In this document: positions 1-64,000 of the stretch, piece by piece | Layout of the letters: each line of letters begins with the position of its first letter | Position numbering within the stretch: the stretch's first letter is position 1 | Source: Spirochaetota bacterium | GTDB taxonomy: Bacteria > Spirochaetota > UBA4802 > UBA5550 | Length of the DNA: 64,000 nucleotides | Reading direction: 5' to 3' | Assembly: GCA_016933025.1 (NCBI GenBank) | Contig: JAFGBT010000004.1 | Span: forward strand, 1,598 to 65,597 | The notes under the pieces: model-generated | Databases searched by the model: none | Told to the model about the DNA's origin: nothing | What the model saw: the letters and a program-made list of their open reading frames with translations, nothing else | Position numbers and translations under genes: made by a program

Positions 1-10
1 TATTCCTCAT
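1..10 (-). CDS. 5' end of a CDS running off the left edge (product unknown)
   Basis: Minus-strand ATG at 8-10 (ATG AGG AAT A...), preceded by AGGAGG (18-23) at 7-nt spacing. Confidence 0.5.
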
Positions 11-207
11 GTGCCGTCCTCCTTTTTACTAAATCAGATTTTACTTTTCAATAGCTGTCAATAATAAAATTACGCGGGATTATTCCATGCTTTCATCGAT
101 CAAGGGCCCTGCATGCATGGCACAACACCCCATGCCGCTTTACGATTCAACACAAATTATCGCAGCGGCCTCACGGCCGCGCATATGAGCTCCGCAATTA
201 CGCGGCA

Positions 208-1404
208 TTAATACCAGAGCGCGCGATTGTTATCCGCATCAACGATATATAACTGCCCGCCCGGACCCGGTGCTATGCCTTTGGGAGAACTCAAGCTGTC
301 CGCGCTGACACTACCGCCCTTATTTTCATCATCGGTGTCGAATACCTTTCCCTGGCCGTACACGCGCGTCGCCGTCGTGCTTGTGCCGGGGTAGTAGAGT
401 ACGCGATTGTTGCCGTAGTCAGAGATATACACGCCACCAGCGTCAAAAGCTATATCTTGAGGATGATCCAGGCTCCTGGCGCTGACACCGCCCTTATTGG
501 CCGTATTGGTGTCAAATGCGCCGCCCTGGCCGTACACGCGCGTTGCCGTCGTGCTCGTCCCGGGATAGTACAGCACGCGATTGTTAGCATAGTCGGCGAT
601 ATATATTCCATCATCGCCAACCGCCATACGATAAGGGCTGGACAGGCTGTCGGCGCTGATACTACCGCCCTTATTCGCGTCACCGGTGTCAAATGCGCCG
701 CCCTGGCCGTACACGCGGTCCGCGGTCGTGTCAATCGGCTCTGCCAGGGAATAATAGAGCACGCGGCTGTTGGCACAGTCAACTATATACACCCCGCCAG
801 CGTCAACTGCCACGCCAGTTGGCAAATTTAAGCCATCAGCGCTTATGCCGCCATTATTCACAATACTAGTAGTAAATGAGTCGCCCTGGCCATACACGCG
901 CGTCGCCGTGGTGCTTGTACCGGGATAATACAACACGCGATAGTTCTCATGATCAGCGATATACACTCCGTCATCGGCAACCGCCACGCCGACTGGAGCT
1001 TGCAGGCTATCAGCGCTTGTGCCGCCCTTATCGGCCGTACCGGTGTTAAATGCGCCGGCCTGGCCGTACACGCGGTCCGCGGTCGTGTCGAACGGCTCTG
1101 CCAGGGAATAATAGAGCACGCGATTGTTCCCATATTCAGATATATACACCCCGCCGGCGTCAACAGCTATGCCATTGGGGCGGTCCATGCTGTCGGCGCT
1201 GATACCGCCCTTATTCGCGTCACCGGTGTCAAATGCGCCGAGCTGACCATACACGCCGACGGCGGTGGCATTGTAGCCACGGCCAAAAAGCGCGAGGAAG
1301 GCGAGCCCCTCATTGCCTCCGTCGGTACCCGCACAGCCGCACAGGACCGACCCCATGATAACAAAAAGAACCGACAAACAAACGCCCCATTTTCGCACCA
1401 TCAC
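208..1404 (-). CDS. NHL-repeat (6-bladed beta-propeller) lipoprotein
   Basis: Six tandem repeats RVYGQ.G.F.T...NKGG.SADSL..P.G.AV...GVYI.DY.N.RVLYY; N-terminal signal peptide with lipobox-like VLCGC. Confidence 0.85.
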   Translation of the reverse strand: MMVRKWGVCLSVLFVIMGSVLCGCAGTDGGNEGLAFLALFGRGYNATAVGVYGQLGAFDTGDANKGGISADSMDRPNGIAVDAGGVYISEYGNNRVLYYSLAEPFDTTADRVYGQAGAFNTGTADKGGTSADSLQAPVGVAVADDGVYIADHENYRVLYYPGTSTTATRVYGQGDSFTTSIVNNGGISADGLNLPTGVAVDAGGVYIVDCANSRVLYYSLAEPIDTTADRVYGQGGAFDTGDANKGGSISADSLSSPYRMAVGDDGIYIADYANNRVLYYPGTSTTATRVYGQGGAFDTNTANKGGVSARSLDHPQDIAFDAGGVYISDYGNNRVLYYPGTSTTATRVYGQGKVFDTDDENKGGSVSADSLSSPKGIAPGPGGQLYIVDADNNRALWY

Positions 1405-1930
1405 CGCATCCTCCTCTTTTCACTATTGCACAGGATAGAACACATACCATCTGTTATGATGTGATTTCCACATGAAAACGACCCGCCGCCGCCCCACAGG
1501 GCCGGGCTGATATTATGCGCCAACCGACTCGATTACATGATATGGTGTTCTGAAACGGAAAAACAGCAGGCCGACGGCAAACAAGTATGTGTTCTAATTA
1601 AAGGCTATCATAAAAGGATGGATCTGTCAAATGGTTTTATACAAAACATCGTCAGTTATTCTGACAATGGAGTATATAACACGCAAAATGACGGGCTGCG
1701 AACGTCCGAGTACAATATCCTGTTTTCCGGGATATATTCCATGCACCGCACCGCGAGATTAGTGCTGCCCGCGGAGAAAGACGTAATAAATTATACCCCC
1801 CTCTCCGGAACTTTTTGCTTGCCAGAGAGCTCCCGATGGGCTATACCAGCTTCACATAAGGCCCATTCCATCTCTGGACAGAGACCCGTGGGCGAGGCAA
1901 TTCCTTAGATAATTACCTATCAGGTGACAA

Positions 1931-2935
1931 ATGATGAAAAAATTAATCAATCTCCCCATCCTGCTCATGCTCGCGGCCGCCTTGCCAGCAATTGAAGTTC
2001 ATGCGGATACAACCATAAGCCTCGGCGGCAACCTGAACTACTCGGTATGGCAGCCGCCCTGGTCCAGCGGCAAAACGAACCTGCCCCCCTACCATTTCAT
2101 GTCATTTTTTGTCAATCCCGATCCCGGTTACTCGTATCTGTGGAGCAGATCGCTCCCGTACCGCATCAACAAGTACGGGACAATCCACGGTCCCATGGCC
2201 GGCCCGTCGCTCTCCGTCTCGTTCGCCGAGCGGTGGAGCCTTTCATCGGTCTTCCTGGCCGGCAAATACCTCGCGGAATCCACGGGGCCCGCCGCGGCGG
2301 GCATAACGGAAAAACTCTACGCATATATGCCGCCCCCGGGAGATACAGTAATGTTCTTCAAGTCCCGGTACCACCGCAACATCACGCGCTACGACAGCGA
2401 CACAACCATCGGTTGTTCGATTCACCGATATGTAAAATTCTTCATCGGCTTCAAGTATCAGGGGTACACCTATGCCGAATCCATGGAATATTTCACCACC
2501 CAGCCGGGGTATTACAACGCCCTTGGCATGGCACGCTTCCACAGCTATGGCGGCGGCACCGGATTCGGGTTTTCCATTCCGCTTCATCGCGTCCTTTTTT
2601 TACAGGTCAATCTCTCGGGCCTCGCGATGTACGGGACTGCGGCCTACCAGTACAGCCGCCAATATTCAGTCGGCTCGAACATGTATCTGGCACTATTCAC
2701 CCAGTTTACCAGGGACCGGTACTGGTCTGCCGGCGGCAACGCCACTCTGACCCTGGCGTACCAGATCGAGGCGGCGAACCTGACGCTTGCCATCGGCGGG
2801 CGGTACCAGGCGCTCTACTATTTCTGGCAGAAGAACAATCCGCAGGGATTCATAGATTATGACGGATCCTTTGATCATTTTTACGGCGGGATGTTCTCGA
2901 TCATTTACTCGTTTGCCGCGGGAAAGCAAGGGTAG
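1931..2935 (+). CDS. Putative outer-membrane beta-barrel protein
   Basis: Signal peptide ending VHA; aromatic-rich alternating beta strands; YSF near the C-terminus. Confidence 0.6.
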   Translation: MMKKLINLPILLMLAAALPAIEVHADTTISLGGNLNYSVWQPPWSSGKTNLPPYHFMSFFVNPDPGYSYLWSRSLPYRINKYGTIHGPMAGPSLSVSFAERWSLSSVFLAGKYLAESTGPAAAGITEKLYAYMPPPGDTVMFFKSRYHRNITRYDSDTTIGCSIHRYVKFFIGFKYQGYTYAESMEYFTTQPGYYNALGMARFHSYGGGTGFGFSIPLHRVLFLQVNLSGLAMYGTAAYQYSRQYSVGSNMYLALFTQFTRDRYWSAGGNATLTLAYQIEAANLTLAIGGRYQALYYFWQKNNPQGFIDYDGSFDHFYGGMFSIIYSFAAGKQG

Positions 2936-2962
2936 GGTTACTCCGTGCTCGGCCGGCTGCCG

Positions 2963-3436
2963 CTAAAATTTCGCCGTAAACTCACCGACCGCCTTTTCGT
3001 CGAACCGCGAGCAGCTCTCGGTGATATTCACCGCCTGGCCGATGACCGACTTCTCGAGGAGGCTCAGCTTGCCGAAGTCCAGCTCGCCGCCAAAAATCCC
3101 GGCCGCCGTCGCGTGGGCCCGGAGCGCGCCGTCGAACACGGCGTCGTAGTGCGCCCGGGCGGCCCCGCCTTCATTCATGCAGCAGATGAAAAGCCCCACC
3201 CGCTTCTCAAGAAGCATGGCGAGGTTCCGGGAGCAGAAATTTCTGATCCCTCTCTGGAGCGAGCCAAGGTAGATTGAGCCGCCGACGATTACCGTATCGT
3301 AACGGGAAAGGTCTACGTCCATTTTCCTTTTCAGGTCGACGATATCGACTTCGCGGTCCGAGAGGCTCTCGCCTATGAGCAGGGCCGCCTTTTCGGCGCA
3401 TCCGTGCTTGGACATGTAAACGACAAGGGTGCTCAC
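2963..3436 (-). CDS. Flavodoxin-domain protein (Flavodoxin_5/HemG-like fold)
   Basis: FMN-binding loop VYMSKHGCAEKAA; VIVGGSIYLG. Confidence 0.8.
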   Translation of the reverse strand: MSTLVVYMSKHGCAEKAALLIGESLSDREVDIVDLKRKMDVDLSRYDTVIVGGSIYLGSLQRGIRNFCSRNLAMLLEKRVGLFICCMNEGGAARAHYDAVFDGALRAHATAAGIFGGELDFGKLSLLEKSVIGQAVNITESCSRFDEKAVGEFTAKF

Positions 3437-3446
3437 GTTCGCCCCG

Positions 3447-4214
3447 TCACAGGTTCCCGGCCAGGACCGCGGCGCCGATCGCTCCCATTACCTGCGCGGA
3501 CTGCGACACCTCGATGTCCATCCCGAGCTTTTTCTCCATCGCCTTCACCACGCCGATGTTCTTGGCGACGCCCCCCGTCATCATGAGGGGCGGCCGCACG
3601 CCGACGCGGTTCGCCATGGCCGAAACGCGCGTGGCGATCGACTCGTGGATGCCGGCGATGATGTTTTCCCTCGACTCGCCCTTCGATATGAGGGATATCA
3701 CCTCGGATTCGGCGAAGACCGTGCAGAGGCTCGATATCTTCCCTGGATTGTCAGCCTGCAGCGATATCTCGCCGAACTCCTCGAGGTCGACCTGGAGCGC
3801 GCGCGCCATGACCTCCAGAAAGCGTCCGGTGCCCGCGGCGCACTTGTCGTTCATGACAAAGTCTTTCACCTTCCCGTTGTCGTCGAGGACGATCGACTTG
3901 GAGTCCTGCCCGCCGATGTCAATAATGGAGCGGATATGAGGGGCGGAGAAATGCGCGCCCGCCGCGTGGCAGGTGATCTCGGTGATCGCCTTGTGCGCCG
4001 CGTCGACGCCGTTTCGGCCGTAGCCCGTGGACACGATTTTATCGATGGCGGACATCTCCAGGCCGATTTCCGCAAGGAGCTCGCCGGTAACATGGCGCCA
4101 GGCCTTCTCCACGTTGTAGCCCGTAAAACCCAGGTGCGAGCCGAGGAGCTTGCCGTCCTTGATGACCGCCGCCTTGGTGGTGATTGACCCGATATCTATG
4201 CCAAGTGTGTACAT
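3447..4214 (-). CDS. 2-hydroxyacyl-CoA dehydratase activase (HgdC/BcrAD/BadFG ATPase family)
   Basis: GIDIGSITTK, TGYGR, DIGGQDSK, NDKCAAGTG, LCTVFAESE (two Fe-S cysteines), GGVAKN; start placed at MYTLGID. Confidence 0.92.
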   Translation of the reverse strand: MYTLGIDIGSITTKAAVIKDGKLLGSHLGFTGYNVEKAWRHVTGELLAEIGLEMSAIDKIVSTGYGRNGVDAAHKAITEITCHAAGAHFSAPHIRSIIDIGGQDSKSIVLDDNGKVKDFVMNDKCAAGTGRFLEVMARALQVDLEEFGEISLQADNPGKISSLCTVFAESEVISLISKGESRENIIAGIHESIATRVSAMANRVGVRPPLMMTGGVAKNIGVVKAMEKKLGMDIEVSQSAQVMGAIGAAVLAGNL

Positions 4215-4415
4215 TGCAATATCCCCGTGATATTCTGGTCTGCACGCATCAGCATGCATGCCTTATAACGAGACTGGCCGTTCCTGACGATATTGCAATA
4301 CATTTTTTCAGGGCAATCTGATCAATTATTACGATTTGCAAATGCCTATGGCGGGGGAAGGTTATGCCGGTAGCGTCAGATTTCAGGGGAAAGAGCGGCC
4401 GGGGCAGGATAGTCC

Positions 4416-4561
4416 ACCGATAACAATCGGTCGCACTGCAGGGTCAGAGTAACCGGTCGACCGATAGTTATCGCCTGCGGCCGATAGTAATCGGTTCCCG
4501 AGGCGATTGTTATCGCCTGTTTGAGGGGCCGGAGCAAGCAGAGTACCGATAGTTATCGGTA
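4416..4561. repeat. Cluster of five 12-bp imperfect palindromes CGAT(A/T)..(T/A)ATCG (REP-like)
   Basis: Cores at 4418 (CGATAACAATCG), 4462 (CGATAGTTATCG), 4482 (CGATAGTAATCG), 4504 (CGATTGTTATCG), 4547 (CGATAGTTATCG); the same motif recurs near 21155, 21290, 28780, 28821, 43465, 46280 and 47081. Confidence 0.8.
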
Positions 4562-4636
4562 TATATACATCTCAAGAGGCCCTGGGCACATTTACTGAAG
4601 AATAACCGAATGTAGCGTTTTACCGCCTGAAAAAGA

Positions 4637-4683
4637 TTGACATTTTGATATATTTGATATATATTATATCAAATATATCAAAA
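4637..4683 (+). promoter_or_regulatory. Sigma70 promoter of the TA operon overlapped by a 41-bp palindromic operator
   Basis: TTGACA (4637-4642), 17 nt, TATATT (4660-4665); perfect 19-bp inverted arms TTTTGATATATTTGATATA (4643-4661) and TATATCAAATATATCAAAA (4665-4683). Confidence 0.85.
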
Positions 4684-4693
4684 GAGGCAGATT

Positions 4694-4939
4694 ATGCCGT
4701 CACAGATGCTTATACGGATATCTCCGGAGATAAAGAACAGATTCATCAAGCTGTCCCGGATGGAGGGGAAAAACGCCAGCCAGAAGCTGCGCGAAATGAT
4801 CGAGGAATACGTTCGGGAGCACGATATAGCCTCATTTGCTGACGACCTCTGGTCGCGCATCAGCAAGAAAACCGCCTCACGCGGAAAGACAAGGAAAGAC
4901 ATTGCAGCCGCTATCCGGGAATCACGACGTGACAAATGA
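4694..4939 (+). CDS. Ribbon-helix-helix (CopG-like) antitoxin
   Basis: 81 aa; N-terminal MLIRISPEIK..F..LSR.EGKNASQKLREMIEEY RHH pattern; stop overlaps the PIN gene start (ATGA); AGAGG RBS. Confidence 0.8.
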   Translation: MPSQMLIRISPEIKNRFIKLSRMEGKNASQKLREMIEEYVREHDIASFADDLWSRISKKTASRGKTRKDIAAAIRESRRDK

Positions 4940-5352
4940 AGGCGGTAATCGACACTAACGTATTTGTTTCCTCGTTTTTCGGCGGAAATCCAAAAAAAAT
5001 CACAGACCTCTGGTTACAAGGAAAAATCACGCTCTGCCTTTCCAGGCCTGTAATGGATGAATATATCGATGTTCTGCAACGAATGGGTCTCGGCCACGAC
5101 AGAGAGCTGGAGGAACTGATAGCCCTCTTTGGGTCGGGCTACAATATCCTTTTTACATCAAAGACGCCTTCACTGCAGGTGGTCGAAAAAGACCCGCATG
5201 ACGACAAGTTCATTGAATGCGCGGTCGCGCTGAAAGCGGGAGTTATTATAACGGGCGACACGGCCCTCCGTTCGGTAAGAAAGTACAATGGAATCTCGAT
5301 TCTGTCGCCAGCGGAGTTTTTAAAGGCATTTCCCTCATTGAGCAGCACATAG
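4936..5352 (+). CDS. PIN-domain toxin (VapC-like, putative TA toxin PIN family)
   Basis: Acidic PIN motifs VIDTNVF, DDKFIECA, IITGD; coupled to the upstream RHH gene. Confidence 0.88.
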   Translation: MKAVIDTNVFVSSFFGGNPKKITDLWLQGKITLCLSRPVMDEYIDVLQRMGLGHDRELEELIALFGSGYNILFTSKTPSLQVVEKDPHDDKFIECAVALKAGVIITGDTALRSVRKYNGISILSPAEFLKAFPSLSST

Positions 5353-5430
5353 AATCCAAAATTTTCTTTTTAGCTGAAGTAAATTCTTCTTCTGTGACGG
5401 CTCCGGTCTCATTTTAATCTATACGTTTTT

Positions 5431-5859
5431 TTACGACTTGTAGATCTCCGTGCTGTAGGTCTTGACCCAGTGCTTCTTAAGCACCTCTTTGGCCTCCTTG
5501 ATTTTGTCGACCTCGAGGATAAGGATCGCTTCGTCGTTCTTGAGGTATATGAACGGGTACATGCAGTCGATGTTCACCTTCGCCTCGATGAGCGGGCGCA
5601 GGATGGCGTTCAGCCCCCCCGGGTGGTCCGGGGCCGCGACGGCAATCACCTCTTTCGTTGTCACCGTGAATTTGTTCATTTCCAGCACCTGGACGGCGCG
5701 CTCGGGCTCGTCCACAATCATGTGCACCTGCGCAGGGCTGAGCTGGGTGGCGGCCATGATGGCCTTGATGTTTATCTGTTCTTTTTCGAGTATCGAGGTC
5801 GCCCTGTGCAGGCTGCCGGGCGTGTTGTCAACCGAAATCGAAACCTGGGTGATTGGCAT
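5431..5859 (-). CDS. Tandem ACT-domain protein
   Basis: QVSISVDNTPGSL...IL...QINI and AVAAPDHPGGL..IL..L....VNI: two ACT units, of the type commonly found beside 2-oxoacid oxidoreductase genes. Confidence 0.85.
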   Translation of the reverse strand: MPITQVSISVDNTPGSLHRATSILEKEQINIKAIMAATQLSPAQVHMIVDEPERAVQVLEMNKFTVTTKEVIAVAAPDHPGGLNAILRPLIEAKVNIDCMYPFIYLKNDEAILILEVDKIKEAKEVLKKHWVKTYSTEIYKS

Positions 5860-5883
5860 GGCTTTTTCATCCTTCTATTATTA

Positions 5884-5927
5884 CCCGCCCCCGCTCCATT
5901 CAGGAGCCGGGGTCGGGGGTGAGGTCA
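5884..5927 (-). repeat. GC-rich hairpin repeat starting at a TGA stop (TGA CCTCACCCCC...)
   Basis: Shares GGGGGTGAGGTCA (5915-5927) exactly with 10661-10673. Confidence 0.55.
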
Positions 5928-6464
5928 TTTAAACGGAAACCCGTCGTAACCCGCCCGGAAAGCCTTCACGCTCGATTCGGCGAGCTTCTTCTTGGATCCC
6001 ATCATCATTTCAATGCTCTGATTGATCGTCTCCACCTTGATAAGGCCGGTCATTTTGACCAGCGCGCCGAGCATCACCATGTTGGCCGACCGCTCGCTCC
6101 CGAGCTCGCGCCCAATCCTGTTGACCGGCGCCGAGAACATCTCCACGTCGCCGCGCTCGGGCACGTAGTCAACCAGGTCCGAGTTATACAGGAGCTGCCC
6201 CCCCGCCTCGAGCCTGCTGATGAACGCCATGAGCGACGGCTGGTTCATCGCCACCAGTATGTCAGGGGTCGAGGCCACCGGCGAGGCGACTTCCTCGTCG
6301 GAGATGCTCAGCGTGCAGTTGGCCGTGCCGCCCCGCATGGCCGCGCCGTACGCGGGGAGATAGGTCACGAAAAAGTTTTCCAGCATCGCCGCGTTGCCCA
6401 GGGTATTGCCAATGGTCAGGACCCCCTGCCCCCCGGAACCGGCCGCCAATATCTTTACCAGCAT
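5925..6464 (-). CDS. 2-oxoacid:ferredoxin oxidoreductase gamma subunit
   Basis: AGSGGQGVL, YGAAMRGGTANC, NMVMLGAL. Confidence 0.92.
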   Translation of the reverse strand: MLVKILAAGSGGQGVLTIGNTLGNAAMLENFFVTYLPAYGAAMRGGTANCTLSISDEEVASPVASTPDILVAMNQPSLMAFISRLEAGGQLLYNSDLVDYVPERGDVEMFSAPVNRIGRELGSERSANMVMLGALVKMTGLIKVETINQSIEMMMGSKKKLAESSVKAFRAGYDGFPFK

Positions 6465-6465
6465 A

Positions 6466-7218
6466 TTATTCCTTCTTGCTCCTCTTGTCCGTCAGCACGC
6501 CGAGCGGGAACTCCGTGGTCATGGTCTCGGCCACCCACTTGAACGAATCGACCGGCGTCATCTTCCAGTTCGTCGGGCAGGGAGACAGCACCTCGATTAT
6601 CGAGTAGCCGAGCCCGTCAACCTGCGTCTGGAAGGCGGCCGCGATCGCTTTTTTGGTCTTGCGGATGCCGGCGGGCGAATCGACGGCCACGCGCTCGGCA
6701 TACGCAACGCCGGGAAAGCGGGCGACAATGTCCGTTATATGGACCGGGTACCCGTCGTACTTCGGGTCGCGCCCGAGCGGCGTGGTGGTTGTTTTCATGT
6801 CGATGAGCGTGGTCGGCGCGAGCTGGCCGCCGGTCATGCCGTACACGGCGTTGTTGATGAAGATGACGCTGATGTTCTCGCCCCGGTTGGCAGAGTGGAT
6901 GGTCTCCGCGGTCCCGATGGCCGAGAGGTCGCCGTCTCCCTGGTAGGTGAAGACAAAGAGGTCCGGCCGCGACCGCTTGACGCCGGTCGCGATCGCCGTG
7001 CCGCGCCCGTGGGCCGACTCGATCACGTCAAAGTCAAAATAGAGGTAGGCGAGCACGGCGCACCCCGCCGGGTTGACGCATATGGCGCGCTTCCCCAGGT
7101 CCATCTCCTCAAGCACTTCGGCCACGAGCCGGTGCACGATGCCGTGGCCGCACCCGGGGCAGTAGTGGGTCACCACTCCCTTCTTGTAATATTTCGGCCA
7201 TGGATTCTTGAGTTTCAT
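6466..7218 (-). CDS. 2-oxoacid:ferredoxin oxidoreductase beta (TPP-binding) subunit
   Basis: YCPGCGHG, HGRG, YQGDGD...INNAVYGMTGGQ TPP motif, LSPCPTNW. Confidence 0.93.
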   Translation of the reverse strand: MKLKNPWPKYYKKGVVTHYCPGCGHGIVHRLVAEVLEEMDLGKRAICVNPAGCAVLAYLYFDFDVIESAHGRGTAIATGVKRSRPDLFVFTYQGDGDLSAIGTAETIHSANRGENISVIFINNAVYGMTGGQLAPTTLIDMKTTTTPLGRDPKYDGYPVHITDIVARFPGVAYAERVAVDSPAGIRKTKKAIAAAFQTQVDGLGYSIIEVLSPCPTNWKMTPVDSFKWVAETMTTEFPLGVLTDKRSKKE

Positions 7219-7220
7219 TC

Positions 7221-8282
7221 CTATTTCTTCACTACCTTCTGATATTCGCGGAAAATGATCCGCGCGAACTCGATCGGCGTCGGCACGACGCCGCCCGGCC
7301 TGCCGTGAAACGTGATATCCGCGTTTCCCTCGATGGCGATCTGCACGTCCTCGAGCATCTGACCGGTGCTCATCTCGAATACGATGAACTGCTTCACCCT
7401 GCCGGCCAGGTCGGCCAGGACCCTCCTGGGGAAGGGCCAGAGGGTGATGGGCCGCAGCAGGCCGGCGCGCACGCCGTCCTTGCGGACCCGTTTGATGGCG
7501 CCCTTGGCGATCCGCGCCGTGGTCCCGTATGCGATCACGACGATCTCCGCGTCGTCGATCATGTATTCTTCATATCGCATCTCGTTCTTTTCGATTTCGT
7601 TGTACTTCCGCACCAGCTTCCAGTTGTGGCGCTCCATCTCAAGGGCGTCGAGGATCAGCGAGCAGAGGTATCGGCTCGGACCGTCGCCCCGCCCTTTAAG
7701 CGCCCACTCCTTTTCCGGGAGCTTCTCGATTTTCTCGGGAAACACGACCGGCTCCTTCATCTGGCCCATCATGCCGTCCGAGAGCATCATGACCGGCGTC
7801 CGGTACCGGTCGGCCACCTCAAAGGCGTTGTAGGTGAGGTCCGCGATCTCCTGCACGGACGCGGGCGCGAATACCGGGGTGCGGTAGTCGCCGTGGCCGC
7901 CGCCCCGCGTGGCCTGAAAGTAGTCGCCCTGCGCGGGCGCGATGTTGCCGAGACCCGGTCCGCCGCGCATCACATTGACGATGACCGCCGGGAGCTCGAA
8001 GCCGGCCAGGAATGATATCCCCTCCTGCTTCAGGCTGATGCCCGGGCTCGACGACGAGGTCATGGCGCGGGCACCGGTCGCGGCCGCGCCGATGACCATG
8101 TTGATGGCCGCGGTCTCGCTCTCGGACTGTATAAAGACGCGGTTCTCCCTGCGCATATGGTCGGCCATATACTCGCCCAGCTCGTTCTGCGGCGTGATCG
8201 GGTAGCCGAAATAGCACTGGCACCCTGCACGGATTGCCGCCTCGCCGAAGGTGTGGTTTCCGCTCATGAATATTTTATTCAT
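7221..8282 (-). CDS. vorB: 2-oxoacid:ferredoxin oxidoreductase alpha subunit, 3-methyl-2-oxobutanoate dehydrogenase (VorB-like)
   Basis: GYPITPQNE, QSESETAAINM, TSSSSPGISLKQE, RGGPGLGNIAPAQGDY. Confidence 0.85.
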   Translation of the reverse strand: MNKIFMSGNHTFGEAAIRAGCQCYFGYPITPQNELGEYMADHMRRENRVFIQSESETAAINMVIGAAATGARAMTSSSSPGISLKQEGISFLAGFELPAVIVNVMRGGPGLGNIAPAQGDYFQATRGGGHGDYRTPVFAPASVQEIADLTYNAFEVADRYRTPVMMLSDGMMGQMKEPVVFPEKIEKLPEKEWALKGRGDGPSRYLCSLILDALEMERHNWKLVRKYNEIEKNEMRYEEYMIDDAEIVVIAYGTTARIAKGAIKRVRKDGVRAGLLRPITLWPFPRRVLADLAGRVKQFIVFEMSTGQMLEDVQIAIEGNADITFHGRPGGVVPTPIEFARIIFREYQKVVKK

Positions 8283-8499
8283 CGTACACCTCGACCACCA
8301 CCTCGGGGCAGACCAGCGCGCAGATGAGGCACCCGGAGCACTGCGCCATATCGTCGGGCTCCGCGTAATGGTATCCGGCCCTGTTCAGGTGCTCCGATTC
8401 TTTCAGGACCTTCCGCGGGCAGTAGGCGATGCAGAGCCCGCACCCCTTGCACATCTCGGTGTCTATTTTTACAATATGTTTCACGGCGGCTTTCGTCAT
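8275..8499 (-). CDS. 2-oxoacid:ferredoxin oxidoreductase delta subunit (2[4Fe-4S] ferredoxin)
   Basis: CKGCGLCIAYCP and CSGCLICALVCP; overlaps the alpha subunit start. Confidence 0.93.
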   Translation of the reverse strand: MTKAAVKHIVKIDTEMCKGCGLCIAYCPRKVLKESEHLNRAGYHYAEPDDMAQCSGCLICALVCPEVVVEVYDE

Positions 8500-8724
8500 T
8501 TCCGGGTCCGTATGGCTTATGATAATCTGTCAAAGAATATAGATGGCCGGTTTTTTTTCAATAAGAAATTTTTTCACAATGCCGCGGCACATCGGGAATT
8601 GGCATTATTTTCTTATGTCCGATAGAAAGGGCCGGAGATACAGCCGCTGAATTCCTCTAAAAAATATTTGCCTGCCTCCCGGTTTTCCTGTAATATAATA
8701 AGGATTGTCTGGAGGTCCCACAAC

Positions 8725-9891
8725 ATGCAACATTCACGCCTGTTCGGCATTGTTATAATAGCAACACTGTCAGTATCACTGTCATGCAGCGACGATACCG
8801 GCGGTGACAATGCCGCCGCCCTATTATTTCTCCTCGGGTCACGAAACTACTACCTCGGCCTGACTCCATTCCCCTTCGATATTTCGAGCGTGGACAAGGT
8901 TGAATACGTGTACGATAAAATACGTGCCGACGCCGACATGATCGTGCACCATTTCGACAACGGCATACCCTGGGACGACGCGCTGGCGGACACCTATCCA
9001 TACACGGCAAAGGTCATGGACGACTGGGCGTTTCGTAAAAGCCATATCCCCGCCGGTCACCGGCTCTACGTGGCCGTCACCCCGATAAACAGCATGCGCG
9101 ACGGCCTGGCTCCAGACTGGAATTCGACCGGCGACAACCAGCCCCTCTCGCCGCCGTGGGACGGATACGACTTCAACCATAACGACGTGAAGACGGCATA
9201 TCTCAATTACTGCAGGAGGGTTATTGCCTACTTTAGTCCCGACTATATAGCAGTGGGCGTCGAGGTGAACCTGGTCAGGGAAAAAACCCTCCGGTGGGCC
9301 TCGTACCTGGAACTGCACCAGGGCGTCTACGCGACTCTCAAGGCCGAAAATCCCTCACTCCCGATATTCGTGACCCTTACCGGGATTGACCTCGTGGACG
9401 ACTACTCCGATTCCAATCACGCGGAGCAGATGGCCGCCCTGGCGGATATCACCGATTACACCGATTACTACGCCATTTCACTGCACCCGTTTTTCGCCGA
9501 GATTCCTGACGCGATACTCCCGGATGACATGTTCGACCGGATCTTTTCATCGGGACTCAACACGGCCGGCAAGCCGGCCTGTATAACGGAGACCAGCTTC
9601 CCGGCCGAAGAGCTCACAATGACCGACTACGACCCCGACATCACCCTCGCCGGCACCGAAGCGAAACAGCGTGCCTACTTCTCCCTGCTCTTGCGCGAAG
9701 CGGAAAAGCACAACCTGCTCTTCGTGGTAAACTTTCTCGTGCGGGACTATGACGTGCTGTGGGAAACAACTCTGGGCGCACCCGAAGACATCCTCAAGGC
9801 ATGGCGCGACACCGGCTTCTACGATGAGGATGGCGACCCCCGCCCCGCCCTGGCCGTGTGGAAATCGCGGCTCCGCCTTCCGGTGAAATGA
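8725..9891 (+). CDS. Lipoprotein with glycoside-hydrolase-like TIM barrel (clan GH-A-like)
   Basis: Start MQHSRL; lipobox SLSC; AVGVEVN (acid/base-like Glu) and CITETSFP (nucleophile-like Glu). Confidence 0.55.
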   Translation: MQHSRLFGIVIIATLSVSLSCSDDTGGDNAAALLFLLGSRNYYLGLTPFPFDISSVDKVEYVYDKIRADADMIVHHFDNGIPWDDALADTYPYTAKVMDDWAFRKSHIPAGHRLYVAVTPINSMRDGLAPDWNSTGDNQPLSPPWDGYDFNHNDVKTAYLNYCRRVIAYFSPDYIAVGVEVNLVREKTLRWASYLELHQGVYATLKAENPSLPIFVTLTGIDLVDDYSDSNHAEQMAALADITDYTDYYAISLHPFFAEIPDAILPDDMFDRIFSSGLNTAGKPACITETSFPAEELTMTDYDPDITLAGTEAKQRAYFSLLLREAEKHNLLFVVNFLVRDYDVLWETTLGAPEDILKAWRDTGFYDEDGDPRPALAVWKSRLRLPVK

Positions 9892-9913
9892 CTTGACATT
9901 AAACAGGTCCCGG

Positions 9914-9932
9914 ATACATCTAATTCATGTAT
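9914..9932. promoter_or_regulatory. Candidate TetR autoregulatory operator
   Basis: ATACAT-N7-ATGTAT inverted repeat between TTGACA (9893-9898) and the tetR start. Confidence 0.35.
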
Positions 9933-9942
9933 TGAACTGCGC

Positions 9943-10584
9943 ATGAAACAACCGATGAAAAAGAAATACCACAAGGAAACCTTCGAAAAAATTTCGGAAG
10001 AAAAGAGAAACCGTCTGATCGAGACCTGCATCAAGCTCGCCGGCCGAAACGGGCTCGCGAACACCAAAATCGAGGACATCGCCAAGGAGATGGGGATTTC
10101 ATACGGCTCCATCTACTCCTATTTCGCCTCAAAGGAGGACCTCGGCCACACCATCATCACCAGGGGCATCGAGCTCGAGATGAGGACCTTCGAGCAGCCG
10201 GCAAACTTCACGGACACCTTTTCCCATATCCAGGCCGTGTTCGAGCGGTCGTTGAAGATCGGGCTGGAACAGCCCGAGCTGATCTGTCTCTGGCATGAAG
10301 TGAGCCTGCCGTACAATCATCAGTACTCGGGCCACACCACCGAGCTCTTCCGCCTGGGCGTCGTCGAATGGAAGGAGATACTGAAAAAGGGCGTGGCGCG
10401 GGGCGATATACGCAAGGACATAGACATCGACACGATGGCGTTCATCCTGAACGCCATCGCCTCACAGTTACTGAGGTACAACATGTCGGAATATCAGAAG
10501 ATGAAGCGAACGATCCACTTTTCCCGCAACCAGGACAACCCGATACCGGACATCATGGCGGAACTGAAGAAAATGCTCGCCTGA
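9943..10584 (+). CDS. TetR/AcrR family transcriptional regulator
   Basis: HTH GLANTKIEDIAKEMGISYGSIYSYFASKEDL; C-terminal GVARGDIRKDID. Confidence 0.92.
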   Translation: MKQPMKKKYHKETFEKISEEKRNRLIETCIKLAGRNGLANTKIEDIAKEMGISYGSIYSYFASKEDLGHTIITRGIELEMRTFEQPANFTDTFSHIQAVFERSLKIGLEQPELICLWHEVSLPYNHQYSGHTTELFRLGVVEWKEILKKGVARGDIRKDIDIDTMAFILNAIASQLLRYNMSEYQKMKRTIHFSRNQDNPIPDIMAELKKMLA

Positions 10585-10640
10585 GTTGTCGCTGAATTAT
10601 TAGATAATTTCACCCGTCTGATATCATCAAGTAGCTATTG

Positions 10641-10673
10641 CCCCCTCTCCTTACAGGAGAGGGGGTGAGGTCA
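10641..10673 (-). repeat. Hairpin repeat CCTCACCCCCTCTCC..GGAGAGGGGG directly after the icmF stop
   Basis: CCCCCTCTCC-TTACA-GGAGAGGGGG stem; same GGGGGTGAGGTCA end as 5915-5927; probable terminator function. Confidence 0.6.
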
Positions 10674-13600
10674 CATGCTCCTTCTGAACTGCCCCCCGAC
10701 CTCGTACAGGGCGCTGGTAATCTGCCCGATGGAGCAGTGGCGGACCGTGTTCATCATCTCGGCGAATATATTTTCCCCCGACAGGGCGGCCTCCTGAAGC
10801 CTTTTAAGGGCCGCGGGCGCCTCTTTGCTGTTCCGCCCGTGAAAGTCTGCAAGCCGCCTCAGCTGGGACTCCTTCTCCTCTTCCGTGGCGCGCGCCAGCT
10901 CCACCTTCACGATCTCGCCGCCGTGTGTAGTTTCGCCGTCGACGAACGTGTTCACGCCGATTATGGGAAGCCCTCCCGAGTGCTTCAGGTGCTCGTAGCG
11001 CATCGACTCGTCCTGGATCTGGCTCCGCTGGTACCCCTTTTCCATGGCGCCCAGGACGCCGCCCCGCTCCGTGATCCGGTCGAACTCGGCGAGGACCGCC
11101 TCCTCGACCAGGCGCGTCAGCTCCTCCACGATGAAGCTCCCCTGCTCCGGGTTTTCGTTGCGCGCCAGGCCCCACTCGCGGTTGATTATCTGCTGGATCG
11201 CCACGGCCCGCCGCACCGACTCGCGGCTCGGCGTGGTGATCGCCTCATCGTAGGCGTTGGTGTGCAGACTGTTGCAGTTGTCGTAGACCGCGCAGAGCGC
11301 CTGCAGTGTCGTGCGTATGTCGTTGAACTGGATCTCCTGGCTGTGGAGCGACCGGCCCGAGGTCTGTATATGGTATTTGAGCATCTGCGAGCGCGGCCCC
11401 GCCTTGTACTTCTCGCGCATGGCGACCGCCCAGATGCGCCGCGCCACGCGGCCGATCACCGTGTACTCCGGGTCCATGCCGTTGGAGAAAAAGAAGGATA
11501 GGTTCGGCGCGAAGCTGTCGATCGGCATTCCCCGCGACAGGTAGTATTCCACGTAGGTGAACCCGTTCGCCAGGGTGAAGGCGAGCTGGGTGATCGGGTT
11601 GGCGCCCGCCTCCGCTATGTGGTAGCCGGATATTGAAACCGAATAGAGATTGCGCACGTTGTTTTCGATGAAGAACTGCTGTATGTCGCCCATCATCCTG
11701 AGGGCGAAGTCGATCGAGAAAATGCAGGTGTTCTGGCCCTGGTCCTCCTTCAGGATGTCGGCCTGTACCGTGCCGCGCACGTTCGACAGGACCGCGGCGC
11801 GGAGGGAATCATACTCGTCTTTCTTGGGCTCCCTCCTCTTCTCGGCCCGGAAACGGTCAACCTGCTGATCGACGGCCGTGTTCAGGAACATCGCCAGCAT
11901 GATGGGCGCCGGCCCGTTGATGGTCATGGAGACCGACGTGTTGGGGGCGCAGAGATCGAACCCGCCGTAGAGCACCTTCACGTCGTCGAGAGTGCAGACG
12001 CTCACCCCTGACGTCCCGACCTTGCCGTAGATGTCGGGCCTGGTGTCGGGGTCCCTGCCGTAGAGGGTGACTGAATCGAAGGCGGTCGAGAGCCGCTTCG
12101 CCTCGAAGTTCGCCGACAGGAGCTTGAAGCGCGCGTTGGTCCGCTCCGGGTTGCCCTCGCCCGCGAACATGCGCGTCGGGTCCTCGTTCATACGTTTCAG
12201 CGGGAACACCCCGGCAGTGTAGGGAAACCATCCGGGTATGTTCTCCTCCCGCATCCACCGGTACACCTCGCCCGGGTCGGTGAAACGCGGCAGGGCGATC
12301 TTGGGAATCCTCTTTCGGGAGAGCGATTCGTAGTAGAGGGGCGTCCGGATCTCCTGATCGCGAACCAGGTAGACGAGCTCGTCCTTCCGGTAATCCTCTC
12401 GTATCACGTCCCACTGGTACAACAGATAGGTTGTCTCGCTTTCAATCAGCGGCTCCATGCGCGCCGCCTCGTCATTCAGGCGCTCGACCATCGCCGCAGT
12501 CTCCTCGCTTCCCTCCAGACGGGCGGCCGACTCGCGGAGATGCCAAATGGCCCGCACGATATCGGCCTGCTCCCCCGTGCGGCGGTGATAGTTCCGCACC
12601 GTGTCCGCGATTTCCGCCAGGTAGCGTACCCGCCGGGGGGGTATAATGATGGTCTTGGACGATGAGGCGCGCGAGGCCGGCCGGGGCATGGGTGATGCGA
12701 ACGAGGTCCCCTTCTTCCGGTTCACCAAATCAAGCAGATGATGATACAGAGCCGTTACGCCGTCGTCGTTGAAGCGCGAGGCTATCGTTCCAAAGACCGG
12801 CATCTCCTCCGCCGGCCTGTCAAACTCCTTGCGGTTCCGCTGAACCTGCTTGCGTACGTCGCGAAGAGCGTCATCAGCCCCTTCCTTTTCAAATTTATTG
12901 ATAACGACAACGTCCGCGTAATCGAGCATGGCGATCTTCTCGAGCTGGGACGCAGCGCCGTACTCGCTCGTCATCACGTACATAGAGCTGTCCACGACCT
13001 CGGCTATCCGGGCGCTCCCCTGCCCTATGCCGGCGGTCTCGGCTATCGCCAGGTCGAACCCGGCCGCGGCGGCGACGAGAAGGGAATCCGCCAGCGCATC
13101 GGAAAAGTCGGCGTTGGAATAATCAGCCGCAAACGAACGCATGTAGACGCGCGGGGAAGTGATCGCGTTCATCCTGATCCTGTCGCCCAGGAGAGCGCCG
13201 CCGCTCCTGCGCCTCGCCGGATCGCTGCAGAGGACCGCCACGTGCATCTCTGGGAAATCGTGGAGCAGACGCACGATGAGCTCGTCAATGAGGGACGATT
13301 TGCCCGCGCCCCCAGTGCCGGTGACGCCGATCACCGGCATCTTCCTGCCGGCGGCCGTCTTCTCCAGCTTTTTACGGGTCGGCGCGAATCCGTCTTCCCC
13401 CGTCTTGTGGCCCATCTCAGCCGCCGTGATCAGCCGGGCTATGGCGCCCTTGCTCTTCGGCGAGAGCCCCTTGAGCGCTCCCCCCGTCTCCTCGGGGAGG
13501 GGATAATCAATATTCCGCACTAGGTGGTTGATGATGCCCTGCAGGCCCCACTCGGCGCCGTGCTCAGGCGTATAGACCTTCACCACGCCATAGTCCTCGA

Positions 13601-13940
13601 GCTCTGCCACCTCCTCTGCGACGATCACGCCGCCGCCGCCGCCGAAGACCCTGATATGCGGGGCCCCCCGCTCTTTCAATAAATCGATGATATATTTGAA
13701 GAATTCCATATGGCCGCCCTGATAGCTCGACACGGCGATGCCCTGCGCGTCCTCATCTATGGCCGCGCTGACGATCTCGTCGACCGACCGGTTATGCCCC
13801 AGGTGGATGACCTCGACGCCGGTATCCTGTAATATTCTCCTGAAAATATTGATGGCGACGTCATGCCCGTCAAACAGGGAGGTTGCGGTCACCACCCTGA
13901 TGCGGTTTTTCGGCCTGTAAATCTCATTATCCATTGTCAT
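10671..13940 (-). CDS. icmF: Fused isobutyryl-CoA mutase / MeaB-like GTPase
   Basis: 1089 aa; N-terminal B12-binding domain (FDGHD), G-domain GTGGAGKSS, mutase barrel with RMFAGEG, GTVQADILKEDQGQ, YHIQTSGRSLH. Confidence 0.95.
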   Translation of the reverse strand: MTMDNEIYRPKNRIRVVTATSLFDGHDVAINIFRRILQDTGVEVIHLGHNRSVDEIVSAAIDEDAQGIAVSSYQGGHMEFFKYIIDLLKERGAPHIRVFGGGGGVIVAEEVAELEDYGVVKVYTPEHGAEWGLQGIINHLVRNIDYPLPEETGGALKGLSPKSKGAIARLITAAEMGHKTGEDGFAPTRKKLEKTAAGRKMPVIGVTGTGGAGKSSLIDELIVRLLHDFPEMHVAVLCSDPARRRSGGALLGDRIRMNAITSPRVYMRSFAADYSNADFSDALADSLLVAAAAGFDLAIAETAGIGQGSARIAEVVDSSMYVMTSEYGAASQLEKIAMLDYADVVVINKFEKEGADDALRDVRKQVQRNRKEFDRPAEEMPVFGTIASRFNDDGVTALYHHLLDLVNRKKGTSFASPMPRPASRASSSKTIIIPPRRVRYLAEIADTVRNYHRRTGEQADIVRAIWHLRESAARLEGSEETAAMVERLNDEAARMEPLIESETTYLLYQWDVIREDYRKDELVYLVRDQEIRTPLYYESLSRKRIPKIALPRFTDPGEVYRWMREENIPGWFPYTAGVFPLKRMNEDPTRMFAGEGNPERTNARFKLLSANFEAKRLSTAFDSVTLYGRDPDTRPDIYGKVGTSGVSVCTLDDVKVLYGGFDLCAPNTSVSMTINGPAPIMLAMFLNTAVDQQVDRFRAEKRREPKKDEYDSLRAAVLSNVRGTVQADILKEDQGQNTCIFSIDFALRMMGDIQQFFIENNVRNLYSVSISGYHIAEAGANPITQLAFTLANGFTYVEYYLSRGMPIDSFAPNLSFFFSNGMDPEYTVIGRVARRIWAVAMREKYKAGPRSQMLKYHIQTSGRSLHSQEIQFNDIRTTLQALCAVYDNCNSLHTNAYDEAITTPSRESVRRAVAIQQIINREWGLARNENPEQGSFIVEELTRLVEEAVLAEFDRITERGGVLGAMEKGYQRSQIQDESMRYEHLKHSGGLPIIGVNTFVDGETTHGGEIVKVELARATEEEKESQLRRLADFHGRNSKEAPAALKRLQEAALSGENIFAEMMNTVRHCSIGQITSALYEVGGQFRRSM

Positions 13941-14031
13941 TCTGTCCCATAATACGTTGCCGGCCGGCGGGCGGTCCGGGCGAATGGGTACGTTTCTCGT
14001 TTTTTATTTTTTTTCTGTCAAGAAATATCCG

Positions 14032-14577
14032 TCAATCCGGGCACTCAAAATAGTGTTTCAGGGAATCCTTTATTTTACGGCTCACCTGGTTCTGCATCTT
14101 GCGCATCCGGTAGACCGATATGCCGCTGTCCCTCGCCATCGATGCGCCCGTTCTGTTGCCGAAATTCCTCTCGATGAAAAGCTCCCGCATCTTGACGGGG
14201 AACGAGCGAATCGCATCGCTCATGGTCGATATAATCTCCCCCTTCATGTAGGAGTTCTCGATATCCTCGTAAAACTGCCGGTCCATCACAACCTCCTCGA
14301 AATGCCTGCTCTGAAGCCGTTCATCCTCCAGCCGCTTTCTCCTTAAATAATCTATTGCCCTGTTTTTTGCAGCGGTGAAGAGATAATTCAGCGTGCGTGG
14401 CGAATCGGGATCAAGGTTGATGCATTTCTCAAAAACTTTCATGAAAACATCCTGCGCAAGCTCCTCGGAAATGTCCCGATTGTATACAATCCTGTTCAGG
14501 AAGCGGTTAACTGCCCCCGAGTACCTCATATAAATCCGGGTGAATTGTTCATTGTAATCCAAATTCGATTCCATCAT
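14032..14577 (-). CDS. ECF-type RNA polymerase sigma factor
   Basis: Region 2 motifs EELAQDVFMKVF and YLFTAAKNRAIDYLRR; divergent region 4; no adjacent anti-sigma gene. Confidence 0.8.
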   Translation of the reverse strand: MMESNLDYNEQFTRIYMRYSGAVNRFLNRIVYNRDISEELAQDVFMKVFEKCINLDPDSPRTLNYLFTAAKNRAIDYLRRKRLEDERLQSRHFEEVVMDRQFYEDIENSYMKGEIISTMSDAIRSFPVKMRELFIERNFGNRTGASMARDSGISVYRMRKMQNQVSRKIKDSLKHYFECPD

Positions 14578-14733
14578 ATCCTCCCCTTTCTGGTGTCATT
14601 ATCTGGATTAATAACAAGAAACCTACCGGGGCGCAACGGGAAGGGAATGAACGCTACCGCCAGCGGCATGAAGGATACGGGAAGGACCTTGAACGCGCGG
14701 AACGCCCGGAATCAGCAGATATCCGGTATCAAA

Positions 14734-15738
14734 TCAGGCAAGCCTCGCAAGGAGCCTGTTATTACCGGTCCTGATGCGTATTTTATTGTGCTTGCGCAAC
14801 ACCTGGGCGTGGGTGTACGCTTCTGATACCGAAAGATAAATTTCCAGGGGCCAGCGCGTCCATGCAACATCAGGAAATAGCCGCCGAGCCGTCTGGTATA
14901 TGCTCTTCTCGCCGGAGCTCAGAATTGAAAGGATGCTTTTTTCTCTTTCAGCAAAGCATATCCGGTACTGCTCGACCAGTTCCCGCAAATTGACGATCTC
15001 CTCGCCATGCGACGGGTATATGATCGAGGGGCCGAGGGCCTCGATTTTTGACAGGGAATTATAGAACTCTTCCTGGCTCAGGCGATCGGAAAGAATGGAG
15101 TAGTGGTCGAGTATGACAAAGGCGTTCGGAGTAATATGCGACAGGACGGTATCGCCGGTAAAGATAATTTTTTCATTTTCAATGAAGAGAGATATCGAAC
15201 CGGCCGTATGTCCGGGAGTTGAGACAACCCTCGCGTCGTAATTTCCAAGCCTGATGACGTTCCCGTCCCTCAGCAGCGCGTCGACCCGGCAATTGCTCGA
15301 CAGGAACTTGAAGACGAGAGCGATCAGCCGGACCGATTGTCTAAAGAGCCAGGGCACGCCCATCATCTTCAGATACATGGCGATGGTTTTTTTTGAAACC
15401 TCGAACCCGGTCTCTATCGAATGGACCTCCCGCGCGTGAGCGGCCACGGAGACCCGACCCCCCTTCGCGCGGCCAATCCTTCGCGCGGCGCCGCAGTGAT
15501 CGGGGTGGCCGTGGGTAATGACAATCTGGCGAATATCCGAAAAGGAGAGGCCCAGCTCGCCCAGCGCATTTCGGAGAAGGCCGGCGGTACGGAGCGTTCC
15601 CGTGTCGAGGAGGGTCACGATCTCGCCAAGAAAAAGATATACATGTATGGGGCCGGGTTTCCTGCCGGGCAGCGGGAGAGTGAGCCGGTAAATATCCGGA
15701 TGTATTTCAGTGAAATGTCCCTTCTTCTTCATATGCAC
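14734..15738 (-). CDS. MBL-fold metallo-hydrolase
   Basis: THGHPDHCG, TPGHTAG, FTGDTVL, YPSHG. Confidence 0.9.
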   Translation of the reverse strand: MHMKKKGHFTEIHPDIYRLTLPLPGRKPGPIHVYLFLGEIVTLLDTGTLRTAGLLRNALGELGLSFSDIRQIVITHGHPDHCGAARRIGRAKGGRVSVAAHAREVHSIETGFEVSKKTIAMYLKMMGVPWLFRQSVRLIALVFKFLSSNCRVDALLRDGNVIRLGNYDARVVSTPGHTAGSISLFIENEKIIFTGDTVLSHITPNAFVILDHYSILSDRLSQEEFYNSLSKIEALGPSIIYPSHGEEIVNLRELVEQYRICFAEREKSILSILSSGEKSIYQTARRLFPDVAWTRWPLEIYLSVSEAYTHAQVLRKHNKIRIRTGNNRLLARLA

Positions 15739-15855
15739 ACTAAAGTCCGAACGGTCGCGTCAGGCCCCGGTGCTGCCACACCGGCCTCATGCGATTCTCT
15801 CAATCAGGGATTCATACGAAAAAGAGGGTCAAGAATTAAACAGACTCCACAGGTA

Positions 15856-15964
15856 GAAGAATTCTGGTATACCTGTTATGTGCAATGTGATTTTTCCCGC
15901 GCCTGGAAGAACGCGTGGAGCGACACGCCGCGTGTCTCATGAAGAATTTAGGTATACCTGCTAT
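15856..15964. promoter_or_regulatory. Two 24-bp direct repeats (85-bp period) in the divergent MBL/CoA-ligase intergenic region
   Basis: GAAGAATTCTGGTATACCTGTTAT (15856-15879) vs GAAGAATTTAGGTATACCTGCTAT (15941-15964), 21/24 identical; palindromic core GGTATACC. Confidence 0.55.
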
Positions 15965-16036
15965 TCGCTTGAAAAATCGTGTAAAATTCATATTATAATT
16001 TCAGTACAGCAAAAAATGCAAATCGCCGGGGGTCTC

Positions 16037-17785
16037 ATGTCTATGGATACACATGTACTGAAACGCCGCATCGAGCTGGCCCGGATTTTCGCGCGGGCCG
16101 TGTATTGGGTTTTCTTCGGCGTATTCAGGGATGAACTGCGAAGGGGGACGCTGCTTAAAAACATATGGGCCTTCCTTTTTTCGAAGGCCAAGGGCGATAT
16201 AACTGAAGACATGTCATGGGCGGAACTCCTTGAAGAAAGGGGAGCGCAGGTACCGAACAAGGTATTCCTGTATTATAATTACGAGAGATTCACCTACCGG
16301 CAGATGAACCAGAATGCGGACCACATTGCGGACCTGCTTCTGGCAATGGGCGGCGGAAAGGGCAAAGGAATCGGCATCTTTATGAGAAACTCCCCCCGGT
16401 ACCTCGATATCTTTTTCGGCGCTCAGAAAATTGGCATGTATGTATTATTGATCAACGCTGAACTACGGGGAGACGGCCTCAGCTACGTGATAAATCACAG
16501 CGATATCGAATACCTGGTGCTGGATGCCGAGTTGATCGAGCCCTTTTCGGCCGTTTCCTCATCCGCCACCCTCCTGAAAAAAGTAATCGTAAATGATATC
16601 GAAAAGGAATCGGAGGGGTACCTCATTCCCGACCACATGGTCCGGCTCAGCGATCCGCGCGTCGGCCGCGCCGCGGCAAACGGGTCCCGCCGCGGATACC
16701 ACAAGGATGATGTATGCCTGATTATTTACACATCCGGAACAACAGGCAATCCCAAGGGAGTCGTGTACCGGTACGGGAGATCGAGCGTTAAAAAGCTGAG
16801 TATCATAGCCGGCTTTACCCTCACCGAGAAAGACATTTATTACACATGCCTTCCGCTGAGCCATGGGAACGCACTTTTCATGACCGTGACCGTCGCCATG
16901 GCGGTCAGGGCGTCCGTCGCCCTGGGCCGGAAATTTTCCGCACGGAACTTCTGGGACGATATACGGAAGTATAACGCCACCGTCTTCAACGCCACCGGCT
17001 CAATCATTCCAATATTAATGAAACAGCCGGAGCGGCTAAAGGACCGGCTGAACCATGTCCGCTACGTTCTGTCATCGGCCTGCCCGGCCCACCTGTGGGA
17101 ACGGTTCGAAAAACGCTTCGGAGTAAAAATTTACGAGGCCTACAGCGCGGTTGACGGGGGCGGCAAGGGGGTCATCAACTACGGCTCGGCTCCTGTCGGC
17201 TCATTTGGCAAGCCCTCCGGCTTTCTGGGTAAATTCAGGGTCATTGATGAAGACGGCAACGATGTCCGCGTTGGAGCGACGGGCGAACTCATATACGAGG
17301 TGGGGATCGATACGAAGCGGTTTGAATACTATAAAAGCACAGGCGCAACCAGTGACAAGGTTCGGGAAGGATGGCTCTACACCGGCGACCTGGTCTGGTA
17401 CGACAGCAGGGGCTATTTTTATTTCGCCGGCCGGAAAACCGACTCGATGCGCAGGGGAGGCATGAACGTCTCCGCGCACGAGGTTGAGAGCGTCATCATG
17501 AAGCACCCGGCGGTGGAGGAAGTCGCGGTCTACCCGGTTCCGTCGGAGCTCTCCGAGGACGAGATAATGGCCGCGGTCAAGCTGGTAGACGGGCATATCC
17601 TGAACCCACAGGAGCTCATCGAATATCTCGAGGGGAAGCTGGCCCGGTATGCCATACCTCGCTTTATACGGTTTGTCGATGAATTCACCGTCACCAGCAC
17701 CTATCGGATAATAAAGGACGAGATTAAGAAAGAGGGGGTCACGCCGGATTCATACGACGCGCGTGTTGCCGCTGTCCGCTTGTGA
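16037..17785 (+). CDS. Acyl-CoA synthetase (AMP-binding; CaiC/FATP-like)
   Basis: IYTSGTTGNPKG, YEAYSAVDG, WLYTGDL, FAGRKTDSMRRGG.NVS; start placed at MSMDTH. Confidence 0.9.
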   Translation: MSMDTHVLKRRIELARIFARAVYWVFFGVFRDELRRGTLLKNIWAFLFSKAKGDITEDMSWAELLEERGAQVPNKVFLYYNYERFTYRQMNQNADHIADLLLAMGGGKGKGIGIFMRNSPRYLDIFFGAQKIGMYVLLINAELRGDGLSYVINHSDIEYLVLDAELIEPFSAVSSSATLLKKVIVNDIEKESEGYLIPDHMVRLSDPRVGRAAANGSRRGYHKDDVCLIIYTSGTTGNPKGVVYRYGRSSVKKLSIIAGFTLTEKDIYYTCLPLSHGNALFMTVTVAMAVRASVALGRKFSARNFWDDIRKYNATVFNATGSIIPILMKQPERLKDRLNHVRYVLSSACPAHLWERFEKRFGVKIYEAYSAVDGGGKGVINYGSAPVGSFGKPSGFLGKFRVIDEDGNDVRVGATGELIYEVGIDTKRFEYYKSTGATSDKVREGWLYTGDLVWYDSRGYFYFAGRKTDSMRRGGMNVSAHEVESVIMKHPAVEEVAVYPVPSELSEDEIMAAVKLVDGHILNPQELIEYLEGKLARYAIPRFIRFVDEFTVTSTYRIIKDEIKKEGVTPDSYDARVAAVRL

Positions 17786-17809
17786 GGCGGCCGGCCCCGG
17801 GGAACAACA

Positions 17810-19030
17810 ATGTTTGCGGAATACACGGAAAAACAGCTTGCGTTCAAAGATACGATAACGGCCTTCGTTGAATCCGAGATACGGCCGCTTAACGACGCGT
17901 ACGACCTCACCCTTCCGTTCACCGCCGCTGACATCAGGAAGATCTGGCAGAAGATGATCCCCGTCTTCCTGAACCCGAAGGACGGCGAAGCGATCATAGA
18001 CATGAAAGATATCCAGAACGCGAGCCACTCGGGCGAGGGGCTCCTGGGCGGGCTTCCCATCGACACCATCCTCCTCGGCATCGCCATCGAGGAAATTGCC
18101 CGGGTGAATCCATCGTTGATGTGCTCGATCATGATATCCCTCGCGCCCGCCGGAACCATACTGGTCTCGCGCAACGATGAGATGAAAAAAAAGTACCTGC
18201 TACCGGTACTGACCGGACAGAAAATCGGGTGCGCCGCTATAACCGAGCCCGGTTTCGGGTCGCATTCCGCGGGCTTCCGGACGACCGCCGTTTTGAAGGG
18301 CGACCACTGGCTCGTAAATGGAACAAAGACATGGATATCAAACGGAGATATATCGGAGCTCTGTGTTCTCATCTGCTCATGCGACGAAGGAACGGGCGAG
18401 CCTTACACCGCGCAGCTGCTGGTGGACAGGGATGTCTCACCCTACCGGAGCAGGAGCCTCCCGCACATGGGTCTCAAGCAGTTCCCCGCCGGCGAACTCG
18501 TGTTCGAGCAGGTGAAGGTCCCGGCGGGCAATAAAATATCCGGCTCAAAAGAAAAAAAGGGGGATGGCCTCAAGAAGACCCTGCAGGCGTTCGAGATTTC
18601 AAGGAGCTGCATGGCGCTCTGCTCCGTCGGTATCGCGCAGGCGGCGATCGACGCGTCGGTGGCGTACGTGAAGGAGCGCCGCCAGTTCGGGAAACTGCTC
18701 GGGGAATTCCAGATGATCCAGGAAATGCTGAGCGACATGGCCACCGAGACCGAGGCGGCCCGGATGCTGGCGTATCGAGCCCTGAGCCTGATCCAGGCGG
18801 GGAAAAGGGCGGAAGCCGCCGCTGCTATGGCCAAACAGTATGCCACGGAGATGGCGGTGCGGGTCACCTCAAAGGCCGTGCAGATTCACGGCAAGGCCGG
18901 TCTGTCAGAGGATTTCCCTATCGAGAGGATGTTCAGGGACGCGCGCATGCTGACGATACCCGACGGAACAACGCAGATGCAGAAGCTTATCCTGGGCCGG
19001 GCCTTGACCGGACTCTCGGCATTTTCATAA
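17810..19030 (+). CDS. Acyl-CoA dehydrogenase
   Basis: AITEPGFGS, NGTKTWISNG, RRQFGK.LGEFQMIQ, QIHGKAG, FRDARMLTIPDGTTQMQ. Confidence 0.92.
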   Translation: MFAEYTEKQLAFKDTITAFVESEIRPLNDAYDLTLPFTAADIRKIWQKMIPVFLNPKDGEAIIDMKDIQNASHSGEGLLGGLPIDTILLGIAIEEIARVNPSLMCSIMISLAPAGTILVSRNDEMKKKYLLPVLTGQKIGCAAITEPGFGSHSAGFRTTAVLKGDHWLVNGTKTWISNGDISELCVLICSCDEGTGEPYTAQLLVDRDVSPYRSRSLPHMGLKQFPAGELVFEQVKVPAGNKISGSKEKKGDGLKKTLQAFEISRSCMALCSVGIAQAAIDASVAYVKERRQFGKLLGEFQMIQEMLSDMATETEAARMLAYRALSLIQAGKRAEAAAAMAKQYATEMAVRVTSKAVQIHGKAGLSEDFPIERMFRDARMLTIPDGTTQMQKLILGRALTGLSAFS

Positions 19031-19040
19031 AGAGGCGGAC

Positions 19041-19895
19041 GTGGAATACCGTTATCTGGAAGCGACATGCGCCGACGACGTCGGCATCATTACCATCCGG
19101 AGGCCTCCGGCCAACGCGTTGAGCTACGGCCTGGTTATGGAGTTGAAGGACCTTGTCACGAAAATCAGAACGGACGCCGGGATACGCAGCGTCATCTTTC
19201 GAAGCGGGGTCGATAAATTTTTTTCCTCCGGGGCGGACCTGACCGACCTGCCCCCCGATGTCATTGCAAAGCTGGCGGACATCCCCGCCGCCGGGGGGCT
19301 GAAGCAGCTTATTAAAAATGCGATTCCGTCCGTATCCTCGAGGATAGCCGAGATATTCAGGGAAGTGCATGAGGTGTTCGGCATGATTGAATCCATGCCC
19401 AAGCCGACAATCGCGGTCATTAACGGCCATGCCCTCGGAGGAGGACTTGAGCTTGCGATGGCGTGCGATTTCAGGTTCATGGGCCGCGGCTCCGGCACGG
19501 TGGGCATGCCGGAAATCACCCTCGGACTCATACCGCTCGGCGGGGGCACCCAGAGGCTTCCCCGCCTTGTCGGAAGGAACAGGGCCGTCGAGCTGCTCCT
19601 GAGCGGTTCTAAGATCGGGGCGGACGAGGCCCTTTCAATCGGACTGGCCACCAGGGTCTGCGACAAAGAGAAGATCGACGAAGAGGCGCTCGGCTACGCA
19701 AAGAAGCTGGCAAACGGCCCGACCGTCTCCATCGGCCTGATAAAATACTGCGTGAACAACGGCCTGAACGGACCACTGCGCGATGGATTGAAAATCGAAC
19801 GGGACTCTTTTCAGGACCTTCTCAAGACCGAGGATATGATCGAAGGCATTCTCTCTTTCGTGGAGAAGCGCGAACCGCATTTTATCGGCAAATAG
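19041..19895 (+). CDS. Enoyl-CoA hydratase/isomerase family protein
   Basis: FSSGADL, NGHALGGGLELAMACD, GMPEITLGLIPLGGGTQRLPRLVG; GTG start with GAGG RBS. Confidence 0.92.
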   Translation: MEYRYLEATCADDVGIITIRRPPANALSYGLVMELKDLVTKIRTDAGIRSVIFRSGVDKFFSSGADLTDLPPDVIAKLADIPAAGGLKQLIKNAIPSVSSRIAEIFREVHEVFGMIESMPKPTIAVINGHALGGGLELAMACDFRFMGRGSGTVGMPEITLGLIPLGGGTQRLPRLVGRNRAVELLLSGSKIGADEALSIGLATRVCDKEKIDEEALGYAKKLANGPTVSIGLIKYCVNNGLNGPLRDGLKIERDSFQDLLKTEDMIEGILSFVEKREPHFIGK

Positions 19896-19958
19896 CCGGA
19901 TCGGCATGTTATAGAGAATGGACTCAAAATCAAATTCATCGCACGGTGGGAAAATACG

Positions 19959-21143
19959 ATGAACGGACAAACCGAAGCCGGCGTCATCACCGACCCGTTA
20001 AGCGGCATAACAATACTTGACCTTTCAACGCAGGTCCCGGGCCCCTACTGCTCGATGCTCCTCGGAGATCTTGGCGCGGACGTAATAAAAATAGAACAGC
20101 CCGGCATCGGCGATTCCGCCCGCCTGCTCCCGTTTCTGTTCAACGGCATCAACAGAAACAAGAAAAGCATGGTGCTTGACCTCAAGTCCCCGGAGGGGAA
20201 AAAAATTTTCAGAGAGCTTGCCGCGCGCGCTGACGTGGTGCTTGAGGGATTCCGCCCGGGAGTGACGGAGAACCTCGGCATCGACTACGAGGCCCTTCAA
20301 AACCTCAATCCCGGAATCATATACTGCTCCATCACCGGATACGGGCAGAACGGCCCGTACCGGGAAAACTCCGGCCATGACGTGAACTATCTCGGTATTT
20401 CCGGGCTTCTGAGCCTGGCCGGCGAATCCGCGAACTCCTGCAGAATTCCGGAACTTCCCGTCGCGGACCTCGCGGGAAGCATGTTCGCGGCGCTATCCAT
20501 CCTCTCCGCCCTGATCCAGCGGGAAAAGACGGCCGCGGGCCAGTATATTGATGTTTCCATGACGGCAGCTGTTTTTTCCTGGCTGAGCGCCTCGCTGGGA
20601 GCCGGGCTTAATAACGCAAACGCGGGACCGCCCGTCTTTCTTCCTCACTACGGCGTCTTCAAAACAAAAGACGGCAGGTCCCTGACCCTCGGCATCGTGC
20701 ATGAGGAGCACTTCTGGAAAAACCTCTGCACGGTGATCAACCTCGGAGACATGTCGCAATTGAAACTGCTCGACAGGATCGTCAAGCGCGAAGAACTGCA
20801 TGCAGCGCTACAATCCGCATTCCTTTTAAAAAACAGGGACGAATGGATCGCCCTTTTAAGCGAGGCCGATGTGCCGTGCGGTCCCGTTTTATCAGTCAAC
20901 GAAAGCTGGGACGACCCGCAGATCAGGCACAGGGACCTGGTCTTCGACATGAACCATGCGGTTCATGGAAAAATCAGGCAGCGGGGCTTCCCTGCGCTCT
21001 TCTCCGGCATTCGCCTGAGAAGAGATCTTTCCCCTCCCTCCCTGGGAGAGCACAGCGATGCAATACTGGCGGACCTCGGCTATTCACGGGAACAGATACA
21101 GGACTTGCTGAATAAGGGGGTTATCTCCTCGCGAATAAAATGA
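19959..21143 (+). CDS. CaiB/BaiF family (class III) CoA-transferase
   Basis: LDLSTQVPGPYC, LGADVIKIE, NRNKKS, EGFRPGV, GHDVNY. Confidence 0.93.
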   Translation: MNGQTEAGVITDPLSGITILDLSTQVPGPYCSMLLGDLGADVIKIEQPGIGDSARLLPFLFNGINRNKKSMVLDLKSPEGKKIFRELAARADVVLEGFRPGVTENLGIDYEALQNLNPGIIYCSITGYGQNGPYRENSGHDVNYLGISGLLSLAGESANSCRIPELPVADLAGSMFAALSILSALIQREKTAAGQYIDVSMTAAVFSWLSASLGAGLNNANAGPPVFLPHYGVFKTKDGRSLTLGIVHEEHFWKNLCTVINLGDMSQLKLLDRIVKREELHAALQSAFLLKNRDEWIALLSEADVPCGPVLSVNESWDDPQIRHRDLVFDMNHAVHGKIRQRGFPALFSGIRLRRDLSPPSLGEHSDAILADLGYSREQIQDLLNKGVISSRIK

Positions 21144-21146
21144 ACA

Positions 21147-21301
21147 CCTGTTTACCGATAACTATCGGCAAACAGGCCGCCCTGCCCCCTTTAAACCGAC
21201 AACTATCCCTTATCGGTTACTCTGACCCCGCTGGTTTACTCTTACACCACGCAATCATGAAAAAATCTTGCATTATAACCGGTTCTTACCGATTGTTATC
21301 C
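21147..21301. repeat. Second cluster of the GATAGTTATC repeat family, including a long hairpin just after the CoA-transferase stop
   Basis: CCTGTTT-A-CCGATA-AC-TATCGG-C-AAACAGG (21147-21176); reverse-strand GGGTCAGAGTAACCG also present at 4441-4455; CGATTGTTATC at 21290. Confidence 0.7.
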
Positions 21302-21302
21302 G

Positions 21303-22016
21303 ATGAAATTCCGTGTTATTCTCTATCAAAAACCCCTCGGGATACCCGTAACCAGGCAGGATGTCGACGAGATGCGGCGCTTCAAGCCGCACTTTGTCTG
21401 CTTCCCTGAATATTTTTTCGTGAACACCAATTTGGGAACGCGGGCACAGACCCCGCACAACCAGGCCCGCCAGCTGCAGCGCATCGCGGCGCTGTCGCGC
21501 GGGCTCTCAAGCGTCGTCATCGGCGGTTCAATGCCTGAACTGGCGGACGGGCTCCTCTACAATACCTGCTTTGTCTTTCAGGAGGGAAGGCTGCTGGGAA
21601 GCTACCGAAAAAAGCGGCTTTTCGCCCCGGAAGTGGGCGCAATAACGCCGGGAGATTCCTACCGGGTCTTCAGCGCCCACGGCATAACCTTCGGCGTGAT
21701 GATCTGCGCGGATATTTTCGAGGATGACGGCTTTCGCTTCATGCGGGAAAACGGCGCGCGAATTATTTTCTCGCCCACATTCTCACCCCGGAAACAGGAG
21801 ACCGTCGAGGACAAGTACCGGCGGGACAACGAGATCTACGTGCGGGGCGCGGAGATGTCGGGAGCGGTTATCGTAAAAGTGTGCGGGGTGAAGTCGGAGT
21901 TCCGCGATTTTTTACAGGCGAGAAGCCTTATCGCGGACAAAAAGGGCGTTGTCTTCCGCGCCCGCCCCGAGGAGGAGGAGACGCCGATGATAATCATGCG
22001 GGAGATAGTCGCCTGA
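21303..22016 (+). CDS. Carbon-nitrogen hydrolase (nitrilase superfamily)
   Basis: Glu-Lys-Cys triad: CFPEYF, YRKKRLF, MICADIF. Confidence 0.88.
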   Translation: MKFRVILYQKPLGIPVTRQDVDEMRRFKPHFVCFPEYFFVNTNLGTRAQTPHNQARQLQRIAALSRGLSSVVIGGSMPELADGLLYNTCFVFQEGRLLGSYRKKRLFAPEVGAITPGDSYRVFSAHGITFGVMICADIFEDDGFRFMRENGARIIFSPTFSPRKQETVEDKYRRDNEIYVRGAEMSGAVIVKVCGVKSEFRDFLQARSLIADKKGVVFRARPEEEETPMIIMREIVA

Positions 22017-23253
22017 CATCCGCCATCACGCCGGCGAGGAGCTCTTCCAACCGCTCGAATGAAAAATGCCTCCGGGCCGTTTCGTAATTCCGATCAGCCA
22101 TCCGTTTCCTGACCGCCTCGTCCCCGAGCATCTTCCTGGCCTCACGCACGGTAGCGCCGGTGATAAATCCGTCTATCAGACAGAGATCGAATCCGAGCGG
22201 CTCGATGTCGGATATGAACACCGGATACCGGTTCATCATCAACGGCTTCCCATAGTACACTGCCTCGAGGAAAGCGTTGCCGAACCCCTCGTACGCTGAA
22301 GGATAGGTGACCAGATCGGCCGCGCGATATACGTCGCCGATCGTGTACGGCCGTTCCCTGGACGGCGCCCGGCCCGGCGCCACGATATTATTTATCGAAA
22401 CAAGGCGTACGCCCCGCATCTCCGCATATTCAACGAGCTTGCGCTGGTACTCGTCGCCCTCGTCGCCCGACGGGTGCGATATGACGAGCTTCCGGTTGGC
22501 TCCCTCAATCTGGCTGACCAGGTCGATGGAGCGCTCGATGCACTTGCGCGGAACCACGCGCGTCGGCTGGAGAATAAAGTGCTCCCCCTCCCCCACCCCG
22601 GCCTCTTTCCTGAGGCCGGCTACAACTCCCTCCGGCCCGGCAGCCGGCGGGTTGCCGAAGTCAAAGGTGTTCGGAACAACCACGGACGGGACCCCCCGCC
22701 GGTGCGAAAGCGACGTCTGGGCCAGCGAGTTTATCACCACGTGCCTCACAGAAGGGAGGACCGCCGGAAAGGACATCTGGATGTAATCTCCCGCCGCGTT
22801 GACGATGAACCGGTCCCGCTCCCATGCGAAATCATGGTGGTGCGCTACGGTCGGGATACCGGTCTCGGCTATCAGCTCGGTCAGGGCGATGCCGAGCGGG
22901 ATGTTCATCGGTATGGAGAGGGAATTTTCCGCGATGACGCACTCGATCCCGAAATCGCGGATGAAGCGGGACAGCTCCTGTCTGAGGTGCGCGGTCATGG
23001 AATGGATGAGCCGCGTGGTCTGCTCTGTGCGGGCGCTCCTGCCGAACACGCCCCAGTTGATCGCCTCTATGTCCGGATGCCTGAAATGCGCCGCCTCTAT
23101 GATACGGGCGAGTTTCGAAGGCCGGTCGATCTCGCCGGCGCAGTAAAAGCAGTTGTACCCGAGCTTCTCCAGTGCGGCCGCCCACTTCTCGATTTCGTGG
23201 CTCACGCCGTCCGTGCCGGAAATCCGGGTCGATATGATTCCTATGTTTTTCAT
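21994..23253 (-). CDS. Glycosyltransferase family 4 (GT-B)
   Basis: GTDGVSHEIEKW, HHHDFAWER, QPTRVVPRKCIE, YPSAYEGFGNAFLEA. Confidence 0.88.
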   Translation of the reverse strand: MKNIGIISTRISGTDGVSHEIEKWAAALEKLGYNCFYCAGEIDRPSKLARIIEAAHFRHPDIEAINWGVFGRSARTEQTTRLIHSMTAHLRQELSRFIRDFGIECVIAENSLSIPMNIPLGIALTELIAETGIPTVAHHHDFAWERDRFIVNAAGDYIQMSFPAVLPSVRHVVINSLAQTSLSHRRGVPSVVVPNTFDFGNPPAAGPEGVVAGLRKEAGVGEGEHFILQPTRVVPRKCIERSIDLVSQIEGANRKLVISHPSGDEGDEYQRKLVEYAEMRGVRLVSINNIVAPGRAPSRERPYTIGDVYRAADLVTYPSAYEGFGNAFLEAVYYGKPLMMNRYPVFISDIEPLGFDLCLIDGFITGATVREARKMLGDEAVRKRMADRNYETARRHFSFERLEELLAGVMADVRRLSPA

Positions 23254-23260
23254 CAGCCGT

Positions 23261-23352
23261 GCCCCCTAAATCCCCCAGAGGGGGACTTGAAAGAAAACGC
23301 GGTCCGATAACCGCGCATTACTGATCAAAGCCCCCTCCGGAGGGTTGGGGGC
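23261..23352. repeat. About 90-bp MITE/REP-like element with G/C-run terminal inverted repeats (copy 1)
   Basis: GCCCCCTAAATCCCCCAGAGGGGGACTT (23261-23288) is 27/28 identical to 56394-56421; second hairpin AGCCCCCTCCGGAGGGTTGGGGGC. Confidence 0.7.
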
Positions 23353-23381
23353 TCGTTCCAAAAATCTATTCGCGCCTTCGC

Positions 23382-24305
23382 TTATTCGATATTACTCTTG
23401 AACTTCTTGATTTCCGGCTTGACGCTCTCAAGCTTCTCCTTCGATTCCTCCGCCTGTCTGGTAACGTTATCCTGTGACTCCGCGGCGGTCGTATCCGCGG
23501 TCTCCTTTATACGCTCGATATTCTCCTTGTCCGTGGCCTTCTGCCTTTCAACGTTCTCCCGGTCCAGCTCCTTCTGCCTGTCCACGGCGTCCCGGTTCTT
23601 CTCTCTCTGGTCCCTGACGGCCTTGCGGATCTCATGCCGTTTCTTCTCGAACCGCTGGCGGATCTCACGCTTCATTTCCCGGAAATCTTTTTTTATGTCC
23701 CTGAGGAGCTTTTTGTTCTCGGCGGACAGCTCCTCCACGGTCATTTTCCTGTCCTTCTCGACCTCCACCTGTTTGCCCTCGGGGACCTCCACGGCTTTCT
23801 GCTCCGGATCGGTGTCGTTCTTCACCTCCACCGTGCCGTTGAGCGTGGCGATGAGGCTCTTGAGCTCGTCAGAGGCCACGAGGAACTCGGTGCCGCGCAC
23901 GCCGGCGGTCGACGTCGGCGTGGCCACCTGGTAGGAATCGTCCTTCGCGAGCTTTTTCGCGACCCTCGAGAACATCTTTCCCTGCTTGAGATAGAGCCGC
24001 GTCTTCTCCGCATCGTCCTTCATGATGAGCTCGAGCTCGGCTATCTCGACCTCGCTGTTCTCCAGTATCTTGACGGCGTTCTCGTCGAAGTATATGTCGA
24101 CGAAGGACCGGGGGCCGGTCGTGATTGTCATCCCCTGTCTGACCGCGTCCCCGACACGCGCCGCCGACCTGTTTTGCCCGTCGATGATGGCGACCGTGCC
24201 CGACAGGAAATTGACGATCCCCTCCCGCTGCACCGTTGTCTCCTTTTTGCAGTACAGGCCCCCCGCGACGAGCGGTATCAGCAGCATATAAGCCAGACGT
24301 TTCAT
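23382..24305 (-). CDS. FecR-domain lipoprotein (LipL45-like) with C-terminal coiled coil
   Basis: Signal ending GGLYC; FecR motifs ITTGPRSFVDI, TPTSTAGVRGTEF, GTVEV. Confidence 0.8.
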   Translation of the reverse strand: MKRLAYMLLIPLVAGGLYCKKETTVQREGIVNFLSGTVAIIDGQNRSAARVGDAVRQGMTITTGPRSFVDIYFDENAVKILENSEVEIAELELIMKDDAEKTRLYLKQGKMFSRVAKKLAKDDSYQVATPTSTAGVRGTEFLVASDELKSLIATLNGTVEVKNDTDPEQKAVEVPEGKQVEVEKDRKMTVEELSAENKKLLRDIKKDFREMKREIRQRFEKKRHEIRKAVRDQREKNRDAVDRQKELDRENVERQKATDKENIERIKETADTTAAESQDNVTRQAEESKEKLESVKPEIKKFKSNIE

Positions 24306-24447
24306 AATCCCCTCCTGATATAAGATTAAGATTACAAGTGCATTAATAGATAGTTGCCTGACAGGAAAAAGTCAAGAATAAATAAGATGCGCAGGGCCAC
24401 CTCGAAGGCGGCCCTGATCAGCCAGAATCGCTCAATTCGGTTTAACC

Positions 24448-25899
24448 TCAGCTCCCTATGGCGCTCAGGATAAATGTTGACCCTGACGGGGACGCGGCCC
24501 CCTCCATGTCGTCGATGCGGATGTAGAAATACCCGTCTGCCGAAGAGGACCCATTAACAATGACCGTTTCATCCGTCTGCGGGCCATTCGTGGACGAGCC
24601 AAGAGGCGTACCGGTGAACGACGGATTGTCATACACGTACAGATCAATATCGCCAAAGATTTGTGTGGCTGAGATATTAAAAGTCAATGCCCTGTTGGCT
24701 ATCTGCATCCGGTAGTAGCTCGAGGAGCCATTCCCGCAGACCATGCAGTAGTGAGCGCGGCCGACGCCATAGCTCTCATCTGCGAATATCTCCACCGGGC
24801 CGGCCGCGCTTCCTTCGCTGGCGACCACCTCGATATAGAAGTTGTCGTTAGCCCCGCCACTCGAATTGTCGGCCATAAAATAAACAGCGCTGTCCGCCGC
24901 CGTGAATGGGTTGGTCGCATATTCAGTTACAAACTGATCCTGATATACGGAAAGCTGGTTGGTCACATCGATCTCTCGGAGGTTCACCGAGTATTCCCGT
25001 CCCATCTCGATGTCCGAGTAGTAGTAGTTCAGGTACCCGTTGGTCGAGGTCACGCTGGTACTGTACGGTCGCCCCACGGCAACCCACCGCGGGTTTGAAG
25101 GGGTCCCGGGAGGGGTAGGCCCCACGAGCCCTCCGTTATGGGCAAAAGTGTTTATTATAAACGTTGCCCCATGCTTTGTATGGCTGCCGTCTACAACAAA
25201 ATAATAATCTTTGCTTACAGTGCCGTCGAACATGTATTCTTCGGTTTCTGATTCTGTTAATCCGCACAGGTTCAGGCCAAAATTCGGGGCAACATATGAG
25301 GTAAAGGTGCTGTCTTCCCCATAAGAGATCAGGTCTGCATCGTCGCTCATATCATATAAAGAAACCTGATGAACGCTAAATCCCGTATAATTGGTCATGT
25401 AATAGCTCTTGCCTGTGCCGACACGCCCCACGTACGTGCCGCTGGTTTCAAGTACAATCGGGGCGCCGGGCGTCCCCTCGCTCAAATAGCCGCTAAAAAG
25501 CATCGCGACCGGGACCGAAACGGTCTGCCCTGCTCCAAGGTTCCACACCGCAGTTCCCACATACTCAACCTCACTGGTTCTGACCACCACGCGAAAGACC
25601 CTCATCAGACCGCTCGGAATATTGAGCTCAACGACGGTATTTAAGGGCGAGAAATCGCGCTCTAGTAGCGCCATCCCCGGTCCCGTGACTGTGATCTTTA
25701 TCGATGTAATGCCGGTCGGCGCCGCGGACAGCCGCATGTCGCCGCTTTTCGGCTTGCTCCCCAGGTCAATGATGACCTTCGTGGAGTCGCTCTTGAAGGG
25801 GAGGCGGCTCTCCGAGTCGGAGCAGGATGAGAGGGCTGCCGCCGCTATCAGGCAAAAAACAACTACTATATAATACGACCGCATTCTGCTTTGTTTCAT
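24448..25899 (-). CDS. Surface lipoprotein with repeated PPC-like beta-sandwich modules
   Basis: Start MKQSRM; lipobox ALSSC; modules beginning (S/P)EG(T/S)...P; GDIDLYVYD..., STNGPQTDETV, YFYIRI resemble pre-peptidase C-terminal domains. Confidence 0.6.
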   Translation of the reverse strand: MKQSRMRSYYIVVVFCLIAAAALSSCSDSESRLPFKSDSTKVIIDLGSKPKSGDMRLSAAPTGITSIKITVTGPGMALLERDFSPLNTVVELNIPSGLMRVFRVVVRTSEVEYVGTAVWNLGAGQTVSVPVAMLFSGYLSEGTPGAPIVLETSGTYVGRVGTGKSYYMTNYTGFSVHQVSLYDMSDDADLISYGEDSTFTSYVAPNFGLNLCGLTESETEEYMFDGTVSKDYYFVVDGSHTKHGATFIINTFAHNGGLVGPTPPGTPSNPRWVAVGRPYSTSVTSTNGYLNYYYSDIEMGREYSVNLREIDVTNQLSVYQDQFVTEYATNPFTAADSAVYFMADNSSGGANDNFYIEVVASEGSAAGPVEIFADESYGVGRAHYCMVCGNGSSSYYRMQIANRALTFNISATQIFGDIDLYVYDNPSFTGTPLGSSTNGPQTDETVIVNGSSSADGYFYIRIDDMEGAASPSGSTFILSAIGS

Positions 25900-26073
25900 A
25901 TTCTTTTTACCTGTCTTGTAGGATTGTACATCTTCCCGATCAGTATTAACGTACAACTCTACTGACCTCATGTCAAATATTAATTCCAGCGGGGAGACGG
26001 CCCTGCCGGCAACTCCCTCTCCCGCTGGGTTTGAATGAATTAATTCTCAGCCCGGGGCGGAAATAATAAACTA

Positions 26074-26102
26074 TTGACAAAAGGGGCGAGCGCTTTTATT
26101 AC
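26074..26102 (+). promoter_or_regulatory. Candidate sigma70 promoter of hom-thrC
   Basis: TTGACA-N17-TATTAC about 30-60 bp upstream of the hom start. Confidence 0.45.
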
Positions 26103-26134
26103 AAGAACTGGCATGTTCGCCAAGGACCATTTGC

Positions 26135-27430
26135 ATGAAGAAGATCAACATCGGCCTTATCGGCTTCGGCACCGTGGGAAGCGGGCTCTACCGGCTCATT
26201 GAGACCAACGCGGATATCATCGAGAGGAGGAGCGGCATCCGGGTCGCCGTGAAGACCATATGCGACCTGAGGACCGACCTGGTGAAGAAAAACAGCTCCG
26301 GCACCGCGGTCACCGCAGACTGGAAGGAAATCGTGAACGACGGCGGCATCGACATCGTGGCGGAACTAATCGGCGGATCCGAGCCGGCGAAGTCGATCAT
26401 CCTCGAAGCGTTGAAAAGCGGGAAAGGCGTGGTCACGGCCAACAAGAAGCTCCTCGCCGAGGACGGGACCGAGATATTCAGACTGGCCTCCTCCGGCGGG
26501 GGCCGCCTCGGGCTTGAGGCCTCGGTCGGCGGCGGCATTCCCTGCATTATGGCGCTGAGGCACGGCCTGGCGGGGAACCGCGCCCTGTCCATCATGGGCA
26601 TCCTCAACGGCACCACCAACTACATCCTCACCCGGATGCAGGAGCAGGGGATGCCCTTCGTTGAAGCGCTCAGCGACGCGCAGGCGAAAGGCTTTGCCGA
26701 GGCCGATCCCACCTTTGACATCGAGGGCTTCGACGCCGGCCACAAGATCACCCTGCTCGCCATGATCGCGTTCAACCGGAGCATCCGGTTCCGCGACGTG
26801 CCGATCGAGGGGATCTCTCACATCAGCAGCACCGATATCGATTACGCGCGCGACATGGGCTACGTCATCAAGCTCCTCGGGATCGCCAAGGAGACCGACG
26901 GCGTCATTGACATACGGGTTCACCCGACCATGATTCCGGAGGAACATCACCTGGCGTCCGTCCGAAACGAGTACAACTCCATCATGTTCGATTGCGACAT
27001 GACCGGCCCGGTGATCCTGACCGGCAGGGGGGCCGGCGCGCTCCCGACCGCGTCCGCGGTGCTCGCTGACATCCTTCAGATCTCGCTGCAGGGCGAGGCA
27101 TACCAGCCGACGCTGGTCACTAGCGGCGCGGCGGACCTCATCGAGCCGGGAAGGCGGATGTCCCGCTACTACATCCGCATGCAGACGGACGACCGACCCG
27201 GCATTCTGTCGAAGATCGCCGGCGTCCTGGGGAAGCACGATATATCGATCGCGTCCGTGATCCAGAAGGAGATACACCCGGAGCACGTGCCGCTGATATT
27301 CATGACCCACGCCGCCCGCGAGGAAGGCATGCTGAAAGCAATCCGTGAAATAAAACATTTCGACTTCGTGCACGGCGATGTCATGCTGATACGAGTCGAA
27401 GACTCACTTTCCGCCGGAGAACAGAAATGA
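26135..27430 (+). CDS. hom: Homoserine dehydrogenase with C-terminal ACT domain
   Basis: [45 protein letters not shown]; [15 protein letters not shown]. Confidence 0.96.
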
Positions 27431-28767
27431 GCGATTACCGCGCCTTGTTCCGCTGCATCGCCGGGTGCGGCGAGACCTATCCCCTCGACGAGGTCGTGTA
27501 CGAGTGCAAAAAGTGCGGAAATCTCCTCGAGGTGCACCATGACCTGGCCCCCCTGAAGAAGCTGAGCGCGAAAAAGTGGCGCGAGCTCTTCGACGGCCGC
27601 ACCGGCACCACCGAGTGGCCCTACGGAAGCGGCATCTGGAGCAAGAAGGAGTGGGTGGTGCCCGAAATCGACAGCAAACACATAGTCTCCATGTCCGAGG
27701 GAAACACCAACCTCTTCTGGGCAAAGCGCTTCGGCTCGATGTTCGGCATGAACGACCTCTGGATCAAGATGTGCGGCAACACCCACACCGGTTCCTTCAA
27801 GGACCTCGGGATGACGGTGCTCGTCTCCGTGGTGAACGATATGATTCAGCGGGGAAAAAACATCAAGGCCGTGGCCTGTGCCTCCACCGGCGACACCTCC
27901 GCGGCCCTGGCTGCCTATGCCGCCTGCGCCGGCATCCCGTCGATCGTCTTTCTCCCGGCCAACAAAATCTCGACGGCCCAGCTGGTACAGCCGATGGCCA
28001 ACAACGCCATCGTGCTCTCGCTCGACACGGATTTTGACGGCTGCATGCGAGTGGTCAGGGAGATCACGAAGGACAACACCATCTACCTCGCCAACAGCAT
28101 GAACTCGCTCCGCATCGAAGGCCAGAAGACCATATCGATAGAAATGGTACAGCAGTTCGACTGGGATGTGCCCGATGTCGTAATCATCCCCGGCGGCAAT
28201 CTGGGGAACGTGTCCGCGCTCGGGAACGGCTTCAAGATGATGCTCGACCTCGGCCTTATTAAAAAGAGGCCGCGCATCGTGCTCGCGCAGGCGCAGAAGG
28301 CCAATCCGCTCTACCTGTCATACCTGAACGGCTTCCATGAATTCAAGCCGGTCACCCCGCAGAAGACCCTGGCCTCGGCCATACAGATCGGCGATCCGGT
28401 CTCCGTGCAGAAGGCCATCCGAACCCTGAAGGAGTTCGACGGCATCGTGGAACAGGCGAGCGAGGACGAGCTGGCAAACGCGGCCGCTCTGGCCGACCGA
28501 ACCGGCACCTACTCCTGCCCGCATACCGGCGTGGCCCTGGCCGTGCTGATGAAGCTCATCGACAGGCAGGTCCTGTCGAAAAAGGACCGGACGATCGTGA
28601 TATCGACCGCACATGGCCTCAAATTCTCCGAGTTCAAGGTCGGCTATCACGAGGGGACCCTGAAAGAGGTCGACTGCAAGTACGCCAACCGGCCCATCGC
28701 CATGGCGCCGGACGTGGATAAGATCAGGGAGGCGCTGGAAAGGGAGTTTGCCGCGAGGAAGGGTTAG
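27427..28767 (+). CDS. thrC: Threonine synthase
   Basis: TGSFKDLGM (PLP lysine), [29 protein letters not shown]; coupled to hom. Confidence 0.95.
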
Positions 28768-28779
28768 CTTTTACCGGGT

Positions 28780-28853
28780 GATAGTTATCTCCATACCCGG
28801 GGGTCAGAGCAAATCCGCACCGATAGTTATCGGGATCACTCAACAACAATCGG
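28780..28853. repeat. Third cluster of the GATAGTTATC repeat family, after thrC
   Basis: GATAGTTATC (28780), GGGTCAGAG (28801), CGATAGTTATCG (28821). Confidence 0.65.
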
Positions 28854-28994
28854 ACATGCGTCTTTAAATCATTTCACTCACCCGCCCATGCGGGCTAAAA
28901 AAGCACGTCAATATTTTTAAAAAAAACTGAAAACACTTGACGATGATAAAATGGTAGCTGATTATTACGCTCTGCCAATGGGCAAGGACTATAT

Positions 28995-29627
28995 ATGAGG
29001 CAAACAATTCTAAAAATCGCCTGCACACTGCTCCTGGTTTTTTCCGGGGAGCAATTGTATGCCCTCGGCCTGGGCGTGAACAGGACCATGAGCCCGGATC
29101 CGATGATCCCTGCCGAACCATCATGGCCAAGCTTCTCCGAAAGAATTATGGGCCACCTGAAGGGCCTCGATATCGTATACGATACCGCTGTGGCAAAAGA
29201 CCGCCTCTTCAATTACCGGGCCACATTCGAATGCTACACCATTACGGAGCGGCCATCCAATCTGTTCACCAATTATTCCCGGGAAGCCAATCATATCATG
29301 TTCGCCAATACGTTCGGATTCGGATTCCTCCGGACGCGGTATTTCAGGCTCTGGGCCGGCCCCCAGTTCACGCTATCATACAAATTCACAGAAAAGGACA
29401 GCAGAATTCTCGACAGGATTATTTACAACAAAATAGGGGCCGTGGTGGGGGCCAATATCCACGCCTCCGACATCATTACCCTCGGCTTTGAATGGGGCAT
29501 CAGGACCGGTTTTGGATTTGACCTCATGAAGTCGATTTCCCACACTTTCACCAGGGCGGGACTGGAGCCGATCGCCACCTTCAAGCTGATATTCAGGTTA
29601 TGGGATTCCTACCCTGCGGCCATATAG
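28995..29627 (+). CDS. Secreted hypothetical protein, probable small outer-membrane beta-barrel
   Basis: Signal peptide ending QLYA; amphipathic beta strands (FGFGFL, LWAGPQF, LGFEWGIRTG). Confidence 0.55.
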   Translation: MRQTILKIACTLLLVFSGEQLYALGLGVNRTMSPDPMIPAEPSWPSFSERIMGHLKGLDIVYDTAVAKDRLFNYRATFECYTITERPSNLFTNYSREANHIMFANTFGFGFLRTRYFRLWAGPQFTLSYKFTEKDSRILDRIIYNKIGAVVGANIHASDIITLGFEWGIRTGFGFDLMKSISHTFTRAGLEPIATFKLIFRLWDSYPAAI

Positions 29628-29686
29628 GGAACCGCATCCGCAGACATCGTACCGCGCACGATAAAAAGTTAGCCTCGATATGGCGG

Positions 29687-31564
29687 TCATGACCGGCCGA
29701 TGATGGCCGCCATCTTCGCCAGGATTCTGGCATTGAACTTCGCGCCATCAAGGATCCCCCGGTAGAGATAGCGTGAGCGCTTCGCGATCAGCTCTTTCTC
29801 TCCCATCCCGGCATCTTCCTCGTCTATATCGTGGCCCTCGGTTATGGTATGCACGACGCGCTGCATCGTGAAGCTGATCATGTCTTTCGCGTTCTTTTTC
29901 GATTCAATGGCGCGGTCCGTCTCCGCCAGCTTCTTTAAGAGATAGTCTACCTTTCCCTGCGCCCCCCCGTCCCCGCGGCCCCGCTTACCGTCCCGCATAA
30001 GGGACATCAGGCTTTCGGAGAAGCCGACGGCCCGTTCGATTGCCGGGATGAGAGAATCGACTTCTTCCCTGATGAGACCGATCCTTTTCAACAGCCTGGA
30101 CCCGCTGTCCGGCGAAGCGTCGACGGACGCGTTTCCGAAGAGCTCATCGATGCGAGCTTCGATATCCACCGCGGGAGCGGGCAGTGAGAGTTCGTCGGCA
30201 GCCGTATGCTTCACCCCGGGGATAAGGGCACCCGCTCCGGTCGCGTTGACGAGCTCGCTATCGCGCCGTTTTTCGAACCAGGAGAGGAATATCATCATTT
30301 TCTGGTTCGTATGCACCGTCGCGCCGCCGATCCCCTTCACGGAAATCTTCGGCAGCGCCGCGAGCTGGAACCGATTGAACATTTCAGCCGTATAGGTTCT
30401 CCCGGTGCGCAGGTGCACCTGCTCGTCCAGGTATGAGCCGCGCGCGTGGGCGTATCCGCCGGTGAAGGCCAGATCCTGCCCGACAAAGACGACCGGCGAT
30501 GCGCCGAGGCGCTTCGCAAAATCGTAGGCGTTGGTGGATACCGAACCGCCGTGGGTGATCTCCCCCTTATCGCCGGAAAGGCGCTCGATCCATTTCATTA
30601 GCTGGAAGGCGACGCCGGTCATCGCGACCCTCCCTCTGAAGAGGCGGAACACCGAGGGATGCACCGTCGGGTCGGCGATCAGGACCGTACCGCCGGGCGC
30701 TGAGCCCTCGAAATAGCGGGCGTTCACCGCCTGTGGATCAACCACAATACAGAAGTGCGGCACTATCCCCTGTTTTATAAGGATTTTGTACGATGTGTCC
30801 ACCACAACGATTACGGCCCGGTCGCGGTTCTGACGGATGAACTCAATGCTCCGATGGAGCGACGGCCCCGCGGCTGCGACAATTGCCGGGACGCCTCTGA
30901 ACGCGCCGAAAAAGATGTTCGCGCCCGGCGCACTCATGAAATCGCCGATGTTCCGCGCGATGTTCGAGGCCCATATCTTCTCGAACTTGGCGAGGGTGGC
31001 GATGTTCACCTCCTTGGTGGAGAGGTACGACCGTGCGATCTCCTGCAGGTTGCCGTAATAGTCCGGCTCGGCCTGGAAGCTGCCCCTGTGGAGGATAAGG
31101 CTGGAGCGGCGCGACGATTTGCCCCTCAGCGCATCCGCGATCGCGTCCTCTTCCGGATCGAGGAGCAGCAGCAGGCGCCCGTCTCCAAGGGCGCGCCTGA
31201 GGTCCCTGCAGGCAAGGGCCTTCCCGAGCATGAGCGGGCTCTTCTCAATGACAAGCATAATGGAATCAGGGCACATCCCGGCCAGGAGCTCTTCAACGTG
31301 ATAACCGAATCCGAAGCCGAACACGATAAACAGGTCAAACGCTTCGGCCCTTATCTCGCCGATTAAGCGCCCGGCCTCCTTCCGCGGATCGAACCTGCTG
31401 TGAACGAAGAGCCGCTTCCCGTCCCTGGCGACCGCCGGCACGAAATCGCCTTCCCTGGTCTCCACGACCTCTATGGAGCCGTCATCGGCCGCGCCGGCAA
31501 TCCGGTCATGGATGCCGGGGAACCGCTCCCGCACAATGGAGATATTGCCCTCGAATAGTCCCAT
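29687..31564 (-). CDS. Motility-associated factor (Maf/DUF115) family glycosyltransferase-like protein
   Basis: HSRFDPRKEA, IVFGFGFGYH, AAGPSLHR, GGSVST, VFVGQDLAFT; start placed at MGLFEG. Confidence 0.85.
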   Translation of the reverse strand: MGLFEGNISIVRERFPGIHDRIAGAADDGSIEVVETREGDFVPAVARDGKRLFVHSRFDPRKEAGRLIGEIRAEAFDLFIVFGFGFGYHVEELLAGMCPDSIMLVIEKSPLMLGKALACRDLRRALGDGRLLLLLDPEEDAIADALRGKSSRRSSLILHRGSFQAEPDYYGNLQEIARSYLSTKEVNIATLAKFEKIWASNIARNIGDFMSAPGANIFFGAFRGVPAIVAAAGPSLHRSIEFIRQNRDRAVIVVVDTSYKILIKQGIVPHFCIVVDPQAVNARYFEGSAPGGTVLIADPTVHPSVFRLFRGRVAMTGVAFQLMKWIERLSGDKGEITHGGSVSTNAYDFAKRLGASPVVFVGQDLAFTGGYAHARGSYLDEQVHLRTGRTYTAEMFNRFQLAALPKISVKGIGGATVHTNQKMMIFLSWFEKRRDSELVNATGAGALIPGVKHTAADELSLPAPAVDIEARIDELFGNASVDASPDSGSRLLKRIGLIREEVDSLIPAIERAVGFSESLMSLMRDGKRGRGDGGAQGKVDYLLKKLAETDRAIESKKNAKDMISFTMQRVVHTITEGHDIDEEDAGMGEKELIAKRSRYLYRGILDGAKFNARILAKMAAIIGRS

Positions 31565-31633
31565 GACATTACTATCGTATAATGCCGTGTTAAAGTTCAA
31601 GGAAAATATCGCGCATGAATCGGCATGCATCCG

Positions 31634-33472
31634 CTACCTGAAATATATATCGATCGTTGCGCCCTGTTCCACCGCGGCGCCGGGAGCCGGCTTCTGTCTG
31701 AATACCGAGCCCGAACCATGCAGGGTGTACGCGACGCCGACCCGCGTCTTCATCTCGATCAGAAGTCCCAGGGACTCCCGAATCCTCAGCCCTGTAAAAT
31801 CAGGCATGGTTTTTCCGTTAAAAACGGGGGGCTTAACCTTCCGCTGCGCCGGCTCTCTCGCCTTCAGACGCTCCTTCTTCTCACCCATGCGAATCAACAC
31901 CCGGTCGACAAGGGCCGCGAACACGGGAGTGGCAATCTCTCCCCCGGACAGCCTGTCCGCCGGGTCGTCGATGACCACCAGGATGCACACCGCCGGATCA
32001 TCGCAGGGCGCCACGCCGATGAAGGACGAAAGCACGCGATCGGAGTAGCCCTTCGCCCGTATGAACTTCTGCGAAGTCCCGGTCTTTCCGGCGACGCAAT
32101 AATTGGCGGACGCGGCCCTGCGGCCTGTCCCGCTCTCAACCACGCCCCGCATCATCTTCATCAGCCGGTCGCTGATGCCCTTGCTTATCACAGGCTTCCC
32201 CGCCGGCGGGGCGTACCGCCGGACAATCGTACCGTCCTCCTCTTCAATTGAATCGATGATAACCGGCGGCAGATAGACGCCGCCGTTAGCGACGGCGCAG
32301 TAGGCTGCCGCGAGCTGGAGCGAGGTCACCGATATCTCCTGCCCGATGGCGATCGAATACTTCGACAGTCCGGACCACCTGTCCGGCGGCCGGAAGATCC
32401 CCTCGGTCTCTGCAGGCAGGTCAACCCCCGTCTTTTTGCCGAAGCCGAACCTCGTGAGCATGTCATACAGGTCCTTTTTCCGTATCGTCTTCATCGCCTC
32501 GATGACCCCGACATTGCAGGAATGTCTGATAACATCGTTTATGCCGATCGTCCCATGGACGCCGGTGCAGTTGATCCGCGCGTCCGAGATGTCGATCCAG
32601 CCATTACATGTATACCTGTTGTTTATGACGGCAGGATTGCGTTCCAGCACAGCGGCCATGGAAATGATTTTCATGGTTGAGCCGGGCTCGAATGAATCGA
32701 TAACCCCGAAGTTGCGGCGCGGGAACGCCGGATAGTCGTAATACGCGTTCGGGTTGAAACCCGGTGATTTCGCCAGCGCCAGTATCCGGCCGGTCTTCAC
32801 CTCGATCACGACCGCCGTCCCCTGCTTGGCGCGGTAAAAGGCGACGGCCCTTCCGATCTCGCTCTCGGCGATGTGCTGCACGAAGCGGTCGATGGTAAGC
32901 GTGATGTTTTTACCGAAAGGAACGCCGCTGCGGAACGGCACGCTGGCGTCCGCACCGGAAAGCTCCCTGTCGAAGGCGTATTCGATGCCCGCAAGCCCGT
33001 TGTTATCGACGCCGACGAACCCGACGATGTTGGACGCGAGCGAATCGTGCGGGTACATCCGCTGGTACTCTTTCTTGAAATAGATACCGGGCATGCCTAT
33101 CTTGCGTATCTGCCCGGCGGCCGCGTCATCAATCTTGCGCTTGATCCATATGAAGCGCTTTTTTTTATTGAGTTTATCTATGATCGCTTTGGAGGATATC
33201 GGCAGATAGCGGGACAGGACACTCGCCGTTTCCGCCGGGTCTTTGATCTCCTCGGGGTTGGCGAAAAGGGAATATTTTTCCATGGAGAGGGCGAGGATAT
33301 ATCCGCCGCTGTCCCTGATCCAGCCGCGGTGCGCCTCCATTTTTTCCGGCCCGGGCACAACCACCCGCCCTGAAAAATGGAGGTTGAAGAGCCTGACGAT
33401 AAAAACGAGTGTAACGGTCGCGCATATCAGGCCGGCAATATAGACGCGGCGCTTAAATACCTTCTGGTTCAT
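31634..33472 (-). CDS. Class B penicillin-binding protein (FtsI-like) with C-terminal PASTA
   Basis: SxxK EPGSTMK, SxN HSCNVG, KTG GKTGTSQK; dimerisation domain HRGWIRD; PASTA MPDFTGL. Confidence 0.92.
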   Translation of the reverse strand: MNQKVFKRRVYIAGLICATVTLVFIVRLFNLHFSGRVVVPGPEKMEAHRGWIRDSGGYILALSMEKYSLFANPEEIKDPAETASVLSRYLPISSKAIIDKLNKKKRFIWIKRKIDDAAAGQIRKIGMPGIYFKKEYQRMYPHDSLASNIVGFVGVDNNGLAGIEYAFDRELSGADASVPFRSGVPFGKNITLTIDRFVQHIAESEIGRAVAFYRAKQGTAVVIEVKTGRILALAKSPGFNPNAYYDYPAFPRRNFGVIDSFEPGSTMKIISMAAVLERNPAVINNRYTCNGWIDISDARINCTGVHGTIGINDVIRHSCNVGVIEAMKTIRKKDLYDMLTRFGFGKKTGVDLPAETEGIFRPPDRWSGLSKYSIAIGQEISVTSLQLAAAYCAVANGGVYLPPVIIDSIEEEDGTIVRRYAPPAGKPVISKGISDRLMKMMRGVVESGTGRRAASANYCVAGKTGTSQKFIRAKGYSDRVLSSFIGVAPCDDPAVCILVVIDDPADRLSGGEIATPVFAALVDRVLIRMGEKKERLKAREPAQRKVKPPVFNGKTMPDFTGLRIRESLGLLIEMKTRVGVAYTLHGSGSVFRQKPAPGAAVEQGATIDIYFR

Positions 33473-33524
33473 ACCAATCCCGATGAAATCGTCTGGAGGC
33501 TTCCCGGCGGAAGGCCCCCGCGTC

Positions 33525-34619
33525 TCACCGTATCAGGCCGAACCTGGAAAAGTCAAGCTTGAAAATCTGCGCAGTGTTCCAGTAGAGTATGAAGGCCTTC
33601 CCCTTGATCCGCTCGACTTCGAGGTAGCCGAAGAAACGGCTGTCCTGGGAATTTTCACGATTGTCTCCAAGCACCACGACCTTCCCCTCCGGCACGACGC
33701 CCTGGATCTCGTTCTGCCTGGCAAGCCCGAAATTGAACGACCTGGTTAGTCCCTTCACGTACGGCTCCTCAATGGCCTTGTCGTTGATATAGACCTTCCC
33801 CTCCCTGATGTCGAAACGATCCCCCGGCACGGCAATGCACCGCTTGATGTAGTCCTTGTCCTCGTCATGGGGCGGCCGAAATATCACAATATCGCCCCTC
33901 TCTATCTTCCTGATCCCGAGGCAGGAAAGGTGCACCGGCTTTTTCATGCCGATCATCTGCGGGATGACCGGCCCATAGGTGATCTTCTCGACGAAAAGAT
34001 GATCGCCCACCCTCAGGGTATCTTCCATCGAGCCGGTCGGTATGTAATAGGCCTGGATAATGTACTGTATGATATGAACCGCAAGAACCAGGGCCACGAC
34101 AATGGCGTCGATGAAATCCCATAGTTTACGGTAGATCGCGGTGCGCCTTGGGGCCATATCGGTGAAAAGCGAAATGAGTCTGTCGCGGTCCTCCTCTCCG
34201 AGCAGGGCAAGGGGAAACGAGGGCTTCGCGTATTTTTGCCGCACCAGGAGATTGCCGAGCAAATTCCTCTCGAGATAGCCTATGTCGGCCGCAGCGATTT
34301 TAATTGTCGCCGCTGACTTTTTCAGCTCAATTCCCTCTTTTTTAACGGATATCGACCCGTTCCGGTAGCGGGCGAACTGCACGGTATGGTTTACGAATCT
34401 TATAATGAAAATCATGGTGGCGAATGAACCGAGAAAATATATCGGGATGAAGGGGGTCTTCACAAAAGGTATGGCGGCCGCGAGAAACAGGGTGGAATAG
34501 ATGAAAAGGAAGAGACACAGGACGCGTTTAACAAAAAACAGCGTTACCTCCCTGCCGGTGATAATATTAAACGTTGTATCTTCAATTGAAGAGCCGTCGA
34601 ACCGTAAAAATTGAATCAT
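33525..34619 (-). CDS. lepB: Signal peptidase I with long N-terminal extension
   Basis: IPTGSMEDTL (Ser), YIKRC (Lys), GDNRENSQDSR. Confidence 0.93.
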   Translation of the reverse strand: MIQFLRFDGSSIEDTTFNIITGREVTLFFVKRVLCLFLFIYSTLFLAAAIPFVKTPFIPIYFLGSFATMIFIIRFVNHTVQFARYRNGSISVKKEGIELKKSAATIKIAAADIGYLERNLLGNLLVRQKYAKPSFPLALLGEEDRDRLISLFTDMAPRRTAIYRKLWDFIDAIVVALVLAVHIIQYIIQAYYIPTGSMEDTLRVGDHLFVEKITYGPVIPQMIGMKKPVHLSCLGIRKIERGDIVIFRPPHDEDKDYIKRCIAVPGDRFDIREGKVYINDKAIEEPYVKGLTRSFNFGLARQNEIQGVVPEGKVVVLGDNRENSQDSRFFGYLEVERIKGKAFILYWNTAQIFKLDFSRFGLIR

Positions 34620-34762
34620 TACAATCGCTCCTGCAGCAATGCGTTTTATGCGTGTCGAGTTAAGAAAATGCGGTTTTTTGGCGTGCCCATAAAATGTATT
34701 GCTAAAATATCAGCGACTATATAAAATGAACATATTTAAGTGTCTACAATTTTTTATTAATA

Positions 34763-36622
34763 ATGAAAGAAATAAACGAAGCCATCAAGAAACTCTCGCC
34801 CGATGACATGAGGGAACTCGCCGCCCGGCTTCAGTTGAGGAAAAAAACAAAAAGGGACCTCCTGGGCGCAATGACGACGGCGACAGGCCTGCACGGCCTT
34901 TTTAAAAGCCTTGATACAAACTGTCTGAGGGTCCTCAAAGTGGTGTACGCATATCCGGATGGGGCGACCTTTGTCGAGATCCAGAGGGAGCTGAAACTCG
35001 ACATCCCGGTCATAGAAAAAGCAACGGAAATACTCTCGAGGAACCTCCTTGTCTATACCATTAAGAACAGGCAGATGCTCAACACGAAGATGGACAAGGC
35101 ATACGGGATCACCGAGATCGCGGAGCACATCAGCATCGTTGAACCCAAGGCCATAACCGACCGCCTCCACAAGAATTTTCTCCACCTGGAAATGCAGAAA
35201 CTGAACCAGGACCTGGAAAAGACCATCAAGGACCGGGACGTGAAGGCACTCCTGAAGTTCATGGCCGAATCGGGCTGCGTCGTCACACTCGACGCCGCCA
35301 GGGACCGCCTGCCCGCGAAATCGGCCGACAGGGTGCTGGCCGGCATGATATCGCAAAACCTGGTGACCCTCTACCAGGGCTACCGGCCAGATTTCAATTC
35401 ATACCTCATCATGCAGGACAGGATCAGCCCTTCAGTGGCCGCAATGGACGATCATGATGACGCCCGTAAAAAGCTCCAGGTTAGGAATCGGTATTACCTG
35501 CTACAAAATTTACTTCACGCATTTGACATCATCTCCACCTTCGGACTCTTTCTCACCAAGCAGCAGGAATTCCGGAAAATCGACATACGAAGAATCTCGG
35601 AAGCCATGCTTACCCTGAAAAATCTAAACGGCTCGGACCTGTCGCCGGAGGAATCCGCCCAGCTCTCCATGTTCATACTCAACAGGATCGGCTGCCTCAA
35701 GCTGAACAAGGACATTGCGGCGATATCGCTTTCTGAAATACGGAACGAAATCGAACAGCCTCTCCTGCTGGCAAAGCGAGTGCTGAAATGCGCAAGCCCC
35801 GGCTCATTCGATGAATTTTTCAAGCCGCCTTTCGAGATGCCGGATTACGAATTCAGCAAATCTATCATCAAGCTGCTCAACAAACTCAGGACGGCAACAT
35901 ATGATTACGTCAGGATAACCATGCTGACCGGGACATTGAGCGAAGCTGATGAGCGCGCTTTTGCCGAAAGCATTCTCGACCTGGAGGAGCAAAACGTCCG
36001 CTTCGGGACGGCAATGAATTTCCTCTGCATCACCGGGATTATCGATGTCAGCAGCGGAAAGATAGCTCTCTCGGACATCGGGAGGGATCTGGCCAACAGC
36101 ATGCTGAAGACATACGCGGCAGAGGAGCCTGCGGCGCCGGTCAGGAACCTATACATCAACCCGGATTTCACCCTTATGATCCCGGCCCACGAGCTGGGGT
36201 CTGAGACCCTGTACCACCTGCTCACGCATACCGATATCACCAAAAATGACGTCATCATAAACGCGGTAATCAGCAAATCAGCAATCGTACGCGCACAGAA
36301 ACGGGGAATGTCTCTGAACCGGTTCCTCGAGGCGCTCCAATCGCATTCCAAAAACGAGCTCCCTCAAAACCTCGATTTTCTGCTCAGAGAATGGTCGAGC
36401 CAAACCATTAACATAAAAATATCGCAGAGCATCCTCCTCACGTCAAGCCACCCCGAGTTCATCGACGAGCTGCTGCTCGGGATTGCCAAAGAAGGAATCG
36501 TCGAGCGGATCTCGCAGAACCACGCGCTGGTAAGAAAAGATTATATCGACGAAATCATCAAGGTGGGGAGAAAAAAAGATGCCGTTATATCGCTCTTCAG
36601 CGAATTAGAGGAGGAGGACTAA
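34763..36622 (+). CDS. Helicase-associated domain protein (Helicase_C_3 / XPB N-terminal-like domain at its C-terminus)
   Basis: LYINPDFTLMIP...ISKSAIVRAQKRGMS...FLEALQSHSKNELPQNLDFLLREW; no Walker motifs. Confidence 0.7.
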   Translation: MKEINEAIKKLSPDDMRELAARLQLRKKTKRDLLGAMTTATGLHGLFKSLDTNCLRVLKVVYAYPDGATFVEIQRELKLDIPVIEKATEILSRNLLVYTIKNRQMLNTKMDKAYGITEIAEHISIVEPKAITDRLHKNFLHLEMQKLNQDLEKTIKDRDVKALLKFMAESGCVVTLDAARDRLPAKSADRVLAGMISQNLVTLYQGYRPDFNSYLIMQDRISPSVAAMDDHDDARKKLQVRNRYYLLQNLLHAFDIISTFGLFLTKQQEFRKIDIRRISEAMLTLKNLNGSDLSPEESAQLSMFILNRIGCLKLNKDIAAISLSEIRNEIEQPLLLAKRVLKCASPGSFDEFFKPPFEMPDYEFSKSIIKLLNKLRTATYDYVRITMLTGTLSEADERAFAESILDLEEQNVRFGTAMNFLCITGIIDVSSGKIALSDIGRDLANSMLKTYAAEEPAAPVRNLYINPDFTLMIPAHELGSETLYHLLTHTDITKNDVIINAVISKSAIVRAQKRGMSLNRFLEALQSHSKNELPQNLDFLLREWSSQTINIKISQSILLTSSHPEFIDELLLGIAKEGIVERISQNHALVRKDYIDEIIKVGRKKDAVISLFSELEEED

Positions 36623-36957
36623 TCCTTCATTACCTTGATCATGTTCTTGGTTTTCCAGTTAACGTACTGCTGAAGTGCCTTGATGGTATTTTCACGGACA
36701 AAAAAAAGCTTCTCATTCAGCTTGACCAGCGCGCCCCGGTAATGAGTGTATTTGAGCTGGTGATCGACCCAACCGAGAAGCTCAACCCTTTTCCAGTTGG
36801 TCGTTGTCTTGAGGACGGGAAGCTTGCTTAAATGCAGCTCGCGGATAGTCCCGTTCTGCACCGCGTCGGCTAAGATTGATTCCCATTCCATCGGCATTAT
36901 GACCCCGGAAAATTTTTCAACGTCAACACTCGGTTTCGTCGTTTCAACCGGGCTCAC
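36619..36957 (-). CDS. Hypothetical protein (112 aa)
   Basis: Normal composition; coupled to the upstream gene (4-bp overlap). Confidence 0.7.
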   Translation of the reverse strand: MSPVETTKPSVDVEKFSGVIMPMEWESILADAVQNGTIRELHLSKLPVLKTTTNWKRVELLGWVDHQLKYTHYRGALVKLNEKLFFVRENTIKALQQYVNWKTKNMIKVMKD

Positions 36958-37868
36958 CGACCCCGGCCGGTCTTGTCCTTGTTATCCTTCAACTCGGCCA
37001 GGAGACGTTCAACTTCTCCGGAGAGCTGCTTGTTAAGTTCCCTCTGCTTCGCGATCTCGTCATGAAGATCCATAATCTCGCTGCGCGAGAGCTCTTCCAC
37101 CCGTTCCCGGGCATTGATTATCTTTTTCGCATCATCAAGCTCGCGGGCCGAGTAATCGATAAGCGATTCCTGGGCATTGATCACGTCCTTTGCGTCCATC
37201 AATTCCTTGCGCCGCAGCTCGGCGAGCATTTCTTCGGCCTTTATGCGGTCGCGCATGTCAAAGAGGTCCATCTGCCGTAGGAGCGTAAAATCACGAATGG
37301 CCGTGCTCAGGTTCGTCTGCTGCTTGATGAGGTTTCTCTCGAAGTCCAGGATTTTCTCAAAGGCCATCTTCTCCTTTTCCGACTCGAACACGTTTTTACG
37401 GTTGATATCCATGAGACCCTCATATGCTTCGATCCTCGATTCCGCCTCCTTCGAGATGAACTTCATTATTTCCCGGTACCGCTCCACTATGATCGACTTT
37501 TCAAGAAGGAGTAGAAATTCCCGCCTGTCCACCGGCCTGTTTAGAAATTCGAGATGCATGAGGTTGAAGTTGAGCTTTGTTATTTCCTTGACCTGGCTCT
37601 TCTTGACCATCAGGAACTTGAGCACATTCTGAAGCCGCTCTTCCTTGGAGATTTCCTTCACAAGCAGCTTTGGGTCGATATTGATGATATCAAAAATGAA
37701 GATGTTTATTTCGTCTTCGATAATATTGGCCTGGCGCAGCTTGTAGCCGGAAATAAGGTTCACGGTCAGACCAAGGCCGGTTATGGCATTGACAAGCTTG
37801 GTCCCGAGGTCGTTATCCTTCAAGTACCATATTGTGACTTTATCCATATCCATATCCCTACCGCTCAT
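36954..37868 (-). CDS. Hypothetical protein: degenerate receiver-like N-terminus plus long coiled coil
   Basis: TIWYL..., NIFIFDI, KFLMV, EFLNRPV strand pattern; heptad-rich C-terminal half. Confidence 0.6.
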   Translation of the reverse strand: MSGRDMDMDKVTIWYLKDNDLGTKLVNAITGLGLTVNLISGYKLRQANIIEDEINIFIFDIINIDPKLLVKEISKEERLQNVLKFLMVKKSQVKEITKLNFNLMHLEFLNRPVDRREFLLLLEKSIIVERYREIMKFISKEAESRIEAYEGLMDINRKNVFESEKEKMAFEKILDFERNLIKQQTNLSTAIRDFTLLRQMDLFDMRDRIKAEEMLAELRRKELMDAKDVINAQESLIDYSARELDDAKKIINARERVEELSRSEIMDLHDEIAKQRELNKQLSGEVERLLAELKDNKDKTGRGR

Positions 37869-38003
37869 TCTGATTTGAAATATAATTCCAGCATTATAAA
37901 AATTACAACTACTTTTTTAGAACGCCGAGTATGGCCAGGGCGGGCAGTCGGCAACACAACATGACCGGCGTCGATCCCCGGCGCCGGAAGGCCGCAGGCT
38001 TTA

Positions 38004-38270
38004 TTAGATCACTTCGAGCACAATCGTGCCGGTCTTGCTTCTCCTGATGACCACGTCGGACTCCTTGCCCCCGGAAAGACGCTGGTCAGAAGACCTGAGC
38101 TTCCTGAAATCGCTCTTTTCCAGAAAATCCCTCAGGAGCTCGATCTTCTCGTCGAGCTCTCCTTCCACATCATCCGTGCTGAAGTACGTGTCCATGAGCC
38201 GGCTGAACTCCCTTCGCGCCTCTTTCTCTATGCAGTGATTCTTGAGATGAAGGTTGACCGCAACATTCAT
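38004..38270 (-). CDS. Hypothetical protein (88 aa)
   Basis: AGAGGGG RBS before ATG; codon usage like its neighbours. Confidence 0.7.
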   Translation of the reverse strand: MNVAVNLHLKNHCIEKEARREFSRLMDTYFSTDDVEGELDEKIELLRDFLEKSDFRKLRSSDQRLSGGKESDVVIRRSKTGTIVLEVI

Positions 38271-38469
38271 TGACCGCCCCTCTCATTTCATTATAATGAC
38301 AACGGTATGAAGAGAATATATTTTTTTCAATAAATAAAATTGTCGCGCAGGGCCAATTGGGCTTTTTCGCACATGGCCCGCATGATGAAAAAATAAAAAA
38401 AATTTACTTGCGTTTCCAATACCGATGCTGTTTTTTGACCGAAATTTCCGATAATTAATGTGACATAAC

Positions 38470-39623
38470 ATGCGACCAGCCAAAATCATAATATGCACGA
38501 TAATCGTGCTCGCGGCCCTTGTCGGAGCCGATACACAGCTCCTCTCATGGGGGCTCTTCAACCTCTTCACGGATACGGAGTTCTCCCGTGCAGGGCTTGA
38601 TAAAGTCGAGGCCTTCGACCCGGACCGTGACATCCTGTACCTTCCAGGACTCGGGAACAAGGACCTGTTCGAATCCTCCCGCGATCTTTCCATATGCAGA
38701 AATAGTGCGGTGAGAAAACATATATACCTCTATCTCACCAGTCAAAGGGAATACCTGATACGCGCCATCCAGCGGTCTTATCGCTACCGGGAGACAATCG
38801 GAGAAATCCTCAAAAAAAACCCGGACCTACCGGAGGAACTCGGCCTCCTTCCGCTCCTTGAAAGCTGTTTCGATCCGCATGCTGTGTCCTCAAGCAGCGC
38901 GGTAGGCCTCTGGCAGTTTCTGGAAAACACCTCGCAGACGCTCGGCCTCAGGAATAACCATTGGCTTGACGAACGGCGCCATGTTGAAAAGTCAACCGAA
39001 GCCGCGCTGCAACACCTCAGGAACATGCGCAAAATTTTCCATCGGTGGGACCTGGCCCTTGCCGCGTACAACGGCGGAGCAGGATATGTGAAGAGGACAA
39101 TGGATAAACACAGGATGAACGACTTCTGGGAACTCAGGAAGAACGGCCTCCTCCGCGCAGAGACGAGTGAATACGTCCCGAAGTTCGCAGCGCTTATGCT
39201 CATTTACACAAACCAGCGGCTCTTCGGCATCATCGACGAAATCAAGCAACCGAAAATACAGCAGACTGAATACATAACCCTCCGCCATCCGGTGGACTTG
39301 CGAGAAGTGGCACAGATCTCAGGAGTAGCCCTTCAGAAAATAAGGGAACTCAACCCGGAACTCAACTCGAATATAACGCCCCCCTCTATCGGGGAATACC
39401 GGCTCCGTATGCCGTCGGATGCCAAAAAAACGATCGAGAAAAGCGAGTCATACCTGTACCGGCGCAAGATCACCGGCGTAATCGAGCACCGGGTCAAAAA
39501 GGGCGAATGCCTCTCCTCTATCGCCCGGCGTTATAAAAAAAAACATCCTATCTCATACGCTTTAATGGCATAAAGAACCCCCACTTGCTCCAGCCAGGGC
39601 AAATCATTTATGTGCCGTATTAG
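38470..39623 (+). CDS. Lytic transglycosylase (MltD-like) with LysM domains; last LysM split by a frameshift at an A9 run
   Basis: LPLLESCF (catalytic Glu), AVGLWQF, LALAAYNGG; annotated frame stops at 39573, but the -1 frame from 39543 reads TSYLIRFNGIKNPHLLQPGQIIYVPY* (TAG 39621-39623), completing the LysM. Confidence 0.85.
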
Positions 39624-39650
39624 CCCTCTCCCACGGGGAGAGAGGTGGGT
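39624..39650. repeat. CCCTCTCCC..GGGAGAG hairpin immediately after the restored LysM stop
   Basis: ccctctcccacggggagagaggtgggt; related to the 10641-10670 hairpin. Confidence 0.45.
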
Positions 39651-39717
39651 TGAAATAATCTTATTGACAGCTATACAAGCTCTTGTTACAGAAACCCAAT
39701 AAAGAAAAGGTTTATCA

Positions 39718-40986
39718 ATGGATATATACCGGATAAAAGGGGGCAAAAAACTCTCGGGCGAGGTGCCCGTATCCGGCGCCAAAAACGCCGCCCTCCCCAT
39801 CATTGTCGCCAGCCTGCTGGCCGACGGCGAGACCATCCTCAAAAACGTTCCCGACCTGAAAGACATCCGCACCATCCTACAGGTTGTGAAGTGCCTCGGC
39901 GCAGACTATGACTTCGACACGGACAAAAACAGTCTCCGGATCAGGGTGAATACGGTCAAAAACAACGAGGTTCCCTACGATCTTGTTAAAACCATGCGTG
40001 CCTCAATATACGTCATGGGGCCGCTCCTGGCGCGCACAGGCGAGGCGGACGTGTCCATGCCGGGAGGGTGCGCTATTGGCGAACGGCCGGTGGACATACA
40101 TCTCTCCGGGTTCGAGGCGATGGGCGCGGGCATAACCCTGGAGCATGGCTACATCAAGGCACGTACGGACGCATTAAAAGGTACTGAATTCAAGATGCGG
40201 GGGATTTCAGTTGGAGCGACAGCCAATCTGATGATGGCGGCAGTGCTCGCGAAGGGGATAACGGTGCTCGACAACTGCGCACGCGAGCCGGACATAGTCG
40301 ACCTGGGCAATTTCCTCATCAAGATGGGGGCGAAAATAACCGGGCTCGGCACGGAGAGGATTGAGATTGAGGGTGTGAAGAAACTCCAGCCGGTAACCTA
40401 CCACGTGATGCCGGACCGCATCGAGGCGGGCACCTATCTTATCGCCGGCGCCGTCACACGGGGCGAGGTTAAAATTACGGGCGCAACGCCTGAGCACGTG
40501 TCCGCGTGCACCGCCACCCTGACCGACATGGGCTTTGCCATTGACTCCGGCAAAGACTGGGTCTCCCTGCAGCCTTCAAAATCCCTCAAGGGAACCATCG
40601 TACGGACCCTCCCCTACCCCGGATTCCCCACAGACCTGCAGGCGCCCCTCATGGCGCTGGCAACCACGATTCCGGGCATCAATGTAATCATCGAGACAAT
40701 ATTCGAAAACCGTTTCACTCATGTAGCGGAGCTGCGGCGCATGGGCGCGGACATCACAATTGAAGGTAACGTCGTTATCGTCAAGGGGGTGAAGGACCTG
40801 ATGTCTGCCCCCATAATGATGTCAGACCTCAGGGCCGGGGCCGCCCTGGTGATCGCCGCGCTGGCCGCGAAAGGCGAGACCGAGATACGGCGGATATACC
40901 ATTGCGACCGGGGCTACGAGCAGCTCGACAAAAAGCTCACGGCGCTCGGCGCGGATATCGAAAGGATCAAGGGCGGCGGGCTGTAA
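39718..40986 (+). CDS. murA: UDP-N-acetylglucosamine 1-carboxyvinyltransferase
   Basis: SGAKNAALP, MRASIY, PGGCAIGERPVDIH (active Cys loop), GFPTDLQA, FENRF. Confidence 0.97.
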   Translation: MDIYRIKGGKKLSGEVPVSGAKNAALPIIVASLLADGETILKNVPDLKDIRTILQVVKCLGADYDFDTDKNSLRIRVNTVKNNEVPYDLVKTMRASIYVMGPLLARTGEADVSMPGGCAIGERPVDIHLSGFEAMGAGITLEHGYIKARTDALKGTEFKMRGISVGATANLMMAAVLAKGITVLDNCAREPDIVDLGNFLIKMGAKITGLGTERIEIEGVKKLQPVTYHVMPDRIEAGTYLIAGAVTRGEVKITGATPEHVSACTATLTDMGFAIDSGKDWVSLQPSKSLKGTIVRTLPYPGFPTDLQAPLMALATTIPGINVIIETIFENRFTHVAELRRMGADITIEGNVVIVKGVKDLMSAPIMMSDLRAGAALVIAALAAKGETEIRRIYHCDRGYEQLDKKLTALGADIERIKGGGL

Positions 40987-41015
40987 TTATCATTCCCTGT
41001 TTTATCCCAAAAGAT

Positions 41016-41051
41016 GCCCGAAGGGGGGGATTCGCATCCCCGCCTTCGGGC
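41016..41051 (+). terminator. Hairpin after murA
   Basis: GCCCGAAGG-GGGGA-ttcgca-TCCCC-G-CCTTCGGGC, followed by a T-run at 41057-41063. Confidence 0.55.
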
Positions 41052-41121
41052 AGACGTTTTTTTATTCATAACCACAATCCCCCTGCCGATAATAAAAGCG
41101 ACATAGTACAAGGGGGACAAT

Positions 41122-41952
41122 ATGCTTCGAGGTATATACACAGGGGCGAGCGGCATGATAGCGCAGCAAGCGCGCCTCGATGTGGTAGCCAACAATCTGG
41201 CCAACGTTGACAAAACCGGTTTCAAGAAGGACCTGACCCTGTTCAAGGCCTTCCCGGATATACTGGTTCGCCGGGTGAACGACAACGGCCTTGGCGTGAC
41301 TCCTGCCGGCTCCTACGACACCATGCCGTACGTCGGGAAGCTCGGCACCGGCGTGGAGGTGAATGAGGTCTACACCGATTTTAACCAGGGCGCTCTCCAG
41401 CGCACAGAGAATGACTTCGACTTCGCCCTTGAAGGACGCGGATTCATGACCGTCCAGACCGAGCGGGGCGAACGCTATACTCGTAACGGCTCATTCACCA
41501 TCAACCAGGACGGCACTTTAATGAACCATAACGGCTACCCGGTGCTTGGCGAGAACGGAATCATCCGGGTACAGCACAACAATTTCATCGTGAACGAGCG
41601 GGGCGAAATCATCGTCAACAGCGCCATAAACCCGAACGACATTGCCAGCATGGCCAACAATGACTGGAGCCAGCCAATAGTGCTCGACCGGCTGAAACTT
41701 GTCGACTTTGAAAAGATACGGGAGCTCAAGAAAGAGGGAGATTCCCTCTGGAAAGAGACCGAGTTCTCCGGCCCCCCGGTGCCGCCCGGCAACCTGAAGG
41801 TAATCCAGGGCTTCCTTGAAAAATCGAACGTCAACATGATCCGCGAAATGGTGGATATGATAGAAGTGCAGCGAAGCTATGAGGCTAACCAGAAGGCGGT
41901 CACGACCCACGACGCCGAGCTGGGACGGCTAATAAACGAAGTGGCGCGATAG
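41122..41952 (+). CDS. flgF: Flagellar basal-body rod protein (FlgF/FlhO type)
   Basis: MLRGIYTGASGM, ANNLANVDKTGFK, YTRNGSF, QGFLEKSNVN..REMVDMIEVQRSYEANQK. Confidence 0.75.
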   Translation: MLRGIYTGASGMIAQQARLDVVANNLANVDKTGFKKDLTLFKAFPDILVRRVNDNGLGVTPAGSYDTMPYVGKLGTGVEVNEVYTDFNQGALQRTENDFDFALEGRGFMTVQTERGERYTRNGSFTINQDGTLMNHNGYPVLGENGIIRVQHNNFIVNERGEIIVNSAINPNDIASMANNDWSQPIVLDRLKLVDFEKIRELKKEGDSLWKETEFSGPPVPPGNLKVIQGFLEKSNVNMIREMVDMIEVQRSYEANQKAVTTHDAELGRLINEVAR

Positions 41953-41980
41953 CGTTAATACATTAAATATAATTCCTTCC

Positions 41981-42006
41981 AAGCGCGGTCCCAGGACCGC
42001 GCTTTT
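41981..42006 (+). terminator. Intrinsic terminator after flgF
   Basis: Perfect inverted repeat AAGCGCGGTCC-CA-GGACCGCGCTT running into TTTT. Confidence 0.75.
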
Positions 42007-42128
42007 CTCATATGGGCTTGACATATCATCAGAAAATCTGCATTATTAATATCGTATATACCACTGTTTATATCAGCCGACATTACCGTCAGGGCTCATA
42101 CCGGTAATCGAGAAAGGTCTATTGAAAA

Positions 42129-43460
42129 ATGAGCAGAAACAGCCTGCGAAGATTATGGAACAAACTGACCGCTCCCCGTGCCGGCTATCCTGATGAAGCG
42201 CGCCGCGAGCATATGACAAAGGTCATATCTCTTATTATGGGGATCACGGCATTTCCGTTCGGCATAATTTTTTTCATTGGGTGGCTCCTGAAATTTCTTC
42301 CACTTGATTCCTTCATATTTACAATTGTTATTACACTGATAATGATCTCCGGCTGGCAGCTCTCGTATCGGGGTTTCTGGAGACTGGCCGGATATTTCCC
42401 GCCGGTCATAACGTTTCTAGCTGCCGTATACGGCAGCTACATCGGCGGTCCCGGGGCGCCCGCCATGCTTCTGTACGCACTGTCAATCATGCTGGCCTCA
42501 ATGCTTCAGGGCCAGCGAGCACAATGGATCACTCTAATCCTGAGTGTGGCCGCCTATGCTGGAATCGGGACAGCACATATTCAGGGACTTATTTCCCCGC
42601 TTCGGACATACCAGACGGCTTTCCTGAATCGCCTCGTCATCATAACGGCTATATATGCGGCGCTGACATTGCTGCTCTGGTTCCTCACCAACCAGTACCG
42701 GAACACTCTCGCACATTCCCTCTCCACTGCACGCCAGCTCCAAGAGATAGCGGCAGAGCTAAAGGAGTCAAACCTGAATCTTGAAACTGAAATCGCGGAG
42801 AAAATACGGGCAGAAAACCTTATCATCGCCTCCCTTCGTGAAAAGGAAGTTCTCCTCAAGGAAGTGCATCACAGGGTTAAAAACAACTTCCAGATTATTA
42901 TCAGTCTACTCAACCTTCAGGCAAATAAAATCAACAATAATGACATCACCAGACACTTTAGCGATTCAATGAGCCGCATCAGGGCCATGGCCCTGGTCCA
43001 TGAGAGGCTTTACCAGTCTGAGGATATATCGGAAATTGATTTCGCATCATATATTAATACAATATCTCAGGAAATTTACCTGACATCTTCTTCTGCCGCC
43101 GTGCGCCCCAAATTGCTGATCGACACTGAAGAGATTCATCTCAATCTCGACCAGGCAATCCCGTACGGGCTTATCCTGAACGAATTACTTACCAATGCAC
43201 TTAAATACGCCTTTCCCGAAGCGGGGAACGACCACGAGATAGCCATTTCTCTTCATTCTGACGCGCGAGAGGGAATAATCCTTGGCGTCTGCGATAACGG
43301 CATCGGCATACCGGCGGATATTAATGTCGAACACTCGCCAACTCTCGGCCTTCAGTTGGTTATTCTTCTCGTCAAACAAATACACGGAACATATGAGCTT
43401 AAGCGTGATTGCGGGACAGCGTGGTATATTACTCTCCCCACAAAAGAAACCTCTTCATAA
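42129..43460 (+). CDS. Orphan membrane sensor histidine kinase (HisKA_2 type)
   Basis: N-terminal TM helices; EVHHRVKNNFQ; NELLTNALKYAF, DNGIG, TLGLQLV. Confidence 0.92.
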   Translation: MSRNSLRRLWNKLTAPRAGYPDEARREHMTKVISLIMGITAFPFGIIFFIGWLLKFLPLDSFIFTIVITLIMISGWQLSYRGFWRLAGYFPPVITFLAAVYGSYIGGPGAPAMLLYALSIMLASMLQGQRAQWITLILSVAAYAGIGTAHIQGLISPLRTYQTAFLNRLVIITAIYAALTLLLWFLTNQYRNTLAHSLSTARQLQEIAAELKESNLNLETEIAEKIRAENLIIASLREKEVLLKEVHHRVKNNFQIIISLLNLQANKINNNDITRHFSDSMSRIRAMALVHERLYQSEDISEIDFASYINTISQEIYLTSSSAAVRPKLLIDTEEIHLNLDQAIPYGLILNELLTNALKYAFPEAGNDHEIAISLHSDAREGIILGVCDNGIGIPADINVEHSPTLGLQLVILLVKQIHGTYELKRDCGTAWYITLPTKETSS

Positions 43461-43549
43461 AGGCATAGTTATCGCCACTGATAAGCGGGACGTCAATTCT
43501 ACAGGGCCAATTATACATCCGGAATCAATATGTCGGTAATGAAAGAATA

Positions 43550-44197
43550 TCATGCTTTTCTGATAAAATATATCAGCAGAATTATGACCGGCACTGTCAA
43601 AGCAGCGAGAAGTGTATACTCCTCTTGAAATATTGAAGGCCGATAAATTACCGCTCCTGCCATTCCAGCCAGCGCCCCCCCGATATGGGCTTCATGACCG
43701 ATAATTGAACCTTTCCTGCCTATACCGTACAGCGAAATTGCCATGAAAAGGATAGCATAAACCCACGAGGGTAGAGCAATTGGCAAGGGAAAGACATATA
43801 TGCTCCCACCAGGCAGGAGGAATATCGACGCAAAAATAATCCCGCAGACTGCACCGGACGCGCCCACTGCCCGATATCCGGGCTCGTTTCGTTTGATTGC
43901 AAGGGCCGTGAGGTCGCCTGCAATGGCTGCACTAAAGTATATTATGGCAACCAGGCCAGGACCCAATCGCTGTTCCAATAGAATTCCGAAAGAATAAAGG
44001 CTTATCATGTTAAAAAGCAGGTGTGTCCAGTCTGCATGAAAAAACTGTGATGTCATCAGACGATAGAGATTCTTATCGCCCAGAATGCCTGTCACAGAAA
44101 ACAGGTATTTTTCCATAAGATCTTTCCGACCAAAACCAATAATAGACACAACAGCAGTAATGGCGATGATTCCCCATGTAAAAAAATTGAGGTTCAT
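43550..44197 (-). CDS. Rhomboid intramembrane serine protease
   Basis: FFHADWTHLLFNM, GASGAV (Ser), HEAHIGG (His). Confidence 0.93.
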   Translation of the reverse strand: MNLNFFTWGIIAITAVVSIIGFGRKDLMEKYLFSVTGILGDKNLYRLMTSQFFHADWTHLLFNMISLYSFGILLEQRLGPGLVAIIYFSAAIAGDLTALAIKRNEPGYRAVGASGAVCGIIFASIFLLPGGSIYVFPLPIALPSWVYAILFMAISLYGIGRKGSIIGHEAHIGGALAGMAGAVIYRPSIFQEEYTLLAALTVPVIILLIYFIRKA

Positions 44198-44198
44198 G

Positions 44199-45200
44199 TC
44201 ATACAGGCTTCGTACCGGTCATCAAATCATTCTCCATTCCCGTGGGGATTCTCCTGATATCCACACATCCCGCATTTTCCAGCCATTCCTTCATCTCATT
44301 CTCTGTATATGTATCGCCGCTTTTGGTATTCACCAGCATGTTCAGTGAGAAGAGAGCGCCTCTCAGAGGCGCGGTTCTATCCTCCTCCATAATATGGTCC
44401 TGAATGATGATTCTTCCCATGGGATTCAGCGACTCGAATGCCTTTTTCATTAGCGCCCGGTTCTCCTCGTATGAATTTATATGCACGATGGCGGACATGA
44501 AAATCAAATCATACCCGTAACCGAAATCGTCTTTATTGTAATCCCCTTCTTTTGTGCCGATACGGCTTGCCAGACCGCTTTCAGTAATATATCTACGCGT
44601 TAGATCAATTACGTTCGGCAAATCCAGAACAACAGCATGCAGATCCGGCTTTAATCGCGCGAAGGCCATTGAATAAACCCCCGAACCGCCCCCAATGTCG
44701 AGCAGTTTTGCAACACCGGTTATATCGATATGCGAAACAAGCATATCTGCAGTTTTTTTTGCCCTATGATGCATGGATGCAATAAAGCGCTCGAGCGAGG
44801 TCTCGTCATATTCTCTTGCGGTAACGGATCTTCCTTCCAGAACGGCATCCGTTAATGTCCCCCAACTTCGGTACATATTAAGCATATGGCCAATGCGCGC
44901 CAGGTAGTTCTCCGAGCCTTTAGCAAGGTAACGTAACGAAATATCAGTATTGAAAAAAAATTCCTCTTTCTTTACCATCAAACCCATCGCACACAACGCA
45001 TTAAGTAACCGTTCGGTTGACTTCGCATTCGCACCTGTTTTACGCGCAACATCCTCAGCAGATAGAGCAACCTTCCCAATGGAGGTAAATACATCCAACT
45101 CGAAGGCAGTCAGTATTATCCTGCTTTTTTGATAGCCGGCAGCCATTTCAATTATCTGTTCGGGGGTAGTTATCGCCTGTCCAAATGATTCATGTGCCAT
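44199..45200 (-). CDS. SAM-dependent O-methyltransferase (family 2, with dimerisation domain)
   Basis: N-terminal wHTH dimerisation domain; LLDIGGGSG; GDYNKD; SAIVH. Confidence 0.88.
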   Translation of the reverse strand: MAHESFGQAITTPEQIIEMAAGYQKSRIILTAFELDVFTSIGKVALSAEDVARKTGANAKSTERLLNALCAMGLMVKKEEFFFNTDISLRYLAKGSENYLARIGHMLNMYRSWGTLTDAVLEGRSVTAREYDETSLERFIASMHHRAKKTADMLVSHIDITGVAKLLDIGGGSGVYSMAFARLKPDLHAVVLDLPNVIDLTRRYITESGLASRIGTKEGDYNKDDFGYGYDLIFMSAIVHINSYEENRALMKKAFESLNPMGRIIIQDHIMEEDRTAPLRGALFSLNMLVNTKSGDTYTENEMKEWLENAGCVDIRRIPTGMENDLMTGTKPV

Positions 45201-45368
45201 TTTCTCCTCACATTAATGAATTTTTACACATTGACATTCATTATTTCTTATCAATAACTGTATTAATATTAATTATTACAATAAAATAATCGTTGTGATA
45301 AAAAAATTTATAATTTTAATAATTTCATTCGTATTACATTTATCAACAATAAAATTGGACAGATAAAT

Positions 45369-45815
45369 ATGAAGACAACACTTAATATCCACACTAAAAT
45401 TTTAGAACAAATTGCTTGTGCAGCGCAAATACGGGGTATTTCACGATCCGAAATAATAATACTACTAATTAAACATTATATGAACTATATTCCAAATCCA
45501 GGGTGTTTAGGCTCCCTTGTTCGCTATCAAAAAAAGAGCAAGCCAGTTAATTGGCACAAATTCCATATCAAATTACGTGTAGATGATTATGAATTTTTTC
45601 TTGATCTCAGAAAACTCCTTAAGATGTCAGTATCATTGATTCTCGAGCAGGCAGTTCAGAGATTTTTACCCAAACTATTGAAAATGAATACTATATATAA
45701 TCACCAAAGAAAAAATTATATGATTTCGAAGGAAATCACTAATGGGATAACAAGCTGGAAATTCACCTGGGGTTTCCCAATTCACATAGGAAAAATATTT
45801 GCACTTCGATGCTGA
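45369..45815 (+). CDS. Hypothetical RHH-like protein (resembles the spirochaete DUF1564-type family)
   Basis: RGISRSEII..L, VRYQ, W.KFHIKLRVDDYEFFLDLRKLLKMSVS; AT-rich. Confidence 0.45.
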   Translation: MKTTLNIHTKILEQIACAAQIRGISRSEIIILLIKHYMNYIPNPGCLGSLVRYQKKSKPVNWHKFHIKLRVDDYEFFLDLRKLLKMSVSLILEQAVQRFLPKLLKMNTIYNHQRKNYMISKEITNGITSWKFTWGFPIHIGKIFALRC

Positions 45816-46384
45816 ACAAAAATATTTATCCTATCCTCTGCATTGACGGACAATTTCATGCAGGTAGGCACGATAGCACCTGTTTGCCTGAGCTTCTGAT
45901 GCATGTTCCAGTATAAAATGGATTGTATCCGCATCTTCACGGTTGAAAATGATACGATCACATGCATCCATGATATGAATAATAGTATTTTTTTTTAACA
46001 TGGCGGCCAACTTCCGTCCTATCTATAAAAAGAATCGGTATGGTCGCCTATAAATATCAGCCAATTTATTCCCTATGGTAAAAATATAACCTCATTCAAT
46101 AACAGTGTCTTTTAAGCTTAAGATAGGAATTGACCATGCTGTCAATCACCATGAGATAATTCGGCACAACTATTGTATATAGACCTCTAATGATCATATG
46201 CATTAACACCCAAGAAACCCTAACCCTGATACCCATGCCATATATCATGGCCCATTAATTGATAGTTAATGTAAGACAGGCGATAACTATCCTCGCCAAC
46301 TAAATTGGAGGACATTCATAAGGATTATGATATGTTATTTACGCCGTGATAATAACTTTTCACTCTGGCTTTACCATGGGGGCT

Positions 46385-47032
46385 TCATTCCCAAAGGCAA
46401 ATTTTCCAGCCGTATTGTCGCGCAAAGCGTTCCAGTTTTCGATCCGGGTAGACACAGACCGGTGTTCCAACAACCTCCAAGACCGGGAGATCGGCTATCG
46501 AATCAGCATAATAATATGCCTCTTCAAGTGATAAGCCATGTTCAAAGCAATATTTCTTAGCGCGTTTCAGCTTTTCCTGACCATGGCAATAGGCTCCCTT
46601 CAGTCTGCCAGTAATTTTTCCATCGACAATCTCAAGCTCGGTGCAAATGACATCATCCATGTTAAGAACTCCCCTGATATGTTCACATATGGCGACAGAT
46701 GACGCGGATAGGATAACGGTGCGGACTCCATGTTCTCTGTAAAATTCAATTTCATCTCGAGCGCCATCCCGAATATATTTCTCCAGCTCTTTACCCCATT
46801 CGGCAGCAAGAGGCTCCATAACCTCGACAGGAAGCCCCCTGTACCAACCAGTCCATACGGCCACCGCCGCATCGGCACTCATCAGGCCGGCGCGGTAAAG
46901 AATTGTAATGATGACCGCCTGCAAGGACTGTAGGGAACCAATAATTCCACGTTCGCGTGAGCCGCGAAACATAACCTCGCCGCTTGAAATGCTAAGAATT
47001 GTATGATCAAGATCGAAAAATGCTACCTGCAT
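46385..47032 (-). CDS. HAD-IB family hydrolase
   Basis: FFDLDHT, ILSAS, GQEK, YADSIADLP. Confidence 0.9.
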   Translation of the reverse strand: MQVAFFDLDHTILSISSGEVMFRGSRERGIIGSLQSLQAVIITILYRAGLMSADAAVAVWTGWYRGLPVEVMEPLAAEWGKELEKYIRDGARDEIEFYREHGVRTVILSASSVAICEHIRGVLNMDDVICTELEIVDGKITGRLKGAYCHGQEKLKRAKKYCFEHGLSLEEAYYYADSIADLPVLEVVGTPVCVYPDRKLERFARQYGWKICLWE

Positions 47033-47098
47033 TATCCTTTCTCCCGGGAAAACATTACTGCCGTATTACGCGAAAAAGAGCGATTGTTATCGCCTGTT

Positions 47099-48292
47099 TT
47101 AAATATTAATCGGCCGGCCTTGCTGTTTCTCGCTATCCCAGTAGGGAGAGATATCAAGAAGCCTGTTCACCACTCCCGGCATTACGGCCAAAACATGGTC
47201 GATATCCTTATCCGTTGTGAAGCGGCTCAGGCTGAAGCGGATCGATCCGTGCGCGGAAGTAAAGGGAACGCCCATGGCCCGAAGTACATGGGAGGGCTCC
47301 AGCGACCCCGATGAGCAGGCTGAACCGGATGACGCCGCTATCCCCCTCTCATCAAGGTACAATAATACCGCCTCGCCTTCGATATATTCAAACCCGATGT
47401 TAGTAGTGTTCGGTACCCGGCGAGTCTTATCTCCATTAAGATGTGAATTCTTGAATGCCCCCAATATACCGTCCTCGAGCCTGTTGCGCATCATCCTCAC
47501 TTTCGTGTCGTAATCGCGAAGGTGCATCTTCGCCAGCTCAGCCGCAGTACCGATGCCAATTATGCCGGGAACGTTCTCCGTACCCGGTCGTCTTCCTTTC
47601 TCCTGGTGCCCGCCGTAGAGTATGGGCCGGAACCTGGTGCCACGCCGCACATAAAGTGCGCCGATCCCCTTTGGCCCATGGAACTTGTGCCCGGATATGG
47701 TGAGCAAATCGCACTGGATTGCGTTAACATCGATCGGAATCTTGCCGGCTGCCTGGACCGCATCAACGTGAAACGGCACGCCCCGTTCTTTCAGGAACAC
47801 CCCAATCTCCCCGACCGGGAAGATAACGCCGGTCTCGTTATTGGCATACATGATCGAAACCACGGCTGTGTCGTCGTCGACTGATTCCTTCAGCAGACCC
47901 ATGTCGAGATTTCCATCCCGGTCCACCGGCACATATGTGACCCGGTAGCCGTCTTTTTCAAGTTTCTTGCAGAGCGATATCACGGCCGGGTGCTCTACCC
48001 TGGAAGTGATGATGTGTCGTCTGTTTCTATAGTACGCGAGCGAGCCCAGAATAGCCATGTTGTCGCTCTCGGTGCCGGTCCCGGTGAACACGATCTCGTA
48101 GTCGTTTTCCGCGCCGATGAATTCAGCGACCTGTATCCTGGCGCGGGCCACATCTTTGCCGACGGATCCGCCGAAGCCGTGCATGCTCGACGGGTTACCG
48201 TAACGCTCTTTCATGAACGGCAGCATCGCGTCGAGCACCTCCGGCGCGATCATCGTGGTGGCGTTATTGTCAAGATAAACGGTTTTATCCAT
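47099..48292 (-). CDS. nifS: Cysteine desulfurase
   Basis: YLDNNATT, HVDAVQ, SGHKFHGPKG, SSGSACSSG. Confidence 0.95.
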   Translation of the reverse strand: MDKTVYLDNNATTMIAPEVLDAMLPFMKERYGNPSSMHGFGGSVGKDVARARIQVAEFIGAENDYEIVFTGTGTESDNMAILGSLAYYRNRRHIITSRVEHPAVISLCKKLEKDGYRVTYVPVDRDGNLDMGLLKESVDDDTAVVSIMYANNETGVIFPVGEIGVFLKERGVPFHVDAVQAAGKIPIDVNAIQCDLLTISGHKFHGPKGIGALYVRRGTRFRPILYGGHQEKGRRPGTENVPGIIGIGTAAELAKMHLRDYDTKVRMMRNRLEDGILGAFKNSHLNGDKTRRVPNTTNIGFEYIEGEAVLLYLDERGIAASSGSACSSGSLEPSHVLRAMGVPFTSAHGSIRFSLSRFTTDKDIDHVLAVMPGVVNRLLDISPYWDSEKQQGRPINI

Positions 48293-48322
48293 ATCCGCAT
48301 TTACCTCTCCCCTCTGGTACTA

Positions 48323-49168
48323 TCATTTAACCTCGTGAACGACAATGTCTTCCTCCACGAACTCGCGGAGCTTCGCCTCCACGAGGTTCTTCAGGGTCAC
48401 ATCAGACACCACGCAGCCTGCACAGTGGCCGCGCAGACCGACATGCACCTCCTTTCCGGCTATATCGATGAGCTCAATATCGCCGCCATCCTTCTGAAGC
48501 ATCGGCCTTATGACGTTTGCGATGGTCTCCTCCACAAGCAACATCCTTTTTATATTCGTAAGCGGCTTTTTCTCTCCCTTTTTCGCTTCGGCTTTCTGCA
48601 CCTCGCCCGCCATTTCATTCAGTATGTCCTCGATCTTCGGTATGCACGATCCGCACGCGCCGCCCGCCTTCGTATAATTAGTGACGTCTTCAACGGTCTT
48701 AAGGTTGTTCTCACGTATAACGTTTCGGATAAGGTTCTCCGTTACACCGAAACAGTGGCAAATAATCTCGCCTTCGGTGTCGACATGATCGGTAATCTTT
48801 TCACCCCGCCAATGGGCCAACGCCTTTTCCAGCGCCTCATTGCCCATGACCGAACAATGCATCTTTTCCTCGGGAAGCCCTCCCAGATAATCTGCGATGT
48901 CCTTGTTGGTGATCTTCTCGGCCTCCTCGACCGTTTTCCCTATGATCATCTCGGTGAGGGCAGACGAGGACGCGATGGCGCTGCCGCAGCCGAAGGTCTC
49001 GAACTTGGCGTCACGTATTATGTTCTTGTCGTCAATCTTGAGATACAATTTAAGCGCGTCGCCGCATACAATGCTTCCTACTTCGGCAACCGCGTTGGCG
49101 TTGTCAATCTTCCCCACGTTTTTCGGGTTCATGTAAAGTTCTTTTACCTTATCGGTGTAATCCCACAT
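48323..49168 (-). CDS. nifU: Fe-S cluster assembly scaffold (IscU-like + BFD-like + Nfu domains)
   Basis: Start MWDYTDKV; VCGD, FGCGSA, KMHCS; ICHCF/ACGSC; DGGDIE...GHCAGC. Confidence 0.95.
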   Translation of the reverse strand: MWDYTDKVKELYMNPKNVGKIDNANAVAEVGSIVCGDALKLYLKIDDKNIIRDAKFETFGCGSAIASSSALTEMIIGKTVEEAEKITNKDIADYLGGLPEEKMHCSVMGNEALEKALAHWRGEKITDHVDTEGEIICHCFGVTENLIRNVIRENNLKTVEDVTNYTKAGGACGSCIPKIEDILNEMAGEVQKAEAKKGEKKPLTNIKRMLLVEETIANVIRPMLQKDGGDIELIDIAGKEVHVGLRGHCAGCVVSDVTLKNLVEAKLREFVEEDIVVHEVK

Positions 49169-49302
49169 GGGCATCCTCCTCGGAATTCGGCCCATACTAT
49201 GCCGTCGTTCCGTCTTCCTGTCAAATATATATCTCCGCTGGCGGAAATATAGTTATATTAATATAATCTAAAATACTTAACCAGTCCAGCACAATTACGA
49301 TT

Positions 49303-49959
49303 CTATTTGAAAAAAAGTTTTTTGATGCCTTCCGGACTATGCAGTAAAACCTTTGCGCCGCCACCGAGCAATTCATCGGCCTCCCGAAACCCCCACAGTA
49401 CCCCTACCGGGTACATGCCGGCAGCGACTGCAGTCTGCATGTCGGTACCGGAGTCGCCAAGGTAGATAAAACGGCGCGGCTTTACCTCCATTTCAGCGGC
49501 AATCATGAGCGCGGTTGTCGGGTCCGGTTTTTTCGGATAGGCGTCGGAGGCCCCTCTGATTACATCGAAATTCCAAGGGGCGAGAAAGTGATCGCAGATC
49601 AATCTCGTAAAATCATCCGGTTTGTTCGACAGAACAGCCAGCCGTATGTTCTGCTCGCAAAGGCAGTCGAGCATCATGGCTATGCCGGGATAGAGCCTTG
49701 TTTTGTCACGCCATCTGAGAGCATATTCCGACCTCATCTCCATTGACATTTTATTCACAAGAGCCGCATCATCCTCACCATCGGGAAGAACTCTGCGCGC
49801 AAGTTCTCCGACGCCGCCGCCGATAAAACGCTTGTAGCTCTCAACCGGGTGAACAGGAAAACCATTTTGCTCCAACGCCGCGTTCATCGATGAGGCTATG
49901 TCATGGAGGGTATCCAGAAGTGTTCCGTCAAGGTCGGATAGTAACGCGATATGGTTCAT
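49303..49959 (-). CDS. HAD-IA hydrolase (phosphoglycolate phosphatase-like)
   Basis: SDLDGTLLDT, LSNKP, KKPDP, LGDSGTDM. Confidence 0.9.
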   Translation of the reverse strand: MNHIALLSDLDGTLLDTLHDIASSMNAALEQNGFPVHPVESYKRFIGGGVGELARRVLPDGEDDAALVNKMSMEMRSEYALRWRDKTRLYPGIAMMLDCLCEQNIRLAVLSNKPDDFTRLICDHFLAPWNFDVIRGASDAYPKKPDPTTALMIAAEMEVKPRRFIYLGDSGTDMQTAVAAGMYPVGVLWGFREADELLGGGAKVLLHSPEGIKKLFFK

Positions 49960-49986
49960 GCCGCATGTCCCGGTTAGAATTATCGA

Positions 49987-50535
49987 TTATTTCGCCCTCG
50001 TGCATGTCCCCTGTAAAACACTGACAAGATGATATACCACAATGCCATACGCCACTGAAACGTTAAGCGACTGTTTCACGCCACGCATTGGAATATCAAC
50101 CGCCATGTCGCACAAATGCAACAATTCATCAGTGATCCCCGAAACCTCATTTCCCAGCACCAGGCAGGCCGGAAAAGCATAGTCAGCCTCGGCATAGGGC
50201 ATGCTTTCGCTTGTGTGTTCCAGAGCGATTATCCGATAGCCGCGCTTACGGAGCATACGAACAGCTTCGAATTGATTAGGAATGTATTCCCAGGGAACGC
50301 TTTCAGAGCTGTCCAGCGCCGTCTTGCTGATTTCAGGTCGGGGTGGATGTCCCGTATATCCGCACAGATAGAGCTTCTCGATACCAGCGCCGTCCGATGT
50401 TCGGAATATCGACCCGACGTTATACAGGCTCCGGATATTCTCGCACACCACAGAGACAGGTGTGCGGGCCGTTCTCTTCAGCTCATCGAGGGAGGGCCTG
50501 GCTGATTTCAGCTCCCGGTGCGTCAATTTTCTCAT
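49987..50535 (-). CDS. TrmH/SpoU-family RNA methyltransferase
   Basis: ENIRSLYNVGSIFRT, GNEVSG, SLNVSVA; start uncertain (50535 or 50550). Confidence 0.88.
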   Translation of the reverse strand: MRKLTHRELKSARPSLDELKRTARTPVSVVCENIRSLYNVGSIFRTSDGAGIEKLYLCGYTGHPPRPEISKTALDSSESVPWEYIPNQFEAVRMLRKRGYRIIALEHTSESMPYAEADYAFPACLVLGNEVSGITDELLHLCDMAVDIPMRGVKQSLNVSVAYGIVVYHLVSVLQGTCTRAK

Positions 50536-50555
50536 TCCGTCGCTTCTCATGGCGA

Positions 50556-51254
50556 TTACCTGATGGTCCCGCCGCAGAACCGGATTACCCGCCATCGCTT
50601 TTCCCGGGCTCTCTGTTCCAGCAAAGGGTCGGGATTCACCGCAAAGGGAAAGCCAGCCAGATCGAGGAATGGCGCGTCATAGATGCTGTCGCCGAAGAAT
50701 GCGCAGCGCGACAGCGGCACGCCGGCCCGCTCGGCATAGGCGCTCCCGAGCGCGACCTTACCCTCTCCGAAGCAGTAAGGCCGGATGGCCCTTGTGAAAC
50801 GGCCGTCCTCGATCGCAAAGCGGTTCGCAATGATACCGTCCATCTGGAGGAAGCCGGCGAACGGCGCGGCGATGGCTTCATCCTGAGCGGTCAGGATCAG
50901 CGTACGACACCCCCGCTCCCGGAATCCCCCGACCAGGGCAACGGCCTCCCGGTATATGTGCGCGCGTCCTTTGTCTTCAAAAAATTCATTTGCCCGGCCG
51001 CGGAATTCGTCTGCCGAGAGGGTCCCGATCCTGAACCGCTGGTATTTCATATACTCGTCGATGTCCAGCCGACCGTTCCTGAAGTCGCGGTACATCTTGA
51101 AAAGCCACGCGCGCTCAGCCCATCCCTTCAGTTCATGGCTGGTTCGCCATGACGCCCAGAGCGAATCGGTATCCTCGTCGGTGAGGGTTTCGTCAAGGTC
51201 GAAAAAGGCAATGTCTGCGTCCGGGAGATTGTGCATCAGGTCCATAATACTCAT
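50556..51254 (-). CDS. HAD-IB family hydrolase (second paralogue)
   Basis: FFDLDET, ILTA, GEGK, FGDSIYDAP; start uncertain (51254, 51245 or 51236). Confidence 0.88.
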   Translation of the reverse strand: MSIMDLMHNLPDADIAFFDLDETLTDEDTDSLWASWRTSHELKGWAERAWLFKMYRDFRNGRLDIDEYMKYQRFRIGTLSADEFRGRANEFFEDKGRAHIYREAVALVGGFRERGCRTLILTAQDEAIAAPFAGFLQMDGIIANRFAIEDGRFTRAIRPYCFGEGKVALGSAYAERAGVPLSRCAFFGDSIYDAPFLDLAGFPFAVNPDPLLEQRAREKRWRVIRFCGGTIR

Positions 51255-51349
51255 ACCAGCATCCGGCGTTAATCCAGAGATGAGGGAAAGACACATCTGG
51301 TATAGAATATGTTATTATGCAAGAAATTTCTGTCAGTGGGATGAAAATA

Positions 51350-52906
51350 TCAGTCATCGATGATGAGCGCCATGCCATGGAGCTCGCGAACCACCTGATC
51401 GAGGTCGCGCGATTTTTCAGACATTCTCCGCGCCCCCTCGGAATAGACCTGGGTTATCTCGTTCAGGTTGGTGATAGATTTTACGATTTCATTCATGGAA
51501 AGCTTCTGCTCGTCCATGGACTTCTTGATCTCGTCCGACATCTTCATGACCGATCCAGCTTCGTCATTGACTTTCCGGTTAATCTCCTTCTGGCTCTCCA
51601 TCTGCCGGGATATCTCACCGATCTCGACGCTGATGGTGCTGACTCCCTGGATAATCTGCATGATAGTGCTTACGGTCTCCTGGATGTTCGCCATACCCCG
51701 TGCAAGCTCCTCCACGTTCGCCTTGATAAGCCCGTCGATCTCCTTGATGCTCGCGGCCGTCTGGTCGGCCAGCTTTGATATCTCATCGGCAACCACGGCG
51801 AATCCGCGGCCGGCCTCGCCCGCACGCGCCGCCTCAATGGCCGCGTTCAGCGAGAGGAGATTCGTCTTGTCGGAAATATCCCCGATCATACCCACGATAC
51901 CGGTCATCATCCCCGAGCTCTCGTTGACCTTGGTAAGGCTCTCACTCATGGTGCCCAGAATATCGCTGCCCTGCGTCGCCACGCCGGACACCTCGTCGGT
52001 GAGCGAGAAGGTCCGTTCAACTCTCCCGGCGATCTGCTCAATCGTGCCTGACAGGGTCTCGATATTTTTCAGAAGCGACCTCATGCTGGCATACTGGTTC
52101 GCGACATTGTCCGTCACCATGTCCACCCCGCCGGAAATCTCCTCGGACGTAGCGGTTATCTCCTCTATGGCCGACGCCTGCGACTGCGATTCCATTGAAT
52201 ACGAATCGGACTCCCGCGACAACTCCGTGGAATGAGACGTCAGCTTTTCAGATACGCCCTTGATAGAGTCATAGAGGCCCTTGATCACGACATACTGGTC
52301 AGCGTTCTTCTTCGATTCATCCTCGGAACGGTCAAGGGCGTTCTTGTTGATTTTAAAGATCTGGAAGCAGATGAGGCCGACAAATACTATGGTAATTCCA
52401 TTATCCACAACGTAATCGATTATAGTATTTTCATCCATTGAAAACTGCCCGTAGGCAACGGCGACAAAAGCAGCAAACAGTGCCATGTTTACTGCCGTGT
52501 AGACCAGAATCAGGTATTTATTCTCCGACACTATCAGCGGCGTCAGCACCATGAGTCCCGGTATGTACACGATCGTATTCAGGACGATTATCGGACTTGG
52601 ATTCTGATCAGTAAACAGCGTCGCCCATCCCGCCAGCAGGGTAATGATCAGGATCATATGAGCGGCAATACTGAATTTCCCTGACTTAAGAAAGAAAACC
52701 GCGACGAGTATTATTATCAGGGCCATAATCAGTGGAAAGATAAGCTCAAATTCGACCTGCCCTGTGACAATATTCATGGCAATAATGACCGGCAGGCAGC
52801 AGGTTAGTATTATTGATATAACAAGTATGATCCGGGATTTCTGCTGCAGCACATAGTTTGCGTCTTTATATGCGCCGAGAAAATAATCGTTAATACGTGA
52901 CAACAT
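51350..52906 (-). CDS. Methyl-accepting chemotaxis protein with multi-TM sensor
   Basis: About six N-terminal TM segments; signalling hairpin [29 protein letters not shown]. Confidence 0.95.
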
Positions 52907-53449
52907 AGCGGCCTCACTTATTTTGTTTCAATCGTATAATCCCAGGATACTCTCATATTTTCCTCTCGTCATATCCGCAAGCGGAAGCCTACCGCGCAGA
53001 CATGAGACAGCATAAGGGCGGGATACATAAAAATCAACTTATTAATTCATATCATTATTGTAATCACTTCAAATGCCCGCCAAAAATGCATGACATTAAT
53101 TACATCTATGTACAATATAATATTACAACCGGGATCCGGAAAATTTTTAATAATTATCTGAGCATCATCAAAAATCAAGCAAGTATCTCAATCATCGCTT
53201 GTTATATGTATAATACGGGGGAATGATGAAAAACTGACAACCGCAGCAACGGTATTAATGGACTCCTCGATCGCGAGGTAAATCCTCATGAGCAACGGAG
53301 AGAACGAGCCCTACATTAGAAGAAGAAGCGATACGCGGAGCGGGCCTATTGAAACATACGCAGCCGGGAATCAGAATAAATTCCTGACTGTTTCACCGTC
53401 AACGGGTATAAAAATGAACAATAATCTGTTCTTCACGAGGACCGGCGGC

Positions 53450-54694
53450 TTACTTCCGGCCGGCCTGCACCATCGGCGATTCCCGGAGCCGCGAGGTCAG
53501 GAACACATTGAATGCAGCCAGTACGATAAAAACGACCATAAATTCGACCATTCCTGCGACGTTCATACCGATCGCGAACAGAATGCCCGAGACCTGGCCG
53601 GCAAGCAGAATGACCCCCTGCGACAGCGATTCCGGCGCCGGGAAGCTCACCTCCGCCGCGTACTGGAATCCGATCGGCCCGGCGCCGCCCAGCAGGAAGA
53701 AGCCCATGATCGCTGCCGAGACGAGCATTATCCCGTAGCTATCCGCAAACGCAAGCCCGATGAGCCCCGGGATCATGAGCGCCATGCCCAGGCCAAGGAA
53801 GAATTTCCGCTTCCTGAACCGGTCCGATAGGGCCGGCTGGATGAGCGCACCGAGAATACCGGCTATGAACATCATGCCCATAATCATGCCCGTCTGCTCC
53901 GTGGCCAGCTTTTTTATCTCGCATATACGGTCGAAGACAATCGTCAGCGCGTTGAACATACCGAGCCCTATAAAGAAAAGCACGAGGGCGATCCGCATGT
54001 CCCGGTGTCGTAAGATGTGACTGAAGCCGTCGCGGGAGAGCAGGCGCTCCTCGGCGCCGTGCTGCGACGGCGGGGTCGCGGGCTTCTCGCGCATCAGGAT
54101 GAGGAAGACCGCGGCGACCACGGCGGAGATCACCCCCCAGGTCATCAGCATACCGGAGAGATCGTAGGACTCCCCGCTCTTCACCACCAGATAGGGCGTC
54201 ACTATGCTCACCACAATGAATCCCACGTACTGGGCGAGCGTCCCGATCCCGACAGCCGTTGCCCGCTCGTTGAGCGGGAACCAGTTTGCCGCGACCCGCG
54301 TCACAGCGTTCAATATGAATGGCTGGGCAACCCCCAGTCCCACCTGGCAGACCACCATCATAGGATAGCTCGCGGCGAACAGCCCTTTTGCAAGGCCGAA
54401 GACACCGGTCAACGCCGCCCCAATCCCGATACCAATCCGAATCCCATACCGGTCGATTATATACGAGGCCGGGATGCACACGATGATGAACAGGATCAGG
54501 AAGATCATGGCAAGCAGATCAATATACAGCCCTTCATTAATGCCAAAGCCGTACGCGGCCTGCGCCTCGCGCGCAATGGGAGCGAAGGTCAGCCACTGGA
54601 TCTCTATTATCACGGTAATCAAGAAGTAAGCCAGTAGAACTATCCATCGGTAACCATAAACCTGATAGGTATTCTGTTCAAGCTTCACATTCAT
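53450..54694 (-). CDS. MFS transporter
   Basis: 12 predicted TM; YIIDRYGIR and LSDRFRKRK loops; WFPLNERATA; GGAGG RBS. Confidence 0.92.
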   Translation of the reverse strand: MNVKLEQNTYQVYGYRWIVLLAYFLITVIIEIQWLTFAPIAREAQAAYGFGINEGLYIDLLAMIFLILFIIVCIPASYIIDRYGIRIGIGIGAALTGVFGLAKGLFAASYPMMVVCQVGLGVAQPFILNAVTRVAANWFPLNERATAVGIGTLAQYVGFIVVSIVTPYLVVKSGESYDLSGMLMTWGVISAVVAAVFLILMREKPATPPSQHGAEERLLSRDGFSHILRHRDMRIALVLFFIGLGMFNALTIVFDRICEIKKLATEQTGMIMGMMFIAGILGALIQPALSDRFRKRKFFLGLGMALMIPGLIGLAFADSYGIMLVSAAIMGFFLLGGAGPIGFQYAAEVSFPAPESLSQGVILLAGQVSGILFAIGMNVAGMVEFMVVFIVLAAFNVFLTSRLRESPMVQAGRK

Positions 54695-54858
54695 ACCTCC
54701 TCCCCCGGTCTTCAGTATGCTTTGCCGTACTATTTGGATTTTGTCATTAATAATTTTTCATCAATCCATGCCTCTCCCTCTGGGAGGCAGCAGCCTGTAC
54801 ATCCCTGCACGCTGCTGCATTCGCGACCTCCCGTCACTCAGTGGGTCCGGGATTGAGG

Positions 54859-56334
54859 TCAGTCTTTCTTTATTTCAATATGCTTGAATACCCGCTCGAA
54901 CCGGGCCAGGGCATCGTCTATCACATCGTCCGTATCCGCCATGCTGCAGTACAGCCGGCTCCCGGCCAGGGTTATGATGCCCTCCGCCATCAGGGCCGCG
55001 CCCATCTCTTCCATGACCTTCTTGCGCGCGCCCACTTCCTTGAAAATATTCGGGTTCTTGATGTCCATGAGCATGGCCGCACCGGTCTCCATGTGGCAGA
55101 TCGAGCCGTGGTTGAATGCCACAAACGGTAGCTTAAGCCGGTCAAACATGTCAGCCAGTCCTTTGGTGAGCCGGTCGCCGGCCGCGCCGGCCTTGAGGTG
55201 AGCTCCCGTCTCCTCGATGGCCTTGATGCAAAAGTAACCCGCAGCGCATGAGAGCGGGTTGGCCGAGAGGGTGCCTCCAACCATGGCACGCTTCCCGCCC
55301 GGGCCGCCGCCGAGCCCGGCGGCGTAACAGAGCATCACGTCCTTGCGGCCGCCGACGCCTCCGGCGCCGGGGTAACCGCCGGCCACGCACTTGCCGAATA
55401 CCGTGAGGTCAGGCTTCACGTTGAAGTAGCCCTGGGCCCCGCCGAGCCCCACGCGGAACCCGGTAACCACCTCGTCGAAAACCAGGAGCGTCCCGAACCG
55501 ATCACAGAGCTCGCGCACATTCTTATTGTAATCGGGGAGCACCGGGCGGGTGCCGCTCTCCGGTCCGAGCGGCTCCAGGAATACCGCCGCCGTCCCGCCG
55601 TCCTGCTCGTTCTCCTCCATCCGCTTTTGTAATGCTTCAAGGTCGTTCGGGAAGACCTCCTGAGTGAACTGGTAGCATCCCGCCGGTATCCCGTGGGCGT
55701 CAAGCGGACCCACGCCAGGGACCCGCATCCCGAACACGAACTGATCGCTCCAGCCATGGTAGGCCCCGCCGATCTTTATCACGTATTTCTTGCCGGTGAA
55801 GGTGCGCGCGGCACGAACCGCGGCCATGCACGCCTCGGTGCCGCTCATCAGCATGCGGAACATCTCCACGGAGGGCATGTGGCTGTGTATCAGTTCGGCC
55901 AACTTGAGCTCGTACTCGTGGAAGAGCCCGGTAACCGGACCGCTCTCTTTGATGACCTCGATTACCTTCTCCTGCACCGGCTTGTAATTGCTCCCGAGGA
56001 GCGTCGGCCCCCCTGCCTGGAGGAAATCGATGTACCGGTTGCCGTCCACGTCCCAGAGGTACGCTCCCTCAGCCTTGGTTATGGCGAGCGGGAACGGATA
56101 GTTGAATGCGAGGTTGTGCTGGACGCCGCCCGGGATCAGCTCCTTTGCGCGATTCGTCATCTCTTTGGATTTGGCGCATTTCGTATCAAAGTGATTCATG
56201 TACTCCTGCATCTTATCCCGCTTGATCTGATGAATCGGGAGCTCGTTGGCCAACCGGTACAGCCGTTTCAGCAAATCCTCGGTATCAGGCCAGTCCGATA
56301 TGGAATATGATTTCTTCGTGTCTGCTTTGTTCAT
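54859..56334 (-). CDS. Class III PLP aminotransferase, GSA-aminomutase-like subfamily
   Basis: LIPGGV, GAYLWDVDGNRYIDF, SGTEA, YHG, FDEVVTGFR, FGKC (PLP lysine); start placed at MNKAD (GGAG RBS). Confidence 0.9.
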   Translation of the reverse strand: MNKADTKKSYSISDWPDTEDLLKRLYRLANELPIHQIKRDKMQEYMNHFDTKCAKSKEMTNRAKELIPGGVQHNLAFNYPFPLAITKAEGAYLWDVDGNRYIDFLQAGGPTLLGSNYKPVQEKVIEVIKESGPVTGLFHEYELKLAELIHSHMPSVEMFRMLMSGTEACMAAVRAARTFTGKKYVIKIGGAYHGWSDQFVFGMRVPGVGPLDAHGIPAGCYQFTQEVFPNDLEALQKRMEENEQDGGTAAVFLEPLGPESGTRPVLPDYNKNVRELCDRFGTLLVFDEVVTGFRVGLGGAQGYFNVKPDLTVFGKCVAGGYPGAGGVGGRKDVMLCYAAGLGGGPGGKRAMVGGTLSANPLSCAAGYFCIKAIEETGAHLKAGAAGDRLTKGLADMFDRLKLPFVAFNHGSICHMETGAAMLMDIKNPNIFKEVGARKKVMEEMGAALMAEGIITLAGSRLYCSMADTDDVIDDALARFERVFKHIEIKKD

Positions 56335-56393
56335 GACAGTCTCCATTGTTTTATAAATATTATTTTGATCTATCCTCACAGATTGCTATTACT

Positions 56394-56471
56394 GCCCCCT
56401 AAATCCCCCGGAGGGGGACTTATTCAATCAACTATTTTCCACCGGAGCCCCCCTCTGGGGGGATGGGGGGC
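56394..56471. repeat. MITE/REP-like element with G/C-run terminal inverted repeats (copy 2)
   Basis: GCCCCCTAAATCCCCCGGAGGGGGACTT ... AGCCCCCCTCTGGGGGGATGGGGGGC; matches 23261-23352. Confidence 0.7.
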
Positions 56472-56496
56472 TTGAAGGGACAAGTGGGCCATAAAA

Positions 56497-57189
56497 TCAT
56501 ACCTTAACCTTGAGCTCCTCCCTTCTCTTAATCTCCGCGTCCTGCTTCATGACAACGATTTTACCCATGAGCTCCTGCATGTTCTGCGGCAGGAGGTTTA
56601 TCTCCTTTCCGGTCGAGAGCGCGTAATAGTAGACCCGCGCGCACTTTTCCAGCAGCTCGGTATTTCTCTTCGCCTTAGAGATATCAGAGCCGAGCGACAG
56701 CGCCCCGTGATTCTGCAAAATATAGCAGTTACCCCGGTTCCCGAGCTTGGTGACGACATTATCCATGAGCTGCGGACTCCCCGACAGACCGTAGGGCACA
56801 ACCTCCACGACCGGTCCAATAGTGCTGGCGACCTCGTCGAACAGGCACGGGATCGGCTCGTTGATCAGCGCGAAGACGCTGGCGAAGATCTGGTGCGTGT
56901 GCACCACCGCGCCGACGTCTTTGCGGTTCCGGTAGACCGACACGTGCATGCCCGTCTCCACCGAAGGCTTGATGCCGTTGTCTTCGATCGGCTTCAGGTC
57001 AAAATCGACAACGCATATCTCATCGACGGTGAGTGTCCGGTACTCCCTCTGGGACGGCGTGACCGCTATCACGTCCTCCCCCTCCACCAGCATTGAAACG
57101 TTGCCACCGAGCCCCTGGATATATCCCTCATGCACAAGGTCCATGGTGCAGTCAAACACCTGTTTCTTATACGAGTCGTATTTTCCCAT
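56497..57189 (-). CDS. Class II (Zn) aldolase/adducin family, FucA/Ald2-like
   Basis: GGNVS, VTPS, PSVE (catalytic Glu), HTH and NHG (Zn ligands). Confidence 0.92.
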   Translation of the reverse strand: MGKYDSYKKQVFDCTMDLVHEGYIQGLGGNVSMLVEGEDVIAVTPSQREYRTLTVDEICVVDFDLKPIEDNGIKPSVETGMHVSVYRNRKDVGAVVHTHQIFASVFALINEPIPCLFDEVASTIGPVVEVVPYGLSGSPQLMDNVVTKLGNRGNCYILQNHGALSLGSDISKAKRNTELLEKCARVYYYALSTGKEINLLPQNMQELMGKIVVMKQDAEIKRREELKVKV

Positions 57190-57199
57190 AGCATCCTCC

Positions 57200-58801
57200 C
57201 TAACTGTTCATCACGGTGAACAGCTTTTTATTTCTATCATATAGTTTCTTGAAAATCTCGAAATGCCTGTCGTACATGCCCCGGTTTCGTTTTTGAGGTT
57301 CGTAGGTCTTCTTAACCGGGATAAGGCTCTTCGCCTCCGCGAACGATTTGAAAAGTCCAAGCCCCACGGCGCATACCACGGTGGCGCCGATAGTTCCGAC
57401 GTTCTGCGGATCAGCGACGGTCTCTATGACCCGGCCGGTGATATCGGCCATGATCTGGCAGCCGATCTCGGATTTCGCCCCGCCACCCACGAAGCGAAGC
57501 CGCTCGCGCCTCGGTATCTTCAGCTCCATCGCCTCAAGCATCCACCGCTTGTGATATGCCATTCCCTCCATGACGGCGCGGATCATCTGTCGCTTGCCGG
57601 TGTCCAACCCCAGATTGAAGAACATGCCGCGCGCGTGCGGGTCTTCCCGCGGGGACCGGTTCCCGTGGAGCCAGGGGGTGAAAATCACTCCGCCGGAGCC
57701 CGCCGCCGTTTTGCTTATGACGGCGTTCAGGAAATCGAATAGGCTGTTATATTCATCGGTCTTCTCAACGACATGCTTAGCCTTCAGGTACATGCCTATC
57801 TCGTCCAGGGCAAGGTGGTCGCGCACCCACTTGAGACAGGCGCCGGAGGTCTCCTGCTCGGCCGAGTAGTTGTAGAGGCCCGGTATCGCTCCGAGGATTG
57901 AGGCAATAAAATTGCCAATATCCACCATGCGCTTGTCAACGTTCGAAAGCACCCAGCCGGACGTGCCCACATACACGTGCGTGTCATACAGGTCGAGGCA
58001 GCCTGCGCCGATGGCCGTGAGCGACGTGTCGCCGCCGCCGCCGAATACCGGTATCCCCTCGACGAGCCCCATCTGCCGGGCCGGACCGGGGAGAAGGCGC
58101 CCCACTACGTCGGTGGATTTGACCACCGGCGGCAGAAGTTCCATGTTCACGTCAAATGTATTGCAGAGTCCCCGGTGCCATCCGAGTTTTCCCGGGCGTG
58201 TATCGTACAGGAAGGTGAGGTGCGCCGAATCCTGCGTCATGCCGTACTCGCCGGTGCAGCGAAGGATCAGGTAGTCCTTTACATCGAGCCACTTGTACGC
58301 CCGCTTGAAAAGTCCGGGCTCGTTGTCCTTCACCCAGTGATACTTCCACAAGGGGTCCTTGGGGGTCGCGGCAAGCCCGCCGGTGATCATAAGCGACCTC
58401 AGCGTGGTGACTGCATTCCATTTGCCATTTATTTTCACCAGGCCCCGATTCAGGTACCGGTCAATCTGCGCCGTGGAGCGGCCGTCCATGTAGTTCATCG
58501 GGTTCCTGACTGCCTTTCCCGATTCATTGACGAACACCGAGCCCTGCAGCTGGGCGCAAAACGTCATGGCCGCTATATCGGCCGGCCTGATCTTCGAACG
58601 GGCCATGATTGTTTTTGTCGCCGAGCATACGGCCGCCCACCATTCATCGGCCTTCTGTTCGACACCGCCGTCAGGCGTCGTGTACAGGGGATATTCAACC
58701 AGATACGAATCGACCAGCTCTATCCGCCTGCCGATCCGATAGATACAGGACTTGTTCCCCGTCGTTCCGACATCATGAGTTACTACATATGCTTGTGCCA
58801 T
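57200..58801 (-). CDS. FGGY-family carbohydrate kinase
   Basis: HDVGTTGNK, GGGDT, YVGTSGW, PWLHGNRSP, GGGAKS..CQIMADITG; 10 bp from the aldolase; start placed at MAQAYV. Confidence 0.92.
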   Translation of the reverse strand: MAQAYVVTHDVGTTGNKSCIYRIGRRIELVDSYLVEYPLYTTPDGGVEQKADEWWAAVCSATKTIMARSKIRPADIAAMTFCAQLQGSVFVNESGKAVRNPMNYMDGRSTAQIDRYLNRGLVKINGKWNAVTTLRSLMITGGLAATPKDPLWKYHWVKDNEPGLFKRAYKWLDVKDYLILRCTGEYGMTQDSAHLTFLYDTRPGKLGWHRGLCNTFDVNMELLPPVVKSTDVVGRLLPGPARQMGLVEGIPVFGGGGDTSLTAIGAGCLDLYDTHVYVGTSGWVLSNVDKRMVDIGNFIASILGAIPGLYNYSAEQETSGACLKWVRDHLALDEIGMYLKAKHVVEKTDEYNSLFDFLNAVISKTAAGSGGVIFTPWLHGNRSPREDPHARGMFFNLGLDTGKRQMIRAVMEGMAYHKRWMLEAMELKIPRRERLRFVGGGAKSEIGCQIMADITGRVIETVADPQNVGTIGATVVCAVGLGLFKSFAEAKSLIPVKKTYEPQKRNRGMYDRHFEIFKKLYDRNKKLFTVMNS

Positions 58802-58932
58802 GGAATACCTGCTGTGGTTTGTGAGATGTGGCAATTGTTACCCGCGCAGCCGCGGGGAACAAGGCGTTATACCTGGATGGTTTCCGGACATCTCATCCGC
58901 ACGATTAATAGATAATTACGAAAACCCGCCGG

Positions 58933-58964
58933 GTCATATCAAAAACTGATAAATCAGAAATTGA
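58933..58964 (-). promoter_or_regulatory. Conserved 32-bp motif upstream of the FGGY kinase operon (candidate AraC-family operator)
   Basis: GTCATATCAAAAACTGATAAATCAGAAATTGA; 27/32 identical to 63201-63232, same orientation. Confidence 0.7.
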
Positions 58965-59051
58965 GAAAAAGATAATATCATCCCGGGAATCAGAATACAG
59001 AGCCCATTGACTCGCGGTGAAAATGTTCAAAAACCGTAATACATACAGGTT

Positions 59052-60719
59052 TTAATGCTTTTTCTCTCGAAATTGTGTCGGCGTAACCTTCATGACCTTC
59101 ATGAATGCCCTGTTGAATGTGGGGAGGCTTTCAAAACCGACGGAAAATGCGATATCGATAATGTTAACGCCCGTCTCCGCAATTTTACGCGCGGCCTCCC
59201 TGACCCTGAGCTCATTGATGTACTCGCTGATTTTTTTGTTCGTGTAAATCTTGAAAAACCTCCCAAACGAATCAGGATGCATGTTGATCGATGCGGCAAG
59301 CCCTTCCCGGGATATATCCGATGTATAATTCTGCTGTATAAAAGCTATCGCCTTCTTGATTTTATCCTCGATGTTTTGCGTGATGGAATGCTGACGCGCG
59401 ACGGCAGTCTGATCTATCATTCTCTGGTAAAGGTAGGCGTTTTCAATCGCGGACGCGGCCTGCGCAATAAAGGCCGTGATCAGCCGGATGTCGGTCTCCC
59501 TGAACTGGCCCGCCTTACGATTCCGCTGGAGGCAGCAGACTCCAATGGTCTCCTCCCGTAGATTGATGGGCACGAAGAGGGAGTCGAGCGCGCCGATCCC
59601 GGCTTTTCCCGCAGCATCATGGCCTTCAACGGTCCGGTGACGACGCTCCTCCACGGTTCTTGCGGCCGTCTCTGCCACCCAGAACGGAACGTCTTCATTA
59701 TTGGAACGGACCGCCGTTTCAAGGCCGCCGCCGTCGCCGACCATGAAAAGGTAGCCGCCCGACGCTGCTGATATCTCCATCGCCTTTTCCAGCGACCTGT
59801 TCAGGAGCTTATCGATGTTAAGAACGATGCTTATGTCCTGGCTGAGTGAGCTTATCGATGTGCCGGCATCGCGTTTGCGATTTTTTCCCTCGTCCGCTCC
59901 GGCGCCCGCCTCGCCGGAAATTCCTGCATAGAGATCTCGGGTGATCTCGCTGAAAAAAAGCTCCATGGTTCGGTCGTTCACCTTCTCCTCAAGCTGCTGC
60001 GTCAGCTCCTCAACCTCGCGATTCAGCGTGACAAAACGGCTCTGCAGCACATGCGCCATCGAAAGGATAATGAACAGGTACGTGTACTCGAGCAGGTAGA
60101 TGAAGGGATAGACCCCCGCGCCGACGAGTACGTCGTTCAGGGCGGCCGCAAAAAAGAGTATCATCGACACCAGGATCGGCCTTGCGTTGGGCTGCTCCTC
60201 GCTCCGGTAATTCCGGACCAGGACGTAAAAAAGAAAGGCCGCCGCCAGTATCATCGAAGCGTACTGTATTGAATAAATGATTCCGGGGTCCACCTCGTTG
60301 TATACTATGACACCTCCCCACAGGTTGATGGTTTTTACGAACGGCCGAGACAGGGAAAGAGTGAGCACGCCCCGTATGAAAACCCCCAGAAGGAAAAATG
60401 CGGAAAGCCATGCAGTGATAATAATGAAGGGTATCCGCGACCTGAAGCGGGTAAAATGATAGATGAACCAGGATACCGATATGGTAAAGAGGGCAAGAAC
60501 GGCAAACTGAAGCCGCTGCCAGAACATGCCCTTTTCAATCGTCGATGCGTTGTAGAGGCCCGCGCAGAATATGTCGTAGAGGGCGATAGCGAAGCAGGTG
60601 ATGGCGAAGGCCAAATTCTCGACCTCTGACCTCCGGCGAGCGAACATGATCAGATAGTAGAACCCCACATAAAAGGAGACGGCGGCCATAAGTGCCGGCG
60701 GTAATGATACCCAGCTCAT
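59052..60719 (-). CDS. Membrane-integral AraC-family regulator (7TM HisKA_7TM-like + coiled coil + GAF + AraC HTH)
   Basis: About 7 hydrophobic helices; GAF LFVPINLREETIGVCCL...FRETDIRLI.AF..QAA.AIENA; AraC DISREGLAASINMHPDSFGRFFK and IIDIAFSVGFESLPTFNRAF; start placed at MSWVSL. Confidence 0.88.
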   Translation of the reverse strand: MSWVSLPPALMAAVSFYVGFYYLIMFARRRSEVENLAFAITCFAIALYDIFCAGLYNASTIEKGMFWQRLQFAVLALFTISVSWFIYHFTRFRSRIPFIIITAWLSAFFLLGVFIRGVLTLSLSRPFVKTINLWGGVIVYNEVDPGIIYSIQYASMILAAAFLFYVLVRNYRSEEQPNARPILVSMILFFAAALNDVLVGAGVYPFIYLLEYTYLFIILSMAHVLQSRFVTLNREVEELTQQLEEKVNDRTMELFFSEITRDLYAGISGEAGAGADEGKNRKRDAGTSISSLSQDISIVLNIDKLLNRSLEKAMEISAASGGYLFMVGDGGGLETAVRSNNEDVPFWVAETAARTVEERRHRTVEGHDAAGKAGIGALDSLFVPINLREETIGVCCLQRNRKAGQFRETDIRLITAFIAQAASAIENAYLYQRMIDQTAVARQHSITQNIEDKIKKAIAFIQQNYTSDISREGLAASINMHPDSFGRFFKIYTNKKISEYINELRVREAARKIAETGVNIIDIAFSVGFESLPTFNRAFMKVMKVTPTQFREKKH

Positions 60720-60830
60720 CGAAAACCTCTGGCAGAGATTGTTGCCACGCGCAAGCGGGCCGACCGGCATGCGCGATAATCATACATTATACTATCTCGA
60801 TAAAAATTAAAGATAATTTTTTTTGCCTGG

Positions 60831-60859
60831 AAAAAAAAGCCGCGTCGAAAACGCGGCTT
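60831..60859 (-). terminator. Intrinsic terminator after the ceramidase gene
   Basis: Minus strand AAGCCGCG-ttttcga-CGCGGC followed by T8. Confidence 0.75.
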
Positions 60860-60914
60860 CAGGCACAATTTATATGGGGTTTTTAATTACAATTATCTTT
60901 CTTTCATCCAATAC

Positions 60915-63098
60915 CTATTTTACTTTAAACGATTTGGTCACTCCCTCGTAGGGGCTTATTTTACCGGTCCAGCCGGACTTCCAGTTCCCCTTGTGGCGAA
61001 TACGGTACGTGCCGGGCTGAGCATTCAGGGTATTCCAGGTAATGGTTATCTTGGAATACGCGATGCTGTTACGCTCCCATCGGTATGTGGTGTCCGGATC
61101 CCAGTCATAGGTCGCCGGCACATATTTCCCGTCGACCAGCTTCTCAACAACGAGAAAGCTGTCCTGTGTCCTGAGATTGTTATTCGGATGGGCGCCCCAA
61201 AATTGCACGGAAACAAGGCTCCCTTTCGCGTAGCTCGATGACGGCTGCGTAATAACGCTGCCGAAGCTCTTGCCGAGCGGCTTGTCGTCGAACCACACCT
61301 TCGCGGTGAAATCAACAGTCTGGCCGGTGACATCCTCGGGGGTCGGCCCTGCCGGGACCCCGGTTCCGTTAACAATTGCCCTGCAGAGCTTTGTGTATTC
61401 CTGCCGGAACGCCGTCAGCTGATTCGGGCCGAACTGCGTTGCGGCTCCCTCGTACCACTGCTTCGCGTATTCCTCCCTGGTGGCCATGTACGAGGCATAG
61501 GTGTTCGAGAGGGCGGCGACGACCGCGCAATCCACGCCGTCGGCGGCCAGCTCGTTGATGAGCGTCTTCTTGATTCGCCGGCCCGACATTGTGGTGACTT
61601 CGGTGGGGACTGCCGCGATTGCCATATTCCCGATTTTCAGAACCTGGAACGGAATGATCTGCGGCGTCATGGTAGGGCCATTAATGTTAAGATGTGCGAT
61701 ACCGGTCGGAATAAGCACCGGTTTTTCCGCCTGGCACTCCTTGTAGGCCGCGTCGTTGGTCGCGGGCCACGCGAAGGCGAAGACGCCGCCGAGGAACGTG
61801 CTCAGAAACGCGCTGCCGGCGTTATCGCTCCAGTCAAGGCTGTCGACCGTCGTCCCGTTCGGGAAGAGCGGCGACGGGCTCGGGTTGTCATATGGGCTCC
61901 CGGCCGAGAACGAGGCGCCCATGCCGGCCGCACAGGTGGTACACCCGGCTTCCTCGACATAGAGCGTTCTCATGTCGACCCACTCGTGGCGCGAATCCAC
62001 TGAGCCCGAGAGTTCACGCGCGGCGCCCTCATACAGCTCTTTTGCCCTGGTATATTGCTTGAGGACCGCGTTCTCGAGGCTTTTATTGTTCGCGAACGTT
62101 ACATCGGGCGGCGCCTGGCCGAACCCGATGTTCGGCGTGACGTCGCCGGCGCTCGACTGGGCGAACGCAGCCACGAATGTACGGGCCGCAAAATAATTTG
62201 TCCCCTTGTCCTTCTCGAAAAGAAACGACGCCCAGCCTTTGTTGTCGCCGCTGATCAGCCTGTTCTCTGGGCCGATACTGTCAGGATGGACCGCATACCA
62301 GTTAAGCATGCCGATCTCCTCTCCCTCGAGGGTGACGAACTTGAGGAGTGTCATGGTTTTATCCGTATTGCTGTCGTACAGCGCGCGTTCGGCAGCCGGG
62401 TTGTTCTCATAGGCCTCAACGGCGCGGTTGCCGCCACAGCCGTCAATCGTCCCCTCGCTCACGAGGATCTTGCCGGGGGCGACATTATTGTGGGCCCTCA
62501 CGATCGATTGATAGATTCCGTCCACGATGGCGTTGAAATTCTGCTTCACGAAGCCGTTGATGGTAGCATCATACAGAAAGTAGCCGGAATACCCTCCCGG
62601 GCCGTTGTGCGTGTGCGTCGCCGACAGGAGGATATTTTTTTCATTATAGAATCTGGAGAGGTCCGCATTCTGAGCGATTTTTTCCGAGACCTTCACCTTG
62701 ACCATCTGGAACAGCATGCCCAGATCGGCGCTTACGAACACGATCCGCCTGATTCCGTCGCCGACAACGAAGGCCCGCGACCTGAGACGAATATGTATGC
62801 CCGCGGTTTTTTGATCCGACACGGCAAATCCCATCATGCCAAGCTCGCCGGCCGGGCCGGTGATATCGTAGATCCCGGTTCCTATCAGGTAGACGCTCCC
62901 ACCCGTTGAGGTCGGATTCGTGGGGAGTGATATTACGCTGGCTTCATCGTTATAGGGATTGTTATCGCCACTATCCCCTATTCCGAGCAGCGGCAGCATC
63001 CCGTTACCGGAATCCTGATCGCAGCCAGGAACAGTGAAAAGGAAAACACACACTAACAGTAAAAGGATCTTGCTATGGATGATAGAATGATTGCTCAT
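60915..63098 (-). CDS. Neutral/alkaline ceramidase, lipoprotein
   Basis: ATHTHNGPGG, NRAVEAY, WYAVHPDS, DNKG, GDVTPN, PTEVTTMSGRR, YA.Y.ATREEY..Q.YEG..T.FG; C-terminal Ig-like GTYRIRHKG; signal peptide with VPGC lipobox. Confidence 0.92.
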   Translation of the reverse strand: MSNHSIIHSKILLLLVCVFLFTVPGCDQDSGNGMLPLLGIGDSGDNNPYNDEASVISLPTNPTSTGGSVYLIGTGIYDITGPAGELGMMGFAVSDQKTAGIHIRLRSRAFVVGDGIRRIVFVSADLGMLFQMVKVKVSEKIAQNADLSRFYNEKNILLSATHTHNGPGGYSGYFLYDATINGFVKQNFNAIVDGIYQSIVRAHNNVAPGKILVSEGTIDGCGGNRAVEAYENNPAAERALYDSNTDKTMTLLKFVTLEGEEIGMLNWYAVHPDSIGPENRLISGDNKGWASFLFEKDKGTNYFAARTFVAAFAQSSAGDVTPNIGFGQAPPDVTFANNKSLENAVLKQYTRAKELYEGAARELSGSVDSRHEWVDMRTLYVEEAGCTTCAAGMGASFSAGSPYDNPSPSPLFPNGTTVDSLDWSDNAGSAFLSTFLGGVFAFAWPATNDAAYKECQAEKPVLIPTGIAHLNINGPTMTPQIIPFQVLKIGNMAIAAVPTEVTTMSGRRIKKTLINELAADGVDCAVVAALSNTYASYMATREEYAKQWYEGAATQFGPNQLTAFRQEYTKLCRAIVNGTGVPAGPTPEDVTGQTVDFTAKVWFDDKPLGKSFGSVITQPSSSYAKGSLVSVQFWGAHPNNNLRTQDSFLVVEKLVDGKYVPATYDWDPDTTYRWERNSIAYSKITITWNTLNAQPGTYRIRHKGNWKSGWTGKISPYEGVTKSFKVK

Positions 63099-63200
63099 GT
63101 TGCCCTCCAGCTTGAATATTTGAATACTTTAAAATTACTGCGCAATAATAAAAGACCAGATGGACGGTCTGTGTTTAATTAACATATTTTAATAAGATCT

Positions 63201-63256
63201 GTCATATCAAAATCTGTTCAATCAGTATTTGACAAGCCACGAAAACTGATTAATCA
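63201..63256 (-). promoter_or_regulatory. Conserved motif upstream of the ceramidase, plus an extra half-copy
   Basis: GTCATATCAAAATCTGTTCAATCAGTATTTGA (63201-63232); AAAACTGATTAATCA (63242-63256) matches 58942-58956 at 14/15. Confidence 0.7.
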
Positions 63257-63431
63257 CATTTTAGCCGGTGGTGTCAGAGTAACAGATCATATAATATAAA
63301 TGTTGACGTATTGTAATTATAGGAGTATTGAAAAATCAGATGAAATATTTATACAAATAATTTATTTTGTACAAATAAATAACTTGAAGAAAAAAAACAC
63401 CAACCTGTGGCGGGCCAGGATTGCGGACGCA

Positions 63432-64000
63432 ATGAATATGAGCCGCGCCGATCTCTTTATGAAGTTCTGCCGTGAAATGATGGATAACTATCGCCTCAAA
63501 GGGGCGGCACTGGCAGAGAAAAGAGGCAAGTCATACACAGTATGCTCCACAATCAATCTATTTGATTCTAACACCGACCTTGCATTCACTTATTCCAAAC
63601 CGGATTCCATTTCCTTTTCAAAATCAGAATACGATTCCTGCGCGAAAACCTGTCGTTTTATACCGGCTACGGACAGTTCATTAATACTCATCATCTCCAT
63701 TGATAAAAGAAGAAAAATTGACGAACGTGAAATCACCCTTTCAATCGATTTTCTTTCATATATATCTGATTTTCACCGGAGACAGGCCGATTTTCTCGTC
63801 AGGTATAAAAATTATCTCTCCATATTCATGAAGTCGCCGAACCTGACCGCAATCCTCGACCGGTTCGGCAACGTTCTTGAATGGAACGAAATAGCCGGTG
63901 AGATGTATGGATGGGACCTGAAAGACGGTCCCATAAGCTATGCGGATTTCGTTCATGACAGCGACATACCGCGCATCAGGGCCCTCTTCACCGGATTGTA
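63432..64000 (+). CDS. PAS-domain signalling protein, 5' part (runs off the window; absent from the ORF track)
   Basis: Open frame translated by hand from ATG 63432 (or TTG 63384) to the edge with no stop; YLSIFMKSPNLTAILDRFGNVLEWNEIAGEMYGW...FVHDSD PAS signature. Confidence 0.75.
   Translation, partial: MNMSRADLFMKFCREMMDNYRLKGAALAEKRGKSYTVCSTINLFDSNTDLAFTYSKPDSISFSKSEYDSCAKTCRFIPATDSSLILIISIDKRRKIDEREITLSIDFLSYISDFHRRQADFLVRYKNYLSIFMKSPNLTAILDRFGNVLEWNEIAGEMYGWDLKDGPISYADFVHDSDIPRIRALFTGL

Follow-up and report, generated by a model that had tools for sequence, protein, structure and literature searches.

We propose, with moderate confidence, that a six-gene region in a 64-kb window (the whole stretch of DNA analysed) is a regulon for dismantling sphingolipid backbones, which are long-chain amino alcohols, by a ceramidase-transporter-aminotransferase-kinase-aldolase sequence. 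The same enzyme module is found beside ceramidases in other bacteria and is therefore a credible candidate route for sphingolipid-backbone breakdown; if the proposal is true, it offers a candidate answer to how bacteria carry out this breakdown. Apart from SphBCD, what becomes of sphingoid bases in bacteria is an acknowledged gap (PMC11893366), and a literature search found no description of such a route, in agreement with the first-pass annotation, which had called it a candidate undescribed system.

The window comes from a sediment spirochaete. All six genes are co-oriented on the minus strand at 53450-63098, where the annotation had placed them, and we directly observed the following features:

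53450..54694, minus strand: MFS transporter (PF07690, MFS_1)
54859..56379, minus strand: class III (GSAM-like) aminotransferase (PF00202, Aminotran_3)
56497..57189, minus strand: class II aldolase/adducin-family enzyme of a distinct 'PALFDE' subfamily (PF00596, Aldolase_II)
57200..58834, minus strand: FGGY-family kinase, XylB-like (FGGY_N and FGGY_C)
58933..58964, minus strand: shared operator and -35 box of the kinase-operon promoter, TCAATTTCTGATTTATCAGTTTTTGATATGAC (motif comparison)
59052..60770, minus strand: membrane regulator, 572 aa (Pfam: HisKA_7TM of the HisKA_7TM/7TMR-DISM type, GAF and an AraC-type HTH, HTH_18/AraC)
60836..60860, minus strand: intrinsic terminator 3' of the ceramidase gene (11-bp stem with 6 GC pairs, then a T run)
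60915..63098, minus strand: neutral/alkaline ceramidase, 727 aa (PF04734, E 6e-150, and PF17048, matched full length)
63201..63232, minus strand: shared operator and -35 box of the ceramidase promoter, TCAAATACTGATTGAACAGATTTTGATATGAC (motif comparison)

The terminator at 60836-60860, which is predicted to be strong, therefore argues for three transcription units in the region rather than a single operon, with the ceramidase gene apparently forming its own unit. The locus sequence was not found in the source study's only RNA run.

The ceramidase carries an N-terminal signal and a probable lipobox (…FTVPGC). It matches Pseudomonas aeruginosa CerN (PDB 2ZWS) with 437 bits, and its metal and catalytic blocks (HTH, VH, E and YASY) align with those of CerN, as expected from the claim that its motifs are intact; the NCBIfam model ceramidase_neut gave 396 bits, under its cut-off of 1200.

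The ceramidase is linked to the kinase-aldolase-aminotransferase-MFS operon by a promoter element. TCAATTTCTGATTTATCAGTTTTTGATATGAC and TCAAATACTGATTGAACAGATTTTGATATGAC are identical at 27/32 positions, exactly as annotated, and the motif occurs nowhere else in the window: its 25-nt core has exactly 2 occurrences in 64 kb, with 0 expected (100 shuffles). The motif ends 3' in a TTGATA -35 box, which in the ceramidase promoter is part of a promoter-like TTGATA-18-TATGTT; this promoter also has a second, half-related palindrome, TGATTAATCA, at 63242-63256. The operator is kept at both the ceramidase and kinase promoters in four other loci (L092, L093, L112, L125), upstream of the ceramidase in two more (L094, L103), and in a weaker form upstream of the kinase in L005 and L006, with a search background of 14 weak matches in 3.5 Mb. 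It is kept even though the ceramidases of operator-bearing loci are only 64-79% identical. Thus, the earlier claim of a tie between ceramidase and operon is borne out at the level of the promoters, and the conserved element supports a functional tie. The regulator gene also precedes the module in L005, L006, L022, L092, L093, L112 and L125; in L088 and L089, which have no regulator gene, the operator is likewise missing. We infer that regulator and operator are paired, such that the 7TM-GAF-AraC protein is likely an activator of both promoters. It would sense the lipid, or the lipid's effect on the membrane, and activate the ceramidase and operon promoters through the shared operator abutting the -35 box.

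The three cytoplasmic enzymes retain many conserved residues, with some departures from what had been annotated. In the kinase, whose real start codon is probably the ATG near 58801, the ATP and catalytic motifs (DxGTTG, GGGD, GGGA) align with those of Escherichia coli XylB (PDB 2ITM). It had been called FucK-type, but it scored 262 bits with the XylB model and 88 bits with FucK, all under cut-offs; this XylB-like character counts against the sphingoid pathway, and we know of no FGGY kinase with a lipid substrate. The top PDB match of the aldolase-family protein is 6BTD (98 bits), deposited as a fuculose phosphate aldolase, which we take to be the 5-deoxyribulose-1-P aldolase DrdA. The protein keeps the three Zn His, Glu73, Asn29 and Ser71; the retained Zn site and phosphate-binding Asn29 and Ser71 fit a phosphorylated substrate from the kinase. 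An AraD-like Asp replaces the FucA catalytic Tyr113, and the top NCBIfam model is an epimerase subfamily, under cut-off; both points count against the sphingoid pathway, and the protein belongs to a separate subfamily rather than being FucA-type as annotated. The aminotransferase has its DEVVTGFR Asp and its FGK Lys (the PLP Lys) aligned with glutamate-1-semialdehyde aminomutase (GSAM), a conserved N-terminal extension of ~65 aa and an invariant motif, QHNLAFN[YH]; family identity is 56-89% across many phyla. It had been likened to FumI, but GSAM is closer (239 vs 101 bits), and HemL models scored under cut-off. Thus, the annotation of intact motifs in four enzymes stands for ceramidase, aminotransferase and kinase, and only partly for the aldolase because Tyr113 is Asp.

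We infer the substrate and every reaction of the pathway, which would proceed as follows. The exported lipoprotein ceramidase would act outside the cell, freeing a sphingoid base from ceramide, and the FLVCR-like MFS transporter would import the base. The aminotransferase would convert the C2 amine to a ketone, saving the nitrogen, and the kinase would phosphorylate the C1 hydroxyl, either before or after transamination. The aldolase-family enzyme would then cut C3-C4 of the 5-alkyl-5-deoxy-ketose-1-phosphate, yielding DHAP and a fatty aldehyde, which from C18 phytosphingosine would be pentadecanal. The stereochemistry put forward earlier is right on the basis of established chemistry: transamination turns D-ribo-phytosphingosine into a 5-alkyl-5-deoxy-D-ribulose, whose 3R,4R configuration is that cleaved by FucA, DrdA and Ald2.

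We examined other genomes for the module, defined as aminotransferase, kinase, aldolase and/or RuBisCO-like protein (RLP), MFS and TetR. Anchored on the aminotransferase, the module is very widespread, and no ceramidase was found within 10 kb at any of 80 genome loci. Anchored on the ceramidase, we directly observed repeated linkage: 8/12 well-flanked loci carry aminotransferase, FGGY kinase, aldolase or RLP, and MFS. The module was absent at the other four, which come from other taxa (Archangium, Oligoflexus, Leptospira kobayashii and a further MAG); these loci, together with the 0/80 result, count against the sphingoid pathway. Thus, the predicted co-occurrence with ceramidases holds from the ceramidase side and fails from the aminotransferase side. 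The linked modules have three architectures, with aminotransferases in three separate clades:

Type A: CER>AraC>FGGY>ALD>AT>MFS
Type B: RLP<AT<FGGY<TetR<MFS / DUF2147>CER>CER
Type C: CER>ALD>AT>FGGY

Type B shares 76% identity with the window in the ceramidase, 48% in the aminotransferase and 33% in the kinase; therefore near-identical ceramidases adjoin modules that are not orthologous to one another. In a close relative (L089) the downstream synteny is the same, but the ceramidase and AraC genes are missing; judged against that locus, these two genes were inserted precisely at the operon promoter.

The breadth of the module without ceramidases agrees with an alternative that we consider unlikely, in which its substrate is a small, soluble amino alcohol or amino-polyol (for example a 2-amino-2-deoxy-alditol, or a compound resembling ethanolamine or serinol) that it catabolises, and the ceramidase is linked only loosely or for another reason. 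The aminotransferase would make a ketose, the kinase would phosphorylate it and the aldolase or RLP would cleave it. The transporter bears on both possibilities: its nearest relatives of solved structure are FLVCR2 (124 bits) and FLVCR1 (98 bits), both of which transport choline and ethanolamine, compared to 31 bits for the D-galactonate transporter. Kinship with amino-alcohol transporters suits a lipid base, but FLVCR1 and FLVCR2 cargo consists of small polar amino alcohols, which counts against the sphingoid pathway. The kinase, moreover, most closely resembles xylulokinase, gluconokinase and AI-2 kinase, and to our knowledge only small substrates have been characterised for FGGY kinases, class II aldolases and RLPs. 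However, a soluble substrate leaves unexplained the operator held in common with the ceramidase and kept in five genomes, as well as three independent ceramidase-module architectures, and we know of no abundant natural soluble 2-amino-1,3,4-triol.

It also leaves unexplained several accessory genes (DUF2147, porin, GtrA, MMPL, FMO), which hint at a lipid amine yielding an aldehyde. DUF2147, a lipocalin fold (bioRxiv 10.1101/2025.07.29.667474), adjoins the type B ceramidase; in Pseudomonas, Xanthomonas and Burkholderia it is a neighbour of the module. A TorF/Gcw porin, MMPL, FMO and SDR are among module neighbours, and a GtrA-family membrane protein is inside the Firmicutes operon. Aldehyde dehydrogenase is found at 10 module loci, in-operon in Burkholderia, and aldehyde:ferredoxin oxidoreductase (AFOR) in L002 (and its duplicate locus, L003) and L005. 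Thus, the lipid and aldehyde genes sought beside the module are present at some loci, but the window has no aldehyde-oxidising enzyme: we found neither an aldehyde dehydrogenase, as already annotated, nor an AFOR homologue in the 64 kb, which counts against the sphingoid pathway. Sphingoid-base catabolism is supported by comparative genomics because of the ceramidase-side linkage and these accessory genes.

Most loci, like the window, have the aldolase alone, with no RLP. Since some variants have an RLP in place of the aldolase, DHAP-aldolase cleavage, and hence strict adherence to the 4-hydroxy specificity predicted earlier, cannot be the whole story. The closest similarity of the module's RLPs is to DK-MTP-1-P enolase (243 bits), a Syntrophales locus has both aldolase and RLP, and a HAD phosphatase recurs 3' of the RLP (L036, L063) and in or beside the operon (L006, L004). 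A simple DHAP-yielding route does not explain the RLP-only variants and recurrent phosphatases, which count against it; sister modules with RLP, with or without HAD phosphatase, probably process the same ketose-1-phosphate differently and may act on bases without a 4-hydroxyl.

The enolase-like RLPs, the recurrent phosphatases, the Syntrophales locus with both proteins and the Asp at Tyr113 would also suit a reading that we judge quite unlikely, namely that the module mainly detoxifies antimicrobial sphingoid bases by chemistry other than DHAP-aldolase cleavage. Here the aldolase-family protein might be an epimerase or dehydratase, followed by RLP and HAD phosphatase to give a non-toxic product, likened to MtnB/MtnW/MtnX logic in methionine salvage. 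Sphingoid bases are indeed toxic, and Pseudomonas detoxifies them (PMC11893366). In the window and most loci, however, an epimerase with no RLP would be a dead end, and the recurrence of aldehyde dehydrogenase or AFOR beside the module fits aldehyde release. Moreover, the acireductone steps of methionine salvage require O2, and many module carriers are anaerobes. We consider it very improbable that the ceramidase has no metabolic connection to the operon and lies there by chance or because of a mobile promoter common to both, beside a 5-deoxyribose/methylthioribose DHAP-shunt variant or sugar pathway. The 6BTD match, the separate ceramidase transcription unit and the ceramidase-less L089 speak for this, but the six-gene cluster has no isomerase, nucleosidase or MtnK-type kinase (Pfam domains), and the aminotransferase would have no role in the shunt. 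Moreover, three architectures with divergent modules repeat the linkage, and both promoters keep the operator although the sequences have diverged substantially.

The sphingolipid-backbone pathway that we favor can be compared with five known systems. The Pseudomonas aeruginosa sphingosine response (SphR, CerN, SphA, SphBCD; PMC3900636, PMC5150637, PMC11893366) likewise has a neutral ceramidase, from the family to which the spirochaete enzyme belongs, that is co-regulated with genes acting on the freed sphingoid base, and an AraC-family HTH in its regulator. In contrast, the six-gene cluster lacks a cytochrome c (SphB), FMN oxidoreductase (SphC) and PLP aldolase (SphD), its aminotransferase, kinase and aldolase are cytoplasmic, and its regulator is a 7TM-GAF membrane protein where SphR is a soluble AraC protein; the SphBC product is unknown (PMC11893366).

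In the DHAP shunt for 5-deoxyribose and 5-methylthioribose (DrdK/DrdI/DrdA; MtnK/MtnA/Ald2), a class II aldolase also cleaves a 5-substituted D-ribulose-1-phosphate to DHAP and an aldehyde, consistent with the 6BTD match. The shunt isomerises an aldose-1-phosphate, whereas here the ketose would arise by amino-triol transamination and would bear a C14 alkyl chain as its substituent; the spirochaete kinase is FGGY rather than MtnK/DrdK family, and the conserved Tyr is missing from the spirochaete aldolase. Methionine salvage (MtnB, class II aldolase family; MtnW, RLP; MtnX, HAD) combines the same three protein types as the sister modules, but the window has no RLP, the module's class III aminotransferase would act at pathway entry rather than exit, and many carriers are anaerobic.

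Fumonisin detoxification in Sphingopyxis (FumD/FumI) resembles the proposed route in its order of reactions: hydrolysis first liberates an aminopolyol resembling sphinganine, and its C2 amine is next taken off by a class III aminotransferase. The hydrolase of the spirochaete is a ceramidase rather than a carboxylesterase, FumI is only a distant relative of its aminotransferase, and we know of no kinase or aldolase step after FumI. The sphingosine kinase and S1P lyase route, eukaryotic and rarely bacterial, likewise phosphorylates C1 before a C-C cut that yields a fatty aldehyde. S1P lyase, said earlier to be absent from the window, was missing among the ORFs examined, and the claim holds to that extent (the six-gene cluster and, beyond it, only 20 other large ORFs). 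The spirochaete kinase is from a different family, and while S1P lyase uses PLP to break the C2-C3 bond, with release of phosphoethanolamine, the cut proposed here would fall at C3-C4, after deamination, and yield DHAP.

The six minus-strand open reading frames of the ceramidase cluster lie exactly where the first-pass annotation, made from the sequence alone, had placed them, and their Pfam content is as it claimed. Together with two adjoining features they are:

63384-64000, plus: truncated PAS/HATPase_c_2 sensor gene (5' part only, as the window ends within it), transcribed divergently from the ceramidase
60915-63098, minus: ceramidase, PF04734 (E 6e-150) and PF17048
60836-60860: strong terminator 3' of the ceramidase gene
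59052-60770, minus: regulator, HisKA_7TM, GAF and AraC HTH domains (Pfam)
57200-58834, minus: FGGY kinase, N- and C-terminal FGGY domains
56497-57189, minus: class II aldolase-family protein, PF00596
54859-56379, minus: class III aminotransferase (Pfam)
53450-54694, minus: MFS transporter (Pfam)

Since the terminator follows the ceramidase gene, a single operon of all six genes is ruled out, and we divide the cluster into three transcription units: the ceramidase, the regulator, and the kinase-aldolase-aminotransferase-MFS genes. The window comes from a sediment metagenome, and its sequence is absent from the source study's sole RNA run. The remainder, where flagellar, NifS/NifU, MurA-like and chemotaxis genes occur, resembles an ordinary spirochaete chromosome. 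Consecutive genes at 15878-21143 (plus strand) encode an AMP-binding acyl-CoA synthetase (635 aa), an acyl-CoA dehydrogenase (406 aa) and a family III CoA-transferase (394 aa), which, ~33 kb from the ceramidase, could be a candidate sink for the fatty acid that it frees. Two paralogous PF12710 HAD hydrolases (46385-47032 and 50556-51296, minus strand) are 32-35% identical to HAD proteins encoded inside the operon of the related locus L006 and beside that of L004, and one of the two genes lies two genes downstream of the MFS gene, as in a third relative, L089. We also noted that G+C dips to 0.39 at 44001-46000, compared to ~0.55 elsewhere; this stretch overlaps an O-methyltransferase gene (44199-45200), which a rhomboid gene (43550-44197) adjoins.

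None of the cluster enzymes reached a curated NCBIfam equivalog cut-off, and the claim of intact catalytic motifs in all four held for the ceramidase, the aminotransferase and the kinase, but only in part for the aldolase-family protein. The ceramidase covers both of its Pfam models at full length (PF04734, 1-509 of 509; PF17048, 1-169 of 169) and aligns at 437 bits with Pseudomonas aeruginosa CerN (PDB 2ZWS), including the ATHTHxGPGG, VH, PxE and NxYASY blocks; the HTH block, the second His, the Glu and the Tyr of YASY are the metal-binding and catalytic residues of CerN. The ceramidase_neut model (NF041649) gave 396 bits, below its cut-off of 1200. By these comparisons the protein is a member of the CerN-type neutral/alkaline ceramidase family but not a curated equivalog, and it is predicted to hydrolyse ceramide.

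In the aminotransferase, Lys330 (FGK) and Asp302 (DEVVTGFR) align with the PLP Lys and the pyridine-N Asp of glutamate-1-semialdehyde aminomutase (GSAM, the HemL protein; PDB 4E77), and both residues are invariant across 28 homologues. An identity with HemL is ruled out by scores below the cut-offs (TIGR00713, 280 bits compared to 527; NF000818, 305 compared to 398), by a different neighbourhood, and by the loss of the conserved Arg of the GSAM SPVR motif, which falls opposite a gap and which in GSAM binds the substrate carboxylate. We also rejected a specific relationship to FumI, since the protein is nearer to GSAM. The kinase motifs DVGTTG, GGGD (Asp), GTSG and GGGA align with XylB (PDB 2ITM), and although all model scores are below cut-off, they make the enzyme XylB-like (262 bits; cut-off 380) rather than FucK-type (88 bits), as first assigned; RhaB scored 35.

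The aldolase-family protein keeps N29, S71, E73, H92, H94 and H155, that is, the three Zn-binding His and Glu73, with N29 and S71 as the predicted phosphate-binding residues retained alongside them. It has Asp at the position of FucA Tyr113, the catalytic Tyr present in FucA, 6BTD and S. pneumoniae FucA. This Asp, a residue of the AraD epimerase type, lies in a conserved PALFDE motif found in 40 of 57 aligned sequences. The best curated model (NF005123) scored 134.5 bits (cut-off 251) and the FucA models 97-118, all below cut-off. The label of FucA/DrdA/Ald2-type aldolase was therefore too specific, and from its sequence the protein belongs to a PALFDE subfamily of its own. In several related loci two such genes flank the aminotransferase, and one copy lacks all of the Zn ligands and Glu73, yet keeps LFDE(Q/M)A (L061:11436-12065, L062:11379-12065, L067:11382-12065, L056:11495-12160, L076:13839-14468 and L083:13196-13825); in the Pseudomonas and Acidobacteria pairs, the Zn-bearing copy is without the Asp motif. 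These complementary losses suggest a heteromer that splits an inter-subunit active site.

The aminotransferase belongs to a tightly conserved family, with 65-89% identity among its best 120 matches (Spirochaetota, Syntrophales, Clostridia and Desulfobacterales). When one genome per species was scanned, 586 relatives emerged, and the best 80 of these (56-66% identity) were from Chloroflexota, Actinomycetes, Pseudomonas, Xanthomonas, Dyella, Leptospira, Clostridia, Christensenellaceae, Faecalibacterium, Hydrogenedentota and Thorarchaeota. When every ORF of 88 aminotransferase loci was clustered, the most frequent partner was an FGGY kinase (57 of 88), followed by a class II aldolase-family protein (45, often in two copies), an MFS transporter (22), TetR (17, with a separate TetR cluster in 9 more Chloroflexota loci) and a RuBisCO-like protein (RLP; 7). 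Aldehyde dehydrogenase genes neighbour the aminotransferase in 10 loci and an aldehyde:ferredoxin oxidoreductase gene in L002 (with its duplicate L003) and L005. Among 132 non-core neighbours surveyed with Pfam, no further family recurred, in part because this set had been de-duplicated by cluster, which limits the value of the survey. The minimal self-contained module, that of Chloroflexota, consists of TetR, aldolase, aminotransferase, kinase and MFS genes; aminotransferase-FGGY kinase modules, with the aldolase, the RLP or both, extend through Spirochaetota, Chloroflexota, Actinomycetes, Pseudomonas, Xanthomonas, Burkholderia, rumen and gut Clostridia, Leptospira and Thorarchaeota.

Co-occurrence of the module with ceramidases, proposed as a check for the kinase-aldolase-aminotransferase trio, was seen from the ceramidase side, but not from the aminotransferase side, where none of the 88 clustered loci outside the window carried a ceramidase gene. 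We scanned metagenomes with the ceramidase (30 loci), and distant-ceramidase look-ups added four loci (L122-L124 and L126) and a fifth (L125). The module lies beside the ceramidase in 8 of 12 independent loci with ~10 kb of flank, in three arrangements (CER, ceramidase; ALD, aldolase-family gene; AT, aminotransferase):

Type A, CER>AraC>FGGY>ALD>AT>MFS, window-like: L092, L093, L112, L125; partial in L094, L103
Type B, unknown 357-aa gene<RLP<AT<FGGY<TetR<MFS, divergent from DUF2147>CER>CER: L096 (=L113), L098 (=L097), L107; partial in L095, L108, L120
Type C, CER>ALD>AT>FGGY: L109, high G+C

Type A ceramidases are as little as 64% identical to that of the window. In type B, identity to the window is 76% for one ceramidase, 48% for the aminotransferase and 33% for the kinase; thus, very similar ceramidases lie beside non-orthologous versions of the module, and the ceramidase-linked aminotransferases fall into three separate clades of the aminotransferase tree. 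The association is not universal: the module is absent beside the ceramidases of Archangium minus, Oligoflexus, Leptospira kobayashii and one further MAG. The 357-aa protein that ends the type B operon after the RLP (L107:1636-2709, and the start of L096, L098 and L113) has no Pfam match and is 77-78% identical between loci. Among the ceramidases without a module, a HlyIII/PAQR gene lies ~7.5 kb away in A. minus (L122:1847-2518) and directly upstream in the MAG (L126:9104-9760); both loci also have a PSCyt3+HXXSHH gene pair near the ceramidase, and the Archangium neighbourhood has an Exo_endo_phos gene and an FMO. These surroundings may represent a different sphingolipid-related neighbourhood.

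L089, a close relative without a ceramidase (aminotransferase 87% identical), has the same downstream synteny as the window (MFS, MCP, HAD, SpoU). In L089 the PAS/HATPase_c_2 gene directly abuts the kinase, while in the window the same gene starts at 63384, so that the ceramidase and AraC genes look as if they had been inserted exactly at the operon promoter. The PAS/HATPase_c_2 gene also flanks the cluster in four type A loci (L092, L093, L103 and L112).

The two promoters do share a motif at 27 of 32 positions, as had been reported (58933-58964, kinase; 63201-63232, ceramidase). Within the 64 kb its 25-nt core is confined to these two sites, and it appeared in none of 100 shuffles. A TTGATA -35 box makes up the 3' part of this operator, a plausible -10 box follows 18 nt on, and the 5' part is a CTGAT-N-ATCAG palindrome; activator sites that abut the -35 box are laid out in this way. 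An exact 16-nt core found no match among the related loci then collected, and only fuzzy searching detected operator homologues. The ceramidase promoter and the kinase promoter of L092, L093, L112 and L125 each retain the operator, at no more than 2 substitutions from a degenerate consensus, and L094 and L103, both short contigs, retain it 5' of the ceramidase; the background was 14 matches at ≤4 substitutions across 3.5 Mb of unrelated loci. A weaker version (TCAATxTCTGATTG…TTGAxGAGAC) lies 5' of the kinase in L005 and L006, which have the AraC gene and no ceramidase; the box was not found in L088 or L089, both of which are without the AraC gene. The 7TM-GAF-AraC gene is the module regulator in spirochaetes (L005, L006, L022), and TetR takes that role elsewhere. 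We regard this footprint as good evidence for a single regulator of both units, most simply the 7TM-GAF-AraC protein encoded next to them, whose pairing with the operator we infer, and for recruitment of the ceramidase into the regulon of the module. Two type A loci (L092:14045-15376, minus strand, and L093) have a SpoIIE-type PP2C phosphatase gene, absent from the window, between the AraC gene and the promoter of the kinase.

Given the ceramidase link, a sphingoid base is the obvious candidate for the amine substrate, and several independent hints from neighbouring genes speak for an amine that is hydrophobic and gives rise to an aldehyde. DUF2147, for which a lipocalin fold is reported (bioRxiv 10.1101/2025.07.29.667474), is encoded directly upstream of the ceramidase in type B, and DUF2147 and TorF/Gcw_chp porin genes adjoin the module in Pseudomonas, Xanthomonas and a conjugative Burkholderia ambifaria plasmid (associated genes at L107:9308-9856, L062:6300-7643 and L127:2327-3665). 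The operon on this plasmid reads FGGY-ALD-AT-(ALD')-SDR-aldehyde dehydrogenase, and Pseudomonas modules add an FMO-type monooxygenase, an SDR and an MFS-SDR fusion. A GtrA-family membrane protein, of a family of lipid-linked sugar translocases, replaces the MFS inside Firmicutes operons, its gene lying between those for the aldolase and the aminotransferase in MFS-less Lachnospiraceae/Clostridia versions (L128:11551-11973, L075:3594-4049 and L073). In L088 an MMPL-type gene lies beside the module. The nearest solved relatives of the MFS protein are the amino-alcohol transporters FLVCR2 and FLVCR1, a kinship that fits the head group of a sphingoid base but argues equally for a small substrate. 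The Pseudomonas porin is not SphA, a COG4313 channel (PMC4493636), as Gcw_chp/TorF is a different family. A Peptidase_M28/M20-like gene is divergent from the aminotransferase in L083 (8444-9718), L085 and L086, with a member of its ORF cluster also in L077, and its product might be a deacylase standing in for the ceramidase; separately, an 'amidase' gene lies ~6 kb from the module in L127.

The chemical reasoning behind the first proposal is sound. Transamination of D-ribo-phytosphingosine at C2 gives a product that is (3R,4R)-configured like D-ribulose, and FucA, DrdA and Ald2 take 5-substituted D-ribulose-1-phosphates. We retain as the best model that a sphingoid base would be transaminated, phosphorylated and cleaved by a retro-aldol reaction. 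Epimerization by the aldolase-family protein alone would lead nowhere; since, in addition, the Chloroflexota module is complete with so few genes and aldehyde-oxidising enzymes recur beside the module, C-C cleavage is the most economical role. The explanation as a whole, a regulon for breaking down sphingoid bases, we consider somewhat more probable than not, and the exact route rather less probable than not. An RLP that most resembles DK-MTP-1-P enolase (243 bits) takes the place of the aldolase or is added to it in 7 aminotransferase-side loci and in every type B locus (L107:2776-4119, L096:710-2053, L001:8652-9962, L036, L063). In L036 (8668-9300) and L063 a HAD phosphatase gene follows the RLP, an order that echoes MtnW/MtnX of methionine salvage. 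This branch possibly serves bases without the 4-hydroxyl. It is conceivable, though we would not call it probable, that the module is a general, unrecognised sphingoid-base catabolic pathway from lipid backbone to DHAP and fatty aldehyde, with the RLP variant performing new RuBisCO-superfamily chemistry on the lipid ketose-1-phosphate from non-4-hydroxylated bases.

Plant, fungal, animal and Bacteroidota membranes are rich in sphingolipids, whose free bases are antimicrobial. If the model is true, a widespread cytoplasmic route would salvage the nitrogen and supply central metabolism with DHAP and a fatty aldehyde, filling a gap in the lipid carbon and nitrogen cycles of sediments, soils, rumen and gut. 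Thousands of genes labelled 'hemL', 'xylulokinase' and 'fucA/araD' would be re-annotated, and FGGY kinases, class II aldolases and RuBisCO-like proteins would gain their first lipid substrates. Since the module occurs in Pseudomonas, Burkholderia and Butyrivibrio isolates, culturable organisms are at hand for testing.

Overall, the genomic comparisons support the ceramidase link and its co-regulation well and the sphingoid-base interpretation in part, with some of the first-pass family assignments too specific. Ceramidase regulons and ketose-1-phosphate cleavage pathways are kinds of system already known; that this is a general, unrecognised lipid catabolic pathway has a realistic chance. In the limited literature collection searched, we found no description of an aminotransferase-FGGY-aldolase route or of its link to ceramidase, only SphR/SphBCD. 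FumD/FumI is closest for the first two steps. The DHAP shunt is closest in chemical logic, with the aminotransferase occupying the place of the shunt's isomerase; the six-gene cluster has no aldose-1-phosphate isomerase (MtnA/DrdI). Closest in function is SphR/CerN/SphBCD of P. aeruginosa, whose enzymes are periplasmic redox proteins, and SphBCD, the only studied sphingoid-base system, gives an unidentified product (PMC11893366). As claimed, the cluster differs from it, in that the SphB cytochrome c and SphC oxidoreductase domains are absent from the six genes, and the enzyme set found here is common to none of the three systems. Induction of ceramidase and metabolic genes by a sphingoid base through one AraC-family regulator, as in the SphR system, may have a counterpart here, where both promoters carry the conserved operator and a gene of AraC type lies adjacent.

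Follow-up and report, generated by a model that had tools for sequence, protein, structure and literature searches.

SphR, an AraC-type regulator of Pseudomonas aeruginosa, binds a motif common to the cerN and sph promoters; its targets are cerN, sphA and sphBCD, its DNA binding requires sphingosine, and its proposed site consists of two 15-bp repeats separated by 7 bp (PMC5150637). The SphR regulon is the closest precedent for the locus analyzed here, which lies in a 64-kb stretch of Spirochaetota DNA (hereafter, the window). Each system has an AraC-family gene and one motif shared by a neutral ceramidase gene and a separate sphingoid-base-related unit; a motif common to the ceramidase promoter and the second unit is present in the window and in related loci L001, L004, L005 and L006. 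In contrast to the soluble regulator and 15-7-15 repeats described for SphR (PMC5150637), the candidate regulator of our locus combines seven transmembrane helices (7TM) with GAF and AraC domains, and the site forms a 26-bp dyad. The putatively co-regulated enzymes differ as well, being here an FGGY-family kinase, a class II aldolase and a class III aminotransferase, encoded with an MFS transporter.

AraC-family sites typically comprise two half-sites of 15–20 bp whose period is about 21 bp; at the araBAD, rhaBAD and MelR promoters and at Pm of XylS, half-sites of 17–20 bp are usually repeated directly every ~21 bp, or stand inverted with ~16 bp between them. As at these classical promoters, the regulator gene of our locus stands beside a catabolic operon, and the site is predicted to end at a poor −35 element and to have its upstream limit near −62. 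The compact palindrome sets it apart: it spans 26 bp and, when read as direct units, has a period of 15 bp. The membrane-tethered DNA-binding domain and the proximity of the targets (here 0.1 kb and 2.5 kb) recall ToxR, TcpP and CadC, but in those three a winged-helix OmpR-type domain is combined with one transmembrane helix, whereas the protein here has seven helices and a GAF domain, and its AraC domain is C-terminal.

The earlier note on this DNA proposed that one 32-bp operator links the ceramidase gene to the kinase operon. The two 32-mers (58933–58964 and 63201–63232) are indeed present in the same orientation, upstream of genes that are both on the minus strand, and are identical at 27 of 32 positions, a match not expected by chance. 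A pattern derived from both 32-mers occurs at only two places in the 64 kb and nowhere in 100 dinucleotide shuffles. The distances to the genes, given previously as about 130 and 100 bp, were measured as 131 nt for the kinase, which starts at ATG 58801 and whose 533-aa product is identical to database protein P0083, and as 102 nt for the ceramidase (start at 63098). The shared cis-regulatory site stands, although not as a single operator, since each 32-mer is a composite of a 26-bp dyad, TCAA-N3-CTGAT-N2-ATCAG-N3-TTGA, and the −35 region of a promoter (weak, A-n-G-A-c). Across the aligned promoters, the two-fold symmetry of the dyad is kept at positions 1–4/23–26 and 8–12/15–19, with CTGA/TC-G and TCA/TGA invariant; the four TCA/TGA triplets are spaced by 8, 7 and 8 bp. 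The features of the locus are listed in Table 1.

Table 1 Positions of the sites, predicted promoter elements and genes in the window. Site scores are in bits of the family matrix, whose training set includes site A itself.
Feature	Position	Strand	Basis
MFS transporter gene, last of the conserved operon	53450..54694	-	
Class III aminotransferase gene	54859..56379	-	
Class II aldolase gene	56497..57189	-	
FGGY-family kinase gene, first of the operon, 533 aa	57200..58801	-	
−10-like hexamer TATCTA, 17 bp after the site A −35-like hexamer	58909..58914	-	sequence
ATGACC, weak −35-like hexamer immediately following site A	58932..58937	-	predicted from sequence
Site A, 26-bp dyad TCAATTTCTGATTTATCAGTTTTTGA, kinase operon side	58939..58964	-	perfect match to the dyad consensus; 42.5 bits, training member
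7TM-GAF-AraC one-component regulator gene, 555 aa, candidate binder	59052..60719	-	
Intrinsic terminator between ceramidase and regulator genes	60836..60860	-	11-bp stem (11 pairs), T-run
Neutral/alkaline ceramidase gene, 727 aa, lipoprotein-like N-terminus	60915..63098	-	PF04734 5.9e-150, PF17048
AT-rich −10 candidates after site B: TATGTT 63181–63186, TTAATT 63177–63182	63177..63186	-	ambiguous
−35-like hexamer ATGACA after site B	63200..63205	-	sequence
Site B, dyad TCAAATACTGATTGAACAGATTTTGA, before the ceramidase gene	63207..63232	-	38.2 bits
Site C, weak third site, core GTGATTAATCAG, degenerate outer arms	63239..63264	-	13.9 bits

The extra copy that the earlier note placed 32 bp further out at the ceramidase promoter exists at that distance from the corresponding core of site B (AAAACTGATTAATCA at 63242–63256), but is specific to this lineage. 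It lies within a 28-nt stretch, missing in relatives, between a REP-foot box and site B, and its score on the family matrix is inside the range of the shuffle maxima. We rejected site C as a conserved auxiliary site, given that it has no counterpart in relatives.

The dyad and the predicted promoter elements form one block. In the −35-like hexamer, the third and fourth bases, G-A, are invariant in all 20 aligned promoters. By sequence prediction, the dyad ends 2 nt before A-n-G-A-c, which is followed at 17 bp by a TAT-type −10 element in 10 of 11 kinase promoters; in these 10 of 11, the TAT stands exactly 23 nt past TTGATA. TTGATA itself was rejected as the −35 element, since the conserved −10 follows it at 22 nt, whereas A-n-G-A-c gives a 17-bp spacer. 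Because the −35 abuts the dyad and the −10 follows at this fixed spacer, the dyad would span about −62 to −37 relative to the predicted transcription start, next to a weak −35, as in activator-dependent promoters of the AraC/XylS type. Placement upstream of the transcription start also follows from L001 and L005, where just 47 nt, filled by the −10 and a Shine-Dalgarno sequence, separate the motif from the ATG. The locus was absent from the RNA runs, which are metatranscriptomes of the source study.

We searched the 64-kb window and 14 related loci and ran a metagenome pattern scan. The module was found in Spirochaetota metagenome-assembled genomes (MAGs) at seven ceramidase promoters (window, L001, L004, L005, L006, L026 and L040) and at 12 kinase-operon promoters (window, L001, L002, L004–L011 and L029); five genomes (window, L001, L004, L005 and L006) carry it at both, and about ten more at one or the other. 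The regulators of the motif-bearing loci are only 43–75% identical. On a marine-sediment contig, only 63198–63232 can be matched (33 of 35 positions), and the flanks are unalignable. The site is absent from L012, whose regulator is a paralogue and which lacks the operon. In ~300 kb of window and related loci, every match with two or fewer mismatches sits at these promoters and no off-target match reaches 28 bits; within the window, the best remaining match scores 13.9 bits, compared with 38–42 bits for sites A and B. A k-mer census revealed no other block common to all these promoters. As the related loci were retrieved through the regulator, co-occurrence of regulator and motif is inseparable from that of operon and motif.

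The metagenome scan returned at least 120 matches. Four are in relatives of the system, all four at ceramidase or kinase promoters; 116 of the matches listed are unrelated to it, among them a marine coding repeat, a site divergent from a PadR gene (L025, L069 and L100) and a tandem repeat (L085). A candidate at 5303–5328 of L009 (20.5 bits) was not accepted as a further regulon member and is ambiguous because an unrelated Bacillota locus attains 18.9 bits. The motif had been offered as a probe for further parts of the pathway; so far it has led to no additional strong site, whether in the window, 12 related loci or the metagenome matches listed (at least 120).

Judged by its conservation, the element is a strong phylogenetic footprint and a genuine cis-regulatory site. 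The footprint recurs across diverged loci, is absent from L012 and has no other copy in the window, which gives the regulon link good support: the ceramidase gene and the kinase operon are very probably switched together as one local regulon. The proposal that the two units form one regulon thereby gains the backing of a shared element that five genomes retain before both units and about ten more before one of them.

The regulator gene is the sole gene for a DNA-binding protein between the two sites, as had been stated, and scanning of its own upstream region (60720–60914) confirmed that the motif is missing there. Its AraC domain (PF12833, 1.2e-19; PF00165, 8.7e-10) occupies residues 491–569 of a 572-aa ORF. 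Such a double helix-turn-helix regulator is encoded beside its putative target in 11 loci, and no other DNA-binding gene is conserved in the neighborhood of the related loci. Co-transcription of the regulator gene with the ceramidase gene was rejected because a strong terminator separates them; L001 has a similar one. All motif-linked regulators, and also the AraC genes of L008 and L010, which encode the DNA-binding domain only, keep the same first recognition helix, HPDS(F/L)(G/S)R(F/Y)F; that of L012 differs. None of the kinase, aldolase, aminotransferase and MFS proteins reaches an NCBIfam equivalog cut-off.

We consider the adjacent 7TM-GAF-AraC protein the probable binder of the dyad. Adjacency, an activator-type position, the weak −35 and the conserved recognition helix favor binding by the AraC domain, whereas a tight 26-bp palindrome is unusual for AraC-family sites and counts against it. 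The dyad could instead be a real shared operator for another dimeric helix-turn-helix regulator encoded elsewhere, such as a TetR-like protein or another repressor, with the AraC protein acting elsewhere or indirectly. Tight palindromes of this kind are typical of TetR-, LacI- and GntR-type dimers, and homologous operons of Desulfobacterota/Proteobacteria MAGs (L133 and L134) have no AraC gene and carry a TetR gene (TetR_C_24). At the same relative promoter position as the spirochaete site, these operons have CTGACCGGTCAG, a T-tract and TTGACA; in L134, CTGACCGGTCAG marks both a kinase-TetR unit and an aminotransferase-aldolase unit, and the site of the spirochaete locus L007 has exactly this core. 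The TetR-type operators share with ours the core CTGA-N4-TCAG, the T-tract after it and the distance to the (T)TGAC of the −35, and the downstream kinases are 61–67% identical. They differ in the TetR regulator, the consensus TTGACA −35, the lack of a nearby ceramidase gene and a palindrome of 14–16 bp devoid of the TCAA/TTGA outer arms that are conserved in the spirochaete site. Moreover, only L133 and L134 have a cognate TetR gene within or adjoining the unit; tblastn detected no orthologue in the 64-kb window or in L001–L012, and every named homologue belongs to Desulfobacterota or Proteobacteria, with none in Spirochaetota, leaving no sign in these sets of an unlinked orthologue. The degenerate −35 and a site at −62 to −37 would also suit an activator, while the TTGACA of the Desulfobacterota type suits a repressor. 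On balance, we regard binding by such another regulator as doubtful. Fur, LexA and CRP/FNR boxes were set aside on spacing: FNR and CRP sites are of the form TGA-N6-TCA, in place of TGA-N4-TCA here.

Readings without a dedicated DNA-binding protein fare worse. The fusion of the block to −35 and −10 elements at a fixed spacing, with T-rich spacers, would suit an intrinsic promoter element (a UP-like T-tract with an unusual −35, or a promoter for an alternative sigma factor), but the conserved two-fold symmetry would be needless for an element read by polymerase only, and the block is restricted to these two promoter classes, which makes this reading very unlikely. The genome is rich in intergenic repeats, including the REP foot GGGGTCAGAGTAA, which adjoins site B, and CCGATA..TATCGG dyads; nevertheless, we hold a dispersed REP-like or mobile repeat, or a chance match, to be highly improbable. 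The 64 kb contain two strong copies and one weak copy in place of many scattered ones, shuffled sequences contain none, the sequence is unlike the known repeat words of this genome, and its position before orthologous genes is kept across genomes with diverged flanks. A transcribed RNA element, either a leader hairpin or attenuator or the terminator of an upstream gene, is scarcely credible: TCAA/TTGA and CTGA/TCAG can pair and a T-run follows the dyad, but the fold (−5.3 kcal/mol, z = −1.4) is no better than that of shuffles, Rfam gave no hit with E ≤ 1, and in L001 and L005 the short gap to the ATG puts the motif upstream of the start.

We thus return to the 7TM-GAF-AraC regulator. In the proposed mechanism, both 32-mers would be copies of one promoter module, composed of the dyad operator, a weak −35 and a TAT-type −10, that drives the monocistronic ceramidase gene and the kinase/aldolase/aminotransferase/MFS operon as one local regulon in a clade of uncultured Spirochaetota. 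A dimer of the protein encoded between the promoters would bind the dyad and, as a ligand-dependent activator, recruit RNA polymerase to the poor −35; we infer activation rather than repression, and the ligand would be a lipid-derived signal, perceived either within the membrane or through the GAF domain. Taken as a whole (shared module, one regulon, dimeric ligand-dependent activator), the proposal seems to us likely to be right. A bolder idea, which we consider unlikely, is that one dyad core was kept at a horizontally shared lipid-amine catabolic operon while the regulator was swapped, with a cytoplasmic TetR repressor in Desulfobacterota and a membrane-embedded 7TM-GAF-AraC activator in Spirochaetota, where the ceramidase was also recruited. 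If so, two unrelated DNA-binding folds would read one inherited operator, and the regulon that it marks would be the first for 7TM-GAF-AraC proteins as well as for a sphingoid-base degradation route not yet described.

These data provide comparative genomic evidence for co-regulation of a secreted or lipoprotein ceramidase and an uncharacterized kinase-aldolase-aminotransferase-transporter operon in anaerobic sediment spirochaetes. The case for the operon acting on the sphingoid base, the amine product of ceramide hydrolysis, rests mainly on this co-regulation; we know of no bacterial sphingoid-base route described with such an operon. In the literature searched, we found no characterized member or operator of the 7TM-GAF-AraC class, and the 26-bp dyad is a precise candidate DNA target for these membrane-embedded one-component regulators. 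That a similar-looking operator adjoins a TetR gene in a different phylum makes this an unusual case for the study of regulator and operator exchange.

The two 32-mers that the earlier note had read as an operator shared by a ceramidase gene and a kinase-aldolase-aminotransferase operon lie in a region whose genes are all on the minus strand, with the gene of a 7TM-GAF-AraC regulator between them. Site A precedes the kinase gene and site B the ceramidase gene; they differ at 5 of 32 positions and, from the gene coordinates and strands, have the same orientation and end 131 and 102 nt upstream of the respective starts. A degenerate pattern made from both 32-mers was run on the 64-kb window and on 100 dinucleotide-preserving shuffles, and it matched these two positions only, with no match in the shuffles. 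A further copy of the 15-mer AAAACTGATWAATCA beside site B was confirmed, as was the absence of the motif from the regulator's own upstream region; every factual statement of the note proved correct.

Features of the ceramidase-kinase region and of related loci (window positions unless a locus is named; L001-L012, Spirochaetota; L026 and L040, metagenome contigs; L133 and L134, Desulfobacterota/Proteobacteria)
Feature	Location	Strand	Remarks
Neutral/alkaline ceramidase	60915-63098	-	
7TM-GAF-AraC regulator	59052-60719	-	555 aa, matches database protein P0001
FGGY kinase	57200-58801	-	533 aa, P0083
Class II aldolase	56497-57189	-	
Class III aminotransferase	54859-56379	-	
MFS transporter	53450-54694	-	
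Chemoreceptor (MCP)	51350-52906	-	
HAD-family hydrolase	50556-51296	-	
Gene divergent from ceramidase	63300-63998	+	
Strong terminator between ceramidase and regulator genes	60836-60860		
Site A	58933-58964		gene-direction reading TCAATTTCTGATTTATCAGTTTTTGATATGAC
Site B	63201-63232		gene-direction reading TCAAATACTGATTGAACAGATTTTGATATGAC
Further 15-mer copy	63242-63256		
Site C	63239-63264		good inner core GTGATTAATCAG, degenerate outer arms
Box TTACTCTGAC(A/C)CC	63273-63282; 4443-4452; 21217-21226	-; -; +	
Same box, relatives	L001 7246, 7319, 7450; L005 7237, 7274, 7411; L004 7484; L006 7428; L026 4647; L040 2183		
(A/G)ACCGTC-N4-6-GGT(C/T) block	63153-63170	-	L004 7573; L006 7518; similar in L001, L005, L026, L040
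CTGACC(G/A)GTC(A/G)G	L133 8046-8057, 8091-8102		both upstream of operon
CTGACC(G/A)GTC(A/G)G	L134 9915-9926, 20215-20226		one before kinase-TetR unit, one before aminotransferase-aldolase unit
Small DBD-only AraC genes (137-153 aa)	L008 20199-20660; L010 11916-12329		between dyad and kinase gene

The window contig comes from a sediment metagenome, and the full-length homologues of the regulator (about 40) are all, where named, from uncultured Spirochaetota. We compared 11 homologue loci. L001, L004, L005 and L006 retain the order ceramidase - regulator - kinase - aldolase - aminotransferase - MFS; the kinase operons of L007 and L009-L011 are likewise preceded by the regulator, with the ceramidase elsewhere or absent. 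A module consisting of a dyad, a weak -35 and a TAT-type -10 is found before the ceramidase gene in the window, L001, L004, L005, L006 and two metagenome contigs (L026, L040), and ahead of the kinase operon in L001, L002, L004-L011, L029 and the window. Regulators of the motif-bearing loci are 43-75% identical to that of the window, and the flanking intergenic DNA is unalignable. The match between a marine-sediment contig and the window is confined to 63198-63232 (33/35), both flanks being unlike. Judged from these comparisons, the module is a classical phylogenetic footprint, and there is good support for the proposal that a common cis element joins the two units in one regulon. Immediately ahead of its regulator gene, L007 (7376-9947) carries no ceramidase and encodes an Exo_endo_phos protein, an AP_endonuc_2/xylose-isomerase-like protein and an NAD-dependent epimerase; the Exo_endo_phos fold family includes sphingomyelinases.

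The consensus TCAAtTtCTGATcnaTCAGatTTTGATAnGAc was derived from 20 aligned promoter copies in the window and in relatives. Positions 1-26 form the dyad TCAA-N3-CTGAT-N2-ATCAG-N3-TTGA, of which site A is a perfect instance, and conservation is symmetric at positions 1-4/23-26 and 8-12/15-19. The same letters can be parsed as two TCA-N5-TGAT units with a period of 15 bp; the sequence is compatible with both parses, TCA being the reverse complement of TGA. The final six bases of the 32-mer lie outside the dyad and carry an invariant G-A within A-n-G-A-c. In 10 of 11 kinase promoters a TAT-type hexamer (TATCTA, TATAGT, TATTTG, TATGTA, TATACT, TATATA, TATCAT, TATACT, TATACT or TATGCT) stands exactly 23 nt past TTGATA. 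Given the resulting 17-bp spacer, A-n-G-A-c is a predicted weak -35, which gives the dyad a predicted position of about -62 to -37. Transcription is predicted to begin about 7 nt past 58909 at the kinase operon and past about 63177-63181 at the ceramidase gene. The 32-mer thus stands as a shared element but not as a single operator; a more accurate description is a 26-bp dyad joined to a -35.

In L001 and L005 the gap between motif and ATG is only 47 nt and is filled by the -10 and the ribosome-binding site, so the element lies upstream of the transcription start and, on this layout, must be a DNA rather than an RNA site. This agrees with its weak predicted fold (-5.3 kcal/mol, no more stable than those of shuffled sequences) and with an Rfam search that returned no match for the element. 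Downstream of the -10, 7 of 12 kinase leaders (L002, L004, L006, L007 and others; about 58895-58908 in the window) contain AATCAGC(R), a word that includes the ATCAG arm of the dyad and may serve as an auxiliary half-site. The conserved (A/G)ACCGTC-N4-6-GGT(C/T) block, in many cases with a T-run behind it, is confined to the ceramidase promoters, where it stands just past the predicted -10. Folded as RNA it gives a weak hairpin (-6.4 kcal/mol, z = -1); it may represent a further protein-binding site (dyad ACC..GGT) or a structured 5' end.

Beside site B lies a weak third site, site C, which includes the further 15-mer copy. In six relatives the box TTACTCTGAC(A/C)CC, the reverse of GGGGTCAGAGTAA, precedes the ceramidase dyad by 11-12 nt; the window has 40 nt between them, with site C in the additional stretch. 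By this comparison, site C is a lineage-specific addition outside the conserved module; it may be an auxiliary site. The constant position of the box before the ceramidase dyad is odd for a mobile repeat, and its two other intergenic copies in the window adjoin CCGATA..TATCGG dyads.

Across about 300 kb of window and loci, all matches with at most two mismatches are at ceramidase or kinase promoters, and no site was found in L012, which encodes a 40%-identical paralogous regulator and lacks the kinase operon. True sites score 28-42 bits with the dyad matrix, training members being high by construction; the best window scores after them are 13.9 bits (the third copy) and 9.1 bits, and shuffled windows reach 17 bits. 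A strict-pattern scan of public metagenome contigs gave at least 120 matches; among those listed, four are in relatives of the system, all four at ceramidase or kinase promoters, and the remainder are unrelated sequences. The motif therefore does not behave as a common genomic repeat in the window, the related loci or the metagenome matches listed. Its suggested use as a probe for the rest of the pathway revealed no more of it: the window and loci yielded no further strong site. One candidate (L009 5303-5328, CCACTTACTGATGAATCAGGAAATGA) scores 20.5 bits, and an unrelated Bacillota locus scores 18.9 bits; downstream of the candidate are a chemoreceptor gene and the gene of a 476-aa signal-peptide protein without family match, possibly an outer-membrane protein. 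Another, weak site (L009 18230-18255) lies 100 nt upstream of the L009 ceramidase.

The adjacent 7TM-GAF-AraC protein is the probable binder of the dyad. Its gene is the sole DNA-binding gene conserved in the neighbourhood of the loci compared. In an unbiased k-mer census of the promoters, the words common to all were dyad-derived only, with a REP-type box in addition at ceramidase promoters, leaving the dyad as the sole conserved non-promoter block on offer as its target. A place such as -62 to -37, beside a degenerate -35, is where AraC/XylS-type activators usually have their sites. Furthermore, all motif-linked regulators keep HPDS(F/L)(G/S)R(F/Y)F as their first recognition helix, against SPHYLGKAF in L012. 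Together these points favour the AraC assignment, and it is plausible that a membrane-tethered regulator acts on promoters at distances of 0.1 and 2.5 kb from the gene that encodes it. The helix also occurs in the small DBD-only AraC genes of L008 and L010, and L008 has a second dyad (20702-20727) past its small AraC gene.

The assignment is weakened by homologous operons in other phyla. Kinase homologues 61-67% identical occur in Desulfobacterota and Proteobacteria MAGs, where L133 and L134 contain the aminotransferase, kinase and aldolase genes (MFS in L133) and a TetR gene (TetR_C_24); neither locus has an AraC gene or a ceramidase. Their promoters carry the palindrome ACTGACCGGTCAGT, in general form CTGACC(G/A)GTC(A/G)G, and each palindrome is followed by a T-tract and TTGACA at a spacing equal to that of the spirochaete module (window, CTGATTTATCAGTTTTTGATATGACC; L133, CTGACCGGTCAGTTTTTGCTTGACAG). 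The spirochaete L007 site has exactly this core (CTGACCGGTCA), so that CTGA-N4-TCAG tracks the operon across phyla despite the differing regulator. A tight palindrome is also more typical of TetR-like dimers. We nevertheless consider it unlikely that another regulator binds the dyad: the window and the 12 loci contain no TetR orthologue, and named homologues of the L133 and L134 TetR are from Desulfobacterota or Proteobacteria only. Moreover, the -35 is consensus in the L133 and L134 promoters, which fits repression, but poor in the spirochaete promoters, which fits activation, and the outer arms conserved in the spirochaete site are missing from the L133 and L134 sites. That the operator was retained through a swap from a TetR to an AraC regulator is more doubtful still.

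Homologues of the chemoreceptor and HAD-hydrolase genes that follow the MFS gene recurrently adjoin the operon (window, L001, L009, L010; HAD gene also in L007 and L133); neither window gene has a dyad upstream. The product of the gene divergent from the ceramidase is homologous (38% identity) to the PAS + HATPase_c_2 proteins encoded at this position in L004, L006, L026 and L040, and is not a DNA-binding protein.

The closest precedent for binding by the 7TM-GAF-AraC protein is SphR, an AraC-family regulator of Pseudomonas aeruginosa whose sphingosine-bound form binds a motif that cerN, the ceramidase gene, has in common with the sph genes (PMC5150637). In both cases a local AraC regulator couples a ceramidase to a catabolic unit; in contrast to the SphR regulon, the spirochaete system, from another phylum, has a regulator built as a membrane sensor (7TM-GAF), a site that is a dyad, and other enzymes. 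In the operon (53450-58801), the kinase missed the NCBIfam equivalog cut-off for xylulokinase (262 vs 380), the aldolase that of its best fuculose-phosphate aldolase model (118 vs 264), and the aminotransferase that of the glutamate-1-semialdehyde aminomutase subfamily model (305 vs 398). What chiefly ties kinase, aldolase and aminotransferase to ceramide breakdown is the shared operator.
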